A stretch of DNA of 58,822 nucleotides from Euryarchaeota archaeon UBA10 (GTDB lineage Archaea; Thermoplasmatota; Poseidoniia; Poseidoniales; Poseidoniaceae), in contig DAGO01000089.1 of the NCBI GenBank assembly GCA_002498185.1, positions 12,118-70,939 of the forward strand. The letters are read 5' to 3'. Shown piece after piece: positions 1-58,822 of the stretch (positions are counted from its first letter, which is position 1; each line of letters starts with the position of its first letter). A model generated the notes under the pieces. It worked only from the letters and a program-made list of their open reading frames with translations. It had not been told where the DNA came from and searched no databases. The position numbers and the translations under genes were made by a program.

Positions 1-9
1 GCATGGATA

Positions 10-579
10 ATGAACAAAGATTCTGGATTCATTCCACTAGACGAGTTCAGTTACTCATTATTCGGTATTTTTTGGGCAGTTTTGTTCACTCTGTTTACCA
101 TATTTTATCAGCGAAGTTTCCACTACGCAATCACAAACCACAGAGTTATTTTCACACAACACCTAATTATTCCAGGAGATGGAAGAAGGATTCTTTTCGA
201 CAATATCAACGAGATCAGAACTCAAAGAACAATGCTAGGTGCGATGTTTGGATACAACACAATCATCTGCGACACTGGGAGCCAACTAGGAATTGGTGAA
301 GATGCAATGTCGGTTTCAGTAGGCACAACTACAGGAGGCAATTCTGGTGAAAGTGTTACTGCAGAAGGACAAGTCGCAAGGGGCTGGTTCAAGAAGATGT
401 TCGCATTCCTAACATACCAGAGAACCAGAAAAATAGACCTGCCTGACCCAAGATTCTCTTTCTTTTGCATTACAAACTGGAAATCTATCGAGCAGTTACT
501 GAATGAAATGCACCAAAGACACAGTCAATCTGGAATTCTTAACGATCTGAAAGACCAAATCGCAGAATCTCAAGATTGA
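10..579 (+). CDS. bPH_2/YdbS-like membrane-anchored PH-domain protein (possibly 5' partial)
   Basis: 189-aa ORF. A hydrophobic helix (LFGIFWAVLFTLFTIF) is followed by HYAITNHRVIF...FDNINEI, the pattern I associate with bacterial-type PH domains. The frame is open back to base 1, so the true start may be upstream of the window. Confidence 0.45.
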   Translation: MNKDSGFIPLDEFSYSLFGIFWAVLFTLFTIFYQRSFHYAITNHRVIFTQHLIIPGDGRRILFDNINEIRTQRTMLGAMFGYNTIICDTGSQLGIGEDAMSVSVGTTTGGNSGESVTAEGQVARGWFKKMFAFLTYQRTRKIDLPDPRFSFFCITNWKSIEQLLNEMHQRHSQSGILNDLKDQIAESQD

Positions 580-617
580 CACATAGGTTTCAAAAACCTG
601 TTCTCTAAGCCGGTGAC

Positions 618-1133
618 ATGAGCGACCTAATCCAGCAGGCTGGCATGGCCCTATCAAGTGGACAATTTACCGAAGCTATGGAGTTATTTGACAAAGTAAG
701 AGAAGCTGAACCTGACAACGCAGTAGCACATTATGGTTGGGCTGAATCTGCATTCATGCGCTTATCCATGGACATGGAAGAAGACGTTCCTGCTGGTAAA
801 ATCATGCAGGTCTACAAGAAAGCAATGCAACTCGATGAAGAGAACCTAGAATATGTTGCTTCTTTCGCTAATTTCTGCCTAGATTGTGGCAGAATTCCAA
901 TGGCAATCAAAGAATATCAGCGTCTAGAAAAGATGGCTGAATTAAACGAAATTCCTGTAGAGGACACATTGTTCGATGCTAGCAGACTTATCGTAGATGC
1001 TATCGAAAGAGTCGGCCAAGGAAGAGACAACCCAATGATTCAGCCATGGCTAAGACAGGCACTAGTTTGGGCTGTCGGGGGCTTAGGTTACTCTGCTGAA
1101 GACGCTGCCGAAGTTCTATCTTCTGACGAGTGA
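618..1133 (+). CDS. TPR-like helical repeat protein
   Basis: 171-aa ORF. The N-terminus GQFTEAMELFDKVREAEPDNAVAHYGWAESAF looks like a TPR unit. No other signature recognised. Confidence 0.4.
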   Translation: MSDLIQQAGMALSSGQFTEAMELFDKVREAEPDNAVAHYGWAESAFMRLSMDMEEDVPAGKIMQVYKKAMQLDEENLEYVASFANFCLDCGRIPMAIKEYQRLEKMAELNEIPVEDTLFDASRLIVDAIERVGQGRDNPMIQPWLRQALVWAVGGLGYSAEDAAEVLSSDE

Positions 1134-1143
1134 GGTGCATCAA

Positions 1144-2004
1144 ATGGGGAAGGCGCGTATCGCCTTCCGTTTCGGCCACTATGGTGATTGTTTTCACGGC
1201 AGTCAGGTCCAACCGGATGTCCCTACTGTACAAGGTACATTCATGCACATTTTCAAAAAGAAATTGAAGTGGACTCAGGAGAGAATGCCTGTTGCATTTT
1301 CCAGCCGTACAGATTCAGGGGTCCATGTCAGATTGAATGGTGGATTCATCGACCTAGAGCAAGAACGCTGGGATGCAATGGGCGAGGCAGGGTTCATCAA
1401 GGCCGTTGGCCATCAGATCCCAGAAAGTATCTCATTGGTTGACGCAAGACAAGTTGCGGATGATTGGAGTCCCCGTAGAGCATTGTATCGAACATATAGG
1501 TACAGAATGGAATGCATGGAAGGCTGGGTGGAGCCTGAATTAGAAGACTTCACCCAACTGTGTTCACTGTTCAAGGGAGAGCATGACTGGTCTAATTTCT
1601 GTAGAAGAGAGCCAGGACGAACAACTACTCGTGTAGTTGAAGAATGCAAACCTTGGGTAAATGACGGGCGCATCATTGGATTCGAAATTGTTGGAGAAGC
1701 ATTTGTATGGAATCAAGTCAGGAGAATCGCAAATGCAATGTTAGCAGTAATCACGGGATATCGGACTACAGAGCGAGTCATTGAAGCAAGAGATAATCCA
1801 CAAATTGAGATCGATTTAGGATTAGCAGACCCCGATTGGCTAATTTTGTGGTCAGTATCTTGGGAAGGGATTCCAGACATTGAAACTCCAGAGCCTACAA
1901 TACCTGTTCCTGACCACACCAGCTCAAGATGGCAAGACCTCTGCAGGCAACAGCAAAAAGAGATACTAATCAGGCAGTTTGACTTCATTCAAGGACGATA
2001 CTGA
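1144..2004 (+). CDS. truA: tRNA pseudouridine synthase A (TruA/Pus family)
   Basis: RIAFRFGHYGDCFHGSQVQPDVPTVQG ... SSRTDSGVHV matches the TruA N-terminal YDG..F.G.Q.Q block and the catalytic RTD.GVH motif. The ATG at 1144 is preferred over the GTG at 1135. Confidence 0.75.
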   Translation: MGKARIAFRFGHYGDCFHGSQVQPDVPTVQGTFMHIFKKKLKWTQERMPVAFSSRTDSGVHVRLNGGFIDLEQERWDAMGEAGFIKAVGHQIPESISLVDARQVADDWSPRRALYRTYRYRMECMEGWVEPELEDFTQLCSLFKGEHDWSNFCRREPGRTTTRVVEECKPWVNDGRIIGFEIVGEAFVWNQVRRIANAMLAVITGYRTTERVIEARDNPQIEIDLGLADPDWLILWSVSWEGIPDIETPEPTIPVPDHTSSRWQDLCRQQQKEILIRQFDFIQGRY

Positions 2005-2413
2005 CCGTATCGCCATCGGCGAGTGAACATGATTCCCTCAGAAAAACTCCAGCGATAACTTCCACGACATCTTCATGCCTTGTCAAATCAGGAATCAAAA
2101 CTGCACAATCATGGCTAGCACCTTCAGCCTCGATTGTTGCTAGAAATGCTGTTGCCCCACCGAAGGAGACTCCATCTCTGTCAAAGCCTTTGACCCTGTG
2201 CGATTGTACTGAACTTGAATCTCCTTCTTCCAAACCTGCACTAACTCGCAGCTTCTTGTATTGAACCAATGATTCTCCTTCGACTTTGACGTTCAAAGTT
2301 CCAGGCCATGCTCCTTTTCCAATTATTGTCTTAAATTGGTCTTGGTAATGTTGTTGAGACATGAAAATGTGCGCTCTTCCAAGTCCAGAGGATACAATGC
2401 CATCAATTCGCAT
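1985..2413 (-). CDS. ribK: archaeal CTP-dependent riboflavin kinase (RibK, MJ0056 type)
   Basis: MRIDGIVSSGLGRAHIFMSQQHYQDQFKTIIGKGAWPGTLNV matches the G.V.SG.G.G..F......Y..QF...LG..P.PGTLN signature. I chose internal Met76 of the 217-aa ORF because the upstream extension overlaps the divergent kbl frame. Confidence 0.7.
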   Translation of the reverse strand: MRIDGIVSSGLGRAHIFMSQQHYQDQFKTIIGKGAWPGTLNVKVEGESLVQYKKLRVSAGLEEGDSSSVQSHRVKGFDRDGVSFGGATAFLATIEAEGASHDCAVLIPDLTRHEDVVEVIAGVFLRESCSLADGDTVSIVLE

Positions 2414-2492
2414 TGACCGGCCCAGCGACCACTTATTCATGACTGTTTGCAACGGAGCAAAACAACATGTAGAACAACCATGTGGCACTGCC

Positions 2493-3674
2493 ATGGCAGG
2501 AGATCTATCTTGGATGGAAGAAAGGTATGCACACCTAGAAGAACAATCGCTTCTGTGGCAACCACCAACTCTCGAAAGCGCAAATACTCCACGCTGTACG
2601 ATGGACGGCAAGCCTACAATTATGCTATCTGCTAACAATTATCTGAACCTCACGACCCATCCGAAGGTTGTCGAAGCTTCAATCGCAGCCACAAGAAAGT
2701 ACGGTGCGGGAAGTGGTTCAGTAAGAGCCATAGCCGGAACTATGGATATTCACTTGGAGGCAGAAAACAAAGTTGCCGAATTCAAAGGAGTTGAATCTTC
2801 GCTAATTTACTCTGCAGGCTACACTGCTAATGTCGGATTAATTCCTTCACTGGTACAAGGAAAGCAAGACATCATAATTTCTGATGAGTTAAACCATGGC
2901 TCAATCATCGACGGAGTTAGATTAACAAAGGCCCAGAGAGCTGTTTTCCCTCACAATGACATGGGTGCATTCGAACAAGTTCTGAAGGAAAATCAAGATG
3001 CGGAAAGGAAGTTGGTCATCGTTGATGGAGTGTTTTCCATGGATGGAGATATCTGTCCTCTTGATGAATTGACTGCACTTGCTGAAGAGTACAATGCGAT
3101 GGTTATGGTTGATGACTGCCACGGAGAGGGAGTTCTTGGAGATGGTGGGAGAGGTATCGTGGACCACTTCAAATTACAAGGAAGAGTAGACTTTGAAGTC
3201 GGCTCATTCTCAAAAGCACTCGGCGTTCAAGGTGGAATCCTTGCAGGAAAAGAAATCGTTAGGAAACATGCACTCAATCATTCTCGTTCTTGGCTGTTAT
3301 CTGGTTCACAACCACCTGGTGTTGCTGCGGCACAAAAGGCCGCTGTAGAGGTATTGATGGACGAGCCAGAACATCACGCAAGGCTCTGGGAAAATACCGA
3401 ATATTTCCGAAGTGAGATGCAATCTCTTGGTTTCGACACAGGTGTTTCAACCACCCCTATTATTCCTGTAATGTGTGGCGAATCCTCTGTCGCCAAAGGC
3501 CTGTCAAATGCGATGCTAAAGCAAGGTGTAATGGCTGGAGCAATTGTTTTCCCAATGGTTGCAAGGGACAAAGCACGTGTAAGAACTCAAATGTCTGCAG
3601 GCCTAACACGTGATGACTTAGATGAAGTTCTTCGAATATTTGAGAGCGCTGGAAAAGATGTCGGATTGATTTAA
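2493..3674 (+). CDS. kbl: glycine C-acetyltransferase / 2-amino-3-ketobutyrate CoA ligase (AONS-family PLP enzyme)
   Basis: Collinear with E. coli Kbl as I remember it: LSANNYLNLTTHP, ISDELNHGSIIDGVRL, VDGVFSMDGD, MVDDCHG, the PLP lysine in SFSKALG, and ARVRTQMSAG near the C-terminus. Start taken at MAGDLSW. Confidence 0.75.
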   Translation: MAGDLSWMEERYAHLEEQSLLWQPPTLESANTPRCTMDGKPTIMLSANNYLNLTTHPKVVEASIAATRKYGAGSGSVRAIAGTMDIHLEAENKVAEFKGVESSLIYSAGYTANVGLIPSLVQGKQDIIISDELNHGSIIDGVRLTKAQRAVFPHNDMGAFEQVLKENQDAERKLVIVDGVFSMDGDICPLDELTALAEEYNAMVMVDDCHGEGVLGDGGRGIVDHFKLQGRVDFEVGSFSKALGVQGGILAGKEIVRKHALNHSRSWLLSGSQPPGVAAAQKAAVEVLMDEPEHHARLWENTEYFRSEMQSLGFDTGVSTTPIIPVMCGESSVAKGLSNAMLKQGVMAGAIVFPMVARDKARVRTQMSAGLTRDDLDEVLRIFESAGKDVGLI

Positions 3675-4295
3675 TCACTCTTCTTCGGATTCAAACTCTT
3701 CGATGACTTCCATCAGCTCAGTGTCATCAGATTCTATCGAATCAGATTCCTGTTCCCGGAGATACTGTTTTGCCGGCATTTCTGCAAATGGACTAGTACC
3801 ATCTTCAATCATGCAAAGTAATCTCCACCTTGGCGCCCATGAAAGATGGATGTAAAGTGGCCCTGGAATCATAAGTAAACCCCATGACAAATATTGAGAG
3901 TAGGTATTGTTAGAGAGTAAATCAGTATGAATCAAAGTGATTAATGCAAAACCGATGAACGGCATTGGATAGAGTGCTTTCCTATTTACTGCAATTGGCA
4001 TTCGTTTGGTAAATGCGTTAACAATTCGGCTGAATATTCCCAAGAATGCAGTTGCGAAAATTAGCAAGCTAGCATGAAGTAACCAAAGAGGGAACCAAAA
4101 TTCTTCGGTCATTGCATAAGGAAGAATCAGCGCCAGGGAAACCAAAAAACCGTAAAATGCGCCTATATTTGACGGGTGAGATAACCAAAGGGGCAAGTTG
4201 GAAAATCGTTTTGATAGCCCTCCTCCTGTCAACAAATCGCGCTGTGATTCATCCAGCGAGGAGATGTCTCCGTCCCAGACTGAGTCTGCGGCCAT
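3675..4295 (-). CDS. hypothetical multi-pass membrane protein with acidic C-terminal tail
   Basis: 206-aa ORF with several hydrophobic helices. The tail is ESDDTELMEVIEEFESEEE. Confidence 0.4.
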   Translation of the reverse strand: MAADSVWDGDISSLDESQRDLLTGGGLSKRFSNLPLWLSHPSNIGAFYGFLVSLALILPYAMTEEFWFPLWLLHASLLIFATAFLGIFSRIVNAFTKRMPIAVNRKALYPMPFIGFALITLIHTDLLSNNTYSQYLSWGLLMIPGPLYIHLSWAPRWRLLCMIEDGTSPFAEMPAKQYLREQESDSIESDDTELMEVIEEFESEEE

Positions 4296-4359
4296 AGTGC
4301 GTGTGCGTAGAATAAACCATTTGAAGGTACGGTGTGATGTTCATATTTCCAATATGATT

Positions 4360-4977
4360 TCATTCATTTGCAAAGATACGAGAGATAGGTCCTTGTACGT
4401 CAATTTCCTCCTCTGGTAACCACTCTCTTTCGAGCAAAGTAGATTCTTGTGATTCTCTTTCACGGGCATCTTCAAATTCATCATTTGACCCATTGACCGC
4501 ATTATTCAGAGAGATTGCTTGATTGATTATGGCGAGGTGCTTATTGAGAACTGATTCTTTCAGATTTGTATCCCATACGGACAGAACCGACAGATCATCG
4601 TCTTGACGATGGATAACCCAGCATGAAAGTGAGTCTTTGGCTAACTTCAATCTATGATTACCAGGTTCTATCCAATTTTCCGAAAATTTGACCATGATTT
4701 CTGATTTTGAGACCGGTTCTGATTCCATGAAGGGGTGATTCAAGTTAACCGCTAATGGAATCTGAGCACTAGCAGAGATCAAACTACGGATTAGTAGCAC
4801 ATCTATGATAACCAACAAAACCGTAATCAGAAGCCAGTTAGCGGGCCAATATATCACTAATATTGCAAATGTTAGATTGATCACAGCAAGTGAAATCTTC
4901 ATGTTTTTAGTCGAATCGTTCAACTCTTTACCAAGAGGCGTATTCGAGAAAAGAATCAGCCCCTTTGGTGCGTCCAT
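4360..4977 (-). CDS. hypothetical membrane protein
   Basis: 205-aa ORF with two adjacent TM helices (ISLAVINLTFAILVIYWPANWLLITVLLVIIDVLLI) followed by a soluble domain. Alternative start at Met26 (4902). Confidence 0.4.
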   Translation of the reverse strand: MDAPKGLILFSNTPLGKELNDSTKNMKISLAVINLTFAILVIYWPANWLLITVLLVIIDVLLIRSLISASAQIPLAVNLNHPFMESEPVSKSEIMVKFSENWIEPGNHRLKLAKDSLSCWVIHRQDDDLSVLSVWDTNLKESVLNKHLAIINQAISLNNAVNGSNDEFEDARERESQESTLLEREWLPEEEIDVQGPISRIFANE

Positions 4978-5018
4978 AATCCCGCCACGAGCATTTAGGA
5001 CATGAAACCCTCGTCATA

Positions 5019-6764
5019 ATGCATGATTTACCCCCATCATTCAAGAAGGGTGGAATTACGAACCACCCCGTAGGGGTGCCTATGGTCGAGTTGCCGAGAG
5101 GGAATATCATCGAGGAAAGACGCGGAGGTGCAGGCATTCTCGCAACCTTGGTCAATGAGATGGTAAAACTCAACTCGAGCGGATACATTCGTACTGAAAG
5201 AACACCCGCTGAAAAGATGCCGAGAGTTGGACAAGTCGTCGTAACTAGGGGGGAAGTCAGCGCCGCAATCCATGAAGATAAAGCGATTCTTGAAGGTGTA
5301 GAAGCACTGATTGAGATCGAAGCAGATTGCACTGAACTCGACTGCCTTATTCAGTTGATTGAAGATGTAGATGTTCAACGTATTCTGGACTTACATCCGA
5401 CGGCCAAACTTACTGTTGAGACTCCTGAAGAGAGCAAATCATCACAATGGTGGGAAAATATCAGCAATCGGAAAAATGCGTGGACAAAATCCAGCAAACT
5501 ACCAACGATTGAAGCAACTATTGAGGCGCCTGAGTTTGTCAAGGCCAAAGCAGCAGCAATGGTCCACAGACATGTCGAAATGGGCACTTCGCTCAAACCA
5601 GGAAGTGTTCATTCTAATGGAAGTGAAATGATTTTCCAACTCGCATCAAATCTGAAGAATCATGGCAAACCATTGTTGGTAATCAGCAGAAAATCCCGTG
5701 AAGAATTGATGGTTAATTTCAACATACCAGCAGAGAATAGCCTCTGGTTATCGCAGAAGGAAGGAGAAGGAGTACAATTCGTTGACATCGATGCGATAAA
5801 GGGCACAGTGTATGGTTTCTTGGAAGGCAACCTAAGAGCTGTTCTTCTCCTAGATGGTTTGGAATACCTCGCAAACATTTGTGGGAGCAAACCAGTTATC
5901 GAGATGGTTCGAGAACTCGGTGACAGGATGAGATACGAAGACGACTGTCTGTTGATATCATGCGATAAATCCGCATGGACCAAATCGGAAGCGGCTCAAC
6001 TCACGAGGGCTGCACCATACCTGGAAACCTCCGTCATTTCAGCATGGAATGCTGACCCGGATTCGCTATTGGACCACCCATTAATGGCACCTCCAACCGA
6101 AGAAGAATTGCTTCGTCTAACTGAATATCTGGAAGCAAACACTCCAGAATCATTTGTCCCCGAGGAAATCGTTGAGATTGTTCCAGAACCTGTAGAAGTT
6201 ATCGAAGAGATACCTATTGAGGTAGTCGAGGAGGAAATAATCATCACTGAGACGATACAAGAAGAAATCGTGGAAGAGGTTCCTGAAGTGGTTGAGTCAA
6301 AGGGTCCAAGGAAGCCACAACGAGTCAAGAGGCGTAGGTCAAAGCACGCCAAAGTAATGAGTGCTAGAGAAGCAGGTCTTGCTGGCCTTGCTGCAATTAA
6401 AGGCGACAGAGACATTGGAGATTTGCCGATGACAAAGTCCCTGCCGAAGACAGCCATAGGCGTTGGCAAAGAAGGTGCTATGCCATCGATTCCAAACACA
6501 ATCCCAACAGAATTGAATGATGCTGCTCGCCAAGATTCCGCAAAGAAATCTAGAAATTTACCAGAAACCAAACTTGGACCCAAGGCAGTAGGTGGAAAGA
6601 AAGCCGGTTCCAAAGGAAAGGTTGTCAGTCCATTAGCAGCACGTGGAGTCGAAATCAAGCGCAACATTGCAAAGAGATCTCAAGCATCTAGTGTCCCTCA
6701 GAAGGAATTGGATATTGACAAAGAACTTGAATCTTGGAAATTTAATGAGGAGGAGACAGAATGA
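5019..6764 (+). CDS. DUF835-like domain protein with acidic E/I/V block and basic tail
   Basis: 581-aa ORF. The segment KPLLVISRKS...RAVLLLDGLEYLANICGSKPVIEMVRELGDRMRYEDDCLLISCDKSAW resembles the DUF835 (PF05763) signature. It is followed by EEIVEIVPEPVEVIEEIPIEVVEEEIIITETIQEEIVEEVPEVVE and then KGPRKPQRVKRRRSKHAK. The stop overlaps the next start (ATGA at 6761-6764). Confidence 0.5.
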   Translation: MHDLPPSFKKGGITNHPVGVPMVELPRGNIIEERRGGAGILATLVNEMVKLNSSGYIRTERTPAEKMPRVGQVVVTRGEVSAAIHEDKAILEGVEALIEIEADCTELDCLIQLIEDVDVQRILDLHPTAKLTVETPEESKSSQWWENISNRKNAWTKSSKLPTIEATIEAPEFVKAKAAAMVHRHVEMGTSLKPGSVHSNGSEMIFQLASNLKNHGKPLLVISRKSREELMVNFNIPAENSLWLSQKEGEGVQFVDIDAIKGTVYGFLEGNLRAVLLLDGLEYLANICGSKPVIEMVRELGDRMRYEDDCLLISCDKSAWTKSEAAQLTRAAPYLETSVISAWNADPDSLLDHPLMAPPTEEELLRLTEYLEANTPESFVPEEIVEIVPEPVEVIEEIPIEVVEEEIIITETIQEEIVEEVPEVVESKGPRKPQRVKRRRSKHAKVMSAREAGLAGLAAIKGDRDIGDLPMTKSLPKTAIGVGKEGAMPSIPNTIPTELNDAARQDSAKKSRNLPETKLGPKAVGGKKAGSKGKVVSPLAARGVEIKRNIAKRSQASSVPQKELDIDKELESWKFNEEETE

Positions 6765-8512
6765 GACTTTCACACCGAGAGAAACTTCAACTCGCCCTAG
6801 CTAACGCCAGAGAAAGTCTAGGGAGAGATAACACTTCAACACAACCGGCGTTATCAAAATTGAACACACTTAGGGGAGTAAAAGAGGCGATTGATACCAG
6901 AGAAGGAAACCTCCTTTCCAGAACTGGAGTGAAGACCCGTCCCACCTTTGACATTGTTGCAGACCAGATCCTTGGAGAACCAACTTCTTGGAAGCCGAGT
7001 ATTGATTTGGATGAAGGAGAAAATTCGCTTTCTCAAATCGCTGCAAAACGAATCGGTGAAATGCGAGAGAGGCAAGAAATTGAGGAAGGAGAAGAAGAAT
7101 TGCTCGGGGAATCATTTGGCATGCTAAAGGATGGCAGGCCAATATGGGCAGAAGTTCTCGATACCCAGAGAGGATACTCTACTAATTTCACAGATTACGG
7201 TATGAAAGACCTAGCATTCAGGCCTTTGTGGCCCCCCGTTCAGAAACTCTCAGACCATAATACCTGGAAAAGTTGGCATGTTGTTGAAGAAAACTCACGT
7301 GCATCAATGGCCTGTGAAAAGGTAATTGAAAAGCCAGGAATCACGATGAATCCTCTACTAATTCTTGGGGACACAGGATGTGGCAAGTCCCACATCTTAA
7401 GCGCCTCAGTTCAAGCGATGATTCGCAGACAAGATGGCAACGTACACTTGTTATCGACATCGGCAATGAGAGGGTGGGAATCACTGCCTGATGGGTGGCA
7501 AGACGCTGTTGCGCATGCTAACCTAATCGCAATCGATGACCTCCACCTTGCTGATGAAAGAATTGCAACAGAACTTGGAATGATGATTGACTATGCTCTA
7601 AACATGGGCGTACAAGTTATTGCAACATCTAGAGTTGATTCTAATGAATGGCCAGCTCGCAGATTATGGGAAGTTATGCGTTCCGCTACGAGTGTCTGGA
7701 TTAGGAAACCTAGTTCCGCTTCTCTAATCACTCACTTACGACGTAATGCAGGAGGCAGAGCACTGCTCTTAGACGATGCAATGATTGCAAGAATCGTCAA
7801 GCATGGAGGAGGGGACTGGCGAAGCACTGATGCAGCATTTGAGAAAGTCGCTCTTGCAGTTGAATCTGGAGAGCGAATTATTTCCGGCGAGGATGTTACT
7901 AGTATTCTCGAAGAAGTACCTCAAGAAATGACCGAAGTAGAATTATTCACTGAGAGAGAAGACTTGGAAGAGATTGCTTCTCGAGTTATCAGCGAAACAC
8001 TTGACCACGTTTACACTGGAAGAGATGTCGCAGGAGTCGAATTGAACGTACCTGTTCCTGAACTAAGTGACGACTGGGAAGTTCCAGAACTCACGATTGA
8101 GGAAAAGGATGAATTGCATGAAGTGCTGACTAGCAGGAACCTCACACCGCATGTAACAACCACGCTGACTGTGGACGAAAGTGATGAATTCTTGGTTCAC
8201 AGAGATGACAATCTAGACGCGTTGGACCAAGTTCGAGTTGCTGAAACTACCTCTAGCATAGATTCAATCACTGACCAAATGTTCGAGAGAATGAGTAACG
8301 AACACATAGAGCAATCAAAGAAATTAGCCGAATTAGAACAAGAAATGTTCGACTTAGCAGATAGAAGCAGAGATGCATCTGTTGAAGAGTTAATCGAAAT
8401 CGCTGACCGAGTTGGAGAGATCGAAGTAATTCTTGGAAATGTGCAAGAGCATCCAAGCTATGCTATGCTTACTCCTGTCACTGTCTTGACACCAATAGGT
8501 GAAGAGGCATGA
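6761..8512 (+). CDS. DnaA/Hda-like AAA+ ATPase (no DnaA domain IV), acidic coiled-coil C-terminus
   Basis: Walker A NPLLILGDTGCGKSHIL (7367-7390 core) and Walker B NLIAIDDLH (7523-7546). Also GVQVIATSRVDSNEW (box VII-like Arg), RKPSSASLITHL, GGDWRSTDAAF (sensor-2-like Arg) and GERIISGEDV. The order is collinear with E. coli DnaA domain III as remembered. Confidence 0.6.
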   Translation: MRLSHREKLQLALANARESLGRDNTSTQPALSKLNTLRGVKEAIDTREGNLLSRTGVKTRPTFDIVADQILGEPTSWKPSIDLDEGENSLSQIAAKRIGEMRERQEIEEGEEELLGESFGMLKDGRPIWAEVLDTQRGYSTNFTDYGMKDLAFRPLWPPVQKLSDHNTWKSWHVVEENSRASMACEKVIEKPGITMNPLLILGDTGCGKSHILSASVQAMIRRQDGNVHLLSTSAMRGWESLPDGWQDAVAHANLIAIDDLHLADERIATELGMMIDYALNMGVQVIATSRVDSNEWPARRLWEVMRSATSVWIRKPSSASLITHLRRNAGGRALLLDDAMIARIVKHGGGDWRSTDAAFEKVALAVESGERIISGEDVTSILEEVPQEMTEVELFTEREDLEEIASRVISETLDHVYTGRDVAGVELNVPVPELSDDWEVPELTIEEKDELHEVLTSRNLTPHVTTTLTVDESDEFLVHRDDNLDALDQVRVAETTSSIDSITDQMFERMSNEHIEQSKKLAELEQEMFDLADRSRDASVEELIEIADRVGEIEVILGNVQEHPSYAMLTPVTVLTPIGEEA

Positions 8513-8973
8513 TGCGACCTTGGTGGATGTCAGGGGTTCCGTTTGCTTGTCAGCCAGACTGTGGAAAATGCTGTGATGAACCAGGAGGTATTGTTTACCT
8601 GCGTCCTATCGATGCCGAAGCATTAGCTTCACATCATGAAATGGAAGTTGAAGAATGGCTTGAGAGGGATTGTAGGCAAACACTTGATGGCAGATACATC
8701 TTGAACTCAGACCCCTACACTGACATCTGTATTTATCTCGATGAAGACAAGAAATGCACTGTCTACCAGTCACGGCCAGCACAATGCAGGTCATTCCCAT
8801 TCTGGGCTGAAAATGTGCGCTCACAGCGCTCATGGGAAAAGACGGTGAATAGTTGCCCTGGACTCGAATCAGAGGAGGCTTTCATCATTGATGGCAACAC
8901 AATTCGCAAGAAAATTATCGATGACAGAGATGCGACTAGAGGCTTTAGAGAATGGCCCCCAAAACGCAGATGA
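8509..8973 (+). CDS. YkgJ-family (UPF0153) cysteine-cluster protein
   Basis: CQPDCGKCCDEPGG...ICIYLDEDKKCTVYQSRPAQCRSFPFW is the C..C..CC ... C.iy..RP..CR.fP signature. The start overlaps the upstream stop (ATGA at 8509-8512). Confidence 0.75.
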   Translation: MMRPWWMSGVPFACQPDCGKCCDEPGGIVYLRPIDAEALASHHEMEVEEWLERDCRQTLDGRYILNSDPYTDICIYLDEDKKCTVYQSRPAQCRSFPFWAENVRSQRSWEKTVNSCPGLESEEAFIIDGNTIRKKIIDDRDATRGFREWPPKRR

Positions 8974-9003
8974 TAGATTTTTATTTCAGCGTAATTTCAG
9001 TAA

Positions 9004-9043
9004 AAAACACTAGGTGTTCTAAAACACACCATAAGGGTGTTTT
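9004..9043. promoter_or_regulatory. two adjacent AACAC/GTGTT inverted repeats upstream of citrate synthase
   Basis: AACAC-TAG-GTGTT lies at 9006-9018 and AAAACAC-N9-GTGTTTT at 9021-9043. They sit ~65-100 nt upstream of the TTG start at 9107, downstream of a T5 run (8978-8982) that follows the ykgJ-like stop. Confidence 0.3.
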
Positions 9044-9106
9044 GTTGCGAAAAACAGCGTCGCCCTTATACCGTGGTGGCTTTTCCCTAGGTCCGGTGGT
9101 GAATTC

Positions 9107-10273
9107 TTGGCTGATGAAGAGTCGTTGTTGGAATTGACTACTGCCCACCTCAATATTGGTATGAGAGGCGTTCCAGTTGGAACTTGTAGAACGTCCTTCG
9201 TAACTCCTACTGAAGGAGTTCACTATTGTGGATACCCGATTAGTGAACTAGCCATGATGTCACCTGAAGACATCATTTATCTTCTATTCAACAAGGATTT
9301 ACCAAACATAGAGCAATCTGTAGAGTTTAGAGAAGATTTGCAATCCAGAGGCGAGCTTCCTTCCGGCGTGGAAGAAGTCCTTGCCACCCTACCAAGAGAC
9401 GGCCATCCAATGGACTGGCTCTCAATTGGCATTCACACATTAGGAATGCTAGGTGGTGTTGACGATTGGAAAGAAGATGCAATGAATCTTATCGCTAGGA
9501 TGCCGAGATTAATGGGATTAATTTTCAGATATCGCGAGGGTCGAACAGAGAACATTCCTAGTGATGATTTGACACTACCTTTGGTTGGAAGATTCACTAA
9601 CACTCTTGATTTGGATAATGTTGACAAAGCAGTAATGAACAGAGTTCTGTCTACTTACCTAGTCCTCCACATGGACCACGGTGGAGGTAATTTGTCGACA
9701 TTCACAGGCAAAGCTGTAGCAAGCGGTCACGCAACAGTCTACTCTTCAATGGCAGGAGCAATGAATGCTCTTTCCGGTCCACTGCACGGCAGAGCAAACC
9801 AGTCGTGTTTTGAATTCGTTAAGCGCATTGGCACATCAGACCCTGCCGAAGTTGAGAGATTTGTCAGAGGAGAACTTGAGGCGAAGAGGCCTGTATTCGG
9901 ATTCGGGCATGCTGTTCTGCGTGCTGAAGATCCAAGAGCCACTGTACAATTCGCTTTAGGGGAAGAAATCTGCCCAGATGATGAGTATTACAGAATCATT
10001 CGAGTTCTGCGCCAAATTGCTCCAATGGTACTTTCAGAGAATCCAAAAATCAGCAATCCAAACGCAAACGTAGACATCGCAAGTGGAACCTTGCTAAACT
10101 ATGTTGGACTGCAGGACCCTGAATACTACACTACATTCTTTGGATGGGCAAGAGTTGCAGGAATTGGTGCACAGATTGTAGACGAGAGAACGGTAATGCG
10201 CAACGGGAAAGGAATCCCAATTTACCGACCAAAATACATCGCAGAAGAACAAACTCTGCGTCACATTGACTGA
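9107..10273 (+). CDS. gltA: citrate synthase
   Basis: GVHYCGYPISELA, LVLHMDHGGGNLSTF, LSGPLHGRANQ, PVFGFGHAVLRAEDPRA and NVDIASG are the citrate synthase catalytic blocks. Only a TTG start (9107) is available upstream of the conserved N-terminal block. Confidence 0.85.
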   Translation: MADEESLLELTTAHLNIGMRGVPVGTCRTSFVTPTEGVHYCGYPISELAMMSPEDIIYLLFNKDLPNIEQSVEFREDLQSRGELPSGVEEVLATLPRDGHPMDWLSIGIHTLGMLGGVDDWKEDAMNLIARMPRLMGLIFRYREGRTENIPSDDLTLPLVGRFTNTLDLDNVDKAVMNRVLSTYLVLHMDHGGGNLSTFTGKAVASGHATVYSSMAGAMNALSGPLHGRANQSCFEFVKRIGTSDPAEVERFVRGELEAKRPVFGFGHAVLRAEDPRATVQFALGEEICPDDEYYRIIRVLRQIAPMVLSENPKISNPNANVDIASGTLLNYVGLQDPEYYTTFFGWARVAGIGAQIVDERTVMRNGKGIPIYRPKYIAEEQTLRHID

Positions 10274-11334
10274 ATAACAGGTCGTGCTGTCTTCCCACAG
10301 CCACGGTGACCAATCATTCTGACTGCCTTCCAACCCAATTGTTCATCGCTAATCTCGTGCCATGGAGCAACATCTTCTGGCGCAATACCTTTACTGAGGT
10401 CATTCCATTGTTCATCAGACAAAGGCATAGTAGCAGGTCTCATCCACCGACTACTTCCACATGGCAACACCATTGATGGGTCGGGGTAATCTGTTAGTAT
10501 TGACAATCCAGCACCCAATAAGTCTCTCTCCATATATGGGTGTCCTGGCCACACATAAACAGGATAATCTCCCAAAATTTTTCTTAATCTGTCCAATTGA
10601 CGTCCTTTGAGCCCTACTGGCCTGCCAAGGTGTAAATAGCGTTTGATTCCTTCAAAGTAATCAACCGCACAAGGCATCATTGGAGCACCAGAACTCTTCT
10701 GCTCATTCATCAAACGATTGAACGAGTAAGCTACGAATTGAGGAAGAGCCCTAATCCTCTTGCTGTTGTGCGAACCAGTTCTAGGTACAACTGGCAATAG
10801 TCTTGACCACGGGCGATTAGAGCCTGATAATTTTGCAACTTTTTTCATCGGCTTATGGAATGCATAGAACACCGCCGCCTCATTGTGAATACCAGCATCG
10901 TCCACCATTTCACTAGCAAGTTCCATTATTCGGGCCATCCTTTTAGTGGGCTCCTTTTCGATGGAAGGCAGGCATCTCTTAATTTCCAAACATGCGACCT
11001 TGGAATGTTCTTGCCAAGGCACTAACCATTCTTTGTCAGCCATCAATTTCTCAAAAGAACAAAATCCGATTTCTTCTAATTCCGCTAAATTCCACTCCTC
11101 AACAATTTTTGGTCGGCCATCCAATTTTTCTTTTGGAATCGAAACCGTGTGGTCGTGATGAACCACTAATTGGTCATCTGCTGTTAAGCGTAAGTCGAAT
11201 TCGACGCCATCCATAATTTGCATAGCCTTCACTAAGGAAGCATGCGTATTTTCTGGATGCTGAACAAACGCCATTGGTTTGGCTTGAAACGATTTCATTA
11301 TTGAATCATGTGCCGGAAATTGAAACCGGCCCAA
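10261..11334 (-). CDS. glycerophosphodiester phosphodiesterase (GDPD) family protein
   Basis: FVQHPENTHASLVKAMQIMDGVEFDLRLTADDQLVVHHDHTV matches the GDPD ENT...E.D..lT.D...Vv.HD block, with YPVYVWPG further on. The start is uncertain (Met at 11334, 11298 or 11274). Confidence 0.6.
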   Translation of the reverse strand: MGRFQFPAHDSIMKSFQAKPMAFVQHPENTHASLVKAMQIMDGVEFDLRLTADDQLVVHHDHTVSIPKEKLDGRPKIVEEWNLAELEEIGFCSFEKLMADKEWLVPWQEHSKVACLEIKRCLPSIEKEPTKRMARIMELASEMVDDAGIHNEAAVFYAFHKPMKKVAKLSGSNRPWSRLLPVVPRTGSHNSKRIRALPQFVAYSFNRLMNEQKSSGAPMMPCAVDYFEGIKRYLHLGRPVGLKGRQLDRLRKILGDYPVYVWPGHPYMERDLLGAGLSILTDYPDPSMVLPCGSSRWMRPATMPLSDEQWNDLSKGIAPEDVAPWHEISDEQLGWKAVRMIGHRGCGKTARPVIQSM

Positions 11335-11365
11335 CTATCATAAGCGGTGAAATTCAGTGCGAGGC

Positions 11366-13129
11366 ATGGCAGAAGACCAACGCGTACGAGGATATTGTGC
11401 ATATGATTGGGGTAAGAGCGCTTTCGAGACATCGGTAACAACAGCAGTATTCCCGGCATGGTTCGCATATCTATTCGCTGAAGCAAACGGAATCTCAACG
11501 AAAATCCTAGGTTCAGAATGGACAGCAGATGCTATGTTTTCCGGTGCAGTAATGATTGGTGCATTGCTTGTAGCAATTTGTGCACCTTCCCTTGGAGTGA
11601 TTGCTGACCGAAGAATGATCAAAATTTGGTGGTTGCGAACACTAACCTGGGTTGGTGCAATTTCATGTGTACTTCTTGCACTATCTCCTTACTTGGGGGT
11701 TTCAATAGCATGGATTTGGGCGACAATCATGTTCATGATTGCAAATGTTGGTCTGAATGGAGCAGGTGTGTTTTACAATGCACTGCTACCACACATGGGT
11801 GATGAATCTGAAATGGATTCTATCTCAAACAAGGCCTTTGCTGCAGGATACCTCGGCGGTGGAATATTACTTGTTGTTCACTTAGGGATGGTTTTGAGTC
11901 TTGATGGTGGATGGGTCATTCCTTTCGTCATGGCATCCTCTGGATTGTGGTGGCTAGGATTCGCTCAAATGACTTTCAGAATGGTTCCAGAACCTCACAT
12001 TGAAGACGAGATGGAACCAATGGGGTTAATCGCATCAACAAAGATGGCTTTGGGAGAAGTGATTTCCACATTAAAGGACATCAAGAGTTTCAGAACCTTA
12101 TTCTTCTACATGCTAGCATACTTCTGTTTCATTGATGGAATCAACTCTGTAACAGCTCTTGCAGGAGTGTTCGGAATTGTTGTTCTTGGATTAACAACAA
12201 CTGGGCTAATCATGACGATAGTTATCATTCAATTCGTTGCGGCTCCCGCTGCGATTGGATTTACGAAATTAGCAGACAAATGGGGCACCAAGAAAGCACT
12301 GCAATTTTCTCTAGTTTGCTGGTGTGTAGTGATCATCGGAGCACTATCTTTCGCACCTTTGGAATTAGAAAAGCACGAAGAATATGACATTCAATATACA
12401 TGGGACGCGGATGAGGGTGCGTATTTTGTTGAGGCACGAGAAGGAGTAAACAACATCGCAGCATTACCGGATGACGATGAACAAAAGTGGGCTCTGGATT
12501 ATGAAGAAATCCTACCCGTTCAACAAAACAAAGACGTTAAGCGACAGGGTTATGCTGTCGAATGGGCATTTGATGATGATGGAGCACCAATCTCAATGCA
12601 AGTTAATCTAACTGAATCAACTATGGCCGCATTCAAGGCATCTATGGATGACTCAAGATTCTCCTACAGTGTTGAAGGAGGAGAACTAGAGGATATGGTC
12701 GTTGGAGAGAACCATCCGACCAGCCTTGGAGACGGAATGCTAGATTTCATTCCCGACACAGCTCGAGACTGGATTTGGGCACCTCTTGGAGTTACCGTGT
12801 TCTTCCAATTCTTGCTGCTCGGGGCATTCGCAGGAGCTCTGCTAGGCGGTTCACAAGGACTCGCTCGCTCGATGTTCGGACAGATGGTTCCAGAAACTCG
12901 ATCGGCTGAGTTCTTCGGATTCTTCGGGTTCTTCGGAAAGGTTGCGGCATTACTTGGCCCACTAATCTATGCATTGATGACTGTCTGGTTCGATTCAAGA
13001 GTCGGTATTTTCGCTATCTCTCTACTGATTGTAGCCGGTGCATTGCTACTGAGAAAGGTCGATGTCGAAGATGGTATCGCCGTAGCAAAAGCAGAGGATG
13101 AAAGAAACCGTTCTAGCGCTGCGGAGTGA
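11366..13129 (+). CDS. MFS transporter, UMF1/Atg22-like family
   Basis: YCAYDWGKSAFETSVTTAVFPAWF at the N-terminus is typical of the UMF1 family. About 12 hydrophobic helices surround a large central hydrophilic loop. Confidence 0.65.
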   Translation: MAEDQRVRGYCAYDWGKSAFETSVTTAVFPAWFAYLFAEANGISTKILGSEWTADAMFSGAVMIGALLVAICAPSLGVIADRRMIKIWWLRTLTWVGAISCVLLALSPYLGVSIAWIWATIMFMIANVGLNGAGVFYNALLPHMGDESEMDSISNKAFAAGYLGGGILLVVHLGMVLSLDGGWVIPFVMASSGLWWLGFAQMTFRMVPEPHIEDEMEPMGLIASTKMALGEVISTLKDIKSFRTLFFYMLAYFCFIDGINSVTALAGVFGIVVLGLTTTGLIMTIVIIQFVAAPAAIGFTKLADKWGTKKALQFSLVCWCVVIIGALSFAPLELEKHEEYDIQYTWDADEGAYFVEAREGVNNIAALPDDDEQKWALDYEEILPVQQNKDVKRQGYAVEWAFDDDGAPISMQVNLTESTMAAFKASMDDSRFSYSVEGGELEDMVVGENHPTSLGDGMLDFIPDTARDWIWAPLGVTVFFQFLLLGAFAGALLGGSQGLARSMFGQMVPETRSAEFFGFFGFFGKVAALLGPLIYALMTVWFDSRVGIFAISLLIVAGALLLRKVDVEDGIAVAKAEDERNRSSAAE

Positions 13130-13150
13130 AAATACTCATAGCCATAGGCT

Positions 13151-14596
13151 ATGGGCGGTGAAGCAATGAGTCCTTACTGGGTGATGATGGGATTAATCCT
13201 AATCCTAACTCCTCTCATCTGTTGGGTGTTCACCCTTGGCCGTGAACACACAAGGACTCCTTTGAACACTGCATTCCAGGTTATTCATGAGAAAAGGTAC
13301 TATCTTCACGCACTTGGTTACCTTTTCATCATTAGATGGAAAGCCTTGACTGATGACCTAAATGAGCCGATTAAAATCAAAACAGGAAACTGGACTGACT
13401 GGATTTACTCATTCGAGGGTGAAATCACCCTGTGGGTTCAGCAGACTTTTGAGAACGCATGGCTAACAGAGTTCTTGAATTTCCATTACCTCTTCATCTA
13501 CCTATTCTTAATTTACATTACTACAGTCTATTTCGCATACGTTGGCGAAAGAGACATGACCGACAAGGTCACTCTCAATTATCTTCTGATTTACGCCTTA
13601 GCAGTTCCATACTACCTATTCCTGAATGTGGAAGTCACATCATCGTGGATACCTGGAATGAAAGCACTTCTGTATCACGATGGTTGGTACACCGTGTTCT
13701 ATGCAACACACGACCCATTAGACAACGCAGTTCCATCTTTACACGTAGCTATTCCATTCGGAATAATTCTCCTAAACTGGCTGCACTGCAAAGAGAAAGG
13801 AATCAAAATGCGTGATTGGACACACTGGCCATATCACCTCTTCATCGTAGTAAACACCATACTTTTCGTATTCACTATTGCCTATCTAGGAATACACTGG
13901 CTTGTTGACATCCCGCTAGGTATGCTTGTTGGGGGAATTGGTGCACTATTCATCCATCACCTGCAACCCAGAATGCGTAATGACCACGGAGGAATGTTCG
14001 AAGGGGTTACGAAAAAGAAAGTTGTCAATCATACCTTCTGGGAAGGTGCTGCTACCCTAATACTACTCTTCCTAGTTCTTTCAGCTGTCTCTTACCAAGA
14101 GAATAACATCGACGACAGAGTATCGATGAGACTGGGTGGAGGAGATTCCACCTATGAGATTCTAACACCATTATCCTACGGAGATGAAGTTACGACTTCG
14201 ATAACCAATCTTGATGAATCGCTAACTCTTCAATTCTCCATCCTTTGGGTTGAAGAATCGGTAACTGCGATGGATCAAGGAGTAATCAATTGGTCTGAGA
14301 TAGAAAAGAAACAGACGGTGTATTTTGTTGAGCCTGGAAAAACAATGAATGTTACAGTTACCGATGCTAAATTATGGCATCTAATCATTCTACACAATAG
14401 TGCTGAGGAACTTGATGATGTGATTGAGGTTAGAATAATCAACGACTATGGCGATGATCAAATGTGGAAAGCTGTAGCACTATCTCTGCCATCAATGTGG
14501 ATGACTGGATTCGTTATTCACCGTTTGAAGAGGTTGAAGCAAGCTGGCCGTTCTTTCATCGATTCAACTCCTTCCCATTTGTGGGAGGAAGAATGA
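13151..14596 (+). CDS. PAP2_3 (Aur1/IPC-synthase-like) phosphotransferase-type membrane protein with C-terminal soluble domain
   Basis: The multi-pass N-terminal half carries NAVPSLHVAIPFG and HWLVDIPLGMLVGG (PAP2 C2/C3-like PS.H and H...D motifs). The ~190-aa C-terminal domain is unrecognised. Confidence 0.45.
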   Translation: MGGEAMSPYWVMMGLILILTPLICWVFTLGREHTRTPLNTAFQVIHEKRYYLHALGYLFIIRWKALTDDLNEPIKIKTGNWTDWIYSFEGEITLWVQQTFENAWLTEFLNFHYLFIYLFLIYITTVYFAYVGERDMTDKVTLNYLLIYALAVPYYLFLNVEVTSSWIPGMKALLYHDGWYTVFYATHDPLDNAVPSLHVAIPFGIILLNWLHCKEKGIKMRDWTHWPYHLFIVVNTILFVFTIAYLGIHWLVDIPLGMLVGGIGALFIHHLQPRMRNDHGGMFEGVTKKKVVNHTFWEGAATLILLFLVLSAVSYQENNIDDRVSMRLGGGDSTYEILTPLSYGDEVTTSITNLDESLTLQFSILWVEESVTAMDQGVINWSEIEKKQTVYFVEPGKTMNVTVTDAKLWHLIILHNSAEELDDVIEVRIINDYGDDQMWKAVALSLPSMWMTGFVIHRLKRLKQAGRSFIDSTPSHLWEEE

Positions 14597-15349
14597 ATGA
14601 GTGACGAATTTAGTATCGACCCCGAGATCAGAAATTTGTTCAAACAAGTTTCAGAGCATATCAGAAGTCGATTGAAACTCATCGTTGCCCTATTTATCAT
14701 CGGCATTGCAATAGGAATACCTCTCTCACACAGAGTTGTTGACTGGCTCTTAGGAGCAGGATTGGTGCCTTCAGACGTTAACATAATCATATTGACTCCT
14801 GTTGAATTTATCATGTTGCAAGTAAGAGTTGGAGCATGGTTAGGTGCAGGATTAGCCGTCCTAGCGCTAATTATTGATGGAGCATGGAAAAGTGGTCTTG
14901 CAAAAAAGAGCCCCAGGCCTACTTTGAGCGTCATCGTTGCCGTGGTTACTGCAACTATTCTAGCAGTTATTGGCATAATTTACTCATGGTACCTTCTCAC
15001 ACCAATGCTGCTGGACTATTTGGCTACTGATGCTCAATCTGCTGGGCTATCCACTGAATGGCGATTATCATCGTTTATTGGATTCATAATCAGCCTTTGT
15101 TTAGCCTGTGTAATTGGATTCCAAGCCCCTCTAATCACAACATTATCACTGCAAACTGGTGCGGTCGACAGGGCAACATTGCTGGCTTATCGGCGCCACA
15201 TTTGGTTCATCACTTTCGTTTTAGGAGCAGCGTTCTCTCCGCCAGACCCGCTGTCATTATTCCTAGTGTCTCTTCCGATAATCCTTCTATTCGAAGCCGC
15301 TTTGATTTGGAATAAAATCACGGGTGAAAGCAAGGATGCAAGTGTTTGA
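14597..15349 (+). CDS. tatC: twin-arginine translocase subunit TatC
   Basis: 250 aa with six hydrophobic helices. HIWFITFVLGAAFSPPDPLSLFLVSLP matches the conserved TatC sPpD block. The start abuts the upstream stop (TGAATG). Confidence 0.75.
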   Translation: MSDEFSIDPEIRNLFKQVSEHIRSRLKLIVALFIIGIAIGIPLSHRVVDWLLGAGLVPSDVNIIILTPVEFIMLQVRVGAWLGAGLAVLALIIDGAWKSGLAKKSPRPTLSVIVAVVTATILAVIGIIYSWYLLTPMLLDYLATDAQSAGLSTEWRLSSFIGFIISLCLACVIGFQAPLITTLSLQTGAVDRATLLAYRRHIWFITFVLGAAFSPPDPLSLFLVSLPIILLFEAALIWNKITGESKDASV

Positions 15350-16142
15350 TTGGAACACAAATCTTACCCGGTGAAGGACGGTTTTCAGTACCGTGTGAGT
15401 CACCTCCAACAGTAATTGGTAAGCCTTGCTGCATCAATTCCAAACGATAAGAATCAGGATGTGAGTTATGCACTGCTTCGATACAATCTACTCCGAGTTT
15501 CAGCAAGGCAGGTACTAGAATATCAACCTCAATTCCGTAATAATAAGGATGGGCTAAGGAAGTCAGACCTCCTGATTGATGTACCATATTAACCGCTTCA
15601 GAAACGGTAGGAAGAGGCCTTTCTCTAAATGCAGGACCGTCGTTACCAATCCATTTTTCAAATGCTTCTGAAACAGATTCAACAATTCCATGCTCTACCA
15701 TTGCTCTAGCCAGATGTGGTCTGCCAAGAGAATCCTCTGCGAATTTTTCAACATCTTCTATTGGGATAACATGACCGTTTTCAGCAAGTGCTTCTAACAT
15801 CAATTTCATACGAGGTATCCTCGCATCTTTCAGACTCAATAGCCAATCACTGAACTCTTTGGACGCACCCTCAGGGAAATAAGCGAGAAGGTGCCATGAT
15901 GAAGGATTCTTCGTCGAACTTTGTAGTTCAACTTCGCAAGTAATTTCTACACCGGGAATAAATCGCATCCCCAATTTTTGACAGGCATCGCTAGCTTCAG
16001 CCCAGCCTGTGTCTGTATCATGGTCGGTTAATGACCAAACCTTGACACCTGAATCAAATGCCCTTTCTGCCATTTCCGTGGGTGAAAACAATCCATCACT
16101 ATGCCATGAATGGCAATGCAAATCGACACTTTCGGTCCACAT
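15318..16142 (-). CDS. PHP-domain phosphoesterase (TrpH/YciV-like)
   Basis: VDLHCHSWHSDGLFSPTEMAERAFDSGVKVWSLTDHDT at the N-terminus, with AHPYYY and GGDSHG downstream. Confidence 0.75.
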   Translation of the reverse strand: MWTESVDLHCHSWHSDGLFSPTEMAERAFDSGVKVWSLTDHDTDTGWAEASDACQKLGMRFIPGVEITCEVELQSSTKNPSSWHLLAYFPEGASKEFSDWLLSLKDARIPRMKLMLEALAENGHVIPIEDVEKFAEDSLGRPHLARAMVEHGIVESVSEAFEKWIGNDGPAFRERPLPTVSEAVNMVHQSGGLTSLAHPYYYGIEVDILVPALLKLGVDCIEAVHNSHPDSYRLELMQQGLPITVGGDSHGTENRPSPGKICVPIKHLHPCFHP

Positions 16143-16151
16143 AGTAAAACC

Positions 16152-16802
16152 TCAGAAATCTGGTAATTCGGGCAAATCCAATGGTGGAGGAGCCGCAGAT
16201 GCTTCATCCTCATTCAATAAATCATCAAGGTCTGGCATTTCAGGTAAATCTGCCATTACAGGCACGTCTGGAAGTTCTAAAGTTGGGACCTCTGGCAAGG
16301 GAATGGATTCAATGCCATCGATTTGAAATCCTCTTGAATCAAACTTATCGACATTGACTTTAGCGCTATCAACTTCATTGTTGGAAATAGCAGCGGCCGA
16401 TGATTGACCGATTTGTCCTTTGGATAGTGCATTGATTGCGTTGTCAACTGCTGATTCATCTTGTGTCACTTGAGAGCCGATAATGGATTCAATTACTGCT
16501 GCAGTGTTCGGATTTACTGAATCTTGAGCCGCATCGAGACTTACCATGGTTGGAAGACCTTCCATCTCCTCATACTGCGCTGCAGAAGAACCATGGGCAT
16601 GTACTACAGGAACATCATGTTCTCTTCGTGCCCACCAAGACAGTGCTAAACTCAAGGGAACAAAAACCAGCAATCCGGTTTCGATATTCCCCCACCCTCT
16701 AGGAGTTCCAATAGGAAGAAACAGTGAGAACAACAATGCAACAAATGCGATCAAGGCAGCCGTATTCGCGGCAAACGCGATGTTGGGGTGCCTCGGGTCC
16801 AT
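16152..16802 (-). CDS. hypothetical two-TM protein with acidic LP(E/D)xP-repeat C-terminus
   Basis: 216-aa ORF with two N-terminal TM helices. The C-terminus is PLPEVPTLELPDVPVMADLPEMPDLDDLLNEDEASAAPPPLDLPELPDF. Confidence 0.45.
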   Translation of the reverse strand: MDPRHPNIAFAANTAALIAFVALLFSLFLPIGTPRGWGNIETGLLVFVPLSLALSWWARREHDVPVVHAHGSSAAQYEEMEGLPTMVSLDAAQDSVNPNTAAVIESIIGSQVTQDESAVDNAINALSKGQIGQSSAAAISNNEVDSAKVNVDKFDSRGFQIDGIESIPLPEVPTLELPDVPVMADLPEMPDLDDLLNEDEASAAPPPLDLPELPDF

Positions 16803-16824
16803 GATATTCTCTGGAGGGCGTAAC

Positions 16825-17691
16825 TCAAGAATGTTGGGCTTCTGCGGATGTGACTGTATTTGCCATTAACATTGCAACGGTCATAGGACCAACTCCGCCT
16901 GGTACCGGCGAAAGTAGTGATGCGACTTCTTCGACATCGGGATGAACATCTCCTGCCAGCCTCCAGCCCCTTTCTCTGGTCGAGTCATCTACGCGATTGA
17001 TCCCTACATCGACGACAACAGCGCCCGGTTTAATCCAGTCTTTCTTGACCATCTCAGGCCTTCCCACCGCTGCAATAACGATGTCAGCAGACAAACATTC
17101 GGCCTTTGCATCAACCGTTCTTGAATGAACAATAGTTACAGTAGCGTCAGCGCCACGTGAAGCCAATAGCAAAGCCTGTGGCATTCCTACATTGAAAGAG
17201 CGTCCAATTACAACCGCTTTTTTACCGGTCATTTCTACATCAGCCCAACGCAGCATTTCCATCACACCAGCAGGTGTGCAAGGAATCATTCCATCAAGAC
17301 GTCCTTGAACAATTCTTCCAAGGTTTTCGGGATGGAATCCATCTACATCTTTACTAGGGTTGATCAAATCTGTTAGAGATTCTTCATCCATATGCGAAGG
17401 TAGCGGAGACTGAATTAGAATTCCGTGCAATGAATCATCTTGATTCAAGGAAATTATTGTCTTTTCAACTTCTTCCTGCGATGAATCCGCAGGCATTTCG
17501 ATGTGAGTGGATTTGATTCCCAACCTTTCGCAAGAACGAATTTTGTTTCTAACATACACATGTGATGCAGGGTCGTCACCCACGATTACTACTGCCAAAT
17601 GTGGCTGAACTTTGCAATTTGCAATTCGAGATTTCAACCTCTCTTCGAGGTCGGCTGCACAGGATTTACCATCCAGTCTGGCTGCAGGCAT
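16825..17691 (-). CDS. folD: bifunctional methylenetetrahydrofolate dehydrogenase/cyclohydrolase
   Basis: LDGKS...PHLAVVIVGDDPASHVYVRNKIRSCERLGIKS, HGILIQSPLP, VIGRSFNVGMP and PGGVGPMTVAML are canonical FolD blocks. Confidence 0.9.
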   Translation of the reverse strand: MPAARLDGKSCAADLEERLKSRIANCKVQPHLAVVIVGDDPASHVYVRNKIRSCERLGIKSTHIEMPADSSQEEVEKTIISLNQDDSLHGILIQSPLPSHMDEESLTDLINPSKDVDGFHPENLGRIVQGRLDGMIPCTPAGVMEMLRWADVEMTGKKAVVIGRSFNVGMPQALLLASRGADATVTIVHSRTVDAKAECLSADIVIAAVGRPEMVKKDWIKPGAVVVDVGINRVDDSTRERGWRLAGDVHPDVEEVASLLSPVPGGVGPMTVAMLMANTVTSAEAQHS

Positions 17692-17739
17692 GATTTAATC
17701 CAAATGAATGATGGTGATGAGGATTGCGTTATCACAGAA

Positions 17740-18117
17740 TCATTCTTCTTCATTGGACCACAGCAATTTGCTGCATGCAGGACAAATATACTCAGAAGGT
17801 CTTGGACCGTCAATCGTCTCTAGGTTACCGCAAGGTCCGCAAAGGATGGTTGACTTGATTGGCTCATCCATAGTTACATCCACTCTGTACATGAATCTGC
17901 CAGCATCAGGTAGTCTTTCCATCGAAGGTTTCCAATCTGAAACAGCTTCAGGGCTCATTCCCATTTGACTTGGAATAGACATTCCAATGATGAAACAGAT
18001 TATCCCACTGATACCTACTACACCGCCCATAGCAATGTTGACACCAAGAGAAAATAATGCTCCGAATACAATCAATACTATTCCAGAGAGAAGGAAGTTT
18101 TCTCTGCGGTTTTTCAT
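17740..18117 (-). CDS. small membrane protein with C-terminal zinc-ribbon
   Basis: 125 aa with two TM helices. CGPCGN...(13)...CPACSKLL forms a C..C/C..C pair. The tail is NEEE. Confidence 0.5.
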   Translation of the reverse strand: MKNRRENFLLSGIVLIVFGALFSLGVNIAMGGVVGISGIICFIIGMSIPSQMGMSPEAVSDWKPSMERLPDAGRFMYRVDVTMDEPIKSTILCGPCGNLETIDGPRPSEYICPACSKLLWSNEEE

Positions 18118-18121
18118 GGTA

Positions 18122-19399
18122 TCAACTCAGAGCCATACTCAATGCTTCTGCAACTTTTGGAACATCATCCAAGGGTAATGCACACAGGCCAATTCTGACT
18201 CCACCAGTTAGAGGTACAAGGAATACTCCATTCTCAGCACACTTGTGAGCAATCTCGCTAGGATTGTCAGACTCTAACCATGCAAAAAATCCGTCCATTG
18301 TAGGATTTAGAGGAACTCCTAACTTTTCACATTCTGAAATTAGTGCGTTTCTTCTGTCGTCCAACAACTGCTTCAGACGGTCTCTCTCTTCTGCCCATGC
18401 TTTGCCACCTTCTTCAGAGGAGTGCATTTCGCTGACGCAATATTGTGAGACCCTAGGAGTTGCACTCCACGTTTGCCTTGCTGTTACACACATGACTGTG
18501 TCCATTCGGTCTGTAACTTCTTTTTCGGGGTGCATGCTAACCAATGCACCTGTTCTCAAGCCGTAAATTGTATGAGACTTTGAAAGAGATATTGCAACGC
18601 ATATCAACAAGTTTTCAGGCCACATCATCCCATTTTCAATCGATTCTAGGATTGTATCAGCCCACGCATGAGTTTCGTCTGCATACAAGCTGTATGCTGA
18701 ATCAAGAAGCAAAGTGTGACCCACATCTGGATTGTTTAGTGCTGAATCAACAAATGATTCCAAGCATGCAAATCTCCCTTCAGGAGTCATTGACAAACCA
18801 GTAGGATTGTGAGCAGGGTCGTTCAGCCAAACCATGATTTTGTCCTGTGAAGAACACAATTGTTTCAACTTCTGATCAAATTCATCTCTTGCAAAATAAG
18901 GGTGAGCTTCACTGCCATTAGGAGGGAGTAAAGGCCAAGTCTCAAAGTCAAGAGCGTTATTTTGGAGGAAGCCTTTGTATGGCCCCCAGTGTCTATCTCT
19001 TAACAGAGCAGATTGACCAGCGCTAAGGAAATTATTTGCTGCTAAGAATAACGCACCGCTGCCTCCTGGGCTAGCGGTTGAAGCAAAATTGAATCCTAAT
19101 TCTTCTAATTGTGTGCGGGCATCACCAAATGCTAGAGTCTTGGTCAAATCAAGGAATGAAGGCAAGCCAGCAAGAGGAGCGTAGGCAGAGATCTCCTGCT
19201 CCGGAGCATTTCTTACTGCGGCATCTACAACCTTGTTAATTGCGAGACTACCATCGTTTTCCAATAAGGCGCCGATAGTCCCATTCACCGCAGGCTTGCC
19301 TTCTGCCTTAGCCTCTTGGAACTTAGCCCACCAGCTGAAAATCGTGTCATTTCCATGTTTTCCAATGCCTGCCGCATTGAGGAAATTCTCTCCAGCCAT
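18122..19399 (-). CDS. class I aminotransferase (AspC/TyrB-like)
   Basis: GKPAVNGTIGALL, NDPAHNPTG and the PLP-lysine block SLSKSHTIYGLRTGALV (compare SFSKNFGLY.ERVG) follow AspC-type order. Start taken at MAGENFL (Met15 of the ORF). Confidence 0.75.
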   Translation of the reverse strand: MAGENFLNAAGIGKHGNDTIFSWWAKFQEAKAEGKPAVNGTIGALLENDGSLAINKVVDAAVRNAPEQEISAYAPLAGLPSFLDLTKTLAFGDARTQLEELGFNFASTASPGGSGALFLAANNFLSAGQSALLRDRHWGPYKGFLQNNALDFETWPLLPPNGSEAHPYFARDEFDQKLKQLCSSQDKIMVWLNDPAHNPTGLSMTPEGRFACLESFVDSALNNPDVGHTLLLDSAYSLYADETHAWADTILESIENGMMWPENLLICVAISLSKSHTIYGLRTGALVSMHPEKEVTDRMDTVMCVTARQTWSATPRVSQYCVSEMHSSEEGGKAWAEERDRLKQLLDDRRNALISECEKLGVPLNPTMDGFFAWLESDNPSEIAHKCAENGVFLVPLTGGVRIGLCALPLDDVPKVAEALSMALS

Positions 19400-19473
19400 A
19401 CATCTCCCAGCCAGTTTGAGGCTATTGTACTGCCGACGCATTCATCAAGGGACTTCTTCTCGGGTGGTTCGGC

Positions 19474-19546
19474 GCCAACGTAGCATAGCTGGTAGTGCTT
19501 CGGATTTGTAATCCGACGGTCGGGGGTTCGAGTCCCTCCGTTGGCT
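19474..19546 (+). tRNA. tRNA-Thr (anticodon TGT)
   Basis: Hand-folded 73-nt cloverleaf. Acceptor GCCAACG/CGTTGGC, D stem GCAT/GTGC, anticodon stem TCGGA/TCCGA with loop TTTGTAA, T arm GGGGG-TTCGAGT-CCCTC, discriminator T. Confidence 0.9.
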
Positions 19547-19667
19547 CCTTACTTTTCACAGAGCAGTGCTGCATTTCTATTTTGAATAAAGAAAAATTAG
19601 ACAGAATAAATGGATATCATATTCAATTCGCCAAGGTATTCAAGACCTAATCGCGTCAGGGAGTAAC

Positions 19668-21128
19668 ATGGCGGAGTTCACTAATCCCGAGAGGAGAATG
19701 CTTCGCGCCATGCAGCAGAGAGATGGATTATGGAACTTAGAAGAAGTTCTCGAGGCATGTAATTGGGATGACCAGGCAATTGCTGTTGCTGCAGGACATG
19801 GCCTCGCAAATCACGGTTATGTCAAGATAAGTGAAACTAGTGTAACTGATGTAATACTTGGTAGTGAAGGGCAAAATGCAGTTGAGCAAGGATTACTTGA
19901 ATCAAGACTATGGAATTATATCAAGTCGAATAAAGATGCTAGCATGAAAGATTTGTCTGCTAATTTTGAGAGACATGAGGCGGGTCCCGGAATCGGATTA
20001 CTCAAAGGCCTCGGCGTGAAACTTGAAGGAGGGAAATTTTCCTGTGAGGACCCCGAGGATGTGTCTAAAAAAATCGCTGAAAGAGAGAATTTTATTCAAT
20101 CTCCAACAATGGAAAGCCCACTCCTTGAACACTTCAAGGGACGAAAGAATCTCATAGAAATCGTAGAAGCAGTTACCAGAACTTGGAAGATAACCTCCAG
20201 TGGGGTGCAGGTTCCAGATTCACAACTTGAAGAAGTCACAAAAATTGCTGACATTACTCCTGAATTATTGCAGAGTGATGAGTGGAAAAATGCTGAGTTT
20301 AGACCATATGATGTATCACTTGAAGCATCGATGCCTAGGTCTGGAAGAAGCCATCCTATGCAAGCTCTTATCGAGAGGATCCGCTCAATTTTCCTCGAGA
20401 TGGGGTTCTCAGAATTAGTGGATGATTATGTTCAAACCGCTGGATGGAACATGGATTCTCTATTCATTCCTCAAGACCATCCTGCTAGAGAAATGCAAGA
20501 CACATTTTATCTCGACAATCCTAGACAAATCGAATTGGATAAGAAATTATTAGCAGACTGGAAAGCAATTCATGAGCATGGAGGCGATACCGAATCAACT
20601 GGTTGGGGTGGAGAGTTCGACCCTGAAATATCCCAGAAGGGATTGTTGCGCACTCACACCACTGTCAACACAATACAGTATCTGGCTGAAAATCCTGAAG
20701 ATTCATGTCGAGTTTTCGCAATCGATAGAGTATTCAGAAAGGAAAGTATTGACAAAACCCATCTACCAGAATTCCATCAGATTGAAGGAATAATCATGGA
20801 ACCTGGTGCCAACTTGGGGATGCTCGTTACCACACTCAAAACATTCTACGAGAAAATGGGCTACCCTGAAGTTAGAGTAAGGCCTGCCTACTTCCCTTAC
20901 ACAGAACCTTCACTCGAAGTTGAAGTAAAGTGGCGAGGAAAGTGGTTGGAACTTGGAGGTGCTGGAATTTTCAGGCCTGAAGTCACGGAACCTCTTGGAA
21001 TCAAAGACCCTGTTTGTGCATGGGGAATGGGACTTGAGAGATTGGCAATGTTAGTGCTCGGGCTTGATGATATTCGTCAATTATACATCTCAGATTTAGA
21101 ATGGTTAAGGAATCAACCAATTTTGTGA
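19668..21128 (+). CDS. pheS: phenylalanine--tRNA ligase alpha subunit, archaeal type
   Basis: HPMQALIERIRSIFLEMGF, IPQDHPAREMQDTFYL, LLRTHTT, FRKESIDKTHLPEFHQIEG, YFPYTEPSLEV and GAGIFRPEV are class II motifs 1-3 in PheS context. The long N-terminal extension is typical of archaeal/eukaryal PheS. Confidence 0.9.
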   Translation: MAEFTNPERRMLRAMQQRDGLWNLEEVLEACNWDDQAIAVAAGHGLANHGYVKISETSVTDVILGSEGQNAVEQGLLESRLWNYIKSNKDASMKDLSANFERHEAGPGIGLLKGLGVKLEGGKFSCEDPEDVSKKIAERENFIQSPTMESPLLEHFKGRKNLIEIVEAVTRTWKITSSGVQVPDSQLEEVTKIADITPELLQSDEWKNAEFRPYDVSLEASMPRSGRSHPMQALIERIRSIFLEMGFSELVDDYVQTAGWNMDSLFIPQDHPAREMQDTFYLDNPRQIELDKKLLADWKAIHEHGGDTESTGWGGEFDPEISQKGLLRTHTTVNTIQYLAENPEDSCRVFAIDRVFRKESIDKTHLPEFHQIEGIIMEPGANLGMLVTTLKTFYEKMGYPEVRVRPAYFPYTEPSLEVEVKWRGKWLELGGAGIFRPEVTEPLGIKDPVCAWGMGLERLAMLVLGLDDIRQLYISDLEWLRNQPIL

Positions 21129-21133
21129 TCGCA

Positions 21134-21808
21134 ATGGACATCAATTCGATAAATGACCACAGTCCTTGGTGGGCAAGGGCATTCGCAATATTTCTGGGAT
21201 TTATGCTATTGCTAACAGTAGCCAACTTCTTCTATCTCGAAATATTTGGAATCAATGGAATCAATCACTACACATTTGGAAATGAGCCACTTGATCCCGG
21301 TTCTTATCCCGAAAATGGGACTGAAGAAGAACAAAGAAACTACAACAATTCTTTGAGGGAGTGGGATGATTACCAGAGTTATATGGAAATGATGGATGAT
21401 TTAGAGGAATCTTACGTCACTGAGATTTCGCAGATTTTCGCAGTCCTGACAATACTAATCGGCATACCAACAATCGCCATGTTTTGGACTCAAAATGAAA
21501 AGATGTTACACTTTGGATTAGCTTTCGGGGCGATATCGATAATTGGAGAAGTGTGGAAAGCATACATTTCTTCCGAAATTGTTGCCAATTTCATGGAAAG
21601 CGTACCCGGAGGAGGAGATTATGCTTGGATTGCCAAAACCTCCATTTTTACATCGAGCATGTGTGGGATACTTTACATTGCGTTGGCTATTGTTCTGCAT
21701 AACATGTATCACAATCTGAACGATTTACCTGAGAGTGGTTTCCATGTAAAGGTTGATACACCATATATTGAAACGGTAGACCATGGAGATAATGACATCC
21801 AACACTGA
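21134..21808 (+). CDS. hypothetical membrane protein
   Basis: The ORF has four hydrophobic helices. Start taken at MDINS, just after the pheS stop, instead of 21101. Confidence 0.4.
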   Translation: MDINSINDHSPWWARAFAIFLGFMLLLTVANFFYLEIFGINGINHYTFGNEPLDPGSYPENGTEEEQRNYNNSLREWDDYQSYMEMMDDLEESYVTEISQIFAVLTILIGIPTIAMFWTQNEKMLHFGLAFGAISIIGEVWKAYISSEIVANFMESVPGGGDYAWIAKTSIFTSSMCGILYIALAIVLHNMYHNLNDLPESGFHVKVDTPYIETVDHGDNDIQH

Positions 21809-22109
21809 AACCATTCCCGGTTTCAAGATTACTAAGTCACTAGGAGTTGCAACCGGCTCTACAGTAAGGGCGAAGCACATTGGTAAAGATATCCTAGCAG
21901 GCTTGAAAAACATTGTAGGTGGAGAGCTAAAGGCTTACACTGAACTATTGATGGAAGCACGTACTGAAGCACTGGGTCGAATGATGATGGATGCTGCACA
22001 ACGAGGCGCTAACGCAGTTGTCAATGTCAGATTTGCAACCAGTAGCGTAGCAGGTGGTGCTGCAGAATTGTTCGCATACGGAACTGCTGTCACTGTCCAA
22101 CAAGAGTGA
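21783..22109 (+). CDS. YbjQ/UPF0145 family protein
   Basis: TTETIPGFKITKSLGVATGSTVRAKHIGKDILAGLKNIVGGELKAYTELLMEARTEALGRMMMDAAQRGANAVVNVRF...LFAYGTAV is the full YbjQ signature. Confidence 0.8.
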   Translation: MEIMTSNTETIPGFKITKSLGVATGSTVRAKHIGKDILAGLKNIVGGELKAYTELLMEARTEALGRMMMDAAQRGANAVVNVRFATSSVAGGAAELFAYGTAVTVQQE

Positions 22110-22113
22110 TCAC

Positions 22114-22632
22114 ATGTACGACATTACCGCAGAATCAATACCCCTGCTGATCATTTTTGTATTAGTAGCAGTATTTGTTCTATTCTTCCCACTTGCATTC
22201 ATTTACTCCATGCTTTTTGGATGGATTCATGAATCTGGTCGCCAGAAAAAATTACTCGCTAGAGAACAAAAAGTGGCAGGAATTGTTGGAGGCGACAACA
22301 TACACACTTTATCCACGCCAATAAGTCTAGAAAAAATTTCACAATGCGGTTTAGTGATGACAAACATCACTGTATCACCATCATGGTGGCAGCTGTTCCT
22401 AGGCTCAATCAAATCTATTTTCGGTGGACAAATTCAATCCTATGACAAAGTCCTAGCTTATGGAAGAGCCGAAGCTATGCAGCGCCTGAGAGAGCAAGCA
22501 CTCGGTGAAGGCTGGAGTGAAATTATCAATGTTAGAGTTGAAACATCAATGGTGATGAACAAGGTGAAGGGCGGCCAGCAAAACAAAATGGGTACCCTCG
22601 AATTCCTTGCATATGGCACCGGAATCCGGTGA
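22114..22632 (+). CDS. membrane-anchored YbjQ-like domain protein
   Basis: N-terminal TM helix (IPLLIIFVLVAVFVLFFPLAFIY) followed by SIFGGQIQSYDKVLAYGRAEAMQRLREQALGEGWSEIINVRVE...FLAYGTGI. Start taken at MYDITAE. Confidence 0.6.
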   Translation: MYDITAESIPLLIIFVLVAVFVLFFPLAFIYSMLFGWIHESGRQKKLLAREQKVAGIVGGDNIHTLSTPISLEKISQCGLVMTNITVSPSWWQLFLGSIKSIFGGQIQSYDKVLAYGRAEAMQRLREQALGEGWSEIINVRVETSMVMNKVKGGQQNKMGTLEFLAYGTGIR

Positions 22633-22686
22633 TTTCAATAATATACATAGGGAGTCCTTTAGGACTTGAAGCCTCGAGAATCAAAC

Positions 22687-24126
22687 ATGAGAAGGACAAG
22701 AGTAGTGGCCACTGTCGGTCCATCTTCTTGGGACCCTACAACTCTACAGTCTATTTTTGATGCCGGTGCTGATGTATTTCGGCTGAACTATTCACACGGA
22801 GAACCAGAACAAAAGACAGAGTTGTATGAAAGAATCCGTTCAATGGAAACCGAACAACGCAAGACCTGCATCTTGGCTGATTTGCCGGGTCCAAAACTCC
22901 GTCTGGGTGAGTTTGATGGAGTTAAATCACTCAATAATGGTGAATCGATAAGATTACTTTGCGGAAAAATGGAACATGATGGCGAAGAAATTCCTGTTGA
23001 ATATGATGGACTATCTGCGGATTTAAAACCGGGTGATTCAATCCTAGTTGCTGATGGATTAATCAGATTGTCAGTTACAAAAACAGGCGGGGAAAAGGGC
23101 TCGTTCATCGACTGTCTTGTAGAAGATGGAGGACCGGTAACCAGTAGAAAGGGAATCAACTTACCAGGCAATACAATCGATTTACCGGCTATTGGCGAGA
23201 AAGACAAATTAGCTCTAGACCACGCACTGAAAACTGGTGCTGATTGGATTGCAGTATCTTATGTACGAAGTGCAGAAGATTTGCGTCCCGCAAAAGATGC
23301 TGTCAAGGCTGCTGGATTACATACTCCAATTATTGCCAAAATAGAACATCCTGCAGCTTTACAAAATCTGCACTCTATTCTTGACGTCGCAGATGCAGTA
23401 ATGGTTGCTCGGGGAGATTTGGGAGTAGAGATACCTCTGGAAAAAGTACCATTAGCTCAACAGAAAATTATCGATGCAGGTTTGATGCGTGGCATGGTAG
23501 TGATTGTCGCTACTCAAATGCTTGAATCAATGACACTGAACCCTAGACCAACACGTGCAGAAGTCAGTGATGTATCGACTGCAATTAGACACGGAGGAAC
23601 TGCCGTCATGTTATCTGGTGAAACCGCATCTGGCAAGCACCCTGTTGCGGCAGTAGAAACAATGGTAAAAATCGCAACTGCGACAGAAGAAGGACTGGAC
23701 TCCTCAGGAGGAACACCAGGAGTTCTATCCAAGTTCCGTTCGACTAGAGCTGTCGCTCATTCGGGGGTTGAACTTGCCAGGGCAGCAAGCGCCAAACACA
23801 TAATCGTAGCAACCCAACACGGTAATGCTCCCCGACTAGTAACTGGATACAGGCCAGACGTGGTTGTGACTGCTGTGACAGATCGTATTCGAGCTGCTCG
23901 CAGAATGAACCTACTACCCGGAGTAAAATCTGTAATCGTCAAAGAGCACGAGAGAGGTTCCAAAACCATGCAGAATGCGATCAGAGAGATTGCTAAAGAT
24001 GGAACCATCAAATCTGGAGATAGAATTGTGGCAATTTCAGGTTCTCCACAAGCAATGCGTGGAGCGACTAGTACTGTCAGATTATATCGTTTGGAATCGG
24101 ATGGAAGTATTTCTGGAACAGAGTGA
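22687..24126 (+). CDS. pyk: pyruvate kinase
   Basis: RRTRVVATVGPSS, FRLNYSHG, ADLPGPKLR, IIAKIEH, MVARGDLGVEIP, TQMLESM and MLSGETA are canonical pyruvate kinase blocks. Confidence 0.9.
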   Translation: MRRTRVVATVGPSSWDPTTLQSIFDAGADVFRLNYSHGEPEQKTELYERIRSMETEQRKTCILADLPGPKLRLGEFDGVKSLNNGESIRLLCGKMEHDGEEIPVEYDGLSADLKPGDSILVADGLIRLSVTKTGGEKGSFIDCLVEDGGPVTSRKGINLPGNTIDLPAIGEKDKLALDHALKTGADWIAVSYVRSAEDLRPAKDAVKAAGLHTPIIAKIEHPAALQNLHSILDVADAVMVARGDLGVEIPLEKVPLAQQKIIDAGLMRGMVVIVATQMLESMTLNPRPTRAEVSDVSTAIRHGGTAVMLSGETASGKHPVAAVETMVKIATATEEGLDSSGGTPGVLSKFRSTRAVAHSGVELARAASAKHIIVATQHGNAPRLVTGYRPDVVVTAVTDRIRAARRMNLLPGVKSVIVKEHERGSKTMQNAIREIAKDGTIKSGDRIVAISGSPQAMRGATSTVRLYRLESDGSISGTE

Positions 24127-27092
24127 CACCAAGACGCTTTTTTCTGCGCAAGGTTCAATGCTGGAGTTCCATGTCGATGGCCATGGGTCTTAATCCTGTG
24201 AATGGTATATTGGTCGCCACCGGCCTGATATTGGTATCTCTCAATCTGGCATTAGCGTCTTATGCAACCGGCGAAGTTCCTGCTGCTGTAGAAGAAGCCG
24301 TTGCGATGAAAGTTAAGGACGATATTTGCGAAAATACTCTTTGTACTGAAGTAAGTGAAGACTGGTCTGAATCGACCTCGCAAAGAGATTTCTTTGCATG
24401 GCACATAACTAATGTCGACGAGGTAATAATGGATAATGCAGAGCCTATTTATGAAAAAATTGGCCCTGTAACTTATGATGTCACTCTCAAGCGGGAAGTC
24501 GATAATTATGACATTAAGAATGGGCTATTGACATACAAACAATTGACATCATATTCATGTTCTGAAGATACCTTAGTACCATGCTCAACAGAGGTTAGCC
24601 AATTGAATATCGCGTTTAACCCACAGGTAGTTGGAGCCACTGGAACCGCAATCAACGCTGTCATGGACATTACCAAAACGGGATTCGTATCTGGAGTTGT
24701 TGGAATACACTTGAAACAAGTAACAGCAGCTCAGGCTGTTGCGGATGAAATCCAATATGAACACATGGCCAATCTAGCCGCTGTTGAAGGCCCAGGTGAC
24801 ATCTACATCATCGATACTGAGATGCATAATTCTGCTGAATCTTATTTCCTCGAGGGGATGTTTGAAGCGTTTAATGATGCATATGGCGACGCATTCCTAG
24901 ATGATGACACTAAGACTTACCTGAGCGAAGGCGGAGTTGACCCTCGCTGGGTTGATGGAGTTTGGAATGACGACGGAGATGGCATTCTAGAGCCAGATGA
25001 AGAGTGGGGAGGTTTCAACGAAACAGGAGCTCGAATTGGGGACTTGAACGGAAACGGAATCATCGATAATGAATCCAGCAGCTTCGTTTCCACCTTGAAT
25101 CTAGATTATGCATTCTATGAAGCAGTAGGTCCTGACGGAGAGAACCTATCCCTTGTCAATTACATGGGCCCTCTGGTTTACGCTGCAATGGGTGAGCCTG
25201 ATTCATTAGAATTCATCCAAGAAAATCCTGAAGAATCTGTCACACTCGAGCGTGCAGAATTGTGGAATTTCGCACATCCTACAGACCTAAACATCACACT
25301 AGCAAGAGATTGGACACTTTATGGAGGAATGGGTGCATTGATGCTTGACTACGGGGCAGGCAATGATGATTACCTAACCGATTATTCAGAAGACGGAGTC
25401 AACCTTTCGGTAAGAGTTGAACGCCTATTTGGTATCGAAATGGATGATGCTGTTGCCTCAGATGTTCTTACTATGGGTGATGGCACTGACGAGCCATTGG
25501 GAATTTTGGCAGTCAGCGAGTCAGGGACTTCATTCGGATTAACTGAATTCCTAGAAATGGATCAAACCACTGCGGTCGAAACCTACGGAGTAACTGGATA
25601 CCAGCACCAAGTTTTGAAGAAATTTTGTAACGACTGGATGGATAACGTCGCAACTCTACCACTGATTCTAGTTGGTGGAGAGGGCTACATATCTGCATCT
25701 CAGTTCGTCAACCAAACATTCGGTTCCGTAAATCCAATCGACAATGAGTACATGGAGTACTCACTCAATATTGGAGGAATGTGGGGTACTGGAACATATG
25801 GCTTCCCAGCTGGAGACCCGATCGACTTAACACAAGAACAGAGTTCTGAAATGCTGTACGGTGATTGGGGCCTAACTACTGCAAAGGGCGCAAGTATGTT
25901 CCTTTATGGTGAGTTGAGCGGCAAAACTTTGCCGATCAATTATTCAACCGAGGAAAGGACTGAGGCTAAAGAGTGGACAAATGAAACAGTTGCTGAGATA
26001 TATGGAATCGATGTTGAGGCTGCTGGTGCAGCAAGGCTACTAATGATGGAAGTAGTGTTCAAAAATTTCGTTCCCGACTTCCTAATTGATTCATTTGGAA
26101 CCAGTAAGTATCTCACACAACCTGTTGACAACTGGCTATTAGGCTGGCATGACCCTGTGAATGCATATTTGGCGACAGGTGATTCTGAAAATATGACCGC
26201 TGGCTGGACTAGCCTTGAAGCGAATGAAACATTCTTTGGTTCTGCTGCATATGTTGAGGGGGGAATATCTACAGGTGACCCTGCTAAAATCACGATTTGC
26301 ACAGGCGAGGCTGATTCCTGTGACAAGGGAGAAACCGTACAGGTTGGAGACAGCGAGTATGTAAGTTGGAGAAACAAGTCAAAGGAAAGTGCAACCTACG
26401 GATTGATTAACGCCGAATTGCAAAGTGAAACCACTGGCGGATTCATCACAGGAGATGGCGACAAAATTGACTTATCGGGATACGGAACTGCTGATGTGAA
26501 GTGTGAGAAAGAAAGCACTCTCAAAGGAATTCCTGTAGACGTATGTACTGCTTCTATGGATCCATTGGAAAGATCAATACAAGCCAAACTAATCAACAGC
26601 GGAGATCTCCTCGATGCTATCCCCGGCGCACTACCAGTGTTCTTTGGAAGCGATGTCGAAATCAAAGTCGAACAGTTGAGTGGAGCAATTATTGGCGGTA
26701 AATCGGAATCAACATTCTGGCTGGATACTAGAAACATCACAGACCAAAAAACCCCTCCTGAAATGTCTGATTTGCAAGAGGTATTCGTCATCAAGACTGC
26801 AGCAGAACTGGACGATGAAACTGCGGAATCTATGGAATCTCAAATCGTCACGAATCAAGACTTCTTTGCATTCTTTACTAACTTTGACCATTGGTCAGAT
26901 TATGTTGCTCTTAGCTTATGGATTGGAGGGTTTACCTCGCTCCTAATTGGTGCAGCATTAATTTTCAAGGGGGATAGCAAGGAAGTTTCTGGTTCAAAAT
27001 GGGGAGACGAACCTGAATCTACTGATTTCACTGGTGAAGTCAAGAAAGAACTCGATGAACCCAATGAAGAACCTCAACCAGAGGAATTATGA
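24123..27092 (+). CDS. CD36/LIMP-2 (scavenger receptor class B)-like two-TM surface protein with large insertions
   Basis: TM helices sit at both ends ([36 protein letters not shown]). Collinear motif matches to human CD36 as remembered: [32 protein letters not shown] vs [44 protein letters not shown] vs [22 protein letters not shown] vs VNLKGIPVYRF. The start is uncertain (GTG at 24123 overlapping the pyk stop, or ATG at 24171). Confidence 0.5.
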   Translation: [989 protein letters not shown]

Positions 27093-27097
27093 TTTCA

Positions 27098-27118
27098 AAG
27101 TGATATCACTTAGATATC
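27098..27118. promoter_or_regulatory. perfect 14-bp palindrome plus second GATATCA half-site upstream of the SPFH gene
   Basis: AAGTGATATCACTT lies at 27098-27111. GATATCA is repeated at 27113-27119, 11 bp after the first copy (27102-27108), and ~30 nt upstream of ATG 27149. Confidence 0.3.
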
Positions 27119-27148
27119 ATAAAGTAGGAGTCAGTTCTGGCAAGAAAC

Positions 27149-28069
27149 ATGCAGCCTGCAGCCGTAAGTATCCCGACTCAAGCCGTGATGCCACAAACTG
27201 AGCCCCGATTTAAAGACAAAGAAGCCAGCACCATCAATGGATTCATTGGACTACTAATCCACTTATCCCTGAGTGTATTCAATATACTGTTATTGGCCAC
27301 TGGACCAGGGGCACTTCTTCTGATAATCACCGGCCCAATTTGGCTAGTATTGTGGAATTCTTACGTAATTGTGAATCCAAATGAAGCAGTAGTGACTCAA
27401 TTCTTTGGACGATATGTCTCAACTCTAAAAACAGAAGGTTTCAGATTTTTCTTTAACCCTCTGTACAGCAAGTCAAAGATTTCATTCAAGATCAACAACT
27501 TCGAATCCAGCAAATTGAAAGTTAACGACGTTAATGCGAACCCAATCGATATTGCAGCTGTTGTTGTCTGGAGGGTCTATGATGCTGCAGAAGCAATGTT
27601 CGAAGTAGAGAACTACGGGCATTATGTCCAGATTCAAAGCGAAGCAGCCCTGCGTGAAATGGCTACGAAGTACCCCTACGATGCTATCGAAGAGAAAGAT
27701 ATTGGAGGAATCACACTCTCTAGTCACCAAGATGAAATCGCAAAGCAATTGCAACAATCTGTTGAGGCTCGTCTAGCAAGAGCCGGTATCCAAGTATTGG
27801 AGGCTAGAATCTCTTACCTCGCTTATTCTACAGAAATTGCACAAGCAATGCTACGCCGCCAGCAAGCGAGCGCAGTCGTTGCAGCACGTCGTGAGATCGT
27901 CGACGGAGCAGTCGGCATGGTCGAACTTGCACTACAACAACTATCTACCAAAGGAATCATTGAATTAGACGAGGATAAAAAAGCGACAATGGTTAGTAAT
28001 CTGTTAGTCGTGCTATGTTCTGAGACTGATACAACGCCTGTCGTTAACACCGGAACATTGTACCAGTGA
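27149..28069 (+). CDS. SPFH/Band-7 domain membrane protein
   Basis: An N-terminal TM hairpin is followed by VVTQFFGRYVSTLKTEGFRFFFNP...IDIAAVVVWRVYDAAEAMFEVENYGHYVQIQSEAALREMATKYPYD and an Ala/Gln-rich coiled-coil segment, which is typical SPFH. Confidence 0.8.
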   Translation: MQPAAVSIPTQAVMPQTEPRFKDKEASTINGFIGLLIHLSLSVFNILLLATGPGALLLIITGPIWLVLWNSYVIVNPNEAVVTQFFGRYVSTLKTEGFRFFFNPLYSKSKISFKINNFESSKLKVNDVNANPIDIAAVVVWRVYDAAEAMFEVENYGHYVQIQSEAALREMATKYPYDAIEEKDIGGITLSSHQDEIAKQLQQSVEARLARAGIQVLEARISYLAYSTEIAQAMLRRQQASAVVAARREIVDGAVGMVELALQQLSTKGIIELDEDKKATMVSNLLVVLCSETDTTPVVNTGTLYQ

Positions 28070-28845
28070 GGTTGGTTGAAATGAGAACAGCACCAAAAGT
28101 AGTTCTTGTAATAGGATTAGTTCTAACTATAATTGGAATTGTTGGTTTTGCAATAGGCATGGATAGCGTTTCAGAGATTGAAGAAGAATTTACCAAGTAC
28201 GAGCTTGAAAATGTAACAAACGGAACAATTGTCATAGAAGACACAGACGGTTATGGAGACCTAGGCGTGACATTTTGGGTCAAGGGAGTCTACGAAGATG
28301 CGAATGAAAATGGCGAATGGGATGTCTGTGAATCGACGACAATAACAGTCCTATCCGCTCCTGAAGTCAACACCGAATGGGATGAAGACCTAAATGGTGA
28401 GTTCTATTATGAAGGAAATTATGATGCATACGGCAATGTCAGCAATTGTGACTCTAATTCTCTAAACAAAGTTCTGGACAGAGAAAGTGATGGACTAGTT
28501 AAGGTTGGAAGAGCGTGTTTAGCGTGTTATTCAGGCAATCTTACTTTCGAATCTAATGTACCTGTATGGGTAACCTATGATGATAAGTTAGCTGAAGAAA
28601 TCATTGATGAAATCGGCGCTTTATTCCTTGGATTCATCGGTGGCTTTGGAGGATTGTGCTGTGGAATTATATTCCTGATTATTGGAATTATCATGGCCCT
28701 TACAATGAAGGATGATGGTCCTAAACAAATGATGTACATGCCACCAGCTGACAATCAATTGATTGCTCAGCAACCTGGAAGCCAACCAACCACCACACAC
28801 ATGTCACAACCAGACTTTGGAAATCCTCCTCAAGGCGGACTATAG
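28066..28845 (+). CDS. hypothetical two-TM protein with Cys-containing extracytoplasmic domain and P/Q-rich tail
   Basis: 259-aa ORF. A GTG start overlaps the SPFH stop (GTGA); the alternative is ATG at 28081. No family recognised. Confidence 0.4.
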   Translation: MRLVEMRTAPKVVLVIGLVLTIIGIVGFAIGMDSVSEIEEEFTKYELENVTNGTIVIEDTDGYGDLGVTFWVKGVYEDANENGEWDVCESTTITVLSAPEVNTEWDEDLNGEFYYEGNYDAYGNVSNCDSNSLNKVLDRESDGLVKVGRACLACYSGNLTFESNVPVWVTYDDKLAEEIIDEIGALFLGFIGGFGGLCCGIIFLIIGIIMALTMKDDGPKQMMYMPPADNQLIAQQPGSQPTTTHMSQPDFGNPPQGGL

Positions 28846-28853
28846 GTGATTAA

Positions 28854-29060
28854 ATGGAAATTCGACTAATCATAACTTCAGTGTTCTCAATAATGATTCT
28901 GCTTTATGTTGGTTATTGCTGGGTAAATCAAGGCGTGCATGCAAAAGGGAAAGGATGGGTAACAAGAGAATTCGCACCCAAGACATTCTGGTTTTGCATG
29001 ATTCTATACTTAGTGATGGCAATAGGAATATTTGCGAATACTTTCTTTATGCCAAGATGA
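28854..29060 (+). CDS. small hypothetical membrane protein
   Basis: 68-aa ORF with two hydrophobic helices. No signature, so the coding status is uncertain. Confidence 0.3.
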   Translation: MEIRLIITSVFSIMILLYVGYCWVNQGVHAKGKGWVTREFAPKTFWFCMILYLVMAIGIFANTFFMPR

Positions 29061-29070
29061 TGGGATTGAA

Positions 29071-29226
29071 ATGGAGAAAAAGAAGATTTTACTGCGATTA
29101 GATCCTAAAATCCACGAAGCCCTCAAGCGATGGGCTGATGATGAGTTTAGGTCACTCAATTCACACATTGAGTTCTTGCTAAAAAAATCGCTCAGCAGTA
29201 ATAGGCGCACCGACGAGGATGAATGA
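29071..29226 (+). CDS. Arc/ribbon-helix-helix DNA-binding protein
   Basis: MEKKKILLRLDPKIHEALKRWADDEFRSLNSHIEFLLKKSL matches the Arc-type pattern (beta-strand lRl, then A....RSlN..ie.ll). Confidence 0.55.
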   Translation: MEKKKILLRLDPKIHEALKRWADDEFRSLNSHIEFLLKKSLSSNRRTDEDE

Positions 29227-29268
29227 AATCATACATAATTTGAAGTAGAATTTTACTGACAACACATC

Positions 29269-29631
29269 ATGGGCGCTCAAAAGAATGTATTGGGACACGA
29301 CATAGGAGAATGTTCCTGTAAGCCTCTTACAGGATGGTATCGTGACGGTCATTGTAATACCGATGAAATGGATAGAGGCTCGCATACAGTCTGCGCTATT
29401 GTTACCGAAGAGTTTCTTCAATTTGCAAAATCCAAAGGCAACGATTTGATGACACCGGCTCCGCATTTCAATTTCCCTGGTCTAAAACCGGGAGATTCTT
29501 GGTGTGTGTGTGCACGTACTTGGTTGGACGCTTTGAATCACGGGCAAGCATGTCCTGTTGATTTAGAAGCAACCAATATCAAGGCACTGGAAATCATTCC
29601 ACTAGAACTCCTCGAAGACCGCGCAATCTGA
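29269..29631 (+). CDS. DUF2237 family protein
   Basis: NVLGHDIGECSCKPLTGWYRDGHCNTDEMDRGSHTVCAIVTEEFLQFAKSKGNDL...LKPGDSWCVCARTW is the DUF2237 signature along the full length. Confidence 0.8.
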   Translation: MGAQKNVLGHDIGECSCKPLTGWYRDGHCNTDEMDRGSHTVCAIVTEEFLQFAKSKGNDLMTPAPHFNFPGLKPGDSWCVCARTWLDALNHGQACPVDLEATNIKALEIIPLELLEDRAI

Positions 29632-32394
29632 TTATTCACTCTCTGTATTTGCAAGGTACTTTTGAGCATCTTGCTTTAGGAAAGGAGTGTACATTGCAGG
29701 TAATACAAACAGACTAGATACCAATGCTAGAATGATTGCTACCACGAATACCTGACCGAATAATTGCAGCGGTACAAGTGAAGAGAAATTCAGAACTGAG
29801 AAACCACCTGCAGTGGTTAATGCCGCTCCGAACATGGCCCGACCGGTTGTTGCAACAGATTTTGTTGACCAAACTACAGGGTCAGCACTCGGTGCATGCT
29901 CTACTTCCTCCTCCAGTCTAGTCGTAAGGTGTACTGCATAGTCAACACCTAATCCGAGTGTGAGGGCACCAATCGTAACAGTTTGTGAATTCAATTGATA
30001 TCCGGTAAGTCCCATGATACCATATACCCAAACAACGACAACCATCAATGGAATCCAAGTTACAAACCCTCTTGCAGCACCACGAATAACATCCTTCTGC
30101 CTCACCGTATTTATTCCAACTAGCATCAGTAAAATTACCGCAGCAACTGTACCAGTTGATATGACTGCGGAGTCAGCAACATCTGCAGTAACTTGTGCTA
30201 GAATTAGTGAGCGTCCAGATAATTGAACGGTGAAATCTCCACTACTGTCATCAGCAATCTCTGCAAGATTTGCGGAAAGTTCGGACTCAAAATCAGCGGT
30301 AGCTTGCCAATCCAAAGTCGCTGCTTGGAAGGAGATCACAGTTTGTGAAGCGTCTGAATTAAGATTGCCTGAAGAAATATTTCTTCCATCTTCTGTTAAC
30401 AACCAAGTCTCAAGAGCAGCCCAAGATGATTCATCATCACCCAATCCACTCATCAAGGCATCAAGTTCGCTATTTGTTGTGCGTGAATCTTCTAGAACAG
30501 ACCATATTCCAATAGGCAATCCCGTCGTTTTCGGATTATCTGATAACTCCAGTACAACACTATCATACAGCGCCCTACCGTCTTGCGAGATTACATCACC
30601 ATCCAATACTGCATACAATGGCGAGGGACTACTCCGGAATTCATCAGCGATCAGTAAGAAATCTTGTACGACTGGAACCGAATCATCGAAATTGTCTCGG
30701 GTATCGAATCCTACCTCTAATTGTTGGAAACCGAGGAACATTGGGACCGATATCAAAATTGTAACGACTATCACTTTTTGTGGCACATTGACCAGTGAAC
30801 CAATCCATGAAGACACCGGGCCAATGTCATTCTTGCCTGACTTTTGCAAAGGCAGTTTCTTTGGCGGTATAATCATCATTAATGCCGGTAATGCAGTAAT
30901 ACTCAACAGATAGATGAAGAACAATCCGATTGCGATTACGGTACCAAACGAGACCAAAAATTGCTGAGAAGAGAATCTGAACGATAGGAAACCAACCATG
31001 TCGGTAAAGATAGCAACCATCAATGCTGCAGAAGTGAGAATAGTTCCTTTGCGGATAGCGATTCTTCTAGCCTCGATTGAAAAATCTCTCAGGGTTTCTC
31101 TTCCCTGTGGGTCTGCCTTCTCTTTGTCTTGCAACTCCTCCCTGATTCTGGCCACTACGTGCAAACCATAGTCAACACCGATTGCCAACAGTAAAATTGG
31201 GATTGAGTTCATCGCTGCATTGAATACCATTTTCACACCTAAAACTGTGAGCAAACCAGCCATTCCGTATGTCGCTAAGATTGCAAACACAGTCAATACC
31301 AATACATTTGCAGTATCCCGCTTACTTCGGAACTTGGTCCATAATATGAAGCCAAGAAGCAGAAGACAGAGGGAGTTTAGAATTCCCAATTCTTTGCCGA
31401 GGTTTGCGTTTTGTCCAGTTGCAAATTGAGAGAAAGAGAACACAGAAATTTCCGAATCACCCGTTTCAGATTTCGCTTGTGTAGCTAATTCTTCTGCCCA
31501 TTCACTAACCTTTTCTTGTACATCTCCAATAACTTCAACTCCGTGCTCACCTGGCTCGGTTACTACTACGAAAGTAGTCAGTACTGGGCCATCAGAGCCC
31601 CATGGATCGACAGAATCCTCAGCCGGTAAATTGGAAATCATCATTGAGCGATAATCAATAGATTGCATACCCATTAACATTCCAATCTTCCCAGAGATTG
31701 GTCCAGTTACAATTGCAATTTCACTGCTGTTTGGGCCCTGAATTAGATTGGTTAGATCAGTGGATAAATCTGACAATATTGATGTTATATTTGCCCCTTC
31801 ATCTATTCTTTCGAGCCACAAGTTAGGGTCTTCTGGTTGCCAATTCCTCAAATCGGCAGCACTTACCAAACTTGGGCTTGGAATGCTTGCACTAACTGTG
31901 CTCAAGTTAGCAAGAGTGCCAGCTAGGCTCTCATTGTCCGAAGATGCAACTGCATCAATTGCTGATTGTAATCCAGAAATCCAAGATTCTGCCGTTAATG
32001 GATCTTGTAGACTATGCCACTGAATTGCAGCACTTGCCATCCCGCTGTTAGGCTGTATTCCGAACAGAGGATATTGATACTCCTGCAAGTCCTGATTTTC
32101 CAACAAAATCGCTTCTAATGTAGCGAGTTGCTCCCACGTAGATTCTTCGTACAAGTCTCCTGAATCGATATCGTCGATGAATCGGATGAAGTCAATTGAG
32201 GCTTGATATTCATCCTCGACCTCATTCAGCAATCTGACAGTCTCATTATCGGGGAAGAAAGCATCCTCACTGTTGTCGAAATTGATGAACATAGCATTAG
32301 GTGTTAATGAAAAGATGAATACCAATATGATTGCAATTGTCGTTTTTGGCCTCTCCGTACTGAGACTAGTCATACCGTCAAAAATTCTCTTCAT
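29632..32394 (-). CDS. RND-superfamily (MMPL/SSD-type) exporter
   Basis: 920 aa with two repeats of TM1, a large loop and a five-helix bundle. GVDYGLHVVARIREE and GVDYAVHLTTRLEEE recur at equivalent positions, as is typical of MMPL/HpnN-like RND proteins. Confidence 0.8.
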   Translation of the reverse strand: MKRIFDGMTSLSTERPKTTIAIILVFIFSLTPNAMFINFDNSEDAFFPDNETVRLLNEVEDEYQASIDFIRFIDDIDSGDLYEESTWEQLATLEAILLENQDLQEYQYPLFGIQPNSGMASAAIQWHSLQDPLTAESWISGLQSAIDAVASSDNESLAGTLANLSTVSASIPSPSLVSAADLRNWQPEDPNLWLERIDEGANITSILSDLSTDLTNLIQGPNSSEIAIVTGPISGKIGMLMGMQSIDYRSMMISNLPAEDSVDPWGSDGPVLTTFVVVTEPGEHGVEVIGDVQEKVSEWAEELATQAKSETGDSEISVFSFSQFATGQNANLGKELGILNSLCLLLLGFILWTKFRSKRDTANVLVLTVFAILATYGMAGLLTVLGVKMVFNAAMNSIPILLLAIGVDYGLHVVARIREELQDKEKADPQGRETLRDFSIEARRIAIRKGTILTSAALMVAIFTDMVGFLSFRFSSQQFLVSFGTVIAIGLFFIYLLSITALPALMMIIPPKKLPLQKSGKNDIGPVSSWIGSLVNVPQKVIVVTILISVPMFLGFQQLEVGFDTRDNFDDSVPVVQDFLLIADEFRSSPSPLYAVLDGDVISQDGRALYDSVVLELSDNPKTTGLPIGIWSVLEDSRTTNSELDALMSGLGDDESSWAALETWLLTEDGRNISSGNLNSDASQTVISFQAATLDWQATADFESELSANLAEIADDSSGDFTVQLSGRSLILAQVTADVADSAVISTGTVAAVILLMLVGINTVRQKDVIRGAARGFVTWIPLMVVVVWVYGIMGLTGYQLNSQTVTIGALTLGLGVDYAVHLTTRLEEEVEHAPSADPVVWSTKSVATTGRAMFGAALTTAGGFSVLNFSSLVPLQLFGQVFVVAIILALVSSLFVLPAMYTPFLKQDAQKYLANTESE

Positions 32395-32521
32395 ACAATC
32401 GACCTATCATAAACCCGATTTATTCAATTATATTTGCTTGTTTGAAATCTAACTAAATTCACCCACATTTTGTTTGTTTACGAAATCTGCGAAGTCAAGA
32501 GACAATGCTCAATGTTACAGG

Positions 32522-32650
32522 TGCCGGGAGCGGGGCTTGAACCCGCGACCTTCGGATGTCTCAGACATGTGAAGGGGCTTTGGTACGTCACAAAAAGTTC
32601 CTTAGAACTGCCCTATGAGTCCGACGCGCCACCAACTACGCCACCCCGGC
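32522..32650 (-). tRNA. elongator tRNA-Met (anticodon CAT) with 56-nt intron at position 37/38
   Basis: Minus-strand read: GCCGGGG-TG-GCGT-AGTTGGTG-GCGC-G-TCGGA-CTCATA[56-nt intron GGGCAG...CTGAGAC]A-TCCGA-AGGTC-GCGGG-TTCAAGC-CCCGC-TCCCGGC-A. G1:C72 and an anticodon stem without GGG/CCC argue for elongator rather than initiator. Intron TGAG can pair with anticodon-loop CTCA, and GGGC pairs with GCCC, which is compatible with a bulge-helix-bulge. Confidence 0.85.
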
Positions 32651-32772
32651 AAGCAATCCGCCCACCGTACTCCCCTCTTTGAATAATGCGGCCAATTTAA
32701 GTGAAATTTTGCTCACATAAATCCTCTCTAACAACCACAGGATTCATTCACTGGCAACTATCCGCACATCTG

Positions 32773-33639
32773 ATGGTCGACATCAATACTGCCATGGCAG
32801 CGGCTGCCGCAGAAAGGCGAAACCGAGGCACTGGTGACAAGGAGAGAAAGAAAAATCGCTCTGGTGCAGACATGGGAATCGAGTCTTTTGACCCTGTCAA
32901 GCATGTATCTAAAGAAAAAGCTGACACTGTTTCAATGTGGCTAGTAATTTCTTTTGCAGCAACAATGTCGCTACTCATGCGATATGTTGCGATGCCTAAT
33001 TCGCAGGACAATTCAGACCTACTTTGGTTCATCCCTATGATGGCAATTTTCTTGTTACCCTCAATTCACAGGGCAATTCTTCCTGAAAAGTTCGTCGAAC
33101 ACTACACAAAAGGAACCTGGTTCAAGGCATCGTTCTTGCACATCTTTACGTGGTTAGCGCTAACTTTCCTTCTATCTAATGCACCATTTGCTGACATTGT
33201 TGCACCAGAAGTTGACGATGGTTGGGGTATGATTTCTTCTAGTGAAGAAGGATATGATTTCACTAAATCATCAGACGGTGAGGTTACACTAACCGAAGGC
33301 TATACTGGATCACATTTCATCGTCTTAGCATTCAGTGATAATTACGATGCTGCTGATGCTGAATATGCTATATCTTATTCATGGCTTGACAAAAATGAAA
33401 GTTCAGCAAATAATTCATGGTCTGAAATAGAAAGTACCGATGCTACTGCTCTAGATTCAGTTCGAACTCACAAGGATATTGATTACCCAGTTGCAATTGC
33501 AATTCCTGAAGGTTTGGAAGAAGGAAGTTATGACTTCGTAATCAAGGTAACAGAAGATGGTGACCCTTGGGAAAACACTAGGACTGTAACAATGACTCTA
33601 GTAGTTGAGGAATTGGTTGAAGAAGACTCAACTGAGTAA
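32773..33639 (+). CDS. hypothetical membrane protein with extracytoplasmic beta-rich domain
   Basis: The ORF has three TM helices followed by an acidic Ig-like-looking domain. Start taken at ATG 32773 rather than GTG 32701, which would run into the tRNA promoter region. Confidence 0.4.
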   Translation: MVDINTAMAAAAAERRNRGTGDKERKKNRSGADMGIESFDPVKHVSKEKADTVSMWLVISFAATMSLLMRYVAMPNSQDNSDLLWFIPMMAIFLLPSIHRAILPEKFVEHYTKGTWFKASFLHIFTWLALTFLLSNAPFADIVAPEVDDGWGMISSSEEGYDFTKSSDGEVTLTEGYTGSHFIVLAFSDNYDAADAEYAISYSWLDKNESSANNSWSEIESTDATALDSVRTHKDIDYPVAIAIPEGLEEGSYDFVIKVTEDGDPWENTRTVTMTLVVEELVEEDSTE

Positions 33640-34581
33640 CTTTGACAGCCTTGCAGTCAGAGCGTCTAATTGGATAGCTTCCCCACCGCCTTCGACCAAT
33701 CTAAAATCGATTTCAGCCATCAATTCCGTGAGTTCCAATTTTTGAATCTCTGATAAGAAATCAGCACCGTACAATTCGCGATGCAATTGGTTAACGAAAT
33801 CTGTTCCTGCTAACCCGTACTTGTCCAATAACTCTCGCAATCTTCTGCGGGCGGCATGGAAACCGTCCTGCCTGCAAGCCATTAGGTACTGGTGAAGTGA
33901 TTCAGGAGGTGCAGTTGCACTCGTCTCATAGATTAGAGATCTCGAGACATTTTTTTCAAGAGCTGCAGCGACTTGAAGGGCTGTAATCGCTTTTCTCAAA
34001 TCTCCTTGAGAGATTCTTACCAATGCTTCAGCAGCCTCATCATCAAGTCCGACCTTTTCCAAACTAGCCACAGATTTTACCTGGTCTAATACATCAGCAT
34101 CAGCTAGTGGCCTAAATCTGAATACGGCACATCGGCTCTGAATTGGTTCGATAATTTTACTAGAATAGTTGCAGGAGAGAATGAATCTGCAGGTTTGAGC
34201 GTATTGTTCCATAATTCTTCTCAGTGCACCTTGAGCATCATGGGTCAGGGCATCTGCTTCATCGAGGAAAATAATCTTGAATTTCGCATCGCCATAAGGC
34301 GAGGTTCTAGCAAACTGCTTGACCTTGGTTCGAATACTCTCCAATTTTCTCTCATCGCTAGCATTCATCTCCAACAAATTGTTCCTGAATTCTGGGCCGA
34401 AAACATCCCTTGTCAACGCCATAGCAGCAGTCGTTTTTCCAGTCCCGGGTGGACCAGCGAAAAGTAAGTGCGGGAAGTCTGCCAGGTTGGCATATGAAGC
34501 CAATCTTTGAACGACAGAGGACTGACCACGTATGTCGCCAACCGTCCGGGGTCGATGACGTTCAACCCAAAGTTCGCTCAT
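33628..34581 (-). CDS. rfcS: replication factor C small subunit
   Basis: WVERHRPRTVGDIRGQ, HLLFAGPPGTGKTT, IIFLDEADALT, SCNYSSKIIEPIQSRCAVFRF and GDLRKAI are RFC boxes II-VIII. Start at ATG 34581 (MSELW). Confidence 0.9.
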   Translation of the reverse strand: MSELWVERHRPRTVGDIRGQSSVVQRLASYANLADFPHLLFAGPPGTGKTTAAMALTRDVFGPEFRNNLLEMNASDERKLESIRTKVKQFARTSPYGDAKFKIIFLDEADALTHDAQGALRRIMEQYAQTCRFILSCNYSSKIIEPIQSRCAVFRFRPLADADVLDQVKSVASLEKVGLDDEAAEALVRISQGDLRKAITALQVAAALEKNVSRSLIYETSATAPPESLHQYLMACRQDGFHAARRRLRELLDKYGLAGTDFVNQLHRELYGADFLSEIQKLELTELMAEIDFRLVEGGGEAIQLDALTARLSKLLS

Positions 34582-34647
34582 ACTGCGCAAGTCACAACAG
34601 GACGAACTTGAACCTTCGCTTTAGCAAAAAATACCCTATTTGGAATC

Positions 34648-34666
34648 GGCCACCCTACGGGTGGCC
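34648..34666. promoter_or_regulatory. GC-rich perfect hairpin in the divergent rfcS / giant-gene intergenic region
   Basis: GGCCACCC-TAC-GGGTGGCC forms an 8-bp stem with a 3-nt loop. It lies 67 nt upstream of the rfcS ATG and 48 nt upstream of the giant ORF ATG. Confidence 0.3.
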
Positions 34667-34713
34667 AGCCGAAAGGAAACTATACCCCCTCCTTCAGTGG
34701 GAGTGTGAGCCCC

Positions 34714-37700
34714 ATGTCGACGAACAGCCGTGACCGCCGTAAAATTACGACTTCTTTGCTACTGGTTTTGATGTTTTTATTCGCAGATTTATCGCTGCCA
34801 CAAGCAATTCCAAACTGGACAAACGATGAACTGGATGACACTGTAACCATCATGCAAACTACTTCAGCATTCAATGTCAGCAAAGACGCTGGAATCCTAT
34901 CCTCTACTCCAAATTCGAATTACGGAACAGACGAAACCGCTACCTTGGGCTTAGGTATTTCCGGTGAGTCACGTATTCTGATTTCGTTCAACAATTCGGT
35001 TCCTAGTGGAGACATGGTCACTGATTCTATTCTCGAATTAACTTGTGGTATCGACCCGCTAACAATCAGTTCAATCGATATTTTTGCATCAAGATTGAAA
35101 ACATCCTGGGATGAAGCAAATGTAACTTGGACCAGCCCTGATGATGGAGACAATTGGGGACTATCTGGTGCTGATGATGATTCTGATCGTGACACGTGGG
35201 AACCACCATTCTACGGATATGCAAACAACACATTTCAAATCAATGTAACCGCTATCGTCCAAGATGCTGTAATCAATTCACGAGGCTCAATTGACATATT
35301 GCTAGCGGCAACTGGTAGCGAATACACTTGCCACATGTCTGAATCAACAGACACTAACAGCAGGCCATCACTCTCAATTACCCACCAAAATGGAACTCAT
35401 TCTAACGGAGGTAGCCTAGCACCAAACTTCGTAGATGATGGTTCTGCATTGATGGATGAAGATGAATTCCTTCTGAAAGCTGCAACGAATCCTGAACTAT
35501 CATGGGATAGCATGTCCGGTAGCCATGCACAGGTACAGCTATCAAACAATATCGATTTCATATCTGATTCCGATAGTGCTTGGTATTACAACACTGTAGA
35601 CAATTCTTCTCTTTTCACGATTAATGCTGGCACAGGTGAAGGGGCAATGACTGTACCTAACGGGCATGAGTTGTCAAACTCCACCACTATGTACTACAGA
35701 ATGAGAGCGGTTGATTCCGCAGGAACAATCGGTACGTGGAACTCTGGATATTTCCACTTACCAGGACATTCTGTGTCTGAAGTAGACGGATACGGGCAGT
35801 TCACATTTAGTTTCGATGACTTAGGCTTAGTCGAGAAAACTATCGAGGATTCATTCATTGATTCAACTGGTGCTGTAAAGAATACTAACATGGGAAGTGA
35901 AGCAAACATTACTGTTGGTTCATCATCTTCAGCAGACCAATATGGATTGTTAAGATTGAATCTTGATGATGTAGGTATGCACCATAACTCTTCGATCGTT
36001 TCTGCAACTCTATCCTTGGACAGAGTTTCATTCAGCGGTTCAGCCGAGGTCAGTTTCCATATCATGGATGGAGAAGATTGGACTGAATCCGGTGTGACTT
36101 GGAGAAAATACGACGGTACGTACTACTGGGATGACGGAGGCAGAGTCCCTTCGATGTCAGTGGGTCAATTTGAAGGGGACCAATCATCATCTGCAATCGA
36201 GGTCAATCTCACTGCTGCAATTCAAAAATGGATTGACGACAATAATGCAGGTTCAACCACATCAGAATCGCTGGAATTGATGATGGTTGCATCCACTTGG
36301 GGAATAGAAGAATCATCTTCCAAGTTCGTCAACCTTTGCAGCACTGAAGCTACAGGTTGTGACCAACCAAAACTGGACATCACATACGACTGGGGGAGCA
36401 ATGGGCCACCTGCTAGCCCTACTCATCTTTCGCCGACTGATGGACACTCAGTCTGGAACCTAACAGGTGACAATCTATCTGGAAATACAACCCCTACTCT
36501 ATTCTGGGATGGAAGTATCTCTTGGACTGGAGACATGTTGATGCAGGTAGCCACAGACCAAGAATACAGAAACATAGTTCGCTCTTTCAACACTGCAACA
36601 ACTTCGGAGTTCAGTGAAACTGACGGAAACTGGTCAGTTCCTGGTGACGATTCTTTGCAGGATGGAGTCATGTACCATTGGAGAATGGCACAGGTCGACT
36701 CTAGTTCTCACCACCACTCATGGTGGTCAACTTCTTCTTTCCTTGTCTCTGGATTAGAATCCGAATACTTGCAGGACGATGAACACCGCTTGAGGTTATC
36801 ACATGGAAATGCAACCACGGCAGGCGACGCACCAAGTTGTGAGGACACTTACATTGACAGTGGAACACCTAGTAACAACTACAATGGTGAAGATGAGATG
36901 CAAGTCTCATACAACACATTCCCTTCAGAAACCTCTATTCTTCTAGGGTGTGACCTTACTAGCCATCTTCTACCTGATGGATACGCAGTGAAGACTGCTA
37001 CGCTCAAGATGAGATTGGCAGACTATCCATCGGGAACACCAACCCTTGGGGCATGGGAAAGCAGACAACATAACTGGTCTGAATCAGCTGCGACATGGTC
37101 TACATTTGATGGCACCAACAGTTGGGGTACCAGCGGAGCAAAGGGTTGGGAGAGAGCTGGATTATTGGACACTGAATCACTAGGGAATTCTTACTCCGCA
37201 GGCGATTGGGTCGAGCTAGATATTACTCTAGCAGTTCAAAATGCAATGCGTGAAAACCGCTCGGTAGATTTGATTCTAGGAATCGTTGGAGTAGGCTCTG
37301 GCGCTGACAGAGACGCACTATTCTATCCTAACAGTGCGAACTCACCGAACAGGCCTGAGATTTCATTCGTTTATGTGCCAGGTTCTGACGCACTACCCTC
37401 CGAACCTGTTCCCCAAACGCCGTTGAATGGTTCATGGTCGGTTGAAACCGGAATCAATCCTGCACCAGATACCTCTCCACAGTTGACTTGGAACCTAACC
37501 TCAACAGGAGTTACTATTGGAGGATGGTCTATTGAGATGGATACATCCTCAAGTTTCGATTCACCTAACTTGGTAATGGCTACAAGTTGGACAGACACTG
37601 GATTTGATGTTACCAATCAAACATACGACATGACATCAGAATTGCAGACCGGAAATACATGGCACTGGAGAGTTAGAGCGACTAGCGCTACAAACCAAAT

Positions 37701-40700
37701 CGGAAATTGGTCTGATTCATTCCACTTCTTGCTACCAGACATAACAACTTGGAGTATTGATTCGAATACTGCGGCTGTAGAGTTACACCACAGACAAGCA
37801 ATGCCTGCACTAAATCTGCCTAATTTCATTGACACTTGGGTTGCGGACTCAGGCGTAGGTGCAACTTCTGACCAATCATCGTCTTCAACCTTCAAAGTTG
37901 GAACTAGTACCAGCGGAGAAAACGCCACTGCACTGATTAAGATTCCATTAACTGAATTACCAAACCCACAAAATGCGCACATTTCAGATGCTGTTCTGAA
38001 CTTGTATGCTCAGTTTGGCTCTGATACAGGAAATGCAGTATCAGTACACCCTGCTCTAGTAGCATGGAATACCAGCGCTAATGGAACAACCTATGACGGC
38101 ATCAACAATTGGTCTAGCCCAGGAGCTATGGGAGCAAACGACCGAGGCGCTATGTCTGATGTGCAACAGGGTGCATCCGCAGATTGGATGGAGTTCGATG
38201 TTACAGAATTGGTTCAAGACGCCTTTGCAAACGGTGAATCTCACCTCTCCTTGATGATTGTAGGTTCAATTGGAGAGGGGCAAACAATCTTCTCATCAAC
38301 TGACGGACTTGCGAGCGAAAGGCCATGGCTAAATCTAACTTGGTCTAGTGGAAATGCATCGTCTCCTGAAGTTGCTGGAACAAACACTAACCCAACAATT
38401 GATGAAATCATTTGGGACACCTCTACTCACGCATTGCTTCCTGGAGCAACACCAACCTTCGCATGGAGCCACCCTAACGCATCAAACGTCGATGATTGGA
38501 GAATTTTCATCTGGGAAGATTACAATGACGAAAGAGCAGGTTGGACAATGTATGACAGTAGGGATTCTTCTGAAGGTTGGGACATTACCAATCTGACATG
38601 GACTTCGCCTGACGACCTATCAACCGGCGAATCGTACGAATGGTTCATTCAGCCAATTACTGACGATATTCTTGGAGCTAGAGGACAGGACACAATTTTC
38701 CACATACCTGCTGAAACTGGAAACAGTATCAATTCAACAGATGCTGAAATTACTCTGCAGGAAGGACAAATTGTCGAAGCCCTAGATTATCCTGCAATTT
38801 TCATGGACACTTACATTGACTCTGGATCAACAAATCAAGCATTTGAATCATCTCAGCGCCTATTACTGGGTAGGTCTAATTATTCATCTTCATTGAACTA
38901 CAGGTCTGTTTCCTTGCTGATGGTTAATTGGTCAAGTATGCCAATTCCAGCATCGCATGAGTTCATCTCTGCCACATTGACATTGCACAAACTGAGTGGT
39001 GGAGAGGATGGACAAGAGACCGTAAAAATAGCTGTATGCGAAATGTTCGATGAATGGAATCAAAGCGCTACTTGGAATGGCCCTACAGGCAGCAATTCAA
39101 GTTACACAGAACAGGAGTATAGTGGAGGTTGCGATACCCCATTCGAAGTTACAAGTGTAGCGCATGATGACTATACTGTTGATTTCGACATCACCTACGC
39201 TGTCCAACACGCCCATGCAAATGGAAGTGATGAAGTAAACCTAGGATTCTATGTTGTAGTCAACACATCTGACGAATGGCATTTCGCTAGTAGCGACTAC
39301 ACACCAGATGAATCTAAGAGACCTGAATTAAGTCTAGAGTGGAGGACTGGGGCACAGTGGCTTCCTTCTAAGCCAACAAATCTTCATCCTCTAGATGGTG
39401 AGACTATTTGGGACGAGAGTGCGTCAAGACCGCGTGGAGCTGACAATACTACAATGAATTGGTCTTCATCTGTAAACAACGAAACACGTTGGATTATGGA
39501 ATACTCCACAGAGCCATCATTCACAAATGAAACTTTGACTCTCAACCATGATTTCACAGATAACGGAACATTCAATGGAACATGGGACATTTCCAACTTG
39601 TCCTTCACGATTGAAAATAACATTACTGGAGATTACTGGCTTTACTGGAGAGTAAGGGCTGACCAAGACCATCGACTTGGAAGATGGTCTTCAGTCCATG
39701 CATTCAGAGTTCCAAATGCAATAGGTAGCGATGATGGAGCAGGCAATAATACTGTTACTCTGTTCCAGGGTTCAGTGTTTGAGGACACAGGTGATTTACC
39801 AGGAGTTCCTGACGCTACTATAGATTCTAACCGACCTAATTCTGCACTTGGCGATAACGGCCAACTAGATTTGGGAATATCGGCAGCTGGTTCTGGTGAA
39901 TCGAAGATTATCCTGACATTCGACTTGTCAGAATTACCATTCCCTGCAGCAATGACTCCTACCAATGCTTTGTTGGGGTTATACAGGCATAATGTTACTG
40001 GAACTTCATCTTTGACAGTTAGCGCACACGCATGTGATGCCTTTGCAGAAGACACCGTAACCTGGAATACTGCGCCTACATGTTCTTCGAGCGAAGTTAC
40101 TCGCTCAACTATGTTGGTTACTCCTACAAACGGATGGCAAGTATGGGATATTACATCGCTAGCACAATCTAATGTAGCCGATGGAAATAATACTCTAACC
40201 ATAATGTTGCAGTCTGTAGGAACTCCTAGCTCTGGACATTCCTTCCATGATAATTCGCATAGCCAATATAGGCCGAAACTTATCCTAGATTATGTTGATA
40301 ACGTGGACGGAGTTATTCCACCCGGTCAACCAACTCTAACATATCCTGGAGACGGAGATATCCTATACAATACCAGTACTTGGGTTCTAGAGTCTTTAGA
40401 CAAACCACAGTTGACATGGAATGCTGTAACTGATGCAACAGGTTACATTGTTACCATTGCAGACATCAATGGTGAACTGAAATACAAGTCATGGGAAGAC
40501 AATGAAATCAATGGAACTACATTCACATTCAGTCAAAATCTGACCGCTGGACAAGTTTACACTTGGTGGGTTCAAGCAATCAATGGCTCAATTCCAGGCC
40601 CTTCATCGAGCCGCAGAGCATTTGCAATCGGAATTCCTGTAGACCATTCATACAACGATGACCACACTTGGACATATACATTCCAGACAGGAAATGAAGT

Positions 40701-43700
40701 CGCAGATTTGGGGCACACCAACATCAGAGATTCTTACATTGGAAGCGGATTTGCTAACACGAATCACGGTTCTGAATCTATGATGGTCGGTACAAATTGT
40801 GAAGGAGCAAATACCGAATGTCGAATGATCTTCGCTCTTGATAACAGCCAGATTCCTTTGCCAATGGCTGCCAAGATTCATTCGGCTTCAATTAATCTGC
40901 AAGTTGAATCTGCAGCATCAGGAACCATGACATTGAGTGTTCACAGACTACTAACTAACGCTTGGTCACAAGCAGGTTCTACTTGGAACAGCTCCTCTGC
41001 CGGAGTTTCATGGAGCGCTGGTGGAATGACCGCTGGTGTTGAATATGATTCGACACCTATCTCAAGTGTCACAATCAATTCTGGAACCACTGAAGTTTGG
41101 ATGGATATCGGTCATTCTAGTATGTTGATGGATGGAGACCATGGTTGGATTGTAATTGCAAGCACCCCTGCAGGTTCACCTTCATGGGTTGAGTTCTACT
41201 CTAGCGAACACTCATTGGAGGAGAGGCCAAAGATTCTGATCAATTACACTGACGTACATTCAGTATCTATCTCTCCTTCCGGTTCAACAACCGATGCGGA
41301 CACAACAGTTCAGTTCTCACACATTCTAAACGATGCACTGGGAGGAATGGTTTCCGAAGATGTTGTTTGGGATTCAAGTGACGGTACAATCAACTCGACT
41401 GGAGTGTACACGCCAATGTCAGTTGGAACACACGATATTACTGCATGTTTCGGTGTAATCTGTACCACTGAGAGCATTACTGTAACACCTGGAGCACCTG
41501 TAACTCTAATTGTAGATGAAATATCCAGCACAATAACAGCTGATGAATCATTCACAATTATGGCACATGTCGAAGACGCAAATGGCAACACTGTCCCTGG
41601 AATGACTATTACATACACACCAAGCAATGGAACAATGAGTGGAACTACATTCTACCCATACACTGCTGGTTCTCAAACCGTGACAGTTGGATGGAGTACT
41701 CAGACAATTGATGTTACAATCGATGTTGTTGGCGGTGCCCCAGTGTACTACGAGACTTCAGGATGTGAGGAAGTAATCCACGCTGGAGAAACCTGTCAAC
41801 TCACTTGGACGTTACACGACCAATATGGAAATATGCTCAACCTCGAAGTTGGTGGAGGAATTACTTGGACCGTTGGCGGAGGAGTATTCACTGAAGCCAA
41901 TGGAACATTCTTCGCTATGACTGTTGGTAATTATGTCATCAACATGTCTTCGACTGGAGGAATATACCACGAGATTCCAATTCAGATTACACATGGTGAA
42001 ATGGCAAGCTTAGAGATTGATGCGTCTGACACATTCGTTACTGCTGATGATATCGTCTGGCTGAACACAACTCGAATCGACATAATGGGTAACCGCCTAT
42101 CAGTAGTAATTCCACAGGAGAATTGGACCATCAGTGATGGAATGATTACTGCAGGTCAACCTGCAGAGTGGCATGCTCAAAGGCGTGGTTCTAAGACACT
42201 AACTGCAAGTTATGCTGGAATGGAAAGTAGTGTAGTTGTGCAAGTTAGTGAAGGTGCAATTACCGGTCTCGTTCTGGTGATTGATTCTGTAGATTCAACT
42301 GGTTCCCTACAGGAGATAACTGCTGATGATGAAATCACAATCAAGGTCAAGGCTGTTGACTCAGATGGCAACAGATGGACTGAGAATGTTGCATGGACAA
42401 TTGAACACGTTCAGTACACTGACCAAAGTGTGTTACAAGAGATGACTTATGGTTCAACCACTATGTTCGTTCCAGTATTCGCATCAGATTCATTCTACAC
42501 ACTGCGTGCAACATACACGGATGCCAACATTACGATTGAAGTGACATTGGACATATCTGTTGACCATGGTGATTTGATCAGTGTATCTTTGATTCAACCG
42601 GTAGAATTGACTCAGAATATTGATGCTGACAACAGTTTGCAATTCCTACCTCAGTTGACTGATGGTGATGGTAACATCATCGACCCGTCAATCGTATCCT
42701 ATACTTTGGAAAACACTGATTCGGGAGAGAAAACAAACATCACTTCAGTCATAGTTGGTAACTCTGGCATTTGGGAAGCATCGACTGTTGGTAATTGGTC
42801 AATCACTGCTTGGGCTATCTCAAGTAGTGGATACAACATCTCTGAGACAGTCACGATTTCGGTCGAACATGGAGATGCAGTCACCGTCGATATCGACGTC
42901 ATTGCGAACTCTGCGAAAGCTGGTGACGTGTACACACTAACAATCACAGGTACTGACGCCGATGGAAACACATTCCTAGAGAGTGTTCTATGGACTCAGG
43001 ACAACAAGGCTGTACCTGCTTCAACAATTGCGGGGTCTGGAGGAATCTACAACTGGAGTGCGACAACTGCTGGAGAGCACACATTCAAGTTCCGCTCACC
43101 TAGTGGTGCAGAGGACACATGGACAGTGACGGTTGTTCCTCATCAAACTGTCAGCAGAATCGAGTTGACCATCCTTGATGAATCCGTGCTTCAACTAGAG
43201 ACATTCGATATTGAAGTGAGAACATTCGATGCTTGGGAGAATGAAATCCCAGTACCGCCAGAAACTCAAGTTAAGTTAACTGGCAGAATGACTGCTGAAG
43301 AAACCGAGAACGGTAAGTGGACAATCACCACCTTAGATGCAGAAGAGCAAACCGTAATGATTGCTGTTCACAACAAGGAAGTGTCAGACACAATTGTTGT
43401 CGAAGGCACTTTCATGGGATTCTTTGAAGCAGGAGGAACCTTGTATTACGCAGGAGGAATCCTAGCAATCCTAGTTGTAATCGTATTGCTGGTAGTGATT
43501 GTAATGGTTCTGCGCTCAGGAGGGTCTGATTACGATGACGATGACGACGATGATGACGACTATGAGTACGAAGAGGAAGAAACCGTGGCTCCTGCCGCTG
43601 CGGGACCTAGTGGACCACCAGTGGCAGCAGGTGGTCAAGAAGATTGGATGAGTGATTATCGCGTCGATGAAGATAACGTTGAGTGGGGAGAGGATGAGAA

Positions 43701-43758
43701 CGGAACCTGGTGGTACCGTGACCCTGGAACTACTGAATGGAATGAATGGGCGGACTGA
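34714..43758 (+). CDS. giant (3014 aa from ATG 34714) surface protein: signal/TM, ~7 DNRLRE/CBM96-like modules with FN3-like spacers, ~10 Ig-like (Big_2-type) repeats, C-terminal TM, poly-acidic and Trp-rich tail
   Basis: A single uninterrupted 9-kb ORF. It has an N-terminal hydrophobic segment and the recurring motif set described in the findings. The C-terminal TM is ILAILVVIVLLVVIVMVL, followed by DYDDDDDDDDDYEYEEEE. Confidence 0.85.
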   Translation: MSTNSRDRRKITTSLLLVLMFLFADLSLPQAIPNWTNDELDDTVTIMQTTSAFNVSKDAGILSSTPNSNYGTDETATLGLGISGESRILISFNNSVPSGDMVTDSILELTCGIDPLTISSIDIFASRLKTSWDEANVTWTSPDDGDNWGLSGADDDSDRDTWEPPFYGYANNTFQINVTAIVQDAVINSRGSIDILLAATGSEYTCHMSESTDTNSRPSLSITHQNGTHSNGGSLAPNFVDDGSALMDEDEFLLKAATNPELSWDSMSGSHAQVQLSNNIDFISDSDSAWYYNTVDNSSLFTINAGTGEGAMTVPNGHELSNSTTMYYRMRAVDSAGTIGTWNSGYFHLPGHSVSEVDGYGQFTFSFDDLGLVEKTIEDSFIDSTGAVKNTNMGSEANITVGSSSSADQYGLLRLNLDDVGMHHNSSIVSATLSLDRVSFSGSAEVSFHIMDGEDWTESGVTWRKYDGTYYWDDGGRVPSMSVGQFEGDQSSSAIEVNLTAAIQKWIDDNNAGSTTSESLELMMVASTWGIEESSSKFVNLCSTEATGCDQPKLDITYDWGSNGPPASPTHLSPTDGHSVWNLTGDNLSGNTTPTLFWDGSISWTGDMLMQVATDQEYRNIVRSFNTATTSEFSETDGNWSVPGDDSLQDGVMYHWRMAQVDSSSHHHSWWSTSSFLVSGLESEYLQDDEHRLRLSHGNATTAGDAPSCEDTYIDSGTPSNNYNGEDEMQVSYNTFPSETSILLGCDLTSHLLPDGYAVKTATLKMRLADYPSGTPTLGAWESRQHNWSESAATWSTFDGTNSWGTSGAKGWERAGLLDTESLGNSYSAGDWVELDITLAVQNAMRENRSVDLILGIVGVGSGADRDALFYPNSANSPNRPEISFVYVPGSDALPSEPVPQTPLNGSWSVETGINPAPDTSPQLTWNLTSTGVTIGGWSIEMDTSSSFDSPNLVMATSWTDTGFDVTNQTYDMTSELQTGNTWHWRVRATSATNQIGNWSDSFHFLLPDITTWSIDSNTAAVELHHRQAMPALNLPNFIDTWVADSGVGATSDQSSSSTFKVGTSTSGENATALIKIPLTELPNPQNAHISDAVLNLYAQFGSDTGNAVSVHPALVAWNTSANGTTYDGINNWSSPGAMGANDRGAMSDVQQGASADWMEFDVTELVQDAFANGESHLSLMIVGSIGEGQTIFSSTDGLASERPWLNLTWSSGNASSPEVAGTNTNPTIDEIIWDTSTHALLPGATPTFAWSHPNASNVDDWRIFIWEDYNDERAGWTMYDSRDSSEGWDITNLTWTSPDDLSTGESYEWFIQPITDDILGARGQDTIFHIPAETGNSINSTDAEITLQEGQIVEALDYPAIFMDTYIDSGSTNQAFESSQRLLLGRSNYSSSLNYRSVSLLMVNWSSMPIPASHEFISATLTLHKLSGGEDGQETVKIAVCEMFDEWNQSATWNGPTGSNSSYTEQEYSGGCDTPFEVTSVAHDDYTVDFDITYAVQHAHANGSDEVNLGFYVVVNTSDEWHFASSDYTPDESKRPELSLEWRTGAQWLPSKPTNLHPLDGETIWDESASRPRGADNTTMNWSSSVNNETRWIMEYSTEPSFTNETLTLNHDFTDNGTFNGTWDISNLSFTIENNITGDYWLYWRVRADQDHRLGRWSSVHAFRVPNAIGSDDGAGNNTVTLFQGSVFEDTGDLPGVPDATIDSNRPNSALGDNGQLDLGISAAGSGESKIILTFDLSELPFPAAMTPTNALLGLYRHNVTGTSSLTVSAHACDAFAEDTVTWNTAPTCSSSEVTRSTMLVTPTNGWQVWDITSLAQSNVADGNNTLTIMLQSVGTPSSGHSFHDNSHSQYRPKLILDYVDNVDGVIPPGQPTLTYPGDGDILYNTSTWVLESLDKPQLTWNAVTDATGYIVTIADINGELKYKSWEDNEINGTTFTFSQNLTAGQVYTWWVQAINGSIPGPSSSRRAFAIGIPVDHSYNDDHTWTYTFQTGNEVADLGHTNIRDSYIGSGFANTNHGSESMMVGTNCEGANTECRMIFALDNSQIPLPMAAKIHSASINLQVESAASGTMTLSVHRLLTNAWSQAGSTWNSSSAGVSWSAGGMTAGVEYDSTPISSVTINSGTTEVWMDIGHSSMLMDGDHGWIVIASTPAGSPSWVEFYSSEHSLEERPKILINYTDVHSVSISPSGSTTDADTTVQFSHILNDALGGMVSEDVVWDSSDGTINSTGVYTPMSVGTHDITACFGVICTTESITVTPGAPVTLIVDEISSTITADESFTIMAHVEDANGNTVPGMTITYTPSNGTMSGTTFYPYTAGSQTVTVGWSTQTIDVTIDVVGGAPVYYETSGCEEVIHAGETCQLTWTLHDQYGNMLNLEVGGGITWTVGGGVFTEANGTFFAMTVGNYVINMSSTGGIYHEIPIQITHGEMASLEIDASDTFVTADDIVWLNTTRIDIMGNRLSVVIPQENWTISDGMITAGQPAEWHAQRRGSKTLTASYAGMESSVVVQVSEGAITGLVLVIDSVDSTGSLQEITADDEITIKVKAVDSDGNRWTENVAWTIEHVQYTDQSVLQEMTYGSTTMFVPVFASDSFYTLRATYTDANITIEVTLDISVDHGDLISVSLIQPVELTQNIDADNSLQFLPQLTDGDGNIIDPSIVSYTLENTDSGEKTNITSVIVGNSGIWEASTVGNWSITAWAISSSGYNISETVTISVEHGDAVTVDIDVIANSAKAGDVYTLTITGTDADGNTFLESVLWTQDNKAVPASTIAGSGGIYNWSATTAGEHTFKFRSPSGAEDTWTVTVVPHQTVSRIELTILDESVLQLETFDIEVRTFDAWENEIPVPPETQVKLTGRMTAEETENGKWTITTLDAEEQTVMIAVHNKEVSDTIVVEGTFMGFFEAGGTLYYAGGILAILVVIVLLVVIVMVLRSGGSDYDDDDDDDDDYEYEEEETVAPAAAGPSGPPVAAGGQEDWMSDYRVDEDNVEWGEDENGTWWYRDPGTTEWNEWAD
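34870..41170 (+). repeat. protein-level tandem array of ~7 divergent DNRLRE/CBM96-like modules inside the giant ORF
   Basis: Each ~300-450-aa unit repeats three elements. (a) ..D(S/T)(Y/F)I(D/S)S....N.G, for example EDTYIDSGTPSNNYNG, FMDTYIDSGSTNQAF, DATIDSNRPNSALG, IRDSYIGSGFANTNHG. (b) An L.(F/L)(D/N)LS.(L/I)P......A.L.L block. (c) W.E..(V/A)TW.....W. Approximate module starts: 34870, 35840, 36838, 37826, 38800, 39805, 40723. Confidence 0.6.
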
Positions 43759-43806
43759 AAGAAACCTATACAATGGTAGAGATGAATGGAGTAAAAGGGG
43801 ATTAAT

Positions 43807-46392
43807 GTGAGAAAGGCTATTCTTTCCTTGCTAGTCATTCTGCTGCTCGTTCAAGTTGCTTCACCGGTTTTGGCATCAACTCCCGCAAGTATTGACATTG
43901 ATTCACATCAACAATCAGTCAGTGCAGACCAAGCTATCAGATTTACTGCTGTTGTAAAGGATAGTTCAGGAAGCCCAATCAACGAGCCTATTACTTGGTC
44001 TGCGAGTTCAGGAACTATCGATTCGGATGGACTTTTCACACCGGGTGCAGTTGGTCAAACCATCATCACTGCTACAAGTGGAAGCGTAAATTCTACTACC
44101 TCAGTTCAAGTAACTGCAGGATGGCCTGTCGGAATTCAATCCGGGTTTAATTTAACCGAAGTCAGTATTGATGATTCAATCCAACTCAATGCAACATTGG
44201 TAGATCGTGCAGGCAATCCAGTTGCAGGTGATTTGACATGGAGATGCCAAAATGGAGAAATCGATTATACAAACATGACTTGGCAACCTGATGAAATCGG
44301 CAACGCAGTAATGAGAATCATCTACTTGGAATTGGAGATTCAAGTTATCTTCAATGTCATACCAGGTAGCCCGAGTACACTTGAAATCCCATTCGGATTG
44401 ACTGTACAGAGTGGCAATACTATCCACATCATACCTGTGGCCAAGGATAGCTGGGGTAATGAAGTCGGGCTATCAAAGGCAGGAGATTTAACTTGGTTTT
44501 CTGAAAATGGTTCGATTTCACCAACCGGCGTTTATTTTGGAGGAGCCCCGGGCGTTTGGAATATTAGCGTCAATAGCTCATCAGGAGCATATGGTAGTGG
44601 AGTAATCCGAGTTCTACCGGCACAAGCAACCGGATTAGATATCGAAATGGATGTTACTCAAGCAAGAACCGGTTCTCCAGTAAATCTATCCGCTATCAGA
44701 ACTGATGTCCTTGGCAATTCAGGTGAAATCCTCATTCCTCTATCTAACTGGACTGTTCCAACAGGATCTCTTTCCATGGATGGAGATTCAGTGGTTTGGA
44801 TTCCTTCGAAGATAGGAGATTGGACTATTGGTGTCAGTGACCAAGGATTTTCTGCGACTTTACAGGTTAATGTAATTCAGGGGGAGATAATAGGAATCGA
44901 CATCCTGTTGTCTGAAGACATTCTAAGGTCTGGAGAATTAATTGTAGCCTCAATTTCAGCATATGATGCAGCAGGAAATCAGCGAGCGGTTGATGGTGCC
45001 TGGAGTATCGATAGTGAATTATCTGCTGTCGACCAAGGAGATTGGATGCAACTAAGACCTGGACCAATAGGAAATTTCACGATTTCTGCAACTTGGTTCG
45101 ACAATGAAACACAATTGGTCCACGAAGTTGATTCTTTAGTTCAAGTGAAATCTGGGGAACTTGCTAGAATCGTCCTTCCTGAAAGTGGCACTAGAGTACC
45201 ATCAGATGGAGTCTTGGAATTACAACCTATTTTCGAGGATGAATATGGCAACGTCATCGATGAAGTATTGGTAACTTGGGTTGTTGATGATATTGACATG
45301 ACTATGGAAATTCGTCTTGCAGAAAACCGCTGGGCTCCTTCTAGTATTGGAATGCACGAAATCCGAGCGATGGCACAGGGAGTTTTCGCCATTACGGATG
45401 TCGAGGTTGTTGCAGGAACAGCACGACATATCTCCACCGACTATGATGAAGGATTTGAAGTGGCAAGCGCAGAGGGTGTTGAGATAACGATATCCACCTT
45501 GGATGTACACGGCAATGTTGCTTTAGCCTCCGATATCGAATTTGAGTTTGAGGACCCTGAAGGAATTGTTTCACCATCCTCGAAAGGAGAAGGATACTGG
45601 GTAGTTACTGGAGGTTTAGCGGGAGAATGGAACCTGCGACTGACAACAGGTTCAGCAACCCACGACATCGCTGTTACAGTCACACCAGGTCAAGCGGTTA
45701 GGCTACTCGCAGAAATTCCTGAACAAAATCCTGAAGAAGGCGGTAGCATGATTATGAGAGTTTACGCTATTGACCAAGCAGGAAATCGAATTGAAGTTCC
45801 TCCTGAAGATGTCACTATCAAGTGCACCACTGGTTCTGTCAAGCATTTAGCTGGAGATACGTATGAGATATCAATCGAACAAGCCGGTCAATCACAATCA
45901 TGCAATGCTTACTGGAATGACTTAGTCGCACAACGCTTCTTTGACGTTGATGCTGTATTATTTGGAGGAGGATTAGGAGATTCAAACACCGCTCTAACGA
46001 TGGTTTCGATAATCATATTCCTCTTCATTGCAATAATGGTAGTATTGATTCGCAGATTGAAAGGTGAACAAGATGACGATGGATATTGGGATGATGATTA
46101 TGACGAATATGAAGAAGACGACTCCATTCCAGACGAAACAGTTCCAGATGAAATCGAAAATGTACCTGCAGAAGTAAGTAGCGAACCTTCCAGCACTGAA
46201 ACCGCGCCAGAGACTACTAGCGAATCAAAGGAAGACTTGCGTGCAAGGTTAGCAGCAGAAGCAAAGCGAACCGGAATTATGCAGGCTGCTCCGGGTACTG
46301 AACAAGGTAAAACAGGTTGGTACATTGATTCTGATGGTCAATTGACATCATGGCTTGTTAGTGAATCAGGTGAATGGACTCGAATGTCCTGA
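43807..46392 (+). CDS. surface protein with Ig-like (Big_2-type) repeats, C-terminal TM, acidic and Trp-rich tail
   Basis: A GTG start is followed by a signal peptide (MRKAILSLLVILLLVQVASPVLAS). There are about eight ~90-aa repeats of the type ...V.W.....G.I...G.ft....G...I.A. The TM is MVSIIIFLFIAIMVVLI, followed by EQDDDGYWDDDYDEYEEDD. Confidence 0.7.
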   Translation: MRKAILSLLVILLLVQVASPVLASTPASIDIDSHQQSVSADQAIRFTAVVKDSSGSPINEPITWSASSGTIDSDGLFTPGAVGQTIITATSGSVNSTTSVQVTAGWPVGIQSGFNLTEVSIDDSIQLNATLVDRAGNPVAGDLTWRCQNGEIDYTNMTWQPDEIGNAVMRIIYLELEIQVIFNVIPGSPSTLEIPFGLTVQSGNTIHIIPVAKDSWGNEVGLSKAGDLTWFSENGSISPTGVYFGGAPGVWNISVNSSSGAYGSGVIRVLPAQATGLDIEMDVTQARTGSPVNLSAIRTDVLGNSGEILIPLSNWTVPTGSLSMDGDSVVWIPSKIGDWTIGVSDQGFSATLQVNVIQGEIIGIDILLSEDILRSGELIVASISAYDAAGNQRAVDGAWSIDSELSAVDQGDWMQLRPGPIGNFTISATWFDNETQLVHEVDSLVQVKSGELARIVLPESGTRVPSDGVLELQPIFEDEYGNVIDEVLVTWVVDDIDMTMEIRLAENRWAPSSIGMHEIRAMAQGVFAITDVEVVAGTARHISTDYDEGFEVASAEGVEITISTLDVHGNVALASDIEFEFEDPEGIVSPSSKGEGYWVVTGGLAGEWNLRLTTGSATHDIAVTVTPGQAVRLLAEIPEQNPEEGGSMIMRVYAIDQAGNRIEVPPEDVTIKCTTGSVKHLAGDTYEISIEQAGQSQSCNAYWNDLVAQRFFDVDAVLFGGGLGDSNTALTMVSIIIFLFIAIMVVLIRRLKGEQDDDGYWDDDYDEYEEDDSIPDETVPDEIENVPAEVSSEPSSTETAPETTSESKEDLRARLAAEAKRTGIMQAAPGTEQGKTGWYIDSDGQLTSWLVSESGEWTRMS

Positions 46393-47817
46393 TCATTCTT
46401 CACTAGAGTCAGCTTTCAATGATTGATTGAATTGGTAATGCTTTTTCCCGTAGATGTAGTATGAAGACAGTCCGATGATGATTGCGCCTAATGCGCCAAT
46501 TATCGCTTTCTCACCCATAATGAATACCAAGTAACCACCTGTCAGAGTACCGATAATCTGAACCCATGGGAATAATGGAGATTTGAATGAAGGCTTGTAC
46601 CAATCATGTTTTGGGTTTTCACTTCTCAGGATTATCACGCTAACATTCAATGCCACGATGACCATAATTTGGAATCCAGATGCTAGTTTAGCAACATCCT
46701 TCACTGGGAGCGTCAAAATACTGATTGCCATTGCCGCAGCAGTCAGAATAATCGCCCAGTGAGGAGTTTCGAATTTCTTATTTGTATCACACATTGTATC
46801 AGGTAGTAAACTATCTTTTGCCATTCCAAATAGGAACCTAGATGCTGCTAGAAGACCAGACAATGCTCCCGAAATCATTGTCAACACTGCTAACAGTGCT
46901 AGAGCTAATCCAATGTTAGTAGATGCAACAGCATCAACGAAAGCGAAGATTGGGTCTTCTCTAGGTGAGCCATCTGAGTTCAGCCACCATTCTCCATCGA
47001 CCGCTGCCATCATAATGAAAGTAACAACAACGTACAGCAGAGTGATTAGTAGTAGGGATATTAGCATACCTTTTGGAAGATTCTTTTCCGGTTCTTTGAC
47101 CTCTCCCCCAATCGCTCCTGCCTTGTAAATTCCTGCATAAGCAACGAAAACGAGTGCAGCTGCTTCGGCTACCAAAATTGGATCGCTTCTTGAAGTGTCT
47201 ATTGCGCCATCCATTGGACGTGAGAAATCGAAGCTAGCATCAAACAACTGAATTACACAGATTATCAGTATTAGAGCGGTAGTTAGTGCTAGGATTGGAG
47301 TTTGGAATGCTTTTACTTTCTTGATTCCAAAAATATTGAGAATAGTAATCAAGACCAAGGCGACCATAATTGTAAAAGTAGTATTTGTTGAGACATTGAG
47401 ATGGTTTGTTACAGCATACATGTAGGCTGAAAATCCGATAAGTGCAAATGCAGACTTCAACAAGAAAGATGCCCATAGTCCTAATCCACTAATCGTACCA
47501 ACCAATGGGCCAAAGGAGCGCTCCACATACACATATGCGCCACCATTATCTGGCATTGCAGATGCTAATTCAGACTTAGAAAGAGTTCCGGGAAGGAAGA
47601 CAATTCCTGCAATCAAGAATGCCAACCAAATACCAGGTCCCATAACCGCAGCAGCAAATGATGGTAGAACGAAAAGTCCTGAACCAATGCTCGCTGCAAC
47701 TGTTACGATGATAACGCCGATCAAACTGAGTGAACGCTCAATTTGGTATTTGACATCTGATACAACTCCAGAGATATCACCTTTCAGTAACTTACCAGTA
47801 GTTGATTTAATGTCCAT
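46393..47817 (-). CDS. APC-superfamily amino acid permease
   Basis: 474 aa with ~12 TM helices. The N-terminal IGSGLFVLPSFAAAVMGPGIWLAFLIAG is typical of APC permeases. Confidence 0.8.
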   Translation of the reverse strand: MDIKSTTGKLLKGDISGVVSDVKYQIERSLSLIGVIIVTVAASIGSGLFVLPSFAAAVMGPGIWLAFLIAGIVFLPGTLSKSELASAMPDNGGAYVYVERSFGPLVGTISGLGLWASFLLKSAFALIGFSAYMYAVTNHLNVSTNTTFTIMVALVLITILNIFGIKKVKAFQTPILALTTALILIICVIQLFDASFDFSRPMDGAIDTSRSDPILVAEAAALVFVAYAGIYKAGAIGGEVKEPEKNLPKGMLISLLLITLLYVVVTFIMMAAVDGEWWLNSDGSPREDPIFAFVDAVASTNIGLALALLAVLTMISGALSGLLAASRFLFGMAKDSLLPDTMCDTNKKFETPHWAIILTAAAMAISILTLPVKDVAKLASGFQIMVIVALNVSVIILRSENPKHDWYKPSFKSPLFPWVQIIGTLTGGYLVFIMGEKAIIGALGAIIIGLSSYYIYGKKHYQFNQSLKADSSEE

Positions 47818-47830
47818 AGAAAATCCTCCG

Positions 47831-47937
47831 AAAATTTCCGTTTTACGACAGATAACTCACTGTTATCTCCGGCCAAGCGACAATAGTAGTTATTGTTTAT
47901 CACCTATTTCCGAAGGACATCCCCGAAAAACGGAAAT
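47831..47937. repeat. nested inverted repeats filling the amnA-ridA / permease intergenic region
   Basis: ATTTCCGTTTT (47834-47844) pairs with AAAACGGAAAT (47927-47937) as an 11-nt perfect inverted repeat. Internal palindromes are GATAAC-TCACT-GTTATC (47851-47867) and CAATA-GTAGT-TATTG (47881-47895). Confidence 0.3.
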
Positions 47938-49325
47938 CATGCTTTAGCGATGACTTTCATTTCCACAGCAATCGGTGTAGGCAAGGCCCTAATCGCAAGT
48001 GTTGTACGTGTGGGACCTACTTTACCGAGTGTTTCAGCCCAAACTTCATTGTAACCTGAAAAATCACGGTCCATATCAACCAAGAACGATGTTACATCGA
48101 TCACTTTGTCCAACGACGAACCTGCTTCTTCGAGTATTCTTGCTATGTTGTCTACCACTGCTCTAGTTTGAGCTTTAATATCATAATTCAAAGGGTTACC
48201 ATTTGAATCTTTGATAGGTCCACCCGGTATCGAATTGTCTCCTGGTTGCCGTGGACCGACTCCGGATAGGTAAATCAAGTCGCCTTCTCTTCTAGCGTGT
48301 GGATAAGCACCGACAGGTTTGGGTGCTTTGCTGGTATTCACTGCGTTTGCACCTTCAACAGGGTCATACAATGCAGGTCCAGAATTGATTGGTTGTTTGG
48401 GTTCTGCATCTTTATCGGAATCGAGAACATTTCTGTCCCCGCCATAGAAATCGACATCGTCCTCATCGTACTCCTTGTCTCCTGTACCATTTGATTCAGG
48501 GTTTAGAACGACAACTGCTGCACCTGCACCATGTATCGGTTCGTATGCTAGTACCTCTCCAGTCAGGTCATTGCGATTATCATTCATTGCAGAGAGCCAC
48601 CACATAGGCTTGAATGCAACCACTTTCTTGACTCGAATCTGGTCGTGAATAGTACGGCTCAATTGTCCGACGTCTTCTAAGCGACCCTCTGAAAGGAACT
48701 CCAAAATCTTACGATTCCATTCGTCATCTTTCAGTGAGTGAATCCTATCTTCATGTGGCTCTATTGGTTCGGTGAACATTCTGTTTGATAGTGACATTAC
48801 GGAAACCGCTACTGCTTTTTTCCCTTGAGCCTTTACAACATCCATACATGCTTTTGCTAAGACAGTTGTCTCAGCTCTGTTAGAGTATACATTGGTAGAA
48901 CAGATTACCGCTGGTATTCTGTTGTCGGGATTTAGTAATTCCAAGGCAACGACCGAACCTACATCGACAGGGAAACCATGGTAAGAAACAGTTCTAGATT
49001 CAAGACCTCTGTTGATGTTTGCTTGGTTCCAAGCCTCCGCAAATTCTGTATCGATTCTCAGTGAATAGTGAATACTTCCTAAATCATGGAAATCAGCATC
49101 GACCATCACCCATTCAGGATTTGGGTCCGCCTGTATTTGATGCCCAATTACACTAGGCCATAGAGTAGAATAGACGATAATCAAATCAGCATCGCTCTCT
49201 TCAATTTGCCTACGTGCATCATCATAAGCATCACGAACACGTTGCCAGCCTTCATTCTTTTCAGGACATAGTACTGGATGTGGATGTGCTGGCACAATCA
49301 GTGATTTGACAATTTCACCACTCAT
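47937..49325 (-). CDS. fusion: AmnA-like (non-catalytic LigB-type extradiol dioxygenase subunit) + RidA/YjgF-family domain
   Basis: Residues 1-276 are LigB-like (IVPAHPHPV, LIIVYSTLWPS, YHGFPVDVG, EPIEPHEDRI..KDDEWNRKILEF, HGAGAAVVVL). Residues 277-328 are an acidic linker. Residues 329-462 are RidA-like (PKPVGAYPHARREGDLIYLSGVG...IDVTSFLVDMDRDFSGYNEVW...PTRTTLAIRALP..IAVEMKVIA). The start abuts the upstream stop (TGAATG). Confidence 0.65.
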   Translation of the reverse strand: MSGEIVKSLIVPAHPHPVLCPEKNEGWQRVRDAYDDARRQIEESDADLIIVYSTLWPSVIGHQIQADPNPEWVMVDADFHDLGSIHYSLRIDTEFAEAWNQANINRGLESRTVSYHGFPVDVGSVVALELLNPDNRIPAVICSTNVYSNRAETTVLAKACMDVVKAQGKKAVAVSVMSLSNRMFTEPIEPHEDRIHSLKDDEWNRKILEFLSEGRLEDVGQLSRTIHDQIRVKKVVAFKPMWWLSAMNDNRNDLTGEVLAYEPIHGAGAAVVVLNPESNGTGDKEYDEDDVDFYGGDRNVLDSDKDAEPKQPINSGPALYDPVEGANAVNTSKAPKPVGAYPHARREGDLIYLSGVGPRQPGDNSIPGGPIKDSNGNPLNYDIKAQTRAVVDNIARILEEAGSSLDKVIDVTSFLVDMDRDFSGYNEVWAETLGKVGPTRTTLAIRALPTPIAVEMKVIAKA

Positions 49326-50219
49326 TCAAGCACCCCAGTTTCGACATGGCCATTCCATGATTGCATTTCCTGTTCCAATAATCGTACCGTAGCCGTGCAG
49401 GATAGCAGGCTCACTTGGGACTCCCATTGCTGACAATAACCAAGTCAGTGCACCTCCGTCAGTTTCAGCAATTGCTTGCTCACAGAATTCAGGCATTTCA
49501 TTGATTATTTGCTGAGACTTTCCTTCGCGCATCATCTCGATCATGCGCATGTCCCACAAATGCATTGCATGGCTAGTGATGTGCTCTTTGCTCATGTCTT
49601 CAGGTGGATTAGTTTCTGTTACGAAGTGGCGATGTGAGAGAGAATTACTCGCAATCAGCAGACACTTCTTTCCGCTTTCTTCAATCGCTTTAGCAGTGGA
49701 CTTACCAAGTTCAATCATCATTTCTTGCATGACTTCCACAGAGTAGTATGACAAACTACGGTTTGATGAAATTGAAACAATTGGCTTATCCCACTCAGGC
49801 CTTACCATATGACAAGAAACAATTGTGCCATAATCGACTCTAAAATCAGGGTTAGTCATCATCTTGACAGACATTCCTTCTGATTTTGCTTGGTCGTGAA
49901 TAGCCTTAGCTAATTCAACATCTATTGTTAAATCATAATTGAAACGAAACAGGTTAGGGAATACTGGGTCAACACTTTTGGAAGAGCATTTCTCCACACC
50001 AATGAAATGGGTACCAACATAGGTTTGCCAGTGCGGCGACAATATTACGATAACATCGTAATCAACATCCTTCAATGATTCACGCAGCCGTTCATAGCCC
50101 CATCTGAGTTGCTCCCAGCCACCTTCGGAGACTGGCTCATTTTGCTCTGGGTTCTCTGCATAAACCAAATGCGGTGGATGCGGTGCAAGGCAACCTGCAA
50201 CAATTCCTCCCTTCGCCAT
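49326..50219 (-). CDS. AmnB-like catalytic subunit of a class III (LigB-type) extradiol dioxygenase
   Basis: GCLAPHPPHLV, VIVILSPHWQ and SNSLSHRH. It is paralogous to the N-terminal part of the downstream gene but keeps the His in the SPHW block, where the partner has STLW. Confidence 0.7.
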   Translation of the reverse strand: MAKGGIVAGCLAPHPPHLVYAENPEQNEPVSEGGWEQLRWGYERLRESLKDVDYDVIVILSPHWQTYVGTHFIGVEKCSSKSVDPVFPNLFRFNYDLTIDVELAKAIHDQAKSEGMSVKMMTNPDFRVDYGTIVSCHMVRPEWDKPIVSISSNRSLSYYSVEVMQEMMIELGKSTAKAIEESGKKCLLIASNSLSHRHFVTETNPPEDMSKEHITSHAMHLWDMRMIEMMREGKSQQIINEMPEFCEQAIAETDGGALTWLLSAMGVPSEPAILHGYGTIIGTGNAIMEWPCRNWGA

Positions 50220-50274
50220 AACGCGACCACAAGGTTCCGCATCTTCTATTCATCGGCGACTCTTGGGCCGCAAC

Positions 50275-50682
50275 ATGGGAGATAAGCCCGACATGAAGTT
50301 GCGCCACGTAGTTTGGCCTTCTCTATTCGCTATTGGCCTTGTTTTTGTCAGTGTAATAGCATTGGATGAAAACAAATTTCCACCTATGATTATCGCATTA
50401 ATTGCTGCAGTCCTTACCGCACCACTCCTTGCCAAAATAACCAATGCAGGAGACATGAAGGAACACGCATTTGGAGTAGCAGTAGTATGTGTTCCAATGT
50501 CAGTGGCGTGGATTATCGGTCCGAATTACTTCAACATCGCAATCCCATTTTTGATTTGGATTTGGCAGTGTGCTTCTTGGTCAAAAAAGAATCATCCACC
50601 GTTTAGATATGGTATCTGGCATGGATTCGGGATTGCATCCTGTATCCTACCAGGTGCTATGTTAGTTGCAAACCTGGTCTAG
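50275..50682 (+). CDS. hypothetical four-TM membrane protein
   Basis: Small hydrophobic ORF on the opposite strand. It interrupts the minus-strand array, and its 3' end overlaps the panB 3' end by 4 nt. The start is uncertain (TTG 50263, ATG 50275 or ATG 50293). Confidence 0.4.
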
Positions 50683-51494
50683 TAAGATTCCTCTTCATTA
50701 GGGAAATCTCCGCCGCGAACATCTTCACAATATTGCTCTACTGCGCCAGTAATTTGGCTTTCTAAGTCGAGATATCTTCTTAGGAATCTCGGACTGAAAT
50801 CGGTTGTTATTCCCAACATGTCATGTAAAACCAAGACTTGACCATCACAATCCTGTCCTGCACCAATACCAATCGTAGGGATCGATAGAGCATCACTCAC
50901 TTGCTTGGCAAGATGAGCAGGTATCTTTTCTAGGACTATCGCGAAACAACCAGCTTCTTCCAACAGTTTGGCATCAGCAATCAACTTCGCAGCCTCTTCC
51001 TCTTCCTTTGCACGAACTGTGTATGTACCGAATTTGTAAATCGATTGAGGAGTCAGTCCCAAGTGACCCATTACTGGGATTCCTGCTGTCAATATCCTCT
51101 GAATACTTTCAACAATTTCAGCGCCACCTTCCAACTTGACTGCATGGCCGCCGGATTCTTTCATGATGCGGATTGCACTCTCTAATGCAATCGCAGAGTT
51201 TCCTTGGTAAGTTCCAAACGGCATATCTACGACGATTAGTGCCCTATCTACCGCTCTCTCGACACACTGCGCATGGTAAATCATGTGCTCAAGACTCATT
51301 GGTACAGTTGTGTCCCTTCCAGCCATGACATTAGATGCCGAGTCTCCAACCAAAATTACGTCAACTCCACCTCTGTCTACCAACTTGGCTAGACTGAAAT
51401 CATATGCTGTCAGCATAGTGATTTTCTCACCTGCCCTCTTCATTTCCTGAAGAGTGTGAGTTGTCACTTTGCGAGCGTTTGCATGCACTGACAT
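50679..51494 (-). CDS. panB: 3-methyl-2-oxobutanoate hydroxymethyltransferase
   Basis: [62 protein letters not shown] and IVLEKIP are canonical PanB blocks. Confidence 0.9.
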
Positions 51495-51531
51495 GAGTTT
51501 GCCTCCGACACTGCGACAGGTATCTCTGCCT

Positions 51532-52911
51532 TCAATCTTCCATCACGCAGATATTGACCGCTTCTGAGAAAAATCCGAGCGACCACATTCCACCTTCTCG
51601 GCCAACTCCGCTGTCTTTTACGCCTCCAAACGGAACTCGTAAATCTCTGTGCAGCCATGTATTGACCCAAACCATTCCAGAATCGATTTGCTCTGCAACT
51701 TTTCGCCCTCTTCCCTTTGACCAAACGCTACCTGCTAGGCCATATTGAGTGCAGTTTGCGATCTTGATTGCTTCTTCATCTGATTCAAATTTATGAACTG
51801 TAACTACCGGGCCAAATATCTCTTCGGTAGCAGTTCTAGAGTCATGTGAAAGTCCGGAGATAACAGTAGGTTCTATCCAAGCGCCCTGCTTGTTTGGAAC
51901 ACTACCACCGCTCAAGATGGTTCCACCTTCTTGTTTAGCTAATTCGATGTATGAAAGGACCTTTGCGCGATGTTCATCACTAATCACTGGCCCGATTTCA
52001 AAACTCTTCAACTCTTCTAGGTATCTCTCCATGAATTCGTCATAGATTGATGAATGAACCAAAACTCGTGAACCGCACAAACAGATTTGACCAGAATTGA
52101 GGAAAGATGCCCGTAAAACTCCGGGGACTGCGATATCTAAATCCGCGTCATCCAATACCAATGAAGCGTTCTTGCCTCCCAGCTCAAGACTCAATTTCTT
52201 GAACATAGGAGCCGCTGTTGCTGCTACAATCTTGCCCGTCGAGGTCCCGCCTGTGAAAGAAATCGCCCTAATTTCGGGGTGCTCTACAATCGCTTGACCA
52301 ACTTCTGGCCCATATCCATGAACAATGTTCAAAACCCCTTCAGGAAGACCAATTTGTGCGCATATTTTCGCTAAGAAATGGGCGGTCAAAGGTGTGATTT
52401 CACTTGGCTTAGCAATAATGGCATTACCCATCAACAGTGCTGGAGCAATTTTCCAAGATAGTAGATACAGTGGAAGATTCCAAGGGGATATCAATCCCAC
52501 TACGCCAATTGGTTTTCTCACAACGTAATTGGTTGCATCAGGCATCTGGAAAGTTTGTGATTCCATCCTGCGTCCAAAATCAGCAAAGAATCTGAAGTTG
52601 TTAACCGATCTATTTGCATCTACGTTCAGAGCTACATGATGCGGTTTACCTGTGTCCAGCGATTCTAATCGAGCAATTTCCTCGATTTGGCTCTCAAGTT
52701 CATTCGCAATTTTGTCTAGCCAATCACATCGCTGCTCAATGCTTAGCGCACCCCAATCTGGCTGTGCAGATTTAGCTGCCCCGACTGCGTCATCCACATT
52801 TTTAGTTCGAGGGACCTTTGCGATAATCGAGAAATCTAGAGGAGAAATATCATCGAAATCCTCACTGAGAGTTACGAATTTTCCTCCAATGTAATTCTCA
52901 ACTTGGATCAT
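51532..52911 (-). CDS. aldehyde dehydrogenase, 2-hydroxy/2-aminomuconic semialdehyde dehydrogenase-like clade
   Basis: [21 protein letters not shown] (the NFRFFA block I associate with the XylG/DmpC/AmnC/ALDH8A1 clade), [16 protein letters not shown] and the catalytic Cys in GQICLCGSR. The start ATG overlaps the upstream stop (ATGA at 52908-52911). Confidence 0.8.
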
Positions 52912-54110
52912 GTATCCACCTCGTAATGCCATCGATCACGGTCAGGGTCCCACTCATCCCAAGTCGGGATTGTCTTCAACACATCATGCAATGAATCAGG
53001 CACTATACCTGGAACAATAAACGCCTTCTGACGCTCTAAAGGATACGGATTTCTCAGTTCAATACCTAGGCAGCCGAGTATTGCCCTGGCGACATACCAT
53101 GTTGCTTGTGAGTTCCAACCATGAGCAATTTTTACAACAATACCCAACCCATTCGGGTAATCAGGATGCTCAATCGCCATTCCTAGAAGGCCATCTGCAC
53201 CTTCTTTTGCTATGACTTTGCCCTTGCCGATTTTCAAAATTGTTGAATCTAATCTGTTGAAACCGCCAACTAAATCGGGATTTTTACACATTGCTTCCCA
53301 AATCCAATCTGAATCTTTATCCTGAACTAAGCCAGCATAAATCTTGGCTAGTTCAGCGACTGTATTGGAAACAGTAGGCAATCCACACCCGTCTTTGGCG
53401 ATTCTTTGAGGATTCCAATCTTTACCTAGGAATCTTCTCAGTTGCTCCATGTATGCCTCAAACACTTCGTGGGTAGGAAGTGTGTATCCTGCACGATTCC
53501 ATCCCTTAGCTCTACACCCTGCAAGTATTGCTGCGTGCTCTCCACTGCATGTGTGATACCAGCGTCTTGGCCTTCTGACTTGGCGGCCAAATTGAATCAG
53601 AGGAACGTCAACCGGAGTGAGCATCAGAGGCCACTCCGCTTCCGAAAGTAATGATTGAGCAGCAGCAACGTGTTCTGTATCTCCATTATGGCTGGCTACT
53701 GATATCGCTTTTTGCTCCCAAGAGCAATATTCCAACTCCTTAGTGAACGCTTTCAGCATGAATGGTTTCATCATCGACCTGCCATAACACAGAACATTTC
53801 CTCCGAACGAATGGATGACTTCATCTCCATGGCACCATGCAACAGCACCATGAATCGTGGTTTCAGAGACTCCATTTCTTCGATAATCAACCAATGGTTC
53901 CCACTCAACATCCCTGCCGGTTGGAATGCCTTCGATGTCTTCGCCAAGAGGAGAATCCGGGTAAATTGCTGAACCCGGCTTACCGGGGGCTACAGCAGAG
54001 TTCTTGTCATGTCTCAAGTCCAATTTCTCACCCCAGTAGTGGAACCACTTCACTCCACCAAGCTTCCATATTGCGCACGACTCTTGCACTGTCATGATTG
54101 AAGAAATCAA
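52908..54110 (-). CDS. asparaginase-II family (PF06089-like) protein
   Basis: HGAVAW..GDEVIHSFGG...GRSMMKPFM, SVASHNGDTEHV, HTCSGEHAAILAGC, KDGCGLPT and IAKEGADGL are collinear with the Rhizobium-type asparaginase II signature as remembered. The start is uncertain: ATG 54110 or 54095 overlaps the upstream gene by ~70-83 nt, and GTG 54053 by 26 nt. Confidence 0.55.
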   Translation of the reverse strand: MISSIMTVQESCAIWKLGGVKWFHYWGEKLDLRHDKNSAVAPGKPGSAIYPDSPLGEDIEGIPTGRDVEWEPLVDYRRNGVSETTIHGAVAWCHGDEVIHSFGGNVLCYGRSMMKPFMLKAFTKELEYCSWEQKAISVASHNGDTEHVAAAQSLLSEAEWPLMLTPVDVPLIQFGRQVRRPRRWYHTCSGEHAAILAGCRAKGWNRAGYTLPTHEVFEAYMEQLRRFLGKDWNPQRIAKDGCGLPTVSNTVAELAKIYAGLVQDKDSDWIWEAMCKNPDLVGGFNRLDSTILKIGKGKVIAKEGADGLLGMAIEHPDYPNGLGIVVKIAHGWNSQATWYVARAILGCLGIELRNPYPLERQKAFIVPGIVPDSLHDVLKTIPTWDEWDPDRDRWHYEVDT

Positions 54111-55239
54111 ACCAACACATTAGACGGTCCTCAGGATGGAACCTTTCCAATACCTGCTTTGCTACTTCCTCAGGATTGCCAATGAGTGCATTGTCTGCAG
54201 CTCTTTCAACCTTTGAAGGGTCCAGAGTTCCCTCAAGTGCTTTCCAATATTCACCCAAAGCAAGACGGGCTTCATCATGAGCCGCCAAAGATTGTTCTTC
54301 AGGAGAGAGGCCTTCCTCTGCATTTAGGAAAACGAATGTTGTTCGAGGCATATCTCTTCTTTGCCATTCCCCGCCATCCTTGTGGAATACTTTGCTCATC
54401 CTTTCATGTGTTGAATCAATGACTTCAGGAGAGGTTATTGAGAGGTTGAAAACCTTCACTGGCATGAACTTGTTAACGTACTCTTGTGCTCTTGGGTCAT
54501 GGGTTCCTGCAACTAATTCCAGTTGGTTCCGAGGCCAGTTTTTCGGTACGATTGAGATTTCCTCAAACTGATATCTCCTGCCAATTTCTATCTCATCAGG
54601 CTGGCCACCTGCAGCATTTTGAACAGCGTTCCAATCTTCATCGGAACGGAAATTCTCTCTTGACAAAACTGTTGAACGGATCTCATCGGAACTAATGGTG
54701 TCTCCTCGCAATAGTCGAAGGAATATTTCGCTTGCTTCCATGAATATTTGTCCACGCAGTGCTGGCCAAGCAGCTTCTTCAACGGCGTTTCTAGGAATTA
54801 TTCCGTAAGGGCGAGCCATGAACTCAAATCTTCCGGCACTGAATCCAACGTGTAACTTACGATTGGAATCCATGTAAGATAGGAATTGAACAGTGTTAGC
54901 CATTCTTTCCGCTTGAGCAATAGGGCCCCCGCTTGCTAGAATACTAACTACAGCCGAACCTACATCGATTCTCTCTGTTCTCCTAAACGATTCCATAGCT
55001 AACTGGGGAAAATCTGTGCAAAGGCCAACTTCTCCTTTCCAGTGAGGTACCACTGGTCTTGAGTTACTTTGCTGAGTTTGTGTAGATAAATGGGCTTGTG
55101 CAATCCAAGCCACACCGAATCCTAAACGGTCTGCTGCTTCCAATTGCTCGTAGTAATTTGCGAACATTTCTGCTTCGCTGGGAGTGAATCCATTATGGTC
55201 TGGAGTTTGTGATATCGAGAAGAATATGTCGAACTCCAT
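54028..55239 (-). CDS. LLM-class (luciferase-like) flavin- or F420-dependent oxidoreductase
   Basis: MEFDIFFSISQTPD...EMFANYYEQLEAADRLGFGVAWIAQAHLS is a typical luciferase-like monooxygenase N-terminus. The length (403 aa) is consistent with the family. Confidence 0.7.
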   Translation of the reverse strand: MEFDIFFSISQTPDHNGFTPSEAEMFANYYEQLEAADRLGFGVAWIAQAHLSTQTQQSNSRPVVPHWKGEVGLCTDFPQLAMESFRRTERIDVGSAVVSILASGGPIAQAERMANTVQFLSYMDSNRKLHVGFSAGRFEFMARPYGIIPRNAVEEAAWPALRGQIFMEASEIFLRLLRGDTISSDEIRSTVLSRENFRSDEDWNAVQNAAGGQPDEIEIGRRYQFEEISIVPKNWPRNQLELVAGTHDPRAQEYVNKFMPVKVFNLSITSPEVIDSTHERMSKVFHKDGGEWQRRDMPRTTFVFLNAEEGLSPEEQSLAAHDEARLALGEYWKALEGTLDPSKVERAADNALIGNPEEVAKQVLERFHPEDRLMCWFDFFNHDSARVVRNMEAWWSEVVPLLG

Positions 55240-55281
55240 ACAATCCCTCTCCCTAAGGGAGAGGGCCTCGATGTATCAACA

Positions 55282-56085
55282 TCACTGTTGTGCGGTTAGT
55301 TTTGAAATGCGTTCACGCACAGGCTCAGGTACAATAGCACCTGCTTCCATGAATACCGTCATAATATCAGATAGCTGAACCATTGCTTCATCCGGTTGAT
55401 TTGAAATTTCAGCAAGGTCTGCAAGACCCCATCTTGCGACCAAAATCCCGGATAACTCTTGCAATTCAGTAGCAATTTCCAATGACTCAATCAACAATGC
55501 TTGCGCTTGTTCTAACTCGCCCAGAGAAGAATGTGAATGTGCCAAATCTGCCAGCGCCTCCATCCTTTCGAACTTCTCGGTTTCCGGGATGATGTCTAAC
55601 CTTTTTTGGAGATGGAGTTGACTTTTCTCAAAGTCTTCTTCAGATTTAGCAATATGTGCTAGTAATGCATGTCCGTAGATCATACCTTCCAAGTCATCGG
55701 CCTGTTCTCTCAATCTCATTGAGCGGTTAGCAAACAATCCTGCTTCATCACTACCAAGAGACATCAATGAAACGTGATGGAAGATACCTGCTGCGAGACC
55801 TGGAAGGCCGTCTTTTTCTGATTGAACTCCCAAGCCAATCAACTCATCTCTGCTAGCACCTTGATGTTTCAGCAACTCGAATTGGCACCAACCTTGGTCT
55901 TCAGGATTTTCAGAAACTTTCGCAGCATGGTCCAGTAGTCTGCCAACTAATGCATCTCTGCCTAACTCCCTAGCAAGGTCTACCAAATGTAATGCCAAAC
56001 TGGTGTTGATGGAATCAATCAGTTTACCGTCGGCAAACATATCCATTAGTTCCTCTGCCTGAGCCTGAGTCATTTCGGTCATCAT
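55282..56085 (-). CDS. helical-repeat (TPR-like) protein
   Basis: 267-aa acidic, all-helical-looking ORF with repeated A..L..LA....G....A pairs. No catalytic signature. Confidence 0.4.
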   Translation of the reverse strand: MMTEMTQAQAEELMDMFADGKLIDSINTSLALHLVDLARELGRDALVGRLLDHAAKVSENPEDQGWCQFELLKHQGASRDELIGLGVQSEKDGLPGLAAGIFHHVSLMSLGSDEAGLFANRSMRLREQADDLEGMIYGHALLAHIAKSEEDFEKSQLHLQKRLDIIPETEKFERMEALADLAHSHSSLGELEQAQALLIESLEIATELQELSGILVARWGLADLAEISNQPDEAMVQLSDIMTVFMEAGAIVPEPVRERISKLTAQQ

Positions 56086-56091
56086 AACACC

Positions 56092-56877
56092 TCAGATTGA
56101 GCGCATTCGGCCACCGTCAACAGCAAGTGAAACACCTCGGATGCCGCCGGATATAGGCATGCAGAGGTAAGTAATCGCAGCTCCTGTTTCAAGTGGGTCA
56201 ATCAGCCTGTCAATTGGAACTTGAGACATCCATCCATCGTGTATCTCTTCGATGCTTTTTCCAGTCTTAGAATTAATCGAAGATGCTAGAGAACCAAGAC
56301 GGTCTGTATCTGTAAATCCGGGCAGGACATTGTTGATTGTGATGCAGGTTGGAAGTTCACGAGAAAGTGACTTTGCCCACGAGGCCATTGCTCCTCTCAA
56401 TGTATTGGAAAGTCCAATGTTTGGAATTGGTTCTCTAACCGATGTTGAGATTATGTTGACAATCCTGCCCATCCCGACTTTCTCCATCAGTGGCACGACA
56501 CCCCTAACCAATGTGTGTGATGCATGTAGATGTCTCTTGAATGGTGCTTCAAAATCTTCGACCTCATTGTCTAGCAGAGGCCCCCCTGGTGGACCTGCTG
56601 CATTGTTAATTAGGATGTGGCATTCTTCAATTGAAGAAATAAATTTCCCAATTGCTTCTTGATCTTCTAAATCAAGGCTAATTCCCGTATGTCCTTCACC
56701 TTCAAGAGTAGCAACTAAATCGTGCGGATTCCTACTTACTGCAGTAACTTTAGCACCAGCTTTAGCGAGCATCTTTGCTGTTGCTGCACCTATTCCTTTG
56801 GACGCCCCACATACAATTGCATGCTTTCCGATAAGCGCATTAGAGGAAAAGGGAAAGTCATCTCCTAGCCAGTCCAT
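56092..56877 (-). CDS. SDR-family oxidoreductase
   Basis: KHAIVCGASKGIGAATAKMLAKAGAKV (TG...GIG Rossmann motif), NNAAG, and PGFTDT near the C-terminus. Start taken at MDWLGDD. Confidence 0.8.
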   Translation of the reverse strand: MDWLGDDFPFSSNALIGKHAIVCGASKGIGAATAKMLAKAGAKVTAVSRNPHDLVATLEGEGHTGISLDLEDQEAIGKFISSIEECHILINNAAGPPGGPLLDNEVEDFEAPFKRHLHASHTLVRGVVPLMEKVGMGRIVNIISTSVREPIPNIGLSNTLRGAMASWAKSLSRELPTCITINNVLPGFTDTDRLGSLASSINSKTGKSIEEIHDGWMSQVPIDRLIDPLETGAAITYLCMPISGGIRGVSLAVDGGRMRSI

Positions 56878-56908
56878 GTATACGCCAAGTAGCGCTGGGT
56901 ATTGAACC

Positions 56909-57640
56909 TTACAACCAATCTCTAATGGTCTCAACTTGTGTTAACCAATCATCACTAGCAACATCAATGATTGAATAATGGTCTCCCGGCAACCATACTT
57001 TCTGGACTTCGACGCCCTTGGCTTTCATAGCCCTAGCATATGATTCTGATTGAATCCATGGAACGTCTTGGTCTGCCTTGCCGTGCATCAGTACAACAGA
57101 AGTCTTTGGAGGGTTGTCAACGGGATTTACTCGACGCCACAACTCCTCATTGCCCTCAGGGGCACAACCCATCCAACGACGCACTGCATCTCCACCATCA
57201 GATAATTTTGCATGATCTGCAGCCACAATATCTGCAATAGGCGCTTGTGCTATTGTTAGCCAAGGTTTTCTCTCAGCAACAGCTGACATCATCAATGCCA
57301 GATGGCCCCCTGCAGAGTGGCCCAGAATCATCGAGCGTACAATGTCTATACCTGGTAGAAGCGCAAGTTGGCCCCAAGCCCTCATTACATCAGAAAGAGT
57401 ATCCATCCAGACACCTTCATCTCCATCTTCCCAGCCTTTGAATTCAATATTCCATGCAGCAATACCCTGTTCCGCCAAATCTTCAGCGATTGGAGCCATC
57501 AAATCAAGGGTGAATTTCTTTCTCCAGAAGCCTCCGTGTATCAGCATCACACATGGTATTCCCTCGTCCTTTTGGTACGGAGATGGTTCATCCGGCATGT
57601 ACAAATCAGCAAACTGCCAATCTTCAGCACCCCACTGCAT
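56909..57640 (-). CDS. alpha/beta hydrolase, arylformamidase (kynurenine formamidase)-like
   Basis: VMLIHGGFWRKKF...ILGHSAGGHLALMM...HGKADQDVP. The HGG(Y/F)W oxyanion block plus the GHSAG.HLA nucleophile elbow resemble AFMID/Bna7-type formamidases. Start taken at Met27 (57640) to avoid overlapping the aspS 3' end. Confidence 0.55.
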   Translation of the reverse strand: MQWGAEDWQFADLYMPDEPSPYQKDEGIPCVMLIHGGFWRKKFTLDLMAPIAEDLAEQGIAAWNIEFKGWEDGDEGVWMDTLSDVMRAWGQLALLPGIDIVRSMILGHSAGGHLALMMSAVAERKPWLTIAQAPIADIVAADHAKLSDGGDAVRRWMGCAPEGNEELWRRVNPVDNPPKTSVVLMHGKADQDVPWIQSESYARAMKAKGVEVQKVWLPGDHYSIIDVASDDWLTQVETIRDWL

Positions 57641-57665
57641 GCGGTCTACTGCCAATTTTACCAAC

Positions 57666-58822
57666 TCAAGGTGTAACTCTGCTGCGGTCTCTTGGGAAGA
57701 GAACTGTTTCACGAACATTTCTGGAACCAGTCAGCACCATCAGCAAACGTGCCACTCCCAATCCCCATCCAGCGTGAGGTGGAGCCCCGTAGCGGAAACC
57801 ATCTGTGTAGAATGTGAAATCCGCCGGGTCTAATTCCATGTTTCTCAAATTCTGTTCTAGAACGTCAACATTGTGTTCTCTCTGTCCACCACTCGTCATC
57901 TCGTCTCGGCCATAATTCAAATCGAATCCTCGAGACAGTTGCTCGCCAGTGGAACCAAGTTCCCCCGGTACATGATGAATGTAGAATGGTTTCATCGACA
58001 TTGGCCAACGAGGCAAGAAGTGGAACCCAGGATACTTCGCTGCAATAATGTCGCAATGGGAAGACTCGATATCATCCCCCCATGTGATTTCAACACCAGC
58101 ATCTTGAATCATCTTGATGGCGTCGCAATACTCAATCCTCGGGAATGGCAGGCTAGGGACTTCAACGGAAATTGGTTCGTCTCCTTGGCTCGCTCGGTAT
58201 TCGTTGATGATGTCGATTTGGTCTTGGTCATTTTCTGCAACCGTCTTCCAAATGTGATGAATCATTCTTTCTTGAACACACATGACATCATCATCATTCA
58301 TCCATGCTCCTTCAATATCGAAGGATATGAACTCGTTTAGGTGTCTGTAAGTATCGTGCTTCTCAGCACGGAATGCCGGACCAATTTCGAATACCCTTTC
58401 CATTCCTCCAAGCACAGTCAACTGCTTGTATAATTGTGGACTCTGGGATAAGAAAGCAGGAGTATCGAAATACATCATTGGGAATAAATTGGTTCCACCT
58501 TCTGATGCAGAAGCGATGATTTTTGGAGAGTTAATTTCCTTGAATCCTTCAGTAATTAGATGCTCTCTACCATACTGTAGAACTTTTGCTCTTAGAGTGA
58601 ACATTGCGTTGACATGTGCTCTTCTCAAATCCAAAAATCGGTTATCAAGACGAGTATCAAGACCGATAGAAACAGTGTCTGTCACTCCTAGAGGGAGAGG
58701 AGTTTCTGCCTGTGCAAGAACTACAAATTTGGAAGCTACCACTTCATAGGAGGGCGGTGGAACTGGTTCTCCTTCGGCAACCTTAGGTGGGCGCTTTTGT
58801 GCTACTTCACCAACAATTTGAA
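57666..58822 (-). CDS. aspS: aspartate--tRNA ligase, archaeal/eukaryal type (5' partial, runs off window)
   Basis: FRAEKHDTYRHLNEFISFDIEGAW, GGQREH, YGAPPHAGWGLGVARLLM and LFPRDRSRVTP are class IIb motifs 2-3. The frame stays open upstream of the listed GTG (..QIVGEVAQKRPPKVAEGEPVPPPSYEVVASKF) to base 58822. Confidence 0.85.
   Translation of the reverse strand, partial: QIVGEVAQKRPPKVAEGEPVPPPSYEVVASKFVVLAQAETPLPLGVTDTVSIGLDTRLDNRFLDLRRAHVNAMFTLRAKVLQYGREHLITEGFKEINSPKIIASASEGGTNLFPMMYFDTPAFLSQSPQLYKQLTVLGGMERVFEIGPAFRAEKHDTYRHLNEFISFDIEGAWMNDDDVMCVQERMIHHIWKTVAENDQDQIDIINEYRASQGDEPISVEVPSLPFPRIEYCDAIKMIQDAGVEITWGDDIESSHCDIIAAKYPGFHFLPRWPMSMKPFYIHHVPGELGSTGEQLSRGFDLNYGRDEMTSGGQREHNVDVLEQNLRNMELDPADFTFYTDGFRYGAPPHAGWGLGVARLLMVLTGSRNVRETVLFPRDRSRVTP

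Follow-up and report, generated by a model that had tools for sequence, protein, structure and literature searches.

A conserved gene pair for DUF835 and DnaA/Hda-like AAA+ proteins, with a variably linked Cys-cluster gene, in Poseidoniales

The window analysed here is the whole stretch of 58,822 nucleotides from Euryarchaeota archaeon UBA10 (GCA_002498185.1 DAGO01000089.1:12118-70939). ORF calling recovers three co-directional ORFs, all on the + strand: p1 (5019-6764), p2 (6761-8512) and p3 (8509-8973). An earlier note on this DNA had described these ORFs and joined them by ATGA stop/start overlaps. Both overlaps are present, at 6761-6764 (p1/p2) and 8509-8512 (p2/p3). The three domain assignments of that note hold as well: DUF835, Bac_DnaA and CxxCxxCC all score above the Pfam gathering thresholds. 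The genes and the parts of their products are:

5082..6764, + strand: p1, 560 aa from M22 (581 aa with the alternative start at 5019)
5103-5393, + strand: N-terminal alpha/beta domain of p1, residues 29-125 (581-aa numbering), from the structure model
5586-6068, + strand: DUF835 domain of p1, residues ~190-350 (581-aa numbering), from Pfam and the model
p1 residues 351-581 (581-aa numbering): hypervariable, disordered tail, acidic/basic
6761..8512, + strand: p2, 583 aa
p2 residues 1-160: family-specific N-region with an invariant W129
7238-7915, + strand: AAA+ core and lid of p2, residues ~160-385, with Walker A GDTGCGKS (203-210) and Walker B D259-D260
8219-8443, + strand: C-terminal region of p2 with a helical hairpin, residues 487-561, from the structure model
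8509..8973, + strand: p3, 154 aa, CxxCxxCC (YkgJ-type)

The match of p1 to Pfam DUF835 (PF05763) reaches 66 bits for a gathering threshold of 33.1 (E 4e-18) and covers 126 of 136 model positions. Its homologues carry the PF05763 annotation throughout. The structure model has a pLDDT of 80-90 in both the N-terminal domain and DUF835, and Foldseek matches it weakly to KaiC CI, RecA, FlaH (4yds) and PH0250 (E ~1e-3, TM 0.4-0.5). A Walker A motif (GxxxxGK[ST]) is absent from p1 in every lineage; in the window the corresponding loop reads VHSNGSEM, which is neither glycine-rich nor lysine-bearing. Hence the Pfam score, the lack of Walker A and the weak fold match agree with the earlier description of the domain as P-loop-less and KaiC/RecA-like. 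The N-terminal domain has a predicted beta-alpha-beta4-alpha-beta-alpha topology. No REC domain was found among 16 N-domains scanned at E <= 10, and neither PAS nor any other sensor domain is recognisable in this part of p1. The charged tail that follows DUF835 is hypervariable and spans 200-750 aa across homologues.

For p2, profile and fold lead to the same family, as the earlier note had proposed: a DnaA/Hda-type AAA+ protein. The Bac_DnaA profile (PF00308) scores 33.1 bits for a gathering threshold of 23 (E 8e-8). The AAA+ core is modelled with a pLDDT above 90, and its best PDB match in Foldseek is domain III of B. subtilis DnaA (8bv3_A; TM 0.82, rmsd 2.9 A, E 6e-13). Further fold matches are 2z4r, 1l8q and Hda (3bos/5x06). 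The protein keeps the signature TF..W...EN..A....NPL.I.G..G.GKSH, the Walker B DD, the sensor-1 T/S and the SRL box VII. Across 119 sequences, however, the Walker-A lysine K209 is variable (85 K, 27 R, 3 G, 3 C and 1 T), so that 34 of them (~29%) have it replaced; the window protein itself has GKS. Walker B (D259-D260) is found in 116 of the 119, R327 in 118, R301 of the SRL motif in 98 and R354 in 103. The DnaA-type switch that the earlier note saw in p2 is a plausible role.

The family assignment invites the idea that p2 is a true bacterial-type initiator or helicase loader, which takes over or duplicates origin firing in Marine Group II (MGII), with p1 as a degenerate DnaB/RecA-like partner. 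The p2 core is indeed closest to DnaA domain III, the pairing of a DnaA-clade protein with a RecA fold resembles DnaC-DnaB, and MGII independently acquired a bacterial gyrase (PMC3914693). However, we consider this idea very unlikely. Neither DnaA domain IV (PF08299) nor domain I (PF11638) was detected in p2 at E <= 1, whereas bacterial DnaA matches from the same search do carry both. The scores of p2 stay far below the equivalog cut-offs for DnaA (TIGR00362: 51.6 bits, E 8e-14, trusted cut-off 343.9) and Hda (TIGR03420: 44.1 bits, E 2e-11, cut-off 194.8). Many lineages have lost the Walker-A lysine, the proposed partner p1 has no P-loop, and MGII possess Cdc6/Orc1 (PMC3914693). The neighbourhood of the trio showed neither replication genes nor an intergenic region resembling an origin; the flanking intergenic regions measure only ~100-130 bp and contain no repeat-rich stretch.

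A box VII arginine finger (R301) on an AAA+ protein without a detected DNA-binding domain is the combination that marks Hda, and p2 has it. The N-terminal beta-clamp-binding motif of Hda, QL[SD]LF, is missing from p2: the window has KLQLAL, and other family members in the alignment do not consistently share its Q.

The third protein, p3, scores 43.7 bits with PF03692 (gathering threshold 23, E 5e-11). It has eight invariant cysteines (C14, C18, C21, C22, C74, C83, C93 and C116), each present in at least 70 of 71 unique homologues. A sequence search among PDB chains found no relatives of p3, and in the literature we found no established function for the PF03692 family. Of the trio it is the slowest-evolving member, much slower than p1 and p2.

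Sequence elements outside the domains lie at the borders and junctions of the unit:

5040..5052, + strand: upstream box TTCAAGAAGGGTG, ~30-40 nt 5' of the probable p1 start, conserved across lineages
5064..5078, + strand: perfect palindrome CACCCC-GTA-GGGGTG, 3 nt upstream of ATG 5082
6747..6755, + strand: SD-like GAGGAGGAG for p2, within EEE codons at the p1 C-terminus
8498..8507, + strand: SD-like GGTGAAGAGG for p3, within GEE codons at the p2 C-terminus
8976..8986, + strand: T-run TTTTTATTT, directly after the p3 stop
9064..9070, + strand: TATA-like box CTTATAC, which belongs to the citrate synthase gene downstream and signals a new transcription unit

The left boundary has to be moved. The earlier note began p1 at 5019, behind a divergent spacer of ~40 bp, but the start is probably ATG 5082 (M22), which gives a spacer of ~104 bp. 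In the homologue alignment most p1 proteins start at the residue equivalent to M22, residues 1-21 are disordered in the structure model, and 5040-5078, first taken as coding, is non-coding and conserved, and it contains both a promoter-like box and a palindrome.

Within this ~104-bp region the conserved parts are a TTCAAGAAGGG box and a CACCCC-N3-GGGGTG palindrome. The box can be recognised in lineages with p1 identities between 94% and ~38%, and it takes a degenerate form in the most divergent ones. Its distance to the start resembles that of the invariant CTTATAC box of citrate synthase, and it is likely to be the promoter element of the operon. The palindrome is unique within the window (0.08 expected); 59 of 99 loci have exactly one copy, located 5' of p1 on the + strand. 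Its arms are fixed while the centre varies (GTA/AAA/TAC). The RNA folding energy is not significant (z = -0.9). The palindrome may serve as an operator or form a hairpin that sequesters the SD. Together, box and palindrome offer a defined cis-regulatory target.

At the right end, the earlier note saw a T-run followed by palindromes. Both are there: the T-run is a candidate archaeal termination signal, and short inverted repeats lie downstream of the p3 stop (for example 9021-9027/9037-9043). But terminator-like hairpins in the region do not exceed the shuffled expectation (6 found vs 4.2 +/- 2.5). The CTTATAC box upstream of citrate synthase is better evidence for the right end of the operon than the hairpins. 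It forms the sole invariant columns in a spacer alignment of nine lineages, including one without p3.

The junctions recur well beyond the window. Overlaps of 4 nt are found in 63 of 78 related loci for p1/p2 and in 59 of 77 for p2/p3, and this recurrence places them beyond chance. A purine run, SD-like and inside the upstream gene, accompanies 65 of the 69 overlapping p1/p2 junctions. At the other junction, a GEE[EA] tail of p2 is common where p3 overlaps; where p3 is missing the tail is absent and replaced by IDKN/LNPI. The overlaps with embedded SDs therefore support the translational coupling that the earlier note had proposed. Its stronger form, an obligatory stoichiometric co-production of all three proteins, is not general, because p3 is inverted in four divergent lineages and in one named Thalassarchaeaceae locus, and is absent from one sublineage.

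DUF835 precedes the DnaA-like gene, in the same direction, in 78 of 78 loci, and p3 is co-directional in 69 of 77. Hence only the p1-p2 pair is invariant, and the link to p3 is not general. p1 and p2 also diverge at matching rates over the full identity range (96/96, 75/76, 50/51, 38/38).

The trio does occur outside the source genome, at related loci. All source-named homologues, however, belong to Poseidoniales (MGII) and sit at a single syntenic housekeeping locus adjoining citrate synthase. With one order and one locus, we are looking at a single orthologous operon and not at a recurrent, independently assembled system. Furthermore, throughout the order the trio has conserved neighbours: an aminotransferase, two membrane genes, citrate synthase, GDPD, MFS and TatC. 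This block of ~15 kb is syntenic across the order, so that the adjacency of the trio alone is weak evidence.

Could the arrangement then be mere synteny, with independent genes, or with p1 and p2 linked and p3 an unrelated housekeeping gene? The conserved neighbours would suit such an account, as would the change of strand or loss of p3 in some lineages and its much slower evolution. We nevertheless find it improbable. The 4-nt overlaps with their embedded SDs are kept down to ~25-38% identity, and the trio is retained down to 25-26% p2 identity. Where p3 is inverted, it still lies 4-23 bp from the p2 stop. The trio also stays intact at three loci with changed flanks (L017, L018, L102). At L017 the left flank is replaced and p1-p2 is not split; extra genes are inserted, and p3 remains with p2 and not with citrate synthase.

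Defence systems often contain AAA+ and KaiC-like ATPases, so that an anti-virus system or the remnant of a mobile element would be another way to explain the unit. PADLOC does return weak matches for p2 (mad8 at E 1.3e-4, HerA at E 4e-3), but they reflect the P-loop in general, and neither p1 nor p3 has a match. This single locus is fixed and order-wide, with housekeeping synteny and uniform GC, quite the reverse of what a variable island would show. We found no sign of defence or of a mobile element there, and we give this explanation next to no chance.

A more serious contender, although still unlikely, is a signalling module unrelated to DNA. p1 would be an iKaiC-type adaptor with a sensing N-domain, p2 an AAA+ effector and p3 a redox or metal sensor, all within a KaiC-centred archaeal network. 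In archaeal response regulators, DUF835 is classed as an output domain of the inactivated KaiC (iKaiC) type, and Methanomicrobia and Thermoplasmata carry it fused to REC/PAS (Galperin et al. 2018, PMC5847659). In p1 an N-terminal alpha/beta domain precedes DUF835, p3 has its eight cysteines, the unit has a conserved, putatively regulatory palindrome specific to p1, and L017 has an inserted gene for a KaiC-like ATPase beside the trio. Yet the N-domain is not recognisable as a sensor, no kinase or KaiC ATPase is consistently near the trio across the loci compared, and the nearest relatives of p2 are DnaA and Hda, not signalling ATPases.

The explanation we favour, to which we give a little less than even confidence, is an order-specific core operon of Poseidoniales that encodes a stoichiometric complex of an AAA+ switch and an iKaiC scaffold, together with a metal-cluster accessory. 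The cell would produce p1 and p2 at a constant ratio, and the two would assemble into a complex, in which the AAA+ module of p2, with nucleotide bound, may dock onto the inactive KaiC-like domain of p1. p2 would then act as a nucleotide-dependent switch or arginine-finger donor, not as a motor or a reader of DNA sequence, because ~29% of the sequences dispense with the Walker-A lysine, whereas the family retains Walker B, sensor-1 and the conserved arginines. The complex could be tethered to its target by the long charged tails, in which basic patches are conserved. p3 may bind metal (Zn or Fe-S) and serve as an accessory or sensor. In co-directional lineages (the majority of the sample, including the Poseidoniaceae window) its translation would be coupled, and where inverted it would be expressed separately.

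The weakest step of this scheme is the process itself. Control of chromosome replication or of the cell cycle, beside the resident Orc1/Cdc6, would be our choice because p2 descends from DnaA/Hda. The ancestry of p2 is the one tie of the unit to replication.

An unlikely extension is that the order domesticated a bacterial DnaA/Hda-clade AAA+ protein and, with an inactivated KaiC and a metal-cluster protein, built a new module of replication or cell-cycle control. If so, p2 could be an Hda-like arginine-finger donor acting on Orc1/Cdc6, or a nucleoid-tethered switch, and the module would be a hybrid, with initiator control of bacterial logic and a scaffold of the archaeal KaiC type. An order-wide, coupled pair of DnaA/Hda-like and inactive KaiC-like proteins would be a new case of bacterial parts in archaeal regulation. 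Few archaea of the surface ocean are as abundant as Poseidoniales (Marine Group II). We know of no cultured representative, and conserved lineage-specific operons are therefore one of the rare ways into their cell biology. The p1-p2 pair is a concrete, testable one for heterologous biochemistry.

The earlier note knew of no system with this combination, and the searchable literature is in line with that: we found no paper describing DUF835, DnaA-like and Cys-cluster proteins together. Profile searches assign none of the three genes to a characterised pathway. In the replication papers retrieved, DnaA is the initiator of bacteria and Orc1/Cdc6 that of archaea, and no archaeal protein of the DnaA/Hda family is mentioned.

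Among known systems, Hda and DnaA domain III belong by profile and fold to the same AAA+ subfamily as p2, and Hda, like p2, lacks DNA-binding domain IV. However, Hda has ~230 aa, whereas p2 has 583, with an additional family-specific N-region of 160 aa and a C-region of 200 aa that contains a helical hairpin. p2 further differs in its scores far below the equivalog cut-offs, its variable Walker-A lysine, its archaeal host without a beta clamp and its coupling to a DUF835 protein. To our knowledge, archaea have neither a beta clamp nor DnaA.

ArlH/FlaH-ArlI and DnaB-DnaC offer an analogy for the way p1 and p2 might work together: in them, as possibly in p1-p2, a KaiC/RecA-family protein meets an oligomeric P-loop ATPase. 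In these pairs of a RecA-fold protein and a hexameric ATPase, the RecA-fold member docks its nucleotide-bound AAA+/ATPase partner. DnaC is a DnaA-clade AAA+ protein, and FlaH (4yds) is among the structural matches of p1. In contrast, ArlI has no homology to p2, FlaH and DnaB bind ATP whereas p1 has no nucleotide-binding motifs, and no motility or helicase genes lie near p1-p2.

Known REC-DUF835 proteins share with p1 a KaiC/RecA-like DUF835 behind an N-terminal, input-like domain; the DUF835 of p1 has no P-loop. Unlike them, p1 has an N-domain that is not REC/PAS and a 200-750-aa charged tail, and it is always paired with a DnaA-like AAA+ protein, a pairing unreported for other DUF835 proteins. 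Finally, p3 shares the CX3CX2CC motif and the distal cysteines of the YkgJ/CxxCxxCC family (PF03692, UPF0153), eight of them invariant in p3, and differs from the family at large in being tied to a specific operon.

Three adjacent genes form what we firmly conclude to be an order-specific core operon: p1 encodes a DUF835 protein, p2 a DnaA/Hda-like AAA+ protein and p3 a CxxCxxCC (YkgJ-type) protein. The invariant unit of this trio is p1-p2. The p3 gene is a persistent third member that is bound less tightly to the operon.

5019-6764, + strand: p1 open reading frame (ORF), DUF835, from the start chosen in the earlier note
6761-8512, + strand: p2 ORF, Bac_DnaA
8509-8973, + strand: p3 ORF, CxxCxxCC

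The ATGA overlaps that the earlier note described are present at both junctions, p1/p2 and p2/p3. The domains it named are equally sound, since every Pfam match exceeds its gathering threshold (DUF835 in p1 with 66 bits, Bac_DnaA in p2 with 33.1 bits, CxxCxxCC in p3 with 43.7 bits). All three proteins fall into domain families that are known, and automatic database annotation already calls p2 a 'DnaA/Hda family protein'. In the literature we searched, neither archaeal DnaA/Hda-family proteins nor their pairing with DUF835 nor the trio are described.

The window is a piece of chromosome from a Poseidoniaceae archaeon of Marine Group II (MGII). The full-length p2 family is narrow. Searched exhaustively, 1.84 billion representatives yield 37 below 1e-30; beyond these, matches cover the AAA+ core alone and belong to bacterial DnaA and tandem-DnaA proteins. 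All homologues with a named source come from Poseidoniales, MGII or 'Euryarchaeota archaeon'. At ten genome loci of close relatives, whose p2 is 67-98% identical, synteny extends over the entire block of aminotransferase, two divergent genes for membrane proteins, p1, p2, p3, citrate synthase, GDPD and MFS.

For the wider neighbourhood, members at 25-31% identity and 80 metagenome loci were classified together. Because this sample is skewed to abundant Poseidoniaceae, the fractions refer to loci retrieved, not to lineages. Outside this genome, the three-gene unit of the earlier note stands for the p1-p2 pair, with p1 upstream of and co-directional with p2 in 78/78 assessable loci, but only in part for p3, which is inverted or missing in some lineages. 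The p1/p2 junction is -4 nt in 63 of the 78 loci, -8 or -14 in 2, +2 in 6 and +17 to +91 in 7. The p3 gene is co-directional in 69/77 loci (59 with a -4 junction). In four divergent lineages (L011, L014, L017, L018) it is inverted, yet only 4-23 bp separate it from the p2 stop, and it is missing from four loci of a single sublineage (L007, L008, L057, L062). At L102, a named Thalassarchaeaceae locus outside these counts, p3 is inverted and p1 and p2 overlap by 4 nt. Even at L017, where the left flank has been exchanged and a two-gene insertion separates p3 from citrate synthase, the trio is still together.

Several neighbours deserve mention in their own right. Between the trio and citrate synthase, L017 carries a gene for a 240-aa KaiC-like ATPase (10683-11405; AAA_25, ATPase, DUF7125). 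In the window, two divergently transcribed, membrane-protein-like ORFs of ~205 aa, 3675-4295 (-) and 4360-4977 (-), have no Pfam or PADLOC match; such ORFs adjoin p1 in most Poseidoniales loci and are absent from L017. The divergent loci L011-L015 have a 143-148-aa gene with a weak TerB match just 5' of p1 on the same strand (3003-3504), which has no counterpart in the window.

Two elements lie upstream of p1, and their conservation is far above neutral expectation.

5040-5052: upstream box TTCAAGAAGGGTG (also given as TTCAAGAAGGG), recognisable order-wide
5064-5078: perfect palindrome CACCCC-GTA-GGGGTG, 3 nt 5' of ATG 5082

The palindrome occurs as a single copy in the window, against 0.08 expected, and is found exactly once, 5' of p1, in 59/99 related loci, with invariant arms and a variable centre. 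Most p1 homologues start at the equivalent of M22 (MVELP...; numbering of the 581-aa version from 5019, so that M22 is ATG 5082), and M22, V23 and E24 are nearly invariant. Residues 1-21 are disordered in the structure model, and what the earlier note read as codons 8-20 is conserved non-coding DNA. Hence, the true start of p1 is most likely 5082, and the divergent spacer is then ~104 bp instead of the ~40 bp first proposed.

The palindrome could be a candidate operator or a hairpin that sequesters the Shine-Dalgarno (SD) sequence. Folding of the p1 leader RNA is not significant (z = -0.9), thus the hairpin role is not favoured over the putative DNA operator. A sigma-70 promoter scan showed no enrichment, and the sigma-70 model is irrelevant for an archaeal host.

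The right end had been described as a T-run plus palindromes closing a self-contained operon. The T-run is indeed there, directly 3' of the p3 stop; a scan for hairpin terminators showed no enrichment. For citrate synthase, an invariant CTTATAC box of its own lies ~37 nt 5' of the start. Upstream of this box, the p3-citrate synthase spacer (9009-9070) contains a conserved ACTAGGTGTT...ACACC inverted repeat. Box and repeat probably serve citrate synthase as promoter and regulatory site.

SD-like runs are embedded in the coding sequence before both internal junctions.

6747-6755, + strand: SD-like run GAGGAGGAG within EEE codons at the p1 end
8498-8507, + strand: SD-like run GGTGAAGAGG within GEE codons at the p2 end

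A purine run of this kind precedes the p2 start in 65/69 overlapping p1/p2 junctions. In loci without p3, p2 ends in IDKN or LNPI instead of GEE[EA]. Together with the embedded runs, this swap indicates that the acidic C-terminal 'motifs' are at least partly dual-coding.

The p1 protein consists of an N-terminal alpha/beta domain (residues 29-125), the DUF835 domain and a charged tail that varies from ~200 to ~750 aa across homologues and retains a basic patch. No Pfam family matches the N-terminal domain (taken as residues 22-135) on the window sequence. Among 16 diverse p1 N-domains, the scan returned DUF4388 once (E 0.12), DUF2226 once (E 0.26) and nothing else, and a profile search against the PDB yielded TATA-binding protein (E ~1). 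A DUF4388-like identity is therefore unsupported. The DUF835 domain has weak structural matches to KaiC CI, RecA, FlaH and PH0250 (E ~1e-3) and lacks Walker A in every lineage compared.

For p2, the nearest NCBIfam models are DnaA (8e-14) and Hda (2e-11), with scores ~150-290 bits under their equivalog cut-offs. The AlphaFold2 model has pLDDT >90 across residues ~160-385 and superimposes on domain III of B. subtilis DnaA with TM 0.82 and an rmsd of 2.9 Å; Thermotoga and Aquifex DnaA and Hda also match, all ahead of RuvB and RFC. The family retains the sensor-1 T/S and, before the P-loop, the DnaA/Hda signature. The N-terminal region is modelled with low confidence and holds short invariant motifs (W129), and the C-terminal region ends with a confident helical hairpin (residues 487-561). 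The nearest outgroups in the representative search are 520-1170-aa proteins, each containing a tandem pair of Bac_DnaA-type ATPase domains (P0186, P0188-P0190, P0196, P0197, P0199, P0206, P0211).

Among 119 family members, the Walker B DD is conserved in 116, R301 in 98, R327 in 118 and R354 in 103. The Walker-A lysine position holds K in 85, R in 27 and G, C or T in 7. This combination of a variable lysine with conserved Walker B and arginines argues, at the sequence level, for a binding or arginine-donor role of p2 rather than a motor.

The slowest-evolving member of the trio is p3, with eight invariant cysteines. Sequence searches against PDB chains found no solved relative of p3 and no match for p1 or p2. 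A literature search on YkgJ returned expression lists only and no characterised relative of p3. At L016, the called p3 (8743-9129) is just 128 aa long and lacks the N-terminal CX3CX2CC, which may reflect an erroneous start call, a frameshift or a genuine truncation.

Elsewhere in the window, a 989-aa ORF at 24123-27092 (+) matches the CD36 family in Pfam (46 bits, gathering score 26.5). CD36, a scavenger-receptor/LIMP family, is typical of eukaryotes, hence an archaeal match is unexpected. Downstream of a giant 3017-aa ORF (34705-43758, +) lies an 861-aa ORF (43807-46392, +) that includes a bacterial Ig-like (Big_1) domain; both probably encode large surface or adhesin proteins. A tRNA gene at 32522-32650 (-) is Rfam positive and was missed by ARAGORN; its length of 129 nt implies an intron.

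A defence-system or mobile-element origin of the trio was rejected. We infer an AAA+ switch (p2) with an inactive protein of RecA fold (p1) as its partner. The p1 and p2 products would form a stoichiometric complex, and the inactive KaiC-like domain of p1 would serve as docking platform for the DnaA/Hda-type nucleotide switch of p2.

Which process this switch serves is the weakest step. Descent of p2 from DnaA/Hda suggests replication or cell-cycle control, for which we found no support in the gene neighbourhood. A serious rival is signalling of the KaiC-hub kind; Galperin et al. (PMC5847659) count DUF835, as an inactivated KaiC, among the output domains of archaeal response regulators. The p2 protein is unlikely to be a true initiator: it has no detected DNA-binding domain, its P-loop is variable and MGII retain Cdc6/Orc1 (PMC3914693).

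The trio matters through the ecological importance of its host and the unexpected ancestry of p2. Compared to bacterial DnaA, p2 shares the fold of domain III but differs in domains I and IV, neither of which Pfam detects in p2.

Follow-up and report, generated by a model that had tools for sequence, protein, structure and literature searches.

Class-B scavenger receptors (SR-Bs) such as CD36 (SCARB3), SR-B1 (SCARB1) and LIMP-2 (SCARB2), the animal fat-uptake receptors, are generally composed of one large ectodomain held between two terminal transmembrane (TM) helices. CD36, SR-B1 and LIMP-2 possess an internal tunnel that passes fatty acids, sterols and phospholipids. Eukaryotic SR-Bs serve as adhesion or recognition receptors too, and lipid transport is therefore not the sole function of the family. 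Many non-metazoan SR-Bs, including those of protists, are expanded at the apex, with published ectodomains of 413 to 2,294 aa, and the same paper treats the ectodomain disulfide pattern as specific to metazoans, a subgroup feature (PMC10715195). The family has so far been surveyed and discussed in eukaryotes only, but the fold of CD36 is not confined to eukaryotes: published work describes a structural relative, LmcA/PgfA of actinobacteria (MSMEG_0317, Rv0227c; DUF3068, PF11271; PDB 7N3V, 7SHW; PMC8972800, PMC9678360). This membrane-anchored envelope protein has a role in mycomembrane and lipoglycan trafficking. LmcA displays a CD36-like elongated β-barrel whose internal cavities match the CD36 cavity in which palmitate is bound (PMC8972800), and trehalose monomycolate is bound by PgfA (PMC9678360).

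Poseidoniales (Marine Group II) are abundant ocean microbes. This work demonstrates that a Poseidoniales archaeon natively encodes a genuine relative of CD36, LIMP-2 and SR-B1. The window is the complete 58,822-nt stretch of contig DAGO01000089.1 (Euryarchaeota archaeon UBA10) that was analysed. The maximal ORF of the CD36-like gene spans 24123-27092 on the forward strand (GTG start, stop codon 27090-27092) and encodes 989 aa. The original prediction placed this gene against pyk with a possible GTGA overlap. A pyk gene (PF00224/PF02887) is indeed located upstream and its stop is overlapped by the GTG at 24123, but the ATG at 24171 (Met17) is more probably the true start, because the first ~16-20 residues of the ORF are missing in 92% of the aligned homologues (residues 1-20 gapped) and the closest homologue, P0001, counts 973 aa. 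The product would then also have 973 aa and would not overlap pyk, a 44-nt spacer with a T-run lying behind the pyk stop. The following features were assigned, with residues numbered from the GTG:

24171..24173, + strand: probable start codon ATG (Met17), from homologue gaps, P0001 length and the spacer
24198..24266, + strand: putative TM1, N-terminal hydrophobic helix, aa ~26-48 (Kyte-Doolittle >1.6; model helix 25-50)
24273..24767, + strand: CD36 ectodomain, N-terminal part, aa ~51-215 (Pfam, hhalign and PDB profile matches)
24768..26060, + strand: family-specific apex insertion, aa ~216-646, ~430 aa, mostly helical, conserved, without detectable homologue
24966..25076, + strand: subclade-specific sub-insertion with two EF-hand/dockerin-like loops (sequence regex)
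26061..26861, + strand: CD36 ectodomain, C-terminal part, aa ~647-913 (hhalign, shuffle control, hmmsearch)
26901..26966, + strand: TM2, C-terminal helix, aa 927-948 (hydropathy; model helix 924-949; aligns to CD36 TM2)
26967..27089, + strand: acidic C-terminal tail, short and of low conservation, aa 949-989, presumably cytoplasmic (sequence; pLDDT <50)

The predicted CD36 topology, with one TM helix at each end of a large ectodomain, was recovered. Hydrophobic segments occur only at aa ~26-48 and 927-948, and both are helical in the AlphaFold models of the query and of a paralogue. The TM assignment was made on hydropathy alone (Kyte-Doolittle windows >1.6), so the first helix could be a cleavable signal peptide instead of TM1. 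No basic residues precede this helix if the protein begins at Met17, and in divergent members the TM1 segment aligns to positions 2-35 of the PF01130 profile. The ectodomain of ~875 aa is very acidic (169 D+E vs 51 K+R). Its N-terminal part comprises long β-strands (83-161) followed by the first apex helix (165-219) and carries the motifs F-x-W-x-I-T-N-V ... GPVTYD and LNIAF, while the C-terminal part comprises the last apex helix, a 23-residue motif, F-LDTR and long β-strands (781-895). Across the archaeal family, four pairs of Cys co-occur and one N-E-T sequon is invariant, a sequence pattern that we count as a putative extracellular signature.

The protein almost certainly belongs to the CD36/class-B scavenger receptor family (PF01130). 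The query scored 46.4 bits against this Pfam model (gathering score 26.5; E = 2.7e-12), with its best stretch at aa 73-175 on profile positions 35-134. Ten divergent members reached 29-68 bits, all above the gathering score, and the threshold was passed by 44/44 aligned family members (best E = 1.3e-19). In a sequence-profile search of the PDB, the best eight matches were all CD36/LIMP-2, and the N-terminal ectodomain region matched CD36/LIMP-2 only. The archaeal family was then aligned with hhalign to a profile built from the ectodomains of 13 eukaryotic SR-Bs published in PMC10715195, resulting in an end-to-end match of 643 columns (99.3% probability, E = 1.4e-20). Both halves contributed: the N part scored 98.3% (E = 2.5e-14; 95-98% and E = 2e-8 to 2.5e-14 over all comparisons) and the C part 97.2% (E = 4.3e-11, 242 columns). 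An hmmsearch with the archaeal HMM also detected the C-terminal domain in Diphylleia rotans SR-B_5 (i-E = 1.5e-9). The original prediction listed five motif pairs with human CD36, all of which were recovered in one collinear hhalign alignment (human sequence checked against PDB 5LGD chain A, matching across all 472 residues). Their coordinates were correct as well (residues 89-120 at 24387-24482, residue 672 at 26136, LKGIPV at 26520-26537).

The ectodomain is a CD36-type asymmetric antiparallel β-barrel with a helical apex in the predicted models. Foldseek against the PDB ranked LIMP-2/CD36 as the top 13 matches both for the query model (pLDDT 73) and for the model of a ~45%-identical paralogue (pLDDT 82), with E-values of 2.5e-7 to 1e-3, about 3-5e-7 for the best matches, and ~300 of ~390 columns aligned. 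The structural likeness is moderate (target-normalised TM 0.40-0.43, rmsd 6-7 Å), and both models are predictions of moderate confidence. The lipid-binding LmcA of mycobacteria came next for both models (E ~1e-2, probability 0.97-1.00), and the LmcA/PgfA matches 7N3V and 7SHW are weaker than those to LIMP-2/CD36 (150-240 columns, TM 0.27-0.32). A compact barrel of the LmcA type, from which a single helix protrudes, was rejected, given this weaker match and the large helical apex of the archaeal protein.

The two terminal hydrophobic helices fit the operational SR-B definition, and the end-to-end profile homology and predicted barrel are likewise in common with CD36, SR-B1, LIMP-2 and the Diphylleia proteins SR-B_5 and SR-B_7. 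So are the motifs [FW]-x-[IV]-T-N, GP-x-[TV]-Y, WL-x-G[WY]-x-DP and LKGIPV, and a helix before TM2. The archaeal motif words themselves were found in none of 279 published eukaryotic SR-Bs, except for 'NIAF'. As in many non-metazoan SR-Bs, the apex carries a large expansion, and the archaeal HMM scored protist expanded-apex SR-Bs at 47 and 39 bits vs 7-20 bits for human proteins. Unlike the eukaryotic SR-Bs, the archaeal protein has an extremely acidic ectodomain, and its gene contains no introns and lies among housekeeping genes. The disulfide pattern of metazoan CD36 is absent: the CD36 cysteines are unmatched in the alignment, and the four Cys pairs of the archaeal family are different ones. 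LmcA/PgfA is, like the archaeal protein, a prokaryotic membrane-anchored envelope protein, but it originates from a different phylum with a different envelope type, is much smaller and lacks the three-helix apex and the large apex domain. It aligns over ~150-240 columns vs ~300 for LIMP-2 and belongs to PF11271 (PorA/DUF3068), for which the query gave no match even at E ≤ 10; two of the 44 members reached this model weakly (E = 0.0016).

An insertion between the N- and C-terminal matching parts had been predicted at ~400 aa; it is present, but measures ~430 aa. In the models it is located at the barrel's membrane-distal apex, with pLDDT 79-93 over aa 320-550, and across the family its conservation equals that of the core. 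Searches of the insertion gave no Pfam match, no significant hhalign match to mammalian or protist SR-Bs, including the protist apex expansions, and, outside the core, no significant fold match in the PDB or BFVD. The sub-insertion comprises two 12-residue loops (at aa 282 and aa 307), is present in 9/32 aligned members (~70% gaps in the alignment) and has low pLDDT. Judged from their sequence, the loops may bind Ca2+.

The gene is native to the archaeon, as originally proposed, based on conserved synteny in many genomes and a GC content matching that of the flanks. It follows pyk in a conserved arrangement, pheS-ybjQ-ybjQ-pyk-CD36L, which is kept in >25 genomes at species level, single-cell genomes and a 1.53-Mb contig among them. 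An SPFH gene (PF01145) follows here, as predicted, but occurs in only some of the orthologous loci. Genes of archaeal type, for example MCM and Trm1, lie nearby, as does a tRNA that apparently contains an intron (129 nt vs a 71-position model). The neighbours are housekeeping genes, with no operon partner suggesting lipid catabolism. An MMPL/Patched-SSD gene is located ~2.5 kb downstream (29632-32394, - strand).

Overall, the best explanation is a true archaeal CD36-family member that, by analogy with its eukaryotic relatives and with bacterial LmcA/PgfA, probably acts as a surface lipid or fatty-acid tunnel. A helix at either end would anchor the protein in the membrane, with the barrel broken at the membrane-distal apex by the family-specific ~430-aa helical domain. 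A hydrophobic ligand would be bound at or near this apex and channelled between the exterior and the cell membrane's outer face. The tunnel, the class of ligand and the transport direction are all inferred from the characterised relatives: the handling of lipids or other hydrophobic ligands is likely, and uptake is a plausible but less secure choice of direction. The likeliest physiological role would then be fatty-acid or lipid uptake from outside by heterotrophic Poseidoniales, for which a CD36-family protein is a plausible lipid-handling route. Fatty-acid degradation is encoded by all Poseidoniales genera (PMC6461757).

A protein of the same family and fold might instead work outwards, accepting lipids or envelope components linked to lipids from an exporter in the membrane and passing them on to the S-layer or cell surface, in the way that PgfA/LmcA acts with MmpL3 in mycobacteria. 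After LIMP-2/CD36, LmcA gives the best structural match, two family members weakly match the PorA/DUF3068 model, PgfA makes physical contact with MmpL3, an exporter of the MMPL family, and binds the cargo of this exporter (PMC9678360), unusual mixed membrane lipids are predicted in Poseidoniales (PMC6461757), and in many loci the MMPL/Patched-SSD gene is again found close to the orthologue. We nevertheless consider this unlikely, since the protein scores as CD36 and not as PorA/DUF3068, the two genes are convergent and not co-transcribed, and the linkage is confined to closer orthologues (≥64% identity), with MMPL missing within 8 kb at loci L019 and L024 and at almost every locus of the paralogue. 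A predominant recognition or adhesion receptor, the apex of which binds a macromolecular partner (the surface of algal cells, vesicles, particles, or a virus that takes the protein as its receptor) with little or no lipid channelling, is improbable, although the apex domain is conserved to the same degree as the barrel. The eukaryotic apex is a ligand-sensing region with lineage-specific expansions (PMC10715195), that of CD36/LIMP-2 binds proteins and pathogens (PDB 5LGD, 9FJF, enterovirus complexes), MGII archaea have been suggested to be particle-associated (PMC6461757), and the two Ca2+-loop-like motifs of one subclade are typical of adhesion modules. However, neither Pfam nor the fold search recognised an adhesion domain, the barrel core that forms the tunnel in eukaryotic proteins is strongly conserved too, and binding and lipid transfer can coexist.

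Chance or low-complexity similarity, eukaryotic contamination or a mis-binned contig would agree with the low identity to eukaryotic SR-Bs (~13-19%), with the single-sequence PDB search, in which the query had no match, and with the C part being non-significant against a mammal-only profile (16% probability). Yet this last alignment is collinear over 249 columns to CD36 160-459, and its score of 33.1 exceeds that of 60 column shuffles (16.2 ± 2.3). Together with the hhalign E-values against the broader eukaryotic profile, the Pfam scores of all 44 members, the same fold matches from two independent models and the intron-free, GC-matched gene in conserved archaeal synteny among archaeal-type neighbours, this effectively refutes a spurious resemblance, which we regard as extremely improbable.

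The family has at least 128 matches in species-representative genomes; among the matches listed, 80/80 derive from Poseidoniales or marine euryarchaeal MAGs. Thalassarchaeaceae are among the carriers and several genomes encode two paralogues. Tentatively, these proteins may form an ancient, vertically inherited Poseidoniales CD36 clade (MGIIa and MGIIb, two paralogues, no close eukaryotic relative) that serves as an archaeal entry gate for fatty acids or lipids. If so, it would be the first prokaryotic SR-B-type lipid importer and, together with actinobacterial DUF3068, would imply either that the CD36 lipid-tunnel fold is older than eukaryotes or that a marine archaeon and an early protist exchanged it. 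We found no publication describing archaeal CD36-family proteins. Automated annotation already tags some archaeal homologues, through precomputed PF01130 assignments and the NCBI name 'CD36 family protein' for P0114, and the novelty therefore lies in the literature and not in the databases.

We classify the CD36-like protein encoded at 24123-27092 (+) and its homologues as the first archaeal clade of the known CD36/SR-B family (class-B scavenger receptors CD36, SR-B1 and LIMP-2; Pfam PF01130). The open reading frame is present as originally predicted and yields 989 aa when read from its GTG. It was expected to carry one hydrophobic helix at each end, and hydropathy analysis places its sole two hydrophobic segments there. 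The product is strongly acidic (169 D+E versus 51 K+R). An insertion does separate the N- and C-terminal halves of the ectodomain (N part and C part), as had been proposed, with a size of about 430 aa instead of ~400 aa. In the 989-aa numbering, the following segments are distinguished:

aa ~26-48: first terminal hydrophobic helix (TM1)
aa ~51-215: N-core, with long strands and the first apex helix
aa ~216-646: apex insertion, about 430 aa, helical, conserved to the same degree as the core; pLDDT 79-93 over much of its length
aa ~647-913: C-core
aa 927-948: second terminal hydrophobic helix (TM2)
aa 949-989: acidic tail

The GTG of the longest open reading frame overlaps the stop codon of pyk, as suggested before. 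The true start is probably the ATG at 24171 (Met17), 44 nt past the pyk stop, because residues 1 to ~16-20 of the 989-aa product are missing in 92% of the homologues and the closest homologue measures 973 aa. Gene callers picking the longest open reading frame would thus over-extend the gene to the GTG at 24123, as homologues begin ~16 residues later; this extension would hold the only basic residues N-terminal of TM1. Four co-occurring Cys pairs in the family (C69/C74, C146/C154, C726/C733 and C794/C808) and one invariant N-E-T sequon (N701) are consistent with an extracellular domain. A PGF-CTERM/archaeosortase anchor was rejected, as there is no PGF motif and a 41-aa tail follows TM2.

PF01130 is the only meaningful Pfam match of the protein (E = 2.7e-12, 46.4 bits versus a gathering score of 26.5), with the best stretch aligning aa 73-175 to profile positions 35-134. 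No match was obtained for the protein in NCBIfam, in a single-sequence phmmer search against the PDB, or for its C-terminal fragment alone against Pfam. When a profile of 32 homologues was searched against PDB sequences, the eight best matches were CD36 and LIMP-2, at weak scores (E about 0.08-0.16); they fall in the N-terminal motif region, with a collinear sub-threshold match just ahead of TM2. Human reference sequences were verified beforehand, CD36 against PDB 5LGD (identical over all 472 residues) and LIMP-2 and SR-B1 by exact look-up. Against a mammal-only SR-B profile, the N part scored 95-97% probability and the C part (aa 630-935, Met17 numbering) was weakly significant (E = 0.0016, probability 16%), collinear with CD36 160-459 over 249 columns. 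The C-part score of 33.1 exceeded all 60 column-shuffled controls (mean 16.2 ± 2.3, maximum 22.6). Every motif pair with human CD36 that had been listed at first was reproduced in this alignment, and the motif coordinates were all correct.

The mammal-only profile was too narrow, as a search seeded with human CD36 had only mammalian CD36 among the matches listed. A broader profile was therefore built from 13 eukaryotic SR-B ectodomains (Diphylleia, Rigifila, Volvox, a chlorophyte, zebrafish and human) given in the supplementary data of Boohar et al. 2023 (PMC10715195). The addition of protist sequences overcame the weakness of the C half: the N part reached 98.3% (E = 2.5e-14), the C part alone 97.2% (E = 4.3e-11), and the full-length archaeal family aligned end-to-end at 99.3% (E = 1.4e-20, 643 columns). 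Conversely, the archaeal HMM ranks protist SR-Bs with an expanded apex above the human ones (Diphylleia SR-B_5 at 47 bits and SR-B_7 at 39 bits, versus 7-20 bits for the human proteins), and in SR-B_5 a second significant domain extends over the final apex helix and the WL-x-G[WY]-x-DP motif. The archaeal protein shows every family-wide CD36/SR-B feature tested here and is not a member of the PorA/DUF3068 family. Two of the 44 aligned archaeal members weakly match the latter Pfam model (E = 0.0016), to which the actinobacterial CD36-fold proteins LmcA and PgfA belong; this is a hint that, in sequence, the archaeal clade may link CD36 with DUF3068.

The predicted structure points to the same family. 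An AlphaFold2 model based on the family alignment had moderate confidence (pLDDT 73.4, pTM 0.62), with β-strands at aa 83-161 and 663-895 and a mostly helical region in between. In a Foldseek search of this model against the PDB, the top 13 matches were LIMP-2/SCARB2 and CD36 ectodomains (E 4.9e-7 to 1.2e-3, probability 1.00, target-normalised TM about 0.40), with alignments covering about 300 of ~390 columns. The next match was Mycobacterium smegmatis LmcA (E about 1e-2). The paralogue P0108 (~45% identical), modelled as an independent replicate (pLDDT 81.9, pTM 0.72), gave the identical ranking, LIMP-2/CD36 (E = 2.5e-7, TM 0.43, rmsd 5.7 Å) followed by LmcA.

A search of 5.8 billion proteins identified 114 relatives with identities down to about 40%. 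Nearly all carry a precomputed PF01130 assignment, the named ones belong to Poseidoniales or Thermoplasmatota, and NCBI lists one as "CD36 family protein". An exhaustive HMM search across 1.84 billion cluster representatives returned just 246 proteins at E ≤ 0.001, which marks the family as small, with sharp limits. The best 150 of these all score E < 2e-11 with the family profile; about a dozen have full length (843-969 aa) and most others are short fragments. PF01130 is passed singly by 10 divergent full-length members (29-68 bits) and matched by all 44 members of the extended alignment. Since one divergent cluster comes from Thalassarchaeaceae, both Poseidoniales families are represented. 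In GTDB species representatives, at least 128 matching stretches were detected, and the 80 matches listed were all from Poseidoniales or marine euryarchaeal MAGs. Single-cell genomes and a contig of 1.53 Mb are among the matches, and the best locus, labelled as genus MGIIa-K1, shows 97% identity.

The locus is native, and, as first described, the gene is preceded by one for pyruvate kinase and followed by an SPFH/Band-7 gene. In all orthologues (48-97% identity), pyk is the gene immediately upstream, within a conserved block, pheS-(TM protein)-ybjQ-ybjQ-pyk-CD36L, and the SPFH gene is found in only some of these loci. Paralogues of a second group (about 42% identity) reside elsewhere, near MCM, Trm1, PAC2, AIR synthase or an IcmF-type mutase, and several genomes hold both copies. 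The GC content of the gene equals that of its flanks. Together with the pyk synteny and the archaeal neighbours, this excludes contamination. Recent transfer from a eukaryote finds no support either: of six archaeal motif words, just "NIAF" occurs among 279 published eukaryotic SR-Bs, as two incidental matches, so this set holds no close eukaryotic relative.

The segments flanking the insertion align to CD36 ~141-175 and ~160 onwards, which places it within the apex helices. The apex is also the position of lineage-specific expansions in other SR-Bs, including those of protists, and non-metazoan SR-B ectodomains range from 413 to 2,294 aa (Boohar et al., PMC10715195). Homology to the protist expansions was considered and dropped, as hhalign of the insertion against mammalian and protist SR-B profiles, protist apex expansions included, was not significant. 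A fold search in the PDB and the BFVD viral structure library gave nothing significant. The insertion contains two 12-residue EF-hand/dockerin-like loops (24966-25076 (+), aa 282-318), located in a sub-insertion of 9 of the 32 aligned family members and matched by no Pfam model; these loops may bind Ca2+ at the apex domain.

The inferred role best supported for the CD36-like protein is that of a surface lipid tunnel, because palmitate sits in the CD36 cavity and LmcA contains similar ones (PMC8972800), PgfA binds trehalose monomycolate (PMC9678360), and fatty-acid degradation is encoded in every genus of Poseidoniales (PMC6461757). The large apex would bind a hydrophobic ligand, which would then travel along the barrel towards the membrane, most likely in the direction of uptake. 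An outward hand-off of lipids with a nearby transporter seems unlikely. A 920-aa MMPL/Patched-SSD (RND-type) transporter is encoded convergently about 2.5 kb downstream (29632-32394 (-)) and offers a lead for such a pair, since PgfA physically partners the MMPL exporter MmpL3 in mycobacteria (PMC9678360). The gene recurs near orthologues at ≥ 64% identity in many loci, but the linkage is not kept in more distant ones; because only a subclade shows this synteny, coupling is kept as no more than a lead. A mainly adhesive or recognition role of the apex is somewhat less probable still. Uptake of carotenoid antennas, by analogy with NinaD/SCARB1, is unsupported because Poseidoniia proton pumps appear not to bind such antennas (PMC12137139). 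Functional coupling to SPFH was rejected, as that gene is absent from several orthologous loci, and inspection of the paralogue neighbourhoods for functional partners revealed housekeeping genes only.

Published work treats CD36/SR-B as a family of eukaryotic receptors that goes back to the last eukaryotic common ancestor, and the latest survey covers 165 eukaryotes and no prokaryotes (PMC10715195). Our search of the literature on CD36 with archaea or Poseidoniales found no description of archaeal CD36-family proteins; automated annotation already flags the homologues as such. A native, well-populated and duplicated archaeal clade widens the known taxonomic range of the family and offers an outgroup or transfer partner for tracing its origin. 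Marine Group II is among the most abundant marine archaea. The protein is a concrete candidate for lipid or fatty-acid uptake by this group, which is predicted to degrade these compounds. It further offers a prokaryotic form, free of introns and independent of glycans, of a lipid-tunnel fold that matters in medicine, and it bears a novel apex domain of ~430 aa.

Several neighbouring genes were observed in addition. Two tandem, overlapping YbjQ-family (PF01906) genes (21783-22109 and 22054-22632 (+)), the second with an N-terminal hydrophobic extension, are kept upstream of pyk in most orthologous loci. The SPFH gene is followed, with overlapping stop and start, by a gene for a 259-aa protein (28066-28845 (+)) with hydrophobic N- and C-terminal segments and a Cys-rich acidic middle; its only match is a sub-threshold one to DUF4064, and it co-occurs with SPFH in SPFH-bearing loci. 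At locus L030 (4537-7887 (+)), a 1116-aa fused B12-binding/MeaB/methylmalonyl-CoA-mutase protein (IcmF-like), an acyl-CoA metabolism gene, lies directly upstream of a CD36-like paralogue; this adjacency is shared with locus L028 and not with other clades. Finally, an Rfam tRNA match at 32522-32650 (-) was missed by ARAGORN and spans 129 nt versus a 71-position model, which suggests that it contains an intron. The sequence can be read as a tRNA with anticodon CAT that is interrupted behind the anticodon loop by an intron of about 55 nt, as is typical of archaea.

Follow-up and report, generated by a model that had tools for sequence, protein, structure and literature searches.

A Marine Group II gene array and a proposed kynureninase-independent route of tryptophan catabolism via 2-aminophenol

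Meta-cleavage of 2-aminophenol is known from the amnBACD genes of Pseudomonas sp. AP-3 and Burkholderia xenovorans LB400 and from the cnb genes of Comamonas CNB-1. A two-subunit LigB dioxygenase, an AmnC-type dehydrogenase and a RidA-type deaminase are common to these clusters and to the archaeal array described here, but in the archaeal array AmnA is fused to the deaminase, and 2-aminophenol is proposed to come from tryptophan rather than from nitrobenzene or aniline derivatives. Homologues of AmnBA and AmnC are also found in the ARO bacterial microcompartment locus of Actinobacteria, whose authors give the natural precursor of 2-aminophenol as unknown (PMC10470539). The 7txy dioxygenase is among the PDB matches, but the archaeal array lacks shell proteins; the archaeal cluster is a candidate for an upper pathway absent from the findings of that study. 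With the canonical kynurenine pathway the proposed route shares tryptophan 2,3-dioxygenase (TDO) and, in kind, the end steps of semialdehyde dehydrogenase and 2-aminomuconate deaminase, whereas the middle of the route, between TDO and these end steps, would be taken by a luciferase-like (LLM) monooxygenase and an asparaginase-like hydrolase. Of interest also is the 4-hydroxyacetophenone pathway of Pseudomonas fluorescens ACB, in which the Baeyer-Villiger monooxygenase HAPMO and an aryl ester hydrolase reportedly convert an aryl ketone to an aryl ester and then to a phenol, followed by ring cleavage. The logic proposed for kynurenine is the same. HAPMO, however, has a different fold and works as a single-component FAD/NADPH enzyme, whereas the archaeal oxygenase is a predicted luciferase-like TIM barrel and the hydrolase an asparaginase homologue.

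The window, i.e. the whole stretch of 58,822 nt that was analysed, comes from a genome of Poseidoniaceae, MGIIa (Marine Group II), an abundant marine archaeon. The genes concerned are:

57666-58820, minus strand: aspS; non-discriminating, archaeal type
56909-57718, minus strand: alpha/beta hydrolase; HGGFW, GHSAGGH, Asp and His conserved
56092-56934, minus strand: SDR (short-chain dehydrogenase) oxidoreductase; adh_short, E 4e-30
55282-56085, minus strand: TPR protein; weak TPR_12 and MalT-TPR matches
54028-55239, minus strand: LLM; Bac_luciferase, E 4e-7
52908-54110, minus strand: Asparaginase_II family protein (AsnII-like); PF06089, E 6e-48
51532-52932, minus strand: aldehyde dehydrogenase (ALDH); best NCBIfam match 2-hydroxymuconic semialdehyde dehydrogenase (TIGR03216)
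50679-51494, minus strand: panB, ketopantoate hydroxymethyltransferase; TIGR00222, 335 bits
50263-50682, plus strand: small hydrophobic ORF of no family
49326-50219, minus strand: AmnB; LigB family
47937-49325, minus strand: AmnA::RidA fusion; LigB and RidA domains
46393-47817, minus strand: APC amino acid permease; AA_permease_2, E 7e-45

The array is real: the open frames lie at these positions and belong to the families first described. The tight packing claimed in an earlier note on this DNA is seen in the coordinates, with gaps from aspS to panB of 6 nt (SDR/TPR), 42 nt (TPR/LLM) and 37 nt (ALDH/panB), and overlaps otherwise. A later start near 57655 would make the alpha/beta hydrolase about 248 aa long, and the AsnII-like protein and the ALDH probably start near 54014 and at 52911, respectively.

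What might these genes do together? The favoured reading, given a probability of roughly 0.6, is that the region encodes, in its Marine Group II form, a kynureninase-independent breakdown of tryptophan via 2-aminophenol. Aspartate and 2-aminophenol would arise from kynurenine through the action of LLM and the AsnII-like protein, and the Amn enzymes, a type known from bacteria that degrade pollutants, would then open the ring. TDO, encoded elsewhere in the genome, would convert tryptophan to N-formylkynurenine (step 1), and the alpha/beta hydrolase would strip the formyl group (step 2), a role that would fall to a formyltransferase-fold protein in MGIIb and to KynB in other lineages. LLM would insert oxygen into the bond that links the kynurenine ketone to the aryl ring, in a Baeyer-Villiger reaction (step 3). 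The product would be the 2-aminophenyl beta-ester of aspartate or, via an O-to-N acyl shift, N4-(2-hydroxyphenyl)asparagine, which the AsnII-like protein would cleave to L-aspartate and 2-aminophenol (step 4). AmnB/AmnA would open the ring to yield 2-aminomuconic 6-semialdehyde (step 5), the ALDH would oxidize this to 2-aminomuconate (step 6) and the RidA domain fused to AmnA would deaminate the latter to 4-oxalocrotonate (step 7). We infer the chemistry of steps 2-4 from gene context and chemical reasoning, and likewise which of steps 2 and 3 comes first. The route was not found in the literature searched.

The ring-opening module is the most readily assigned by sequence. AmnB aligns end to end with 2-aminophenol 1,6-dioxygenase structures (8ihg_A, E 3.6e-112; 3vsg_B, 5e-109), shares about 57% identity with true 2-aminophenol dioxygenases, keeps the PHPPH, SPHW, LSHxHF and AE motifs and is present in 116 of 121 Poseidoniales; it is the predicted catalytic beta subunit. 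Residues 5-272 of the fusion protein match AmnA (3vsg_A, 1e-42), with STLW at the position of the SPHW of AmnB, and for residues 334-460 the best match is 2-aminomuconate deaminase (6izh, 1.8e-26). It is assigned as a non-catalytic alpha subunit joined to a RidA-type 2-aminomuconate deaminase domain, and the fusion is kept in all 80 Poseidoniaceae loci and in two other families of Thermoplasmatota, f28 and f30. The ALDH had been assigned earlier to the aminomuconic semialdehyde dehydrogenase type, and its top PDB matches, the 2-aminomuconic semialdehyde dehydrogenases 7bzv (1.6e-140) and 4i1w, bear this out, although its 531 bits against the equivalog TIGR03216 are under the cut-off of 693; it is a putative AmnC-type 2-aminomuconic 6-semialdehyde dehydrogenase.

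Gene order in relatives ties this module to the other genes. The order TPR-LLM-AsnII-ALDH-panB-AmnB-AmnA::RidA-APC is retained in Poseidoniaceae loci (71-95% identity), and the LLM-AsnII-ALDH triad is contiguous across Poseidoniales and in f28/f30, i.e. in all archaeal lineages compared; in MGIIb it is intact even with amnBA more than 100 kb distant. One MGIIb genome has formyltransferase-fold gene-SDR-LLM-AsnII-ALDH-AmnB-AmnA::RidA-APC-panB, co-directional on a single strand. Two f28 loci read TDO-LLM-AsnII-ALDH-AmnB-AmnA::RidA-KynB-SDR, and in a third f28 locus and an f30 locus, whose genomes have TDO at another site, the stretch LLM to KynB is intact. In bacteria, LLM, an AsnII::KynB fusion and TDO lie side by side in some loci, another locus has TDO-AsnII-LLM as one operon, and one metagenome contig (L146) has the whole gene set. 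Against the favoured reading, a bacterium of 9.2 Mb that possesses LLM, AsnII::KynB and TDO lacks any homologue of AmnB. Because TDO and KynB share an array with LLM, AsnII, ALDH, AmnB and AmnA::RidA in related archaea, and on bacterial contigs too, the earlier proposal of a functional catabolic unit linked to tryptophan/kynurenine is supported.

Could the adjacency be merely an inherited order of unrelated housekeeping genes with no shared function? Poseidoniaceae genomes are broadly syntenic, and unrelated genes (panB, aspS and those for TPR, LON-domain and Exo_endo_phos proteins) are scattered among those of the array. However, the aspS-hydrolase-SDR block has been relocated and the LLM-AsnII-ALDH block inverted with the core genes still linked, and the linkage crosses phyla, so that this explanation is strongly disfavoured and hardly credible. 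Another possibility, rather improbable in our estimate, is that 2-aminophenol or related aminophenols are taken up from seawater for degradation by the Amn enzymes, with a different amide or heterocycle as the target of LLM and AsnII. Shared regulation or nitrogen scavenging would then account for the association with TDO and KynB in other lineages. An amino acid permease adjoins the array, TDO is on another contig here, and many bacterial LLM-AsnII pairs stand alone, most such pairs having neither TDO nor an amn gene within 8 kb; LLM, amidohydrolase, RidA, alpha/beta hydrolase and reductase together recall the Rut pyrimidine pathway. Against this stand the co-directional array of TDO, KynB, LLM, AsnII, ALDH and AmnBA::RidA in two archaeal families and a bacterial contig, the physical fusion of AsnII to a KynB arylformamidase domain in bacteria, and the occurrence of TDO in all 31 LLM-bearing Thermoplasmatota genomes vs 14 of 120 without LLM. 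Within Poseidoniales itself co-occurrence says little, as TDO (119 of 121 genomes, unlinked to the array) and AmnB are both near-universal.

The arylformamidase-like reading of the alpha/beta hydrolase is credible, though carboxylesterases lie nearer to it than known formamidases of kynurenine do. The protein has Pfam BD-FAE and Peptidase_S9 matches, and all of 16 homologues carry HGGFW, GHSAGG, Asp and His unchanged; in a profile search Drosophila kynurenine formamidase 4e11 scored E 1.6e-5, against 3e-21 for carboxylesterase 9x6a. The slot next to SDR is occupied by the hydrolase in MGIIa (32 of 33 genomes; 1 of 26 in MGIIb), by the formyltransferase-fold gene in MGIIb (24 of 26; 1 of 33 in MGIIa) and by KynB elsewhere, e.g. 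in the two SDR-bearing f28 loci. Hydrolase and formyltransferase-fold genes are mutually exclusive across genomes, and the lone MGIIa genome without the former carries the latter. As the slot is held by three folds, all handling formyl groups, the hydrolase is a credible candidate for an MGIIa-specific N-formylkynurenine formamidase. SDR always adjoins this presumed deformylase; it also adjoins LLM in MGIIb and shares the array in f28 and f30, and it has no match in the 46 bacterial LLM loci.

LLM forms a small subfamily of its own, with 317 representatives in a set of 1.8 billion proteins. A PDB sequence search gave only E 0.016, but the AF2 model is a confident TIM barrel (pLDDT 90.9), and its Foldseek matches include luciferases, LLM monooxygenases and 3,6-diketocamphane monooxygenase (4uwm), a Baeyer-Villiger enzyme of type II, at E 1e-15 to 1e-11, probability 1.0, TM 0.58-0.66 and 13-17% identity. 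This fold match is generic: 4uwm ranks 19th, behind luciferases and uncharacterized monooxygenases. With type II enzymes LLM would share the predicted fold, but would act on an aryl ketone that is also an amino acid. We know of no aryl-ketone oxidation in the luciferase-like family. LLM is proposed, on its model and gene context, as a divergent flavin monooxygenase and candidate kynurenine Baeyer-Villiger monooxygenase; the genome has a Flavin_Reduct gene. Neighbours of LLM in other genomes are AsnII, TDO, KynB and PrnB-like genes, and some homologues are in natural-product-looking clusters with AMP-binding, GNAT and MFS genes.

The AsnII-like protein is a distant relative of the Rhizobium etli class 3 L-asparaginases ReAIV and ReAV (PF06089; 7os3, 8cly), at E 4e-17 and 2e-14. 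It shares their Ser-x-x-Lys, Ser-His, Cys and Lys motifs (RSxxKP, ASH, DGCxLPT and AKEGADG), but CSGKH is altered to CSGEH, so that what we take to be the zinc-site Lys of ReAV is Glu; it also differs in that its genomic partner is invariably LLM and in that it is sometimes fused to KynB. A conserved N-terminal extension is present in the Poseidoniales proteins. Kynurenine is an aryl-ketone analogue of asparagine, and the protein is proposed as a candidate beta-aspartyl aryl ester or anilide hydrolase that would release aspartate and 2-aminophenol. LLM and AsnII are adjacent in nearly every lineage examined, AsnII being immediately downstream in 29 of 46 metagenome loci (the others are mostly truncated), and this supports the two as pathway members.

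The earlier note had them as possible non-orthologous replacements. Membership in the pathway stands, but KMO-like and kynureninase-like roles are chemically strained, and also unneeded, since both proteins would do family-typical chemistry if kynurenine yields aspartate and 2-aminophenol. In its fullest form the replacement scheme has LLM hydroxylating kynurenine at C3 and AsnII replacing kynureninase or hydrolysing a later intermediate, with AmnBA cleaving 3-hydroxyanthranilate or 3-hydroxykynurenine and CO2 lost without ACMSD. The same linkage evidence applies to it, both substrates are ortho-aminophenols, and the deaminated 3-carboxy intermediate, a beta-keto acid, could lose CO2 spontaneously. 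It is nonetheless unlikely: it requires C-C bond cleavage, for which kynureninase uses PLP, from a Ser-Lys amidohydrolase, few LLM enzymes hydroxylate aromatic rings, the relatives of AmnB were characterized on plain 2-aminophenol, and ALDH and deaminase best match enzymes of non-carboxylated pathways.

TDO, KMO, kynureninase and cupin HAAO are absent from the window, as stated earlier. In the genome, which is only 75% complete, TDO is present on a different contig (C79), and kynureninase, ACMSD-type amidohydrolase and KMO were not found (the FAD_binding_3 matches scanned further are geranylgeranyl reductases); cupin HAAO gave no match in a search without a working control. Kynureninase is above cut-off in 1 of 59 good Poseidoniales genomes and KynB in 0 of 61. 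Unlike the amn/cnb hosts, this genome yielded no 4-oxalocrotonate decarboxylase, hydratase and aldolase set and no acetaldehyde dehydrogenase, and its sole FAA_hydrolase gene is YcgM-like. Might the array then be biosynthetic, for picolinate, a quinolinate/NAD precursor or a 2-aminophenol-derived pigment or metabolite? According to PMC3790839, 2-aminomuconic semialdehyde cyclizes spontaneously to picolinate, and the natural-product-like surroundings of LLM homologues point the same way. But a dedicated semialdehyde dehydrogenase and fused deaminase divert flux from picolinate, the genes belong to the core of streamlined heterotroph genomes of 1.3-2.1 Mb, and NAD synthesis would need a carboxylated intermediate, all of which makes a biosynthetic role very improbable.

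The earlier inclusion of three genes in the unit, those for PanB and the TPR protein and the ORF on the opposite strand, is not supported, as they are not conserved parts of it. panB follows the permease, outside the array, in MGIIb, has no match in the f28/f30 arrays and looks like a housekeeping passenger. The TPR gene (39-50% identity between MGIIa genera) has no match in MGIIb or f28/f30 arrays, in which SDR directly adjoins LLM; it is an MGIIa-only insert whose product is probably non-catalytic. The small hydrophobic ORF, with no Pfam or NCBIfam family and weak conservation in Poseidoniaceae (27-78% identity), is probably outside the pathway. The APC permease, with no match in the f28/f30 arrays, follows AmnA::RidA in both MGIIa and MGIIb (45-88% identity) and may import substrate. 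SDR accompanies all archaeal arrays examined.

The open reading frame listing and the family scans bear out every gene that the earlier note had assigned to a candidate aromatic-amine or kynurenine-like catabolic cluster, with the spacing described there. In the following list, SDR is a short-chain dehydrogenase, LLM a luciferase-like flavin monooxygenase, AsnII a hydrolase of the Asparaginase_II family (PF06089), and AmnB and AmnA the beta and alpha subunits of 2-aminophenol 1,6-dioxygenase.

Genes of the array in the window (coordinates, strand, feature)
57666-58820, minus: aspS, non-discriminating; the other genes of the array lie downstream of it
56909-57718, minus: alpha/beta hydrolase
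56092-56934, minus: SDR
55282-56085, minus: TPR protein
54028-55239, minus: LLM; family score weak
52908-54110, minus: AsnII-family protein
51532-52932, minus: aldehyde dehydrogenase (ALDH)
50679-51494, minus: panB
50263-50682, plus: hydrophobic open reading frame, 139 aa
49326-50219, minus: AmnB, LigB-family gene
47937-49325, minus: AmnA::RidA, fusion of LigB and RidA domains
46393-47817, minus: APC permease

Homologues of AsnII begin to align at residue 33 of its longest frame (window 54014-54110, alignment A2), so the choice of start probably accounts for the long overlap of the LLM and AsnII genes, which would be an artefact. An N-terminal extension of about 40 residues is conserved among the Poseidoniales AsnII proteins and absent from their bacterial partners. 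Two genes for very large surface proteins carrying Big_1 domains (3017 and 861 aa; window 34705-46392) run right up to the permease gene and are unrelated to the array.

The ring-opening half is, as judged by homology, a true amn module. AmnB aligns end to end (residues 1-292) with the 2-aminophenol 1,6-dioxygenase beta subunits 8ihg_A and 3vsg_B (E 3.6e-112 and 5e-109), and its motifs PHPPH, SPHW, LSHxHF and AE are identical to theirs; the metal-binding residues, which we take from the CnbC structure, would be the iron-binding His, His and Glu, together with the catalytic His. The adjoining gene encodes the fusion protein. Its residues 5-272 match AmnA alpha chains (E 1e-42 to 1e-33), with STLW in place of SPHW and hence the histidine lost, and its C-terminal 130 residues have the 2-aminomuconate deaminase 6izh as best solved match (E 1.8e-26), generic RidA proteins ranking lower. 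The best solved match of the ALDH is the 2-aminomuconic 6-semialdehyde dehydrogenase 7bzv (E 1.6e-140); its score lies below the cut-off of TIGR03216, the NCBIfam equivalog for the hydroxymuconic enzyme. The beta subunit, adjacent alpha subunit, semialdehyde dehydrogenase and RidA-type deaminase of the amn-type meta-cleavage pathway are thus all matched in the window. A reading of the LLM, amidohydrolase, RidA, alpha/beta hydrolase and SDR genes as a Rut-like pyrimidine pathway was considered and set aside, as the RidA domain forms one protein with AmnA and has 2-aminomuconate deaminase as its best match.

What feeds this module? The whole-genome search that the earlier note proposed finds tryptophan 2,3-dioxygenase (TDO) on contig C79 (PF03301, E 3e-61), where it adjoins purP-like and rpoK genes. 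In this genome, which is 75% complete, neither kynureninase (TIGR01814) nor an ACMSD-type amidohydrolase (family search) is matched. The KynB arylformamidase cyclase has no match here or in any of 61 genomes of the order. The cupin 3-hydroxyanthranilate dioxygenase (HAAO) also has no match in this genome, its control query likewise matching nowhere, and the FAD_binding_3 matches scanned further in the genome as candidates for KMO are geranylgeranyl reductases. Across the Poseidoniales, TDO is present in 119 and AmnB in 116 of 121 genomes, and one in 59 genomes of 90% completeness or better has a kynureninase above cut-off; for such counts the members of a single order are not independent samples. 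With TDO and AmnB near-universal and the textbook middle not found, the order retains the kynurenine pathway's first enzyme and the final three enzymes of the aminophenol branch. Phyletic profiling of TDO against AmnB is uninformative inside the Poseidoniales because both are near-universal. The single full-scoring kynureninase (426 bits; locus L097, G035:C29:6106-7323) belongs to a genome of MGIIb, a group within the Poseidoniales, and could represent a lateral acquisition or a binning contaminant.

The LLM subfamily is small (317 representatives among 1.8 billion proteins), and within the Thermoplasmatota it is found only in the Poseidoniales and two other families, f28 and f30. TDO is present in 31 of 31 LLM-bearing Thermoplasmatota genomes vs 14 of 120 that lack the LLM. 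Two f28 genomes have the arrangement TDO-LLM-AsnII-ALDH-AmnB-AmnA::RidA-KynB-SDR; in a third f28 genome and an f30 genome the stretch LLM to KynB is kept and TDO lies at another place in the genome. In a 9.2-Mb bacterial genome the LLM is followed by a fusion of AsnII with arylformamidase (TIGR03035, E 5e-52) and then by TDO; with the AmnB query used, no homologue was found in this bacterium. A bacterial contig (L120:2000-15000, Logan SRR10168895) carries TDO-AsnII-LLM as overlapping genes in one operon. Its surroundings hold AMP-binding, PALP, DUF1611, MR_MLE, acyl-CoA-dehydrogenase-like, GNAT and MFS genes and a second, short LLM, and it looks like a natural-product cluster that employs TDO, AsnII and LLM. 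On two further bacterial contigs the LLM is followed by AsnII, and on another two by a PrnB-like haem dioxygenase, with genes for tryptophan synthase, TDO and an alpha/beta hydrolase nearby.

Among 46 metagenome loci of bacterial-type LLMs, an AsnII homologue occurs anywhere in the locus in 31 and directly downstream of the LLM in 29; where it is missing, the contig mostly ends just past the LLM. KynB is present in nine of these loci and TDO in eight. One locus (L146) has the whole pathway and one (L168) the Amn half up to the contig end, and many LLM-AsnII pairs of the set stand alone. The neighbourhoods of some distant LLM homologues (L111 and L113) are uninformative. A 1501-aa LLM representative (P0123) considered as a possible fusion matched no contig and has unrelated GATase and ApbE parts, so it is a probable mis-call.

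That these genes lie together by chance is strongly disfavoured by linkage conserved across phyla. Might the Amn genes instead serve exogenous aminophenol? Such a role leaves the AsnII::KynB fusion and the TDO-containing arrays unexplained. A biosynthetic array is also disfavoured, in view of its dedicated dehydrogenase and deaminase. Since the arrays contain TDO and KynB, kynurenine or its formyl form must be the input; the output must be a substrate of AmnB, which is about 57% identical to 2-aminophenol dioxygenase. Between input and output are two proteins, one a flavoenzyme that uses oxygen and the other an asparaginase relative of the Ser-Lys amidohydrolase type.

How could these two convert kynurenine to 2-aminophenol? 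Kynurenine is asparagine with an aryl carbon in place of the amide nitrogen, and luciferase-like flavoenzymes typically work by attack of a peroxyflavin on a carbonyl. The LLM might insert oxygen between the ring and the carbonyl of kynurenine in a Baeyer-Villiger reaction, giving the 2-aminophenyl beta-ester of aspartate, which can rearrange to N4-(2-hydroxyphenyl)asparagine. Either ester or anilide would be a natural substrate for an asparaginase-like hydrolase, with aspartate and 2-aminophenol as products. We infer that the LLM is a kynurenine Baeyer-Villiger monooxygenase and that the AsnII homologue splits its product to L-aspartate and 2-aminophenol, and give this reading a probability of about 0.5. 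The hypothesis was formulated before the decisive bacterial and f28/f30 contexts were examined.

The protein features are consistent with this reading and non-diagnostic. The predicted LLM model (pLDDT 90.9) has the TIM-barrel fold common to type II (LLM) Baeyer-Villiger monooxygenases and is closer to luciferases, LLM monooxygenases and the type II Baeyer-Villiger enzyme 4uwm than to F420 enzymes. A Flavin_Reduct gene is present in the genome, unlinked to the array. In AsnII the catalytic motifs known from the class 3 L-asparaginases ReAV and ReAIV are conserved, namely Ser-x-x-Lys, the two Cys and the late Lys. Its Ser-Lys tandem is presumably catalytic and its Cys/Lys/Cys set presumably the metal site, as in ReAV; the archaeal proteins have Glu in place of the metal-site Lys, and the position varies in the bacterial partners.

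The earlier note had suggested that the LLM and AsnII could replace a hydroxylase and an amide or C-N hydrolase. Their membership in the pathway is upheld by the linkage to TDO and KynB. The version in which the LLM is a hydroxylase and AsnII a kynureninase-like hydrolase fares less well, as it requires a C-C cleavage, a reaction that the AsnII family is not known to catalyse. Another order of events, in which the ring of 3-hydroxykynurenine would be opened before C-C hydrolysis sets aspartate free, was rejected as less parsimonious.

Of interest is the position next to the SDR, which is occupied by three different folds. The alpha/beta hydrolase of the window has the HGGxW oxyanion motif, the GxSxG nucleophile and the Asp-His pair, all invariant, but its profile matches the Drosophila kynurenine formamidase 4e11 only at rank 15 (E 1.6e-5), behind carboxylesterases. 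It is present in 32 of 33 genomes of MGIIa, the family of the window, and in 1 of 26 of MGIIb. In MGIIb a 245-aa protein with a Formyl_trans_N domain stands between aspS and the SDR (L121:12084-12821 in genome G027; G015:C9:34059-34778). As an equivalog, it belongs with none of PurN, Fmt and PurU; among solved structures PurN and the hydrolase domain of 10-formyltetrahydrofolate dehydrogenase are its best relatives. This formyltransferase-fold protein occurs in 24 of 26 MGIIb genomes and in 1 of 33 of MGIIa, and the one MGIIa genome that has it is the one without the hydrolase, so that the two exclude each other across genomes. In f28 a KynB-type cyclase adjoins the SDR in both loci that carry the SDR. 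One position thus holds three folds, two of them tied by family to formyl chemistry, which argues that the hydrolase is a candidate N-formylkynurenine formamidase; the call, weak on sequence alone, rests on this displacement. The MGIIb protein may deformylate N-formylkynurenine in a folate-linked reaction that possibly saves the one-carbon unit. This displacement among three folds at the formamidase slot is new here.

Gene order is retained among relatives in MGIIa and, in part, in MGIIb, as the earlier note's hypothesis had anticipated. The order TPR-LLM-AsnII-ALDH-panB-ORF-AmnB-AmnA::RidA-APC is found in 80 Poseidoniaceae loci, with the fusion protein 71-95% identical. In one MGIIa clade the aspS-hydrolase-SDR block lies on the opposite side of the array, and one MGIIa locus has the whole LLM-AsnII-ALDH block in inverted orientation. 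Some Poseidoniaceae genera have an Exo_endo_phos gene on the opposite strand (L047:1116-2084) and a gene with a LON substrate-binding domain (L047:6917-7639) inside the array; the array therefore tolerates unrelated genes such as panB. In the split layout of MGIIb, amnB-amnA::RidA-APC-panB often lies over 100 kb away from the other array genes, and aspS, the 245-aa protein, SDR, LLM, AsnII and ALDH are still contiguous. The MGIIb genome G015 has a joined layout, with the formyltransferase-fold gene, SDR-LLM-AsnII-ALDH-AmnB-AmnA::RidA-APC-panB in one co-directional run. Taken together, the MGIIa and MGIIb layouts mark LLM, AsnII and ALDH as the tightest unit, and panB, the TPR gene and the small open reading frame as inconstant members. 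Marine metatranscriptome contigs from four runs (three studies) cover most array genes; they are short, blind to transcript units, strand and level, and may include DNA carry-over.

The uncultured archaea of Marine Group II rank with the most abundant heterotrophs in surface seawater. A core, unrecognised tryptophan route would alter what genomes and metatranscriptomes tell us about their use of amino acids and nitrogen. A search of the paper library for this route, or for parts of it, in these archaea turned up neighbouring work only and no description; the route as a core trait of Marine Group II, and the split layout with TDO unlinked, are new here. If the proposal is correct, kynurenine has a third fate beside kynureninase and KMO, in which the side chain becomes aspartate, not alanine. 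This would be a new branch of the kynurenine pathway, a core trait of Marine Group II with a scattered occurrence in bacteria, and would bring new functions to two large enzyme families. A study of the actinobacterial ARO microcompartment stated that the 2-aminophenol precursor and the upper pathway were unknown, and left open the natural source that feeds 2-aminophenol dioxygenases outside polluted sites (PMC10470539). The kynurenine route would offer a concrete answer, as the natural source of 2-aminophenol for amn-type pathways. A 2026 preprint covers only the steps after 2-aminomuconate, in eukaryotes.

A high-GC microcompartment locus (L115 and L130; GCA_053747735.1, GC 71%) was considered as an ARO-type amn locus and rejected: TDO, LLM and a PrnB-like gene are present and AmnBA is absent. 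It has three BMC shell genes and EutN and lies next to trpA and trpB. Its content includes TDO, an LLM 46% identical to that of the window, the PrnB-like haem dioxygenase, GNAT, an alpha/beta hydrolase, PALP, DUF1611 and MR_MLE, and it appears to be a tryptophan-related microcompartment distinct from the ARO type. A small GNAT gene recurs beside the LLM in L115, L116 and the contig L120.

Of the lower pathway (4-oxalocrotonate decarboxylase, hydratase, aldolase and acylating dehydrogenase), none is encoded within the window, and the single FAA_hydrolase gene of the 75% complete genome is of YcgM type. In the f30 genome G171 an HpcH/HpaI-type aldolase and a MaoC-type hydratase (L127:12008-13422) lie directly upstream of SDR-LLM-AsnII-ALDH-AmnB-AmnA::RidA-KynB, and are candidates for the missing steps beyond 4-oxalocrotonate.

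Follow-up and report, generated by a model that had tools for sequence, protein, structure and literature searches.

Genes and domains at the locus

Two abutting genes on the minus strand form the core of the locus, and both were recovered at the positions given in a preliminary description made from this DNA alone. The stop codon of the first runs straight into the start codon of the second (TGAATG, in the context …GCT TGA ATG AGT…), a reading frame of 462 residues at 47937-49325 that consists of an AmnA-type alpha domain, a linker and a Rid domain. The features of the pair are:

49326-50219, minus strand: AmnB-type catalytic beta subunit of a 2-aminophenol 1,6-dioxygenase-like extradiol dioxygenase, 297 residues
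48486-49325, minus strand: AmnA-type non-catalytic alpha domain, residues 1-280 of the 462-residue fusion
48339-48485, minus strand: acidic inter-domain linker, predicted to be disordered, about residues 281-329
47937-48338, minus strand: Rid-family domain, closest to the 2-aminomuconate deaminase (AmnD/AmnE) type, residues about 330-462 and the stop codon

Profile searches find LigB in both proteins and PF01042 in the C-terminus of the fusion. The beta subunit matches LigB with E = 3e-25, while the complete fusion yields LigB at residues 18-271 (E = 1e-12) and Ribonuc_L-PSP at residues 332-461 (E = 2e-24; PF01042 match of the Rid domain, E = 2.4e-24). Matches of this kind indicate strong full-length homology and exclude chance motifs.

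Over its full length, the beta subunit matches AmnB (8ihg_A, E = 3.6e-112) and 3vsg_B (E = 5e-109), with an identity of about 55% to the solved 2-aminophenol 1,6-dioxygenases. The proposed grouping with AmnAB is well borne out: AmnB and CnbC-beta are found with E-values of 1e-109 to 1e-112, whereas homoprotocatechuate dioxygenase comes in at 6.5e-09 and DOPA dioxygenases at no better than 2e-03. In bits, AmnB scores 378, DHPAO 39 and DOPA dioxygenase 21, and the Foldseek ranking of the dioxygenase families follows the same order. AmnAB is thus nearer than homoprotocatechuate, gallate, protocatechuate or DOPA dioxygenases. The beta subunit carries the motifs APHPPH and SPHW, and an alignment equates its His14, His63, Glu252, Tyr130 and His196 with His13, His62, Glu251, Tyr129 and His195 of CnbC-beta. 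All 15 aligned beta subunits keep both the His/His/Glu iron triad and the Tyr and His of the second sphere.

The best PDB matches of the alpha domain are all alpha subunits (3vsg_A, E = 9.5e-43; 7txy_A; 8ihg_B), and its predicted fold superimposes on 3vsg_A with a TM-score of 0.93 and an rmsd of 2.1 Å (Foldseek), so that the domain groups with AmnA-type subunits by sequence as well as by predicted fold. Ala13 and Leu55 sit at the positions of two His ligands. Neither position is ever His among 151 homologues, and the Ala13 column contains Gly, Val, Ala or Pro. This agrees with the earlier claim that only one subunit keeps the iron ligands, as His14, His63 and Glu252 of the beta subunit are missing in alpha. 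Of the motifs on which that claim was built, STLW does lie opposite the SPHW of beta, but the histidines of "AHPHP" fall outside the alignment column of the first iron ligand.

The same organisation, i.e. two adjacent paralogous LigB-fold genes with the iron triad and second-sphere Tyr/His in beta and a ligand-free alpha, is known from AmnAB, CnbCab and the ARO dioxygenase (8ihg, 3vsg-3vsj, 7txy). Here, in contrast, alpha runs on into a linker and a Rid domain, and beta precedes alpha-Rid in the gene order. The carriers are an archaeon or Oligoflexus-type bacteria, whereas the known systems come from pollutant-degrading proteobacteria or actinobacteria.

The acidic linker of about 50 residues leading into a complete Rid domain, as first described, is supported by composition, Pfam match and predicted disorder alike. 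Segment 276-330 holds 15 Asp/Glu and 4 Lys/Arg in 55 residues, and the AlphaFold model of the fusion consists of two confident domains separated by a disordered linker (pLDDT < 50 at residues 289-315). Conservation within the family is lowest in the linker (column values of 0.19-0.30 versus 0.6-0.9 in the flanking domains), whose length varies from 56 to 68 residues in archaea and from 25 to 102 residues in bacteria.

The Rid domain and the spread of the fusion

The best PDB match of the Rid domain is 6izh, the solved 2-aminomuconate deaminase AmnE, with 99.5 bits in an almost gapless alignment. Generic RidA proteins reach at most 76 bits and show a gap of about 13 residues at the Lp2 loop, where the Rid domain and AmnE share an insertion of roughly this length. 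Among Rid proteins, Foldseek likewise ranks 6izh first (40-41% identity, TM-score 0.85). The generic Rid model TIGR00004 scores 82.5 bits, below its cut-off of 106. Score gaps, shared insertion and Foldseek rank thus place the domain closest to the specialised 2-aminomuconate deaminase type, in line with the initial suggestion. It has been reported that 2-aminomuconate is deaminated by a specialised deaminase and not by generic RIDA.

Arg440, Gly355, Asp410, Glu455 and Lys457 of the fusion are invariant in 151 homologues, Arg440 being the counterpart of the catalytic Arg117 of AmnE. Ser35, Gly36, Arg117 and Lys135 of AmnE are kept, so that the likeness comprises the extended Lp2 loop as well as the Ser/Gly/Arg/Lys pocket residues, and Glu88 is replaced by Asp. 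AmnE differs in being a free-standing protein of 142 residues, while the Rid domain described here is covalently attached to AmnA.

Arg56 of AmnE is not conserved; its place is taken by Asn here and by Gly in 123 of the 151 homologues. In the enzyme of strain AP-3, Arg56 holds the homohexamer together. This stabilisation is a trait of one enzyme and does not necessarily extend to the family.

Of 3130 homologues of the fusion, the 120 highest-ranking ones all combine both domains. At least 577 species-representative genomes contain the fusion, and the best 80 of these all belong to the Poseidoniales (Marine Group II); 1554 further relatives include one from the cultured bacterium Oligoflexus tunisiensis. 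The fusion is therefore not a peculiarity of a single contig, and an assembly or frameshift artefact is ruled out by the continuous fused reading frame across hundreds of archaeal and bacterial genomes. The preliminary description knew of no account of such a fusion in archaea. The fusion is not specific to them and also occurs, in an equivalent cluster, in Oligoflexus/Bdellovibrionales-type bacteria. That the fusion had gone undescribed appears to be right, as we found no account of it in the open-access text searched; public records give it generic names only.

An artefactual fusion, or a C-terminal domain that is a housekeeping RidA quenching imines such as 2-aminoacrylate, is very improbable and largely refuted by the conservation evidence. 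The arginine general to imine hydrolases is present and the sub-threshold TIGR00004 score points in the same direction, yet the fused frame recurs in hundreds of genomes with an in-frame linker of variable length, AmnE is nearer than any generic RidA and shares the insertion, and the Rid domain always lies beside AmnB and AmnC.

The surrounding gene cluster

Five neighbouring genes were assigned in the window, which is the whole 58.8-kb stretch of DNA analysed:

46393-47817, minus strand: APC-family amino-acid permease (Pfam AA_permease_2, E = 7e-45), immediately downstream of the fusion
51532-52932, minus strand: AmnC/AMSDH-type 2-aminomuconate-6-semialdehyde dehydrogenase, 466 residues, 1.3 kb upstream of the beta gene
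52908-54110, minus strand: homologue of class-3 (Rhizobium etli type) asparaginase (PF06089, E = 5.7e-48)
54028-55239, minus strand: divergent luciferase-like (LLM) flavin- or F420-type oxidoreductase, 403 residues
56092-56934, minus strand: short-chain dehydrogenase/reductase (SDR; Pfam adh_short, E = 4e-30)

The top seven PDB matches of the dehydrogenase are all 2-aminomuconate-6-semialdehyde dehydrogenases (7bzv_A, E = 1.6e-140; 4i1w), and the next aldehyde dehydrogenase follows more than 50 bits below. Its best NCBIfam model is TIGR03216, 2-hydroxymuconic semialdehyde dehydrogenase. In archaea as well as in bacteria the gene lies in synteny with the fusion, and it overlaps the gene of the asparaginase homologue, whose true start is probably a TTG at 54023 or 54017. 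The asparaginase homologue keeps the Ser-x-x-Lys tandem, the second Ser, both Cys and the second Lys of ReAV, while the zinc ligand Lys138 is exchanged for Glu; it is 58-67% identical to its bacterial orthologues in the equivalent cluster. The LLM protein (45-50% identity to bacterial orthologues) has a weak Pfam Bac_luciferase match (E = 4e-07) and no match in the PDB by sequence. Its AlphaFold model, of moderate confidence (pLDDT 76), resembles LuxA (1luc_A, TM-score 0.80) and the type II Baeyer-Villiger monooxygenase 4uwm, with luciferase, RslO1, F420 enzymes and type II Baeyer-Villiger monooxygenases fitting it to a similar degree.

The cluster order, namely SDR (in most versions), LLM, class-3 asparaginase homologue, AmnC, AmnB and AmnA-Rid, is kept in 80 archaeal loci, and the fusion always lies within it. 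All six genes have orthologues in bacterial clusters with 37-67% identity. The SDR is a probable member, with an orthology less certain than that of the others; it precedes the LLM gene in five bacterial clusters (L081-L083, L085, L087) and is 37-44% identical there. Since the cluster is common to Poseidoniales and Oligoflexus/Bdellovibrionales-type bacteria, horizontal transfer is implied. Among the 80 Poseidoniales loci, most of those that reach far enough have the permease gene next after the fusion; the bacterial clusters lack the permease.

An alpha/beta-hydrolase at 56909-57718 was considered as a eukaryote-type kynurenine formamidase, an assignment that is not supported. Its best solved relative is a carboxylesterase, no formamidase appears in its match list, and its linkage to the cluster is unstable across the archaeal loci. 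Rfam and tRNA scans of the window gave nothing that bears on the finding.

Bacterial versions of the cluster additionally contain a kynurenine formamidase, and two of them (L086 and L088) a tryptophan 2,3-dioxygenase directly before the LLM gene; DmpH-like and DmpE-like genes occur in L088 only. Kynureninase, 3-hydroxyanthranilate dioxygenase, ACMS decarboxylase and flavin kynurenine monooxygenase are absent from all clusters examined. The gene-context link to tryptophan holds for bacteria only: neither the window nor the 80 archaeal loci gave a tblastn match to tryptophan 2,3-dioxygenase or KynB, and no source of an aminophenol is evident in the archaeal loci.

Dioxygenase, semialdehyde dehydrogenase and deaminase also share one neighbourhood in the amnBACDFEHG operon of Pseudomonas sp. 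AP-3 and Burkholderia xenovorans LB400. Unlike this operon, the archaeal window has no lower meta-pathway genes (4-oxalocrotonate decarboxylase, hydratase, aldolase, acetaldehyde dehydrogenase) among its scanned reading frames. The conserved partners are instead the LLM oxidoreductase, the class-3 asparaginase homologue and the SDR, joined in the bacterial fused clusters by tryptophan 2,3-dioxygenase and kynurenine formamidase. The ARO bacterial microcompartment of Actinobacteria likewise keeps the dioxygenase, dehydrogenase and deaminase of the 2-aminophenol pathway together, but by encapsulation in a protein shell instead of covalent fusion; shell genes are absent here. We read the archaeal unit as a new fused variant of the known aminophenol system.

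Proposed pathway and biological meaning

With a probability of roughly 0.75, the pair is an AmnAB-type heteromeric extradiol dioxygenase whose alpha subunit is tethered to a Rid domain of the 2-aminomuconate deaminase type, the steps following the canonical order. What we infer for substrate, activities, step order and assembly of the dioxygenase/Rid system is as follows. The beta subunit would hold the Fe(II) centre and cleave an o-aminophenol beside the hydroxyl-bearing carbon, giving a 2-aminomuconate-6-semialdehyde, with alpha as a structural partner that has lost its metal ligands. In the second step, the AmnC-type dehydrogenase would oxidise the semialdehyde to 2-aminomuconate, and in the third the tethered Rid domain would hydrolyse the enamine/imine to 2-oxohex-3-enedioate and ammonia. 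The fusion would keep the deaminase stoichiometric with and beside the dioxygenase, and thereby may reduce the loss of unstable intermediates.

The idea that the fusion physically links ring cleavage to deamination, as put forward at the outset, stands insofar as both domains are joined; but they would serve steps 1 and 3, and the dehydrogenase step between them is skipped. A simple channelling argument is weakened by such non-consecutive steps. In an alternative order, the tethered Rid domain acts directly after the dioxygenase and converts 2-aminomuconate-6-semialdehyde, itself an enamine, to 2-hydroxymuconate semialdehyde before the amino compound can cyclise to picolinate, the dehydrogenase then oxidising the latter semialdehyde. 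A dioxygenase that is joined to the deaminase and not to the dehydrogenase makes the best kinetic sense if their steps are consecutive, TIGR03216 is the best model of the dehydrogenase, and such dehydrogenases take amino as well as hydroxy substrates. We nevertheless consider this order unlikely, as the enzyme nearest to the Rid domain has 2-aminomuconate as its known substrate, the nearest solved dehydrogenases all act on 2-aminomuconate semialdehyde, and fusions of aldehyde dehydrogenase and Rid suit the canonical order. One of these, a separate fusion with three Rid domains (P0128), independently ties the same Rid type to the dehydrogenase.

The ring substrate deserves separate consideration. 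The fused clusters have beta subunits that make up a separate clade, sister to the characterised 2-aminophenol enzymes, and the true substrate may thus be a substituted aminophenol. It could be one of the kynurenine pathway (3-hydroxyanthranilate or 3-hydroxykynurenine), with the LLM enzyme as hydroxylase, which would suit the bacterial clusters that have tryptophan 2,3-dioxygenase and kynurenine formamidase without 3-hydroxyanthranilate dioxygenase. This reading is quite improbable in view of the clusters' consistent lack of ACMS decarboxylase, kynureninase and flavin kynurenine monooxygenase; moreover, the dehydrogenase and deaminase resemble enzymes for an unsubstituted C6 chain, and the asparaginase homologue would be left without a role.

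The cluster is possibly part of an undescribed tryptophan/kynurenine route that does without kynurenine monooxygenase, kynureninase, 3-hydroxyanthranilate dioxygenase and ACMS decarboxylase. Kynurenine would arise through tryptophan 2,3-dioxygenase and kynurenine formamidase. The LLM enzyme might then insert oxygen at the aryl ketone of kynurenine in a Baeyer-Villiger-type reaction, and the resulting aspartate 2-aminophenyl ester could rearrange to N4-(2-hydroxyphenyl)asparagine, which the asparaginase homologue might hydrolyse to L-aspartate and 2-aminophenol. Finally, AmnB/AmnA-Rid and AmnC would convert 2-aminophenol to 2-oxohex-3-enedioate and ammonia. That kynurenine is turned into an o-aminophenol with the help of the LLM enzyme and the asparaginase homologue is a tentative proposal, which we hold to be possible rather than probable; for the specific Baeyer-Villiger/amide chemistry the likelihood is lower than for this general claim. 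The bacterial kynurenine pathway has the same start (tryptophan 2,3-dioxygenase and formamidase, as in the bacterial fused clusters), and its lower branch (HAAO, ACMSD, AMSDH, aminomuconate deaminase) ends in the same dehydrogenase and deaminase chemistry; the difference lies in the ring opening, a role which in the fused clusters falls to the AmnAB-type dioxygenase. In Marine Group II, uptake of kynurenine-type compounds might be the task of the adjacent amino-acid permease.

Marine Group II comprises the most abundant archaea of surface seawater, which are uncultured and thought to feed on proteins and lipids. A conserved putative aminophenol ring-cleavage module, present in most of their genomes, is unmentioned in the main genomic surveys checked, and the open-access literature searched yielded neither AmnAB in Marine Group II nor a kynurenine-to-aminophenol route. 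The module points to an unrecognised aromatic-amine or tryptophan-derived source of carbon and nitrogen in the sunlit ocean. The fusion couples a domain whose family forms trimers with a subunit of an enzyme built as a dimer of heterodimers, and represents a natural alternative to the actinobacterial microcompartment for the equivalent pathway. With Oligoflexus tunisiensis, a cultured bacterium that has the cluster, the idea is open to a direct test. If the cluster-level reading is true, it would add a new branch to the kynurenine pathway and provide first functions for the divergent LLM enzyme and the class-3 asparaginase homologue.

The AmnB and AmnA-Rid gene pair

The preliminary description had claimed a two-subunit extradiol dioxygenase whose alpha subunit is fused to a Rid domain. 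An ORF scan together with Pfam searches recovered both open reading frames where they had been placed, with the TGA of the first abutting the ATG of the second without a gap:

49326-50219 (-), AmnB-type ORF, 297 aa, Pfam LigB (E 3e-25)
47937-49325 (-), AmnA-Rid ORF, 462 aa, Pfam LigB (residues 18-271) and Ribonuc_L-PSP/Rid (residues 332-461, E 2.4e-24)

The 297-aa protein aligns over its whole length with the beta subunits of solved 2-aminophenol 1,6-dioxygenases, namely AmnB (8ihg_A, E 3.6e-112), CnbC-beta (3vsg_B, E 5e-109) and ARO beta (7txy_B, E 8e-92), as against E 6.5e-09 for homoprotocatechuate dioxygenase (8iq8) and 2e-03 or weaker for DOPA dioxygenases. In CnbC-beta, iron is bound by His13, His62 and Glu251, with Tyr129 and His195 in the second sphere (PMC5291488). 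We find the equivalents His14, His63, Glu252, Tyr130 and His196, and all five residues are kept across 15 aligned beta subunits.

The N-terminal domain of the fusion has alpha subunits as its top sequence matches (3vsg_A, E 9.5e-43), and in Foldseek its predicted structure superimposes on 3vsg_A with a TM of 0.93 and an rmsd of 2.1 Å, compared to 0.81-0.83 for beta subunits. The two His-ligand positions are occupied by Ala13 and Leu55; among 151 homologues they hold Gly/Val/Ala/Pro and Gln/Thr/Leu/Gly, and His in none. These alpha-subunit matches and non-His ligand positions, along with the five intact residues in beta, confirm the proposed layout of a catalytic beta and a degenerate alpha subunit.

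When the C-terminal 146 residues were searched alone, the best solved match was the deaminase AmnE of Pseudomonas sp. AP-3 (6izh, 99.5 bits), while the nearest generic RidA reached at most 76 bits. The alignment with AmnE is nearly gap-free, whereas the extended Lp2 loop, a hallmark of AmnE, coincides with a gap of some 13 residues in every generic RidA. 6izh also ranks first among Rid structures in Foldseek (40-41% identity). The AmnE pocket residues Ser35, Gly36, Arg117 and Lys135 are all retained, and Arg440 of the fusion is invariant in 151 homologues. Two differences were observed: Glu88 of AmnE is replaced by Asp, and Arg56, the residue that stabilises the AmnE hexamer, is not kept. The domain is thus closer to the AmnE type than to generic RidA, as had been supposed, an assignment resting on scores, the common Lp2 insertion and structure rank rather than on a full tree. 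According to a recent preprint, generic human RIDA does not accelerate deamination of 2-aminomuconate, which decays spontaneously with a half-life of about 160 min, but a specialised deaminase does; the deaminase-type assignment is therefore meaningful.

Distribution of the fusion and its archaeal setting

A search among 5.8 billion proteins returned 3130 homologues of the fusion protein. The best 120 of these are 75-93% identical, all 120 carry both Pfam domains, and their record names are generic, e.g., "Rid family hydrolase [Candidatus Poseidoniaceae archaeon]" or "2-aminomuconate deaminase". Remoter fusions of 42-53% identity appeared among the 50%-clustering representatives, and a search with one of them yielded 1554 further proteins, the best 120 of which are fused throughout. 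Its matches include the cultured Oligoflexus tunisiensis, an Oligoflexus sp. and a Bdellovibrionales genome.

Across 151 aligned fusions, conservation is by far lowest in the linker, which has 56-68 residues, 28% of them acidic, in archaea and in bacteria spans 25-102 residues and is neutral. The inter-domain segment of the 462-aa protein has 15 Asp/Glu against 4 Lys/Arg per 55 residues, and the AlphaFold model shows two confident domains with a low-confidence joint at residues 289-315. From the breadth of homologues, the linker comparison and this model, we conclude that the fusion is neither an assembly artefact, since hundreds of archaeal and bacterial proteins carry the fused ORF, nor an archaeal peculiarity, since bacteria such as O. 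tunisiensis also have it. Nor is it unique to this contig: at least 577 stretches of species-representative genomes code for a relative. Three other database proteins deserve mention. P0122, a homologue in a diplonemid record (EukProt, Diplonema japonicum transcriptome), has 430 aa and 54% identity to the fusion; it represents either contamination or transfer into a marine protist. In P0177 and P0200, ABC-transporter permease domains (BPD_transp_2) are fused to an AmnA-like LigB domain.

The window itself is archaeal, as seen from a gene for the replication factor C small subunit, a 129-nt tRNA and the closest relatives, the best 80 of which are all from Poseidoniales, also called Marine Group II. 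The tRNA was missed by ARAGORN, and an intron-containing archaeal tRNA is the simplest explanation. Further features are:

32522-32650 (-), tRNA, 129 nt (Rfam, 52 bits)
5019-6764 (+) and 6761-8512 (+), overlapping genes, one for a DUF835 protein, the other for a protein that contains a DnaA-like ATPase domain
24123-27092 (+), 989-aa protein with a CD36-family domain (PF01130, E 2.7e-12)
34705-43758 (+), 3017-aa protein with six CBM96 stretches and Ig-like domains
43807-46392 (+), following it, 861-aa Big_1 protein with a C-terminal membrane anchor and acidic tail

CD36-family domains typically belong to scavenger receptors of eukaryotes, and one is unexpected in an archaeon. The 3017-aa and 861-aa proteins look like giant cell-surface proteins.

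Gene clusters and order of steps

Upstream of AmnB lie:

50679-51494 (-), bona fide PanB gene (384 bits), which every Marine Group II locus compared has between its dehydrogenase and AmnB genes
51532-52932 (-), aldehyde dehydrogenase (solved-structure matches), 1.3 kb upstream of AmnB
52908-54110 (-), class-3 asparaginase homologue

The seven best solved relatives of the aldehyde dehydrogenase are 2-aminomuconate-6-semialdehyde dehydrogenases (AmnC, 7bzv_A, E 1.6e-140; 4i1w), more than 50 bits above all others. In the best 80 archaeal loci, the order is luciferase-like gene, asparaginase-II homologue, dehydrogenase, PanB, a small membrane gene on the opposite strand (detected in most of them), AmnB, AmnA-Rid and an amino-acid permease. 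Bacterial fusions occupy the same cluster without PanB and without the permease. In five loci, from O. tunisiensis and four metagenomic contigs, a short-chain dehydrogenase is followed by the luciferase-like protein, asparaginase-II homologue, dehydrogenase, AmnB and AmnA-Rid, and the bacterial orthologues are 37-67% identical to the cluster proteins of the window. The AmnB/AmnA-Rid pair of O. tunisiensis lies at 9105-11506 of locus L081.

The best supported reading is that the beta subunit would open the o-aminophenol ring, the AmnC-type enzyme would oxidise the semialdehyde, and the Rid domain tethered to alpha would then deaminate 2-aminomuconate to 2-oxohex-3-enedioate. The suggestion that the fusion physically links ring cleavage to deamination holds as far as the covalent link goes; the fused activities, however, are the first and third steps, so direct channelling is not obvious. 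Dehydrogenases of the AmnC type are known as promiscuous, which leaves room for the Rid domain to work on the semialdehyde itself, before the dehydrogenase. The canonical order is favoured by P0128, an 873-aa database protein in which three Rid domains in tandem come after an aldehyde dehydrogenase. Since two alpha-beta heterodimers pair up in AmnAB, and Rid proteins form trimers or hexamers, the fusion may build a larger defined assembly.

A possible tryptophan route to 2-aminophenol

In four of the five ordered bacterial clusters, a PF04199 cyclase comes next, which along its entire length matches the kynurenine formamidase model TIGR03035 with 193-209 bits, below the cut-off of 223. In two bacterial loci, a tryptophan 2,3-dioxygenase gene (TIGR03036, 273 bits) precedes and overlaps the luciferase-like gene:

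L086, 1-11892, tryptophan 2,3-dioxygenase overlapping the luciferase-like gene
L088, 1627-11889 (GCA_016307145.1), DmpH-like and DmpE-like genes beside AmnB, AmnA-Rid and kynurenine formamidase

Neither tryptophan 2,3-dioxygenase nor kynurenine formamidase was found within 10 kb at the archaeal loci; an alpha/beta-hydrolase near the archaeal cluster was considered for the latter and rejected as not formamidase-like. Kynurenine monooxygenase, kynureninase, 3-hydroxyanthranilate dioxygenase and ACMS decarboxylase are absent from every cluster examined.

Both Ser-Lys tandems of the class-3 enzyme from Rhizobium etli are present in the asparaginase homologue, as are its two cysteines, but the zinc-binding Lys138 is replaced by Glu in 62 of 62 archaeal and three of eight bacterial orthologues. 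Because its ORF runs 83 nt into the upstream gene, and alignment with bacterial orthologues begins only at residue 54-69, translation probably starts at TTG 54023 or 54017. For the luciferase-like protein, sequence search found no solved relative; a model of moderate confidence has a luciferase-like TIM-barrel fold and resembles luciferase, RslO1 and type II Baeyer-Villiger monooxygenases alike, without discriminating between them.

Public database entries for the proteins bear generic names. No description of the fusion was found in the open-access literature searched, in agreement with the novelty claimed for it, nor any of AmnAB-type genes from Marine Group II or of a pathway leading from kynurenine to aminophenol. 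The bacterial context suggests such a route from tryptophan, in which the luciferase-like enzyme and the asparaginase homologue together would make 2-aminophenol from kynurenine. Oxygen insertion of the Baeyer-Villiger kind at kynurenine's aryl ketone would yield the aspartyl 2-aminophenyl ester or, once rearranged, N4-(2-hydroxyphenyl)asparagine, and an asparaginase-like hydrolase could cleave this to aspartate and 2-aminophenol. With the middle chemistry as we infer it here, this idea would account for each conserved gene of the cluster bar the short-chain dehydrogenase.
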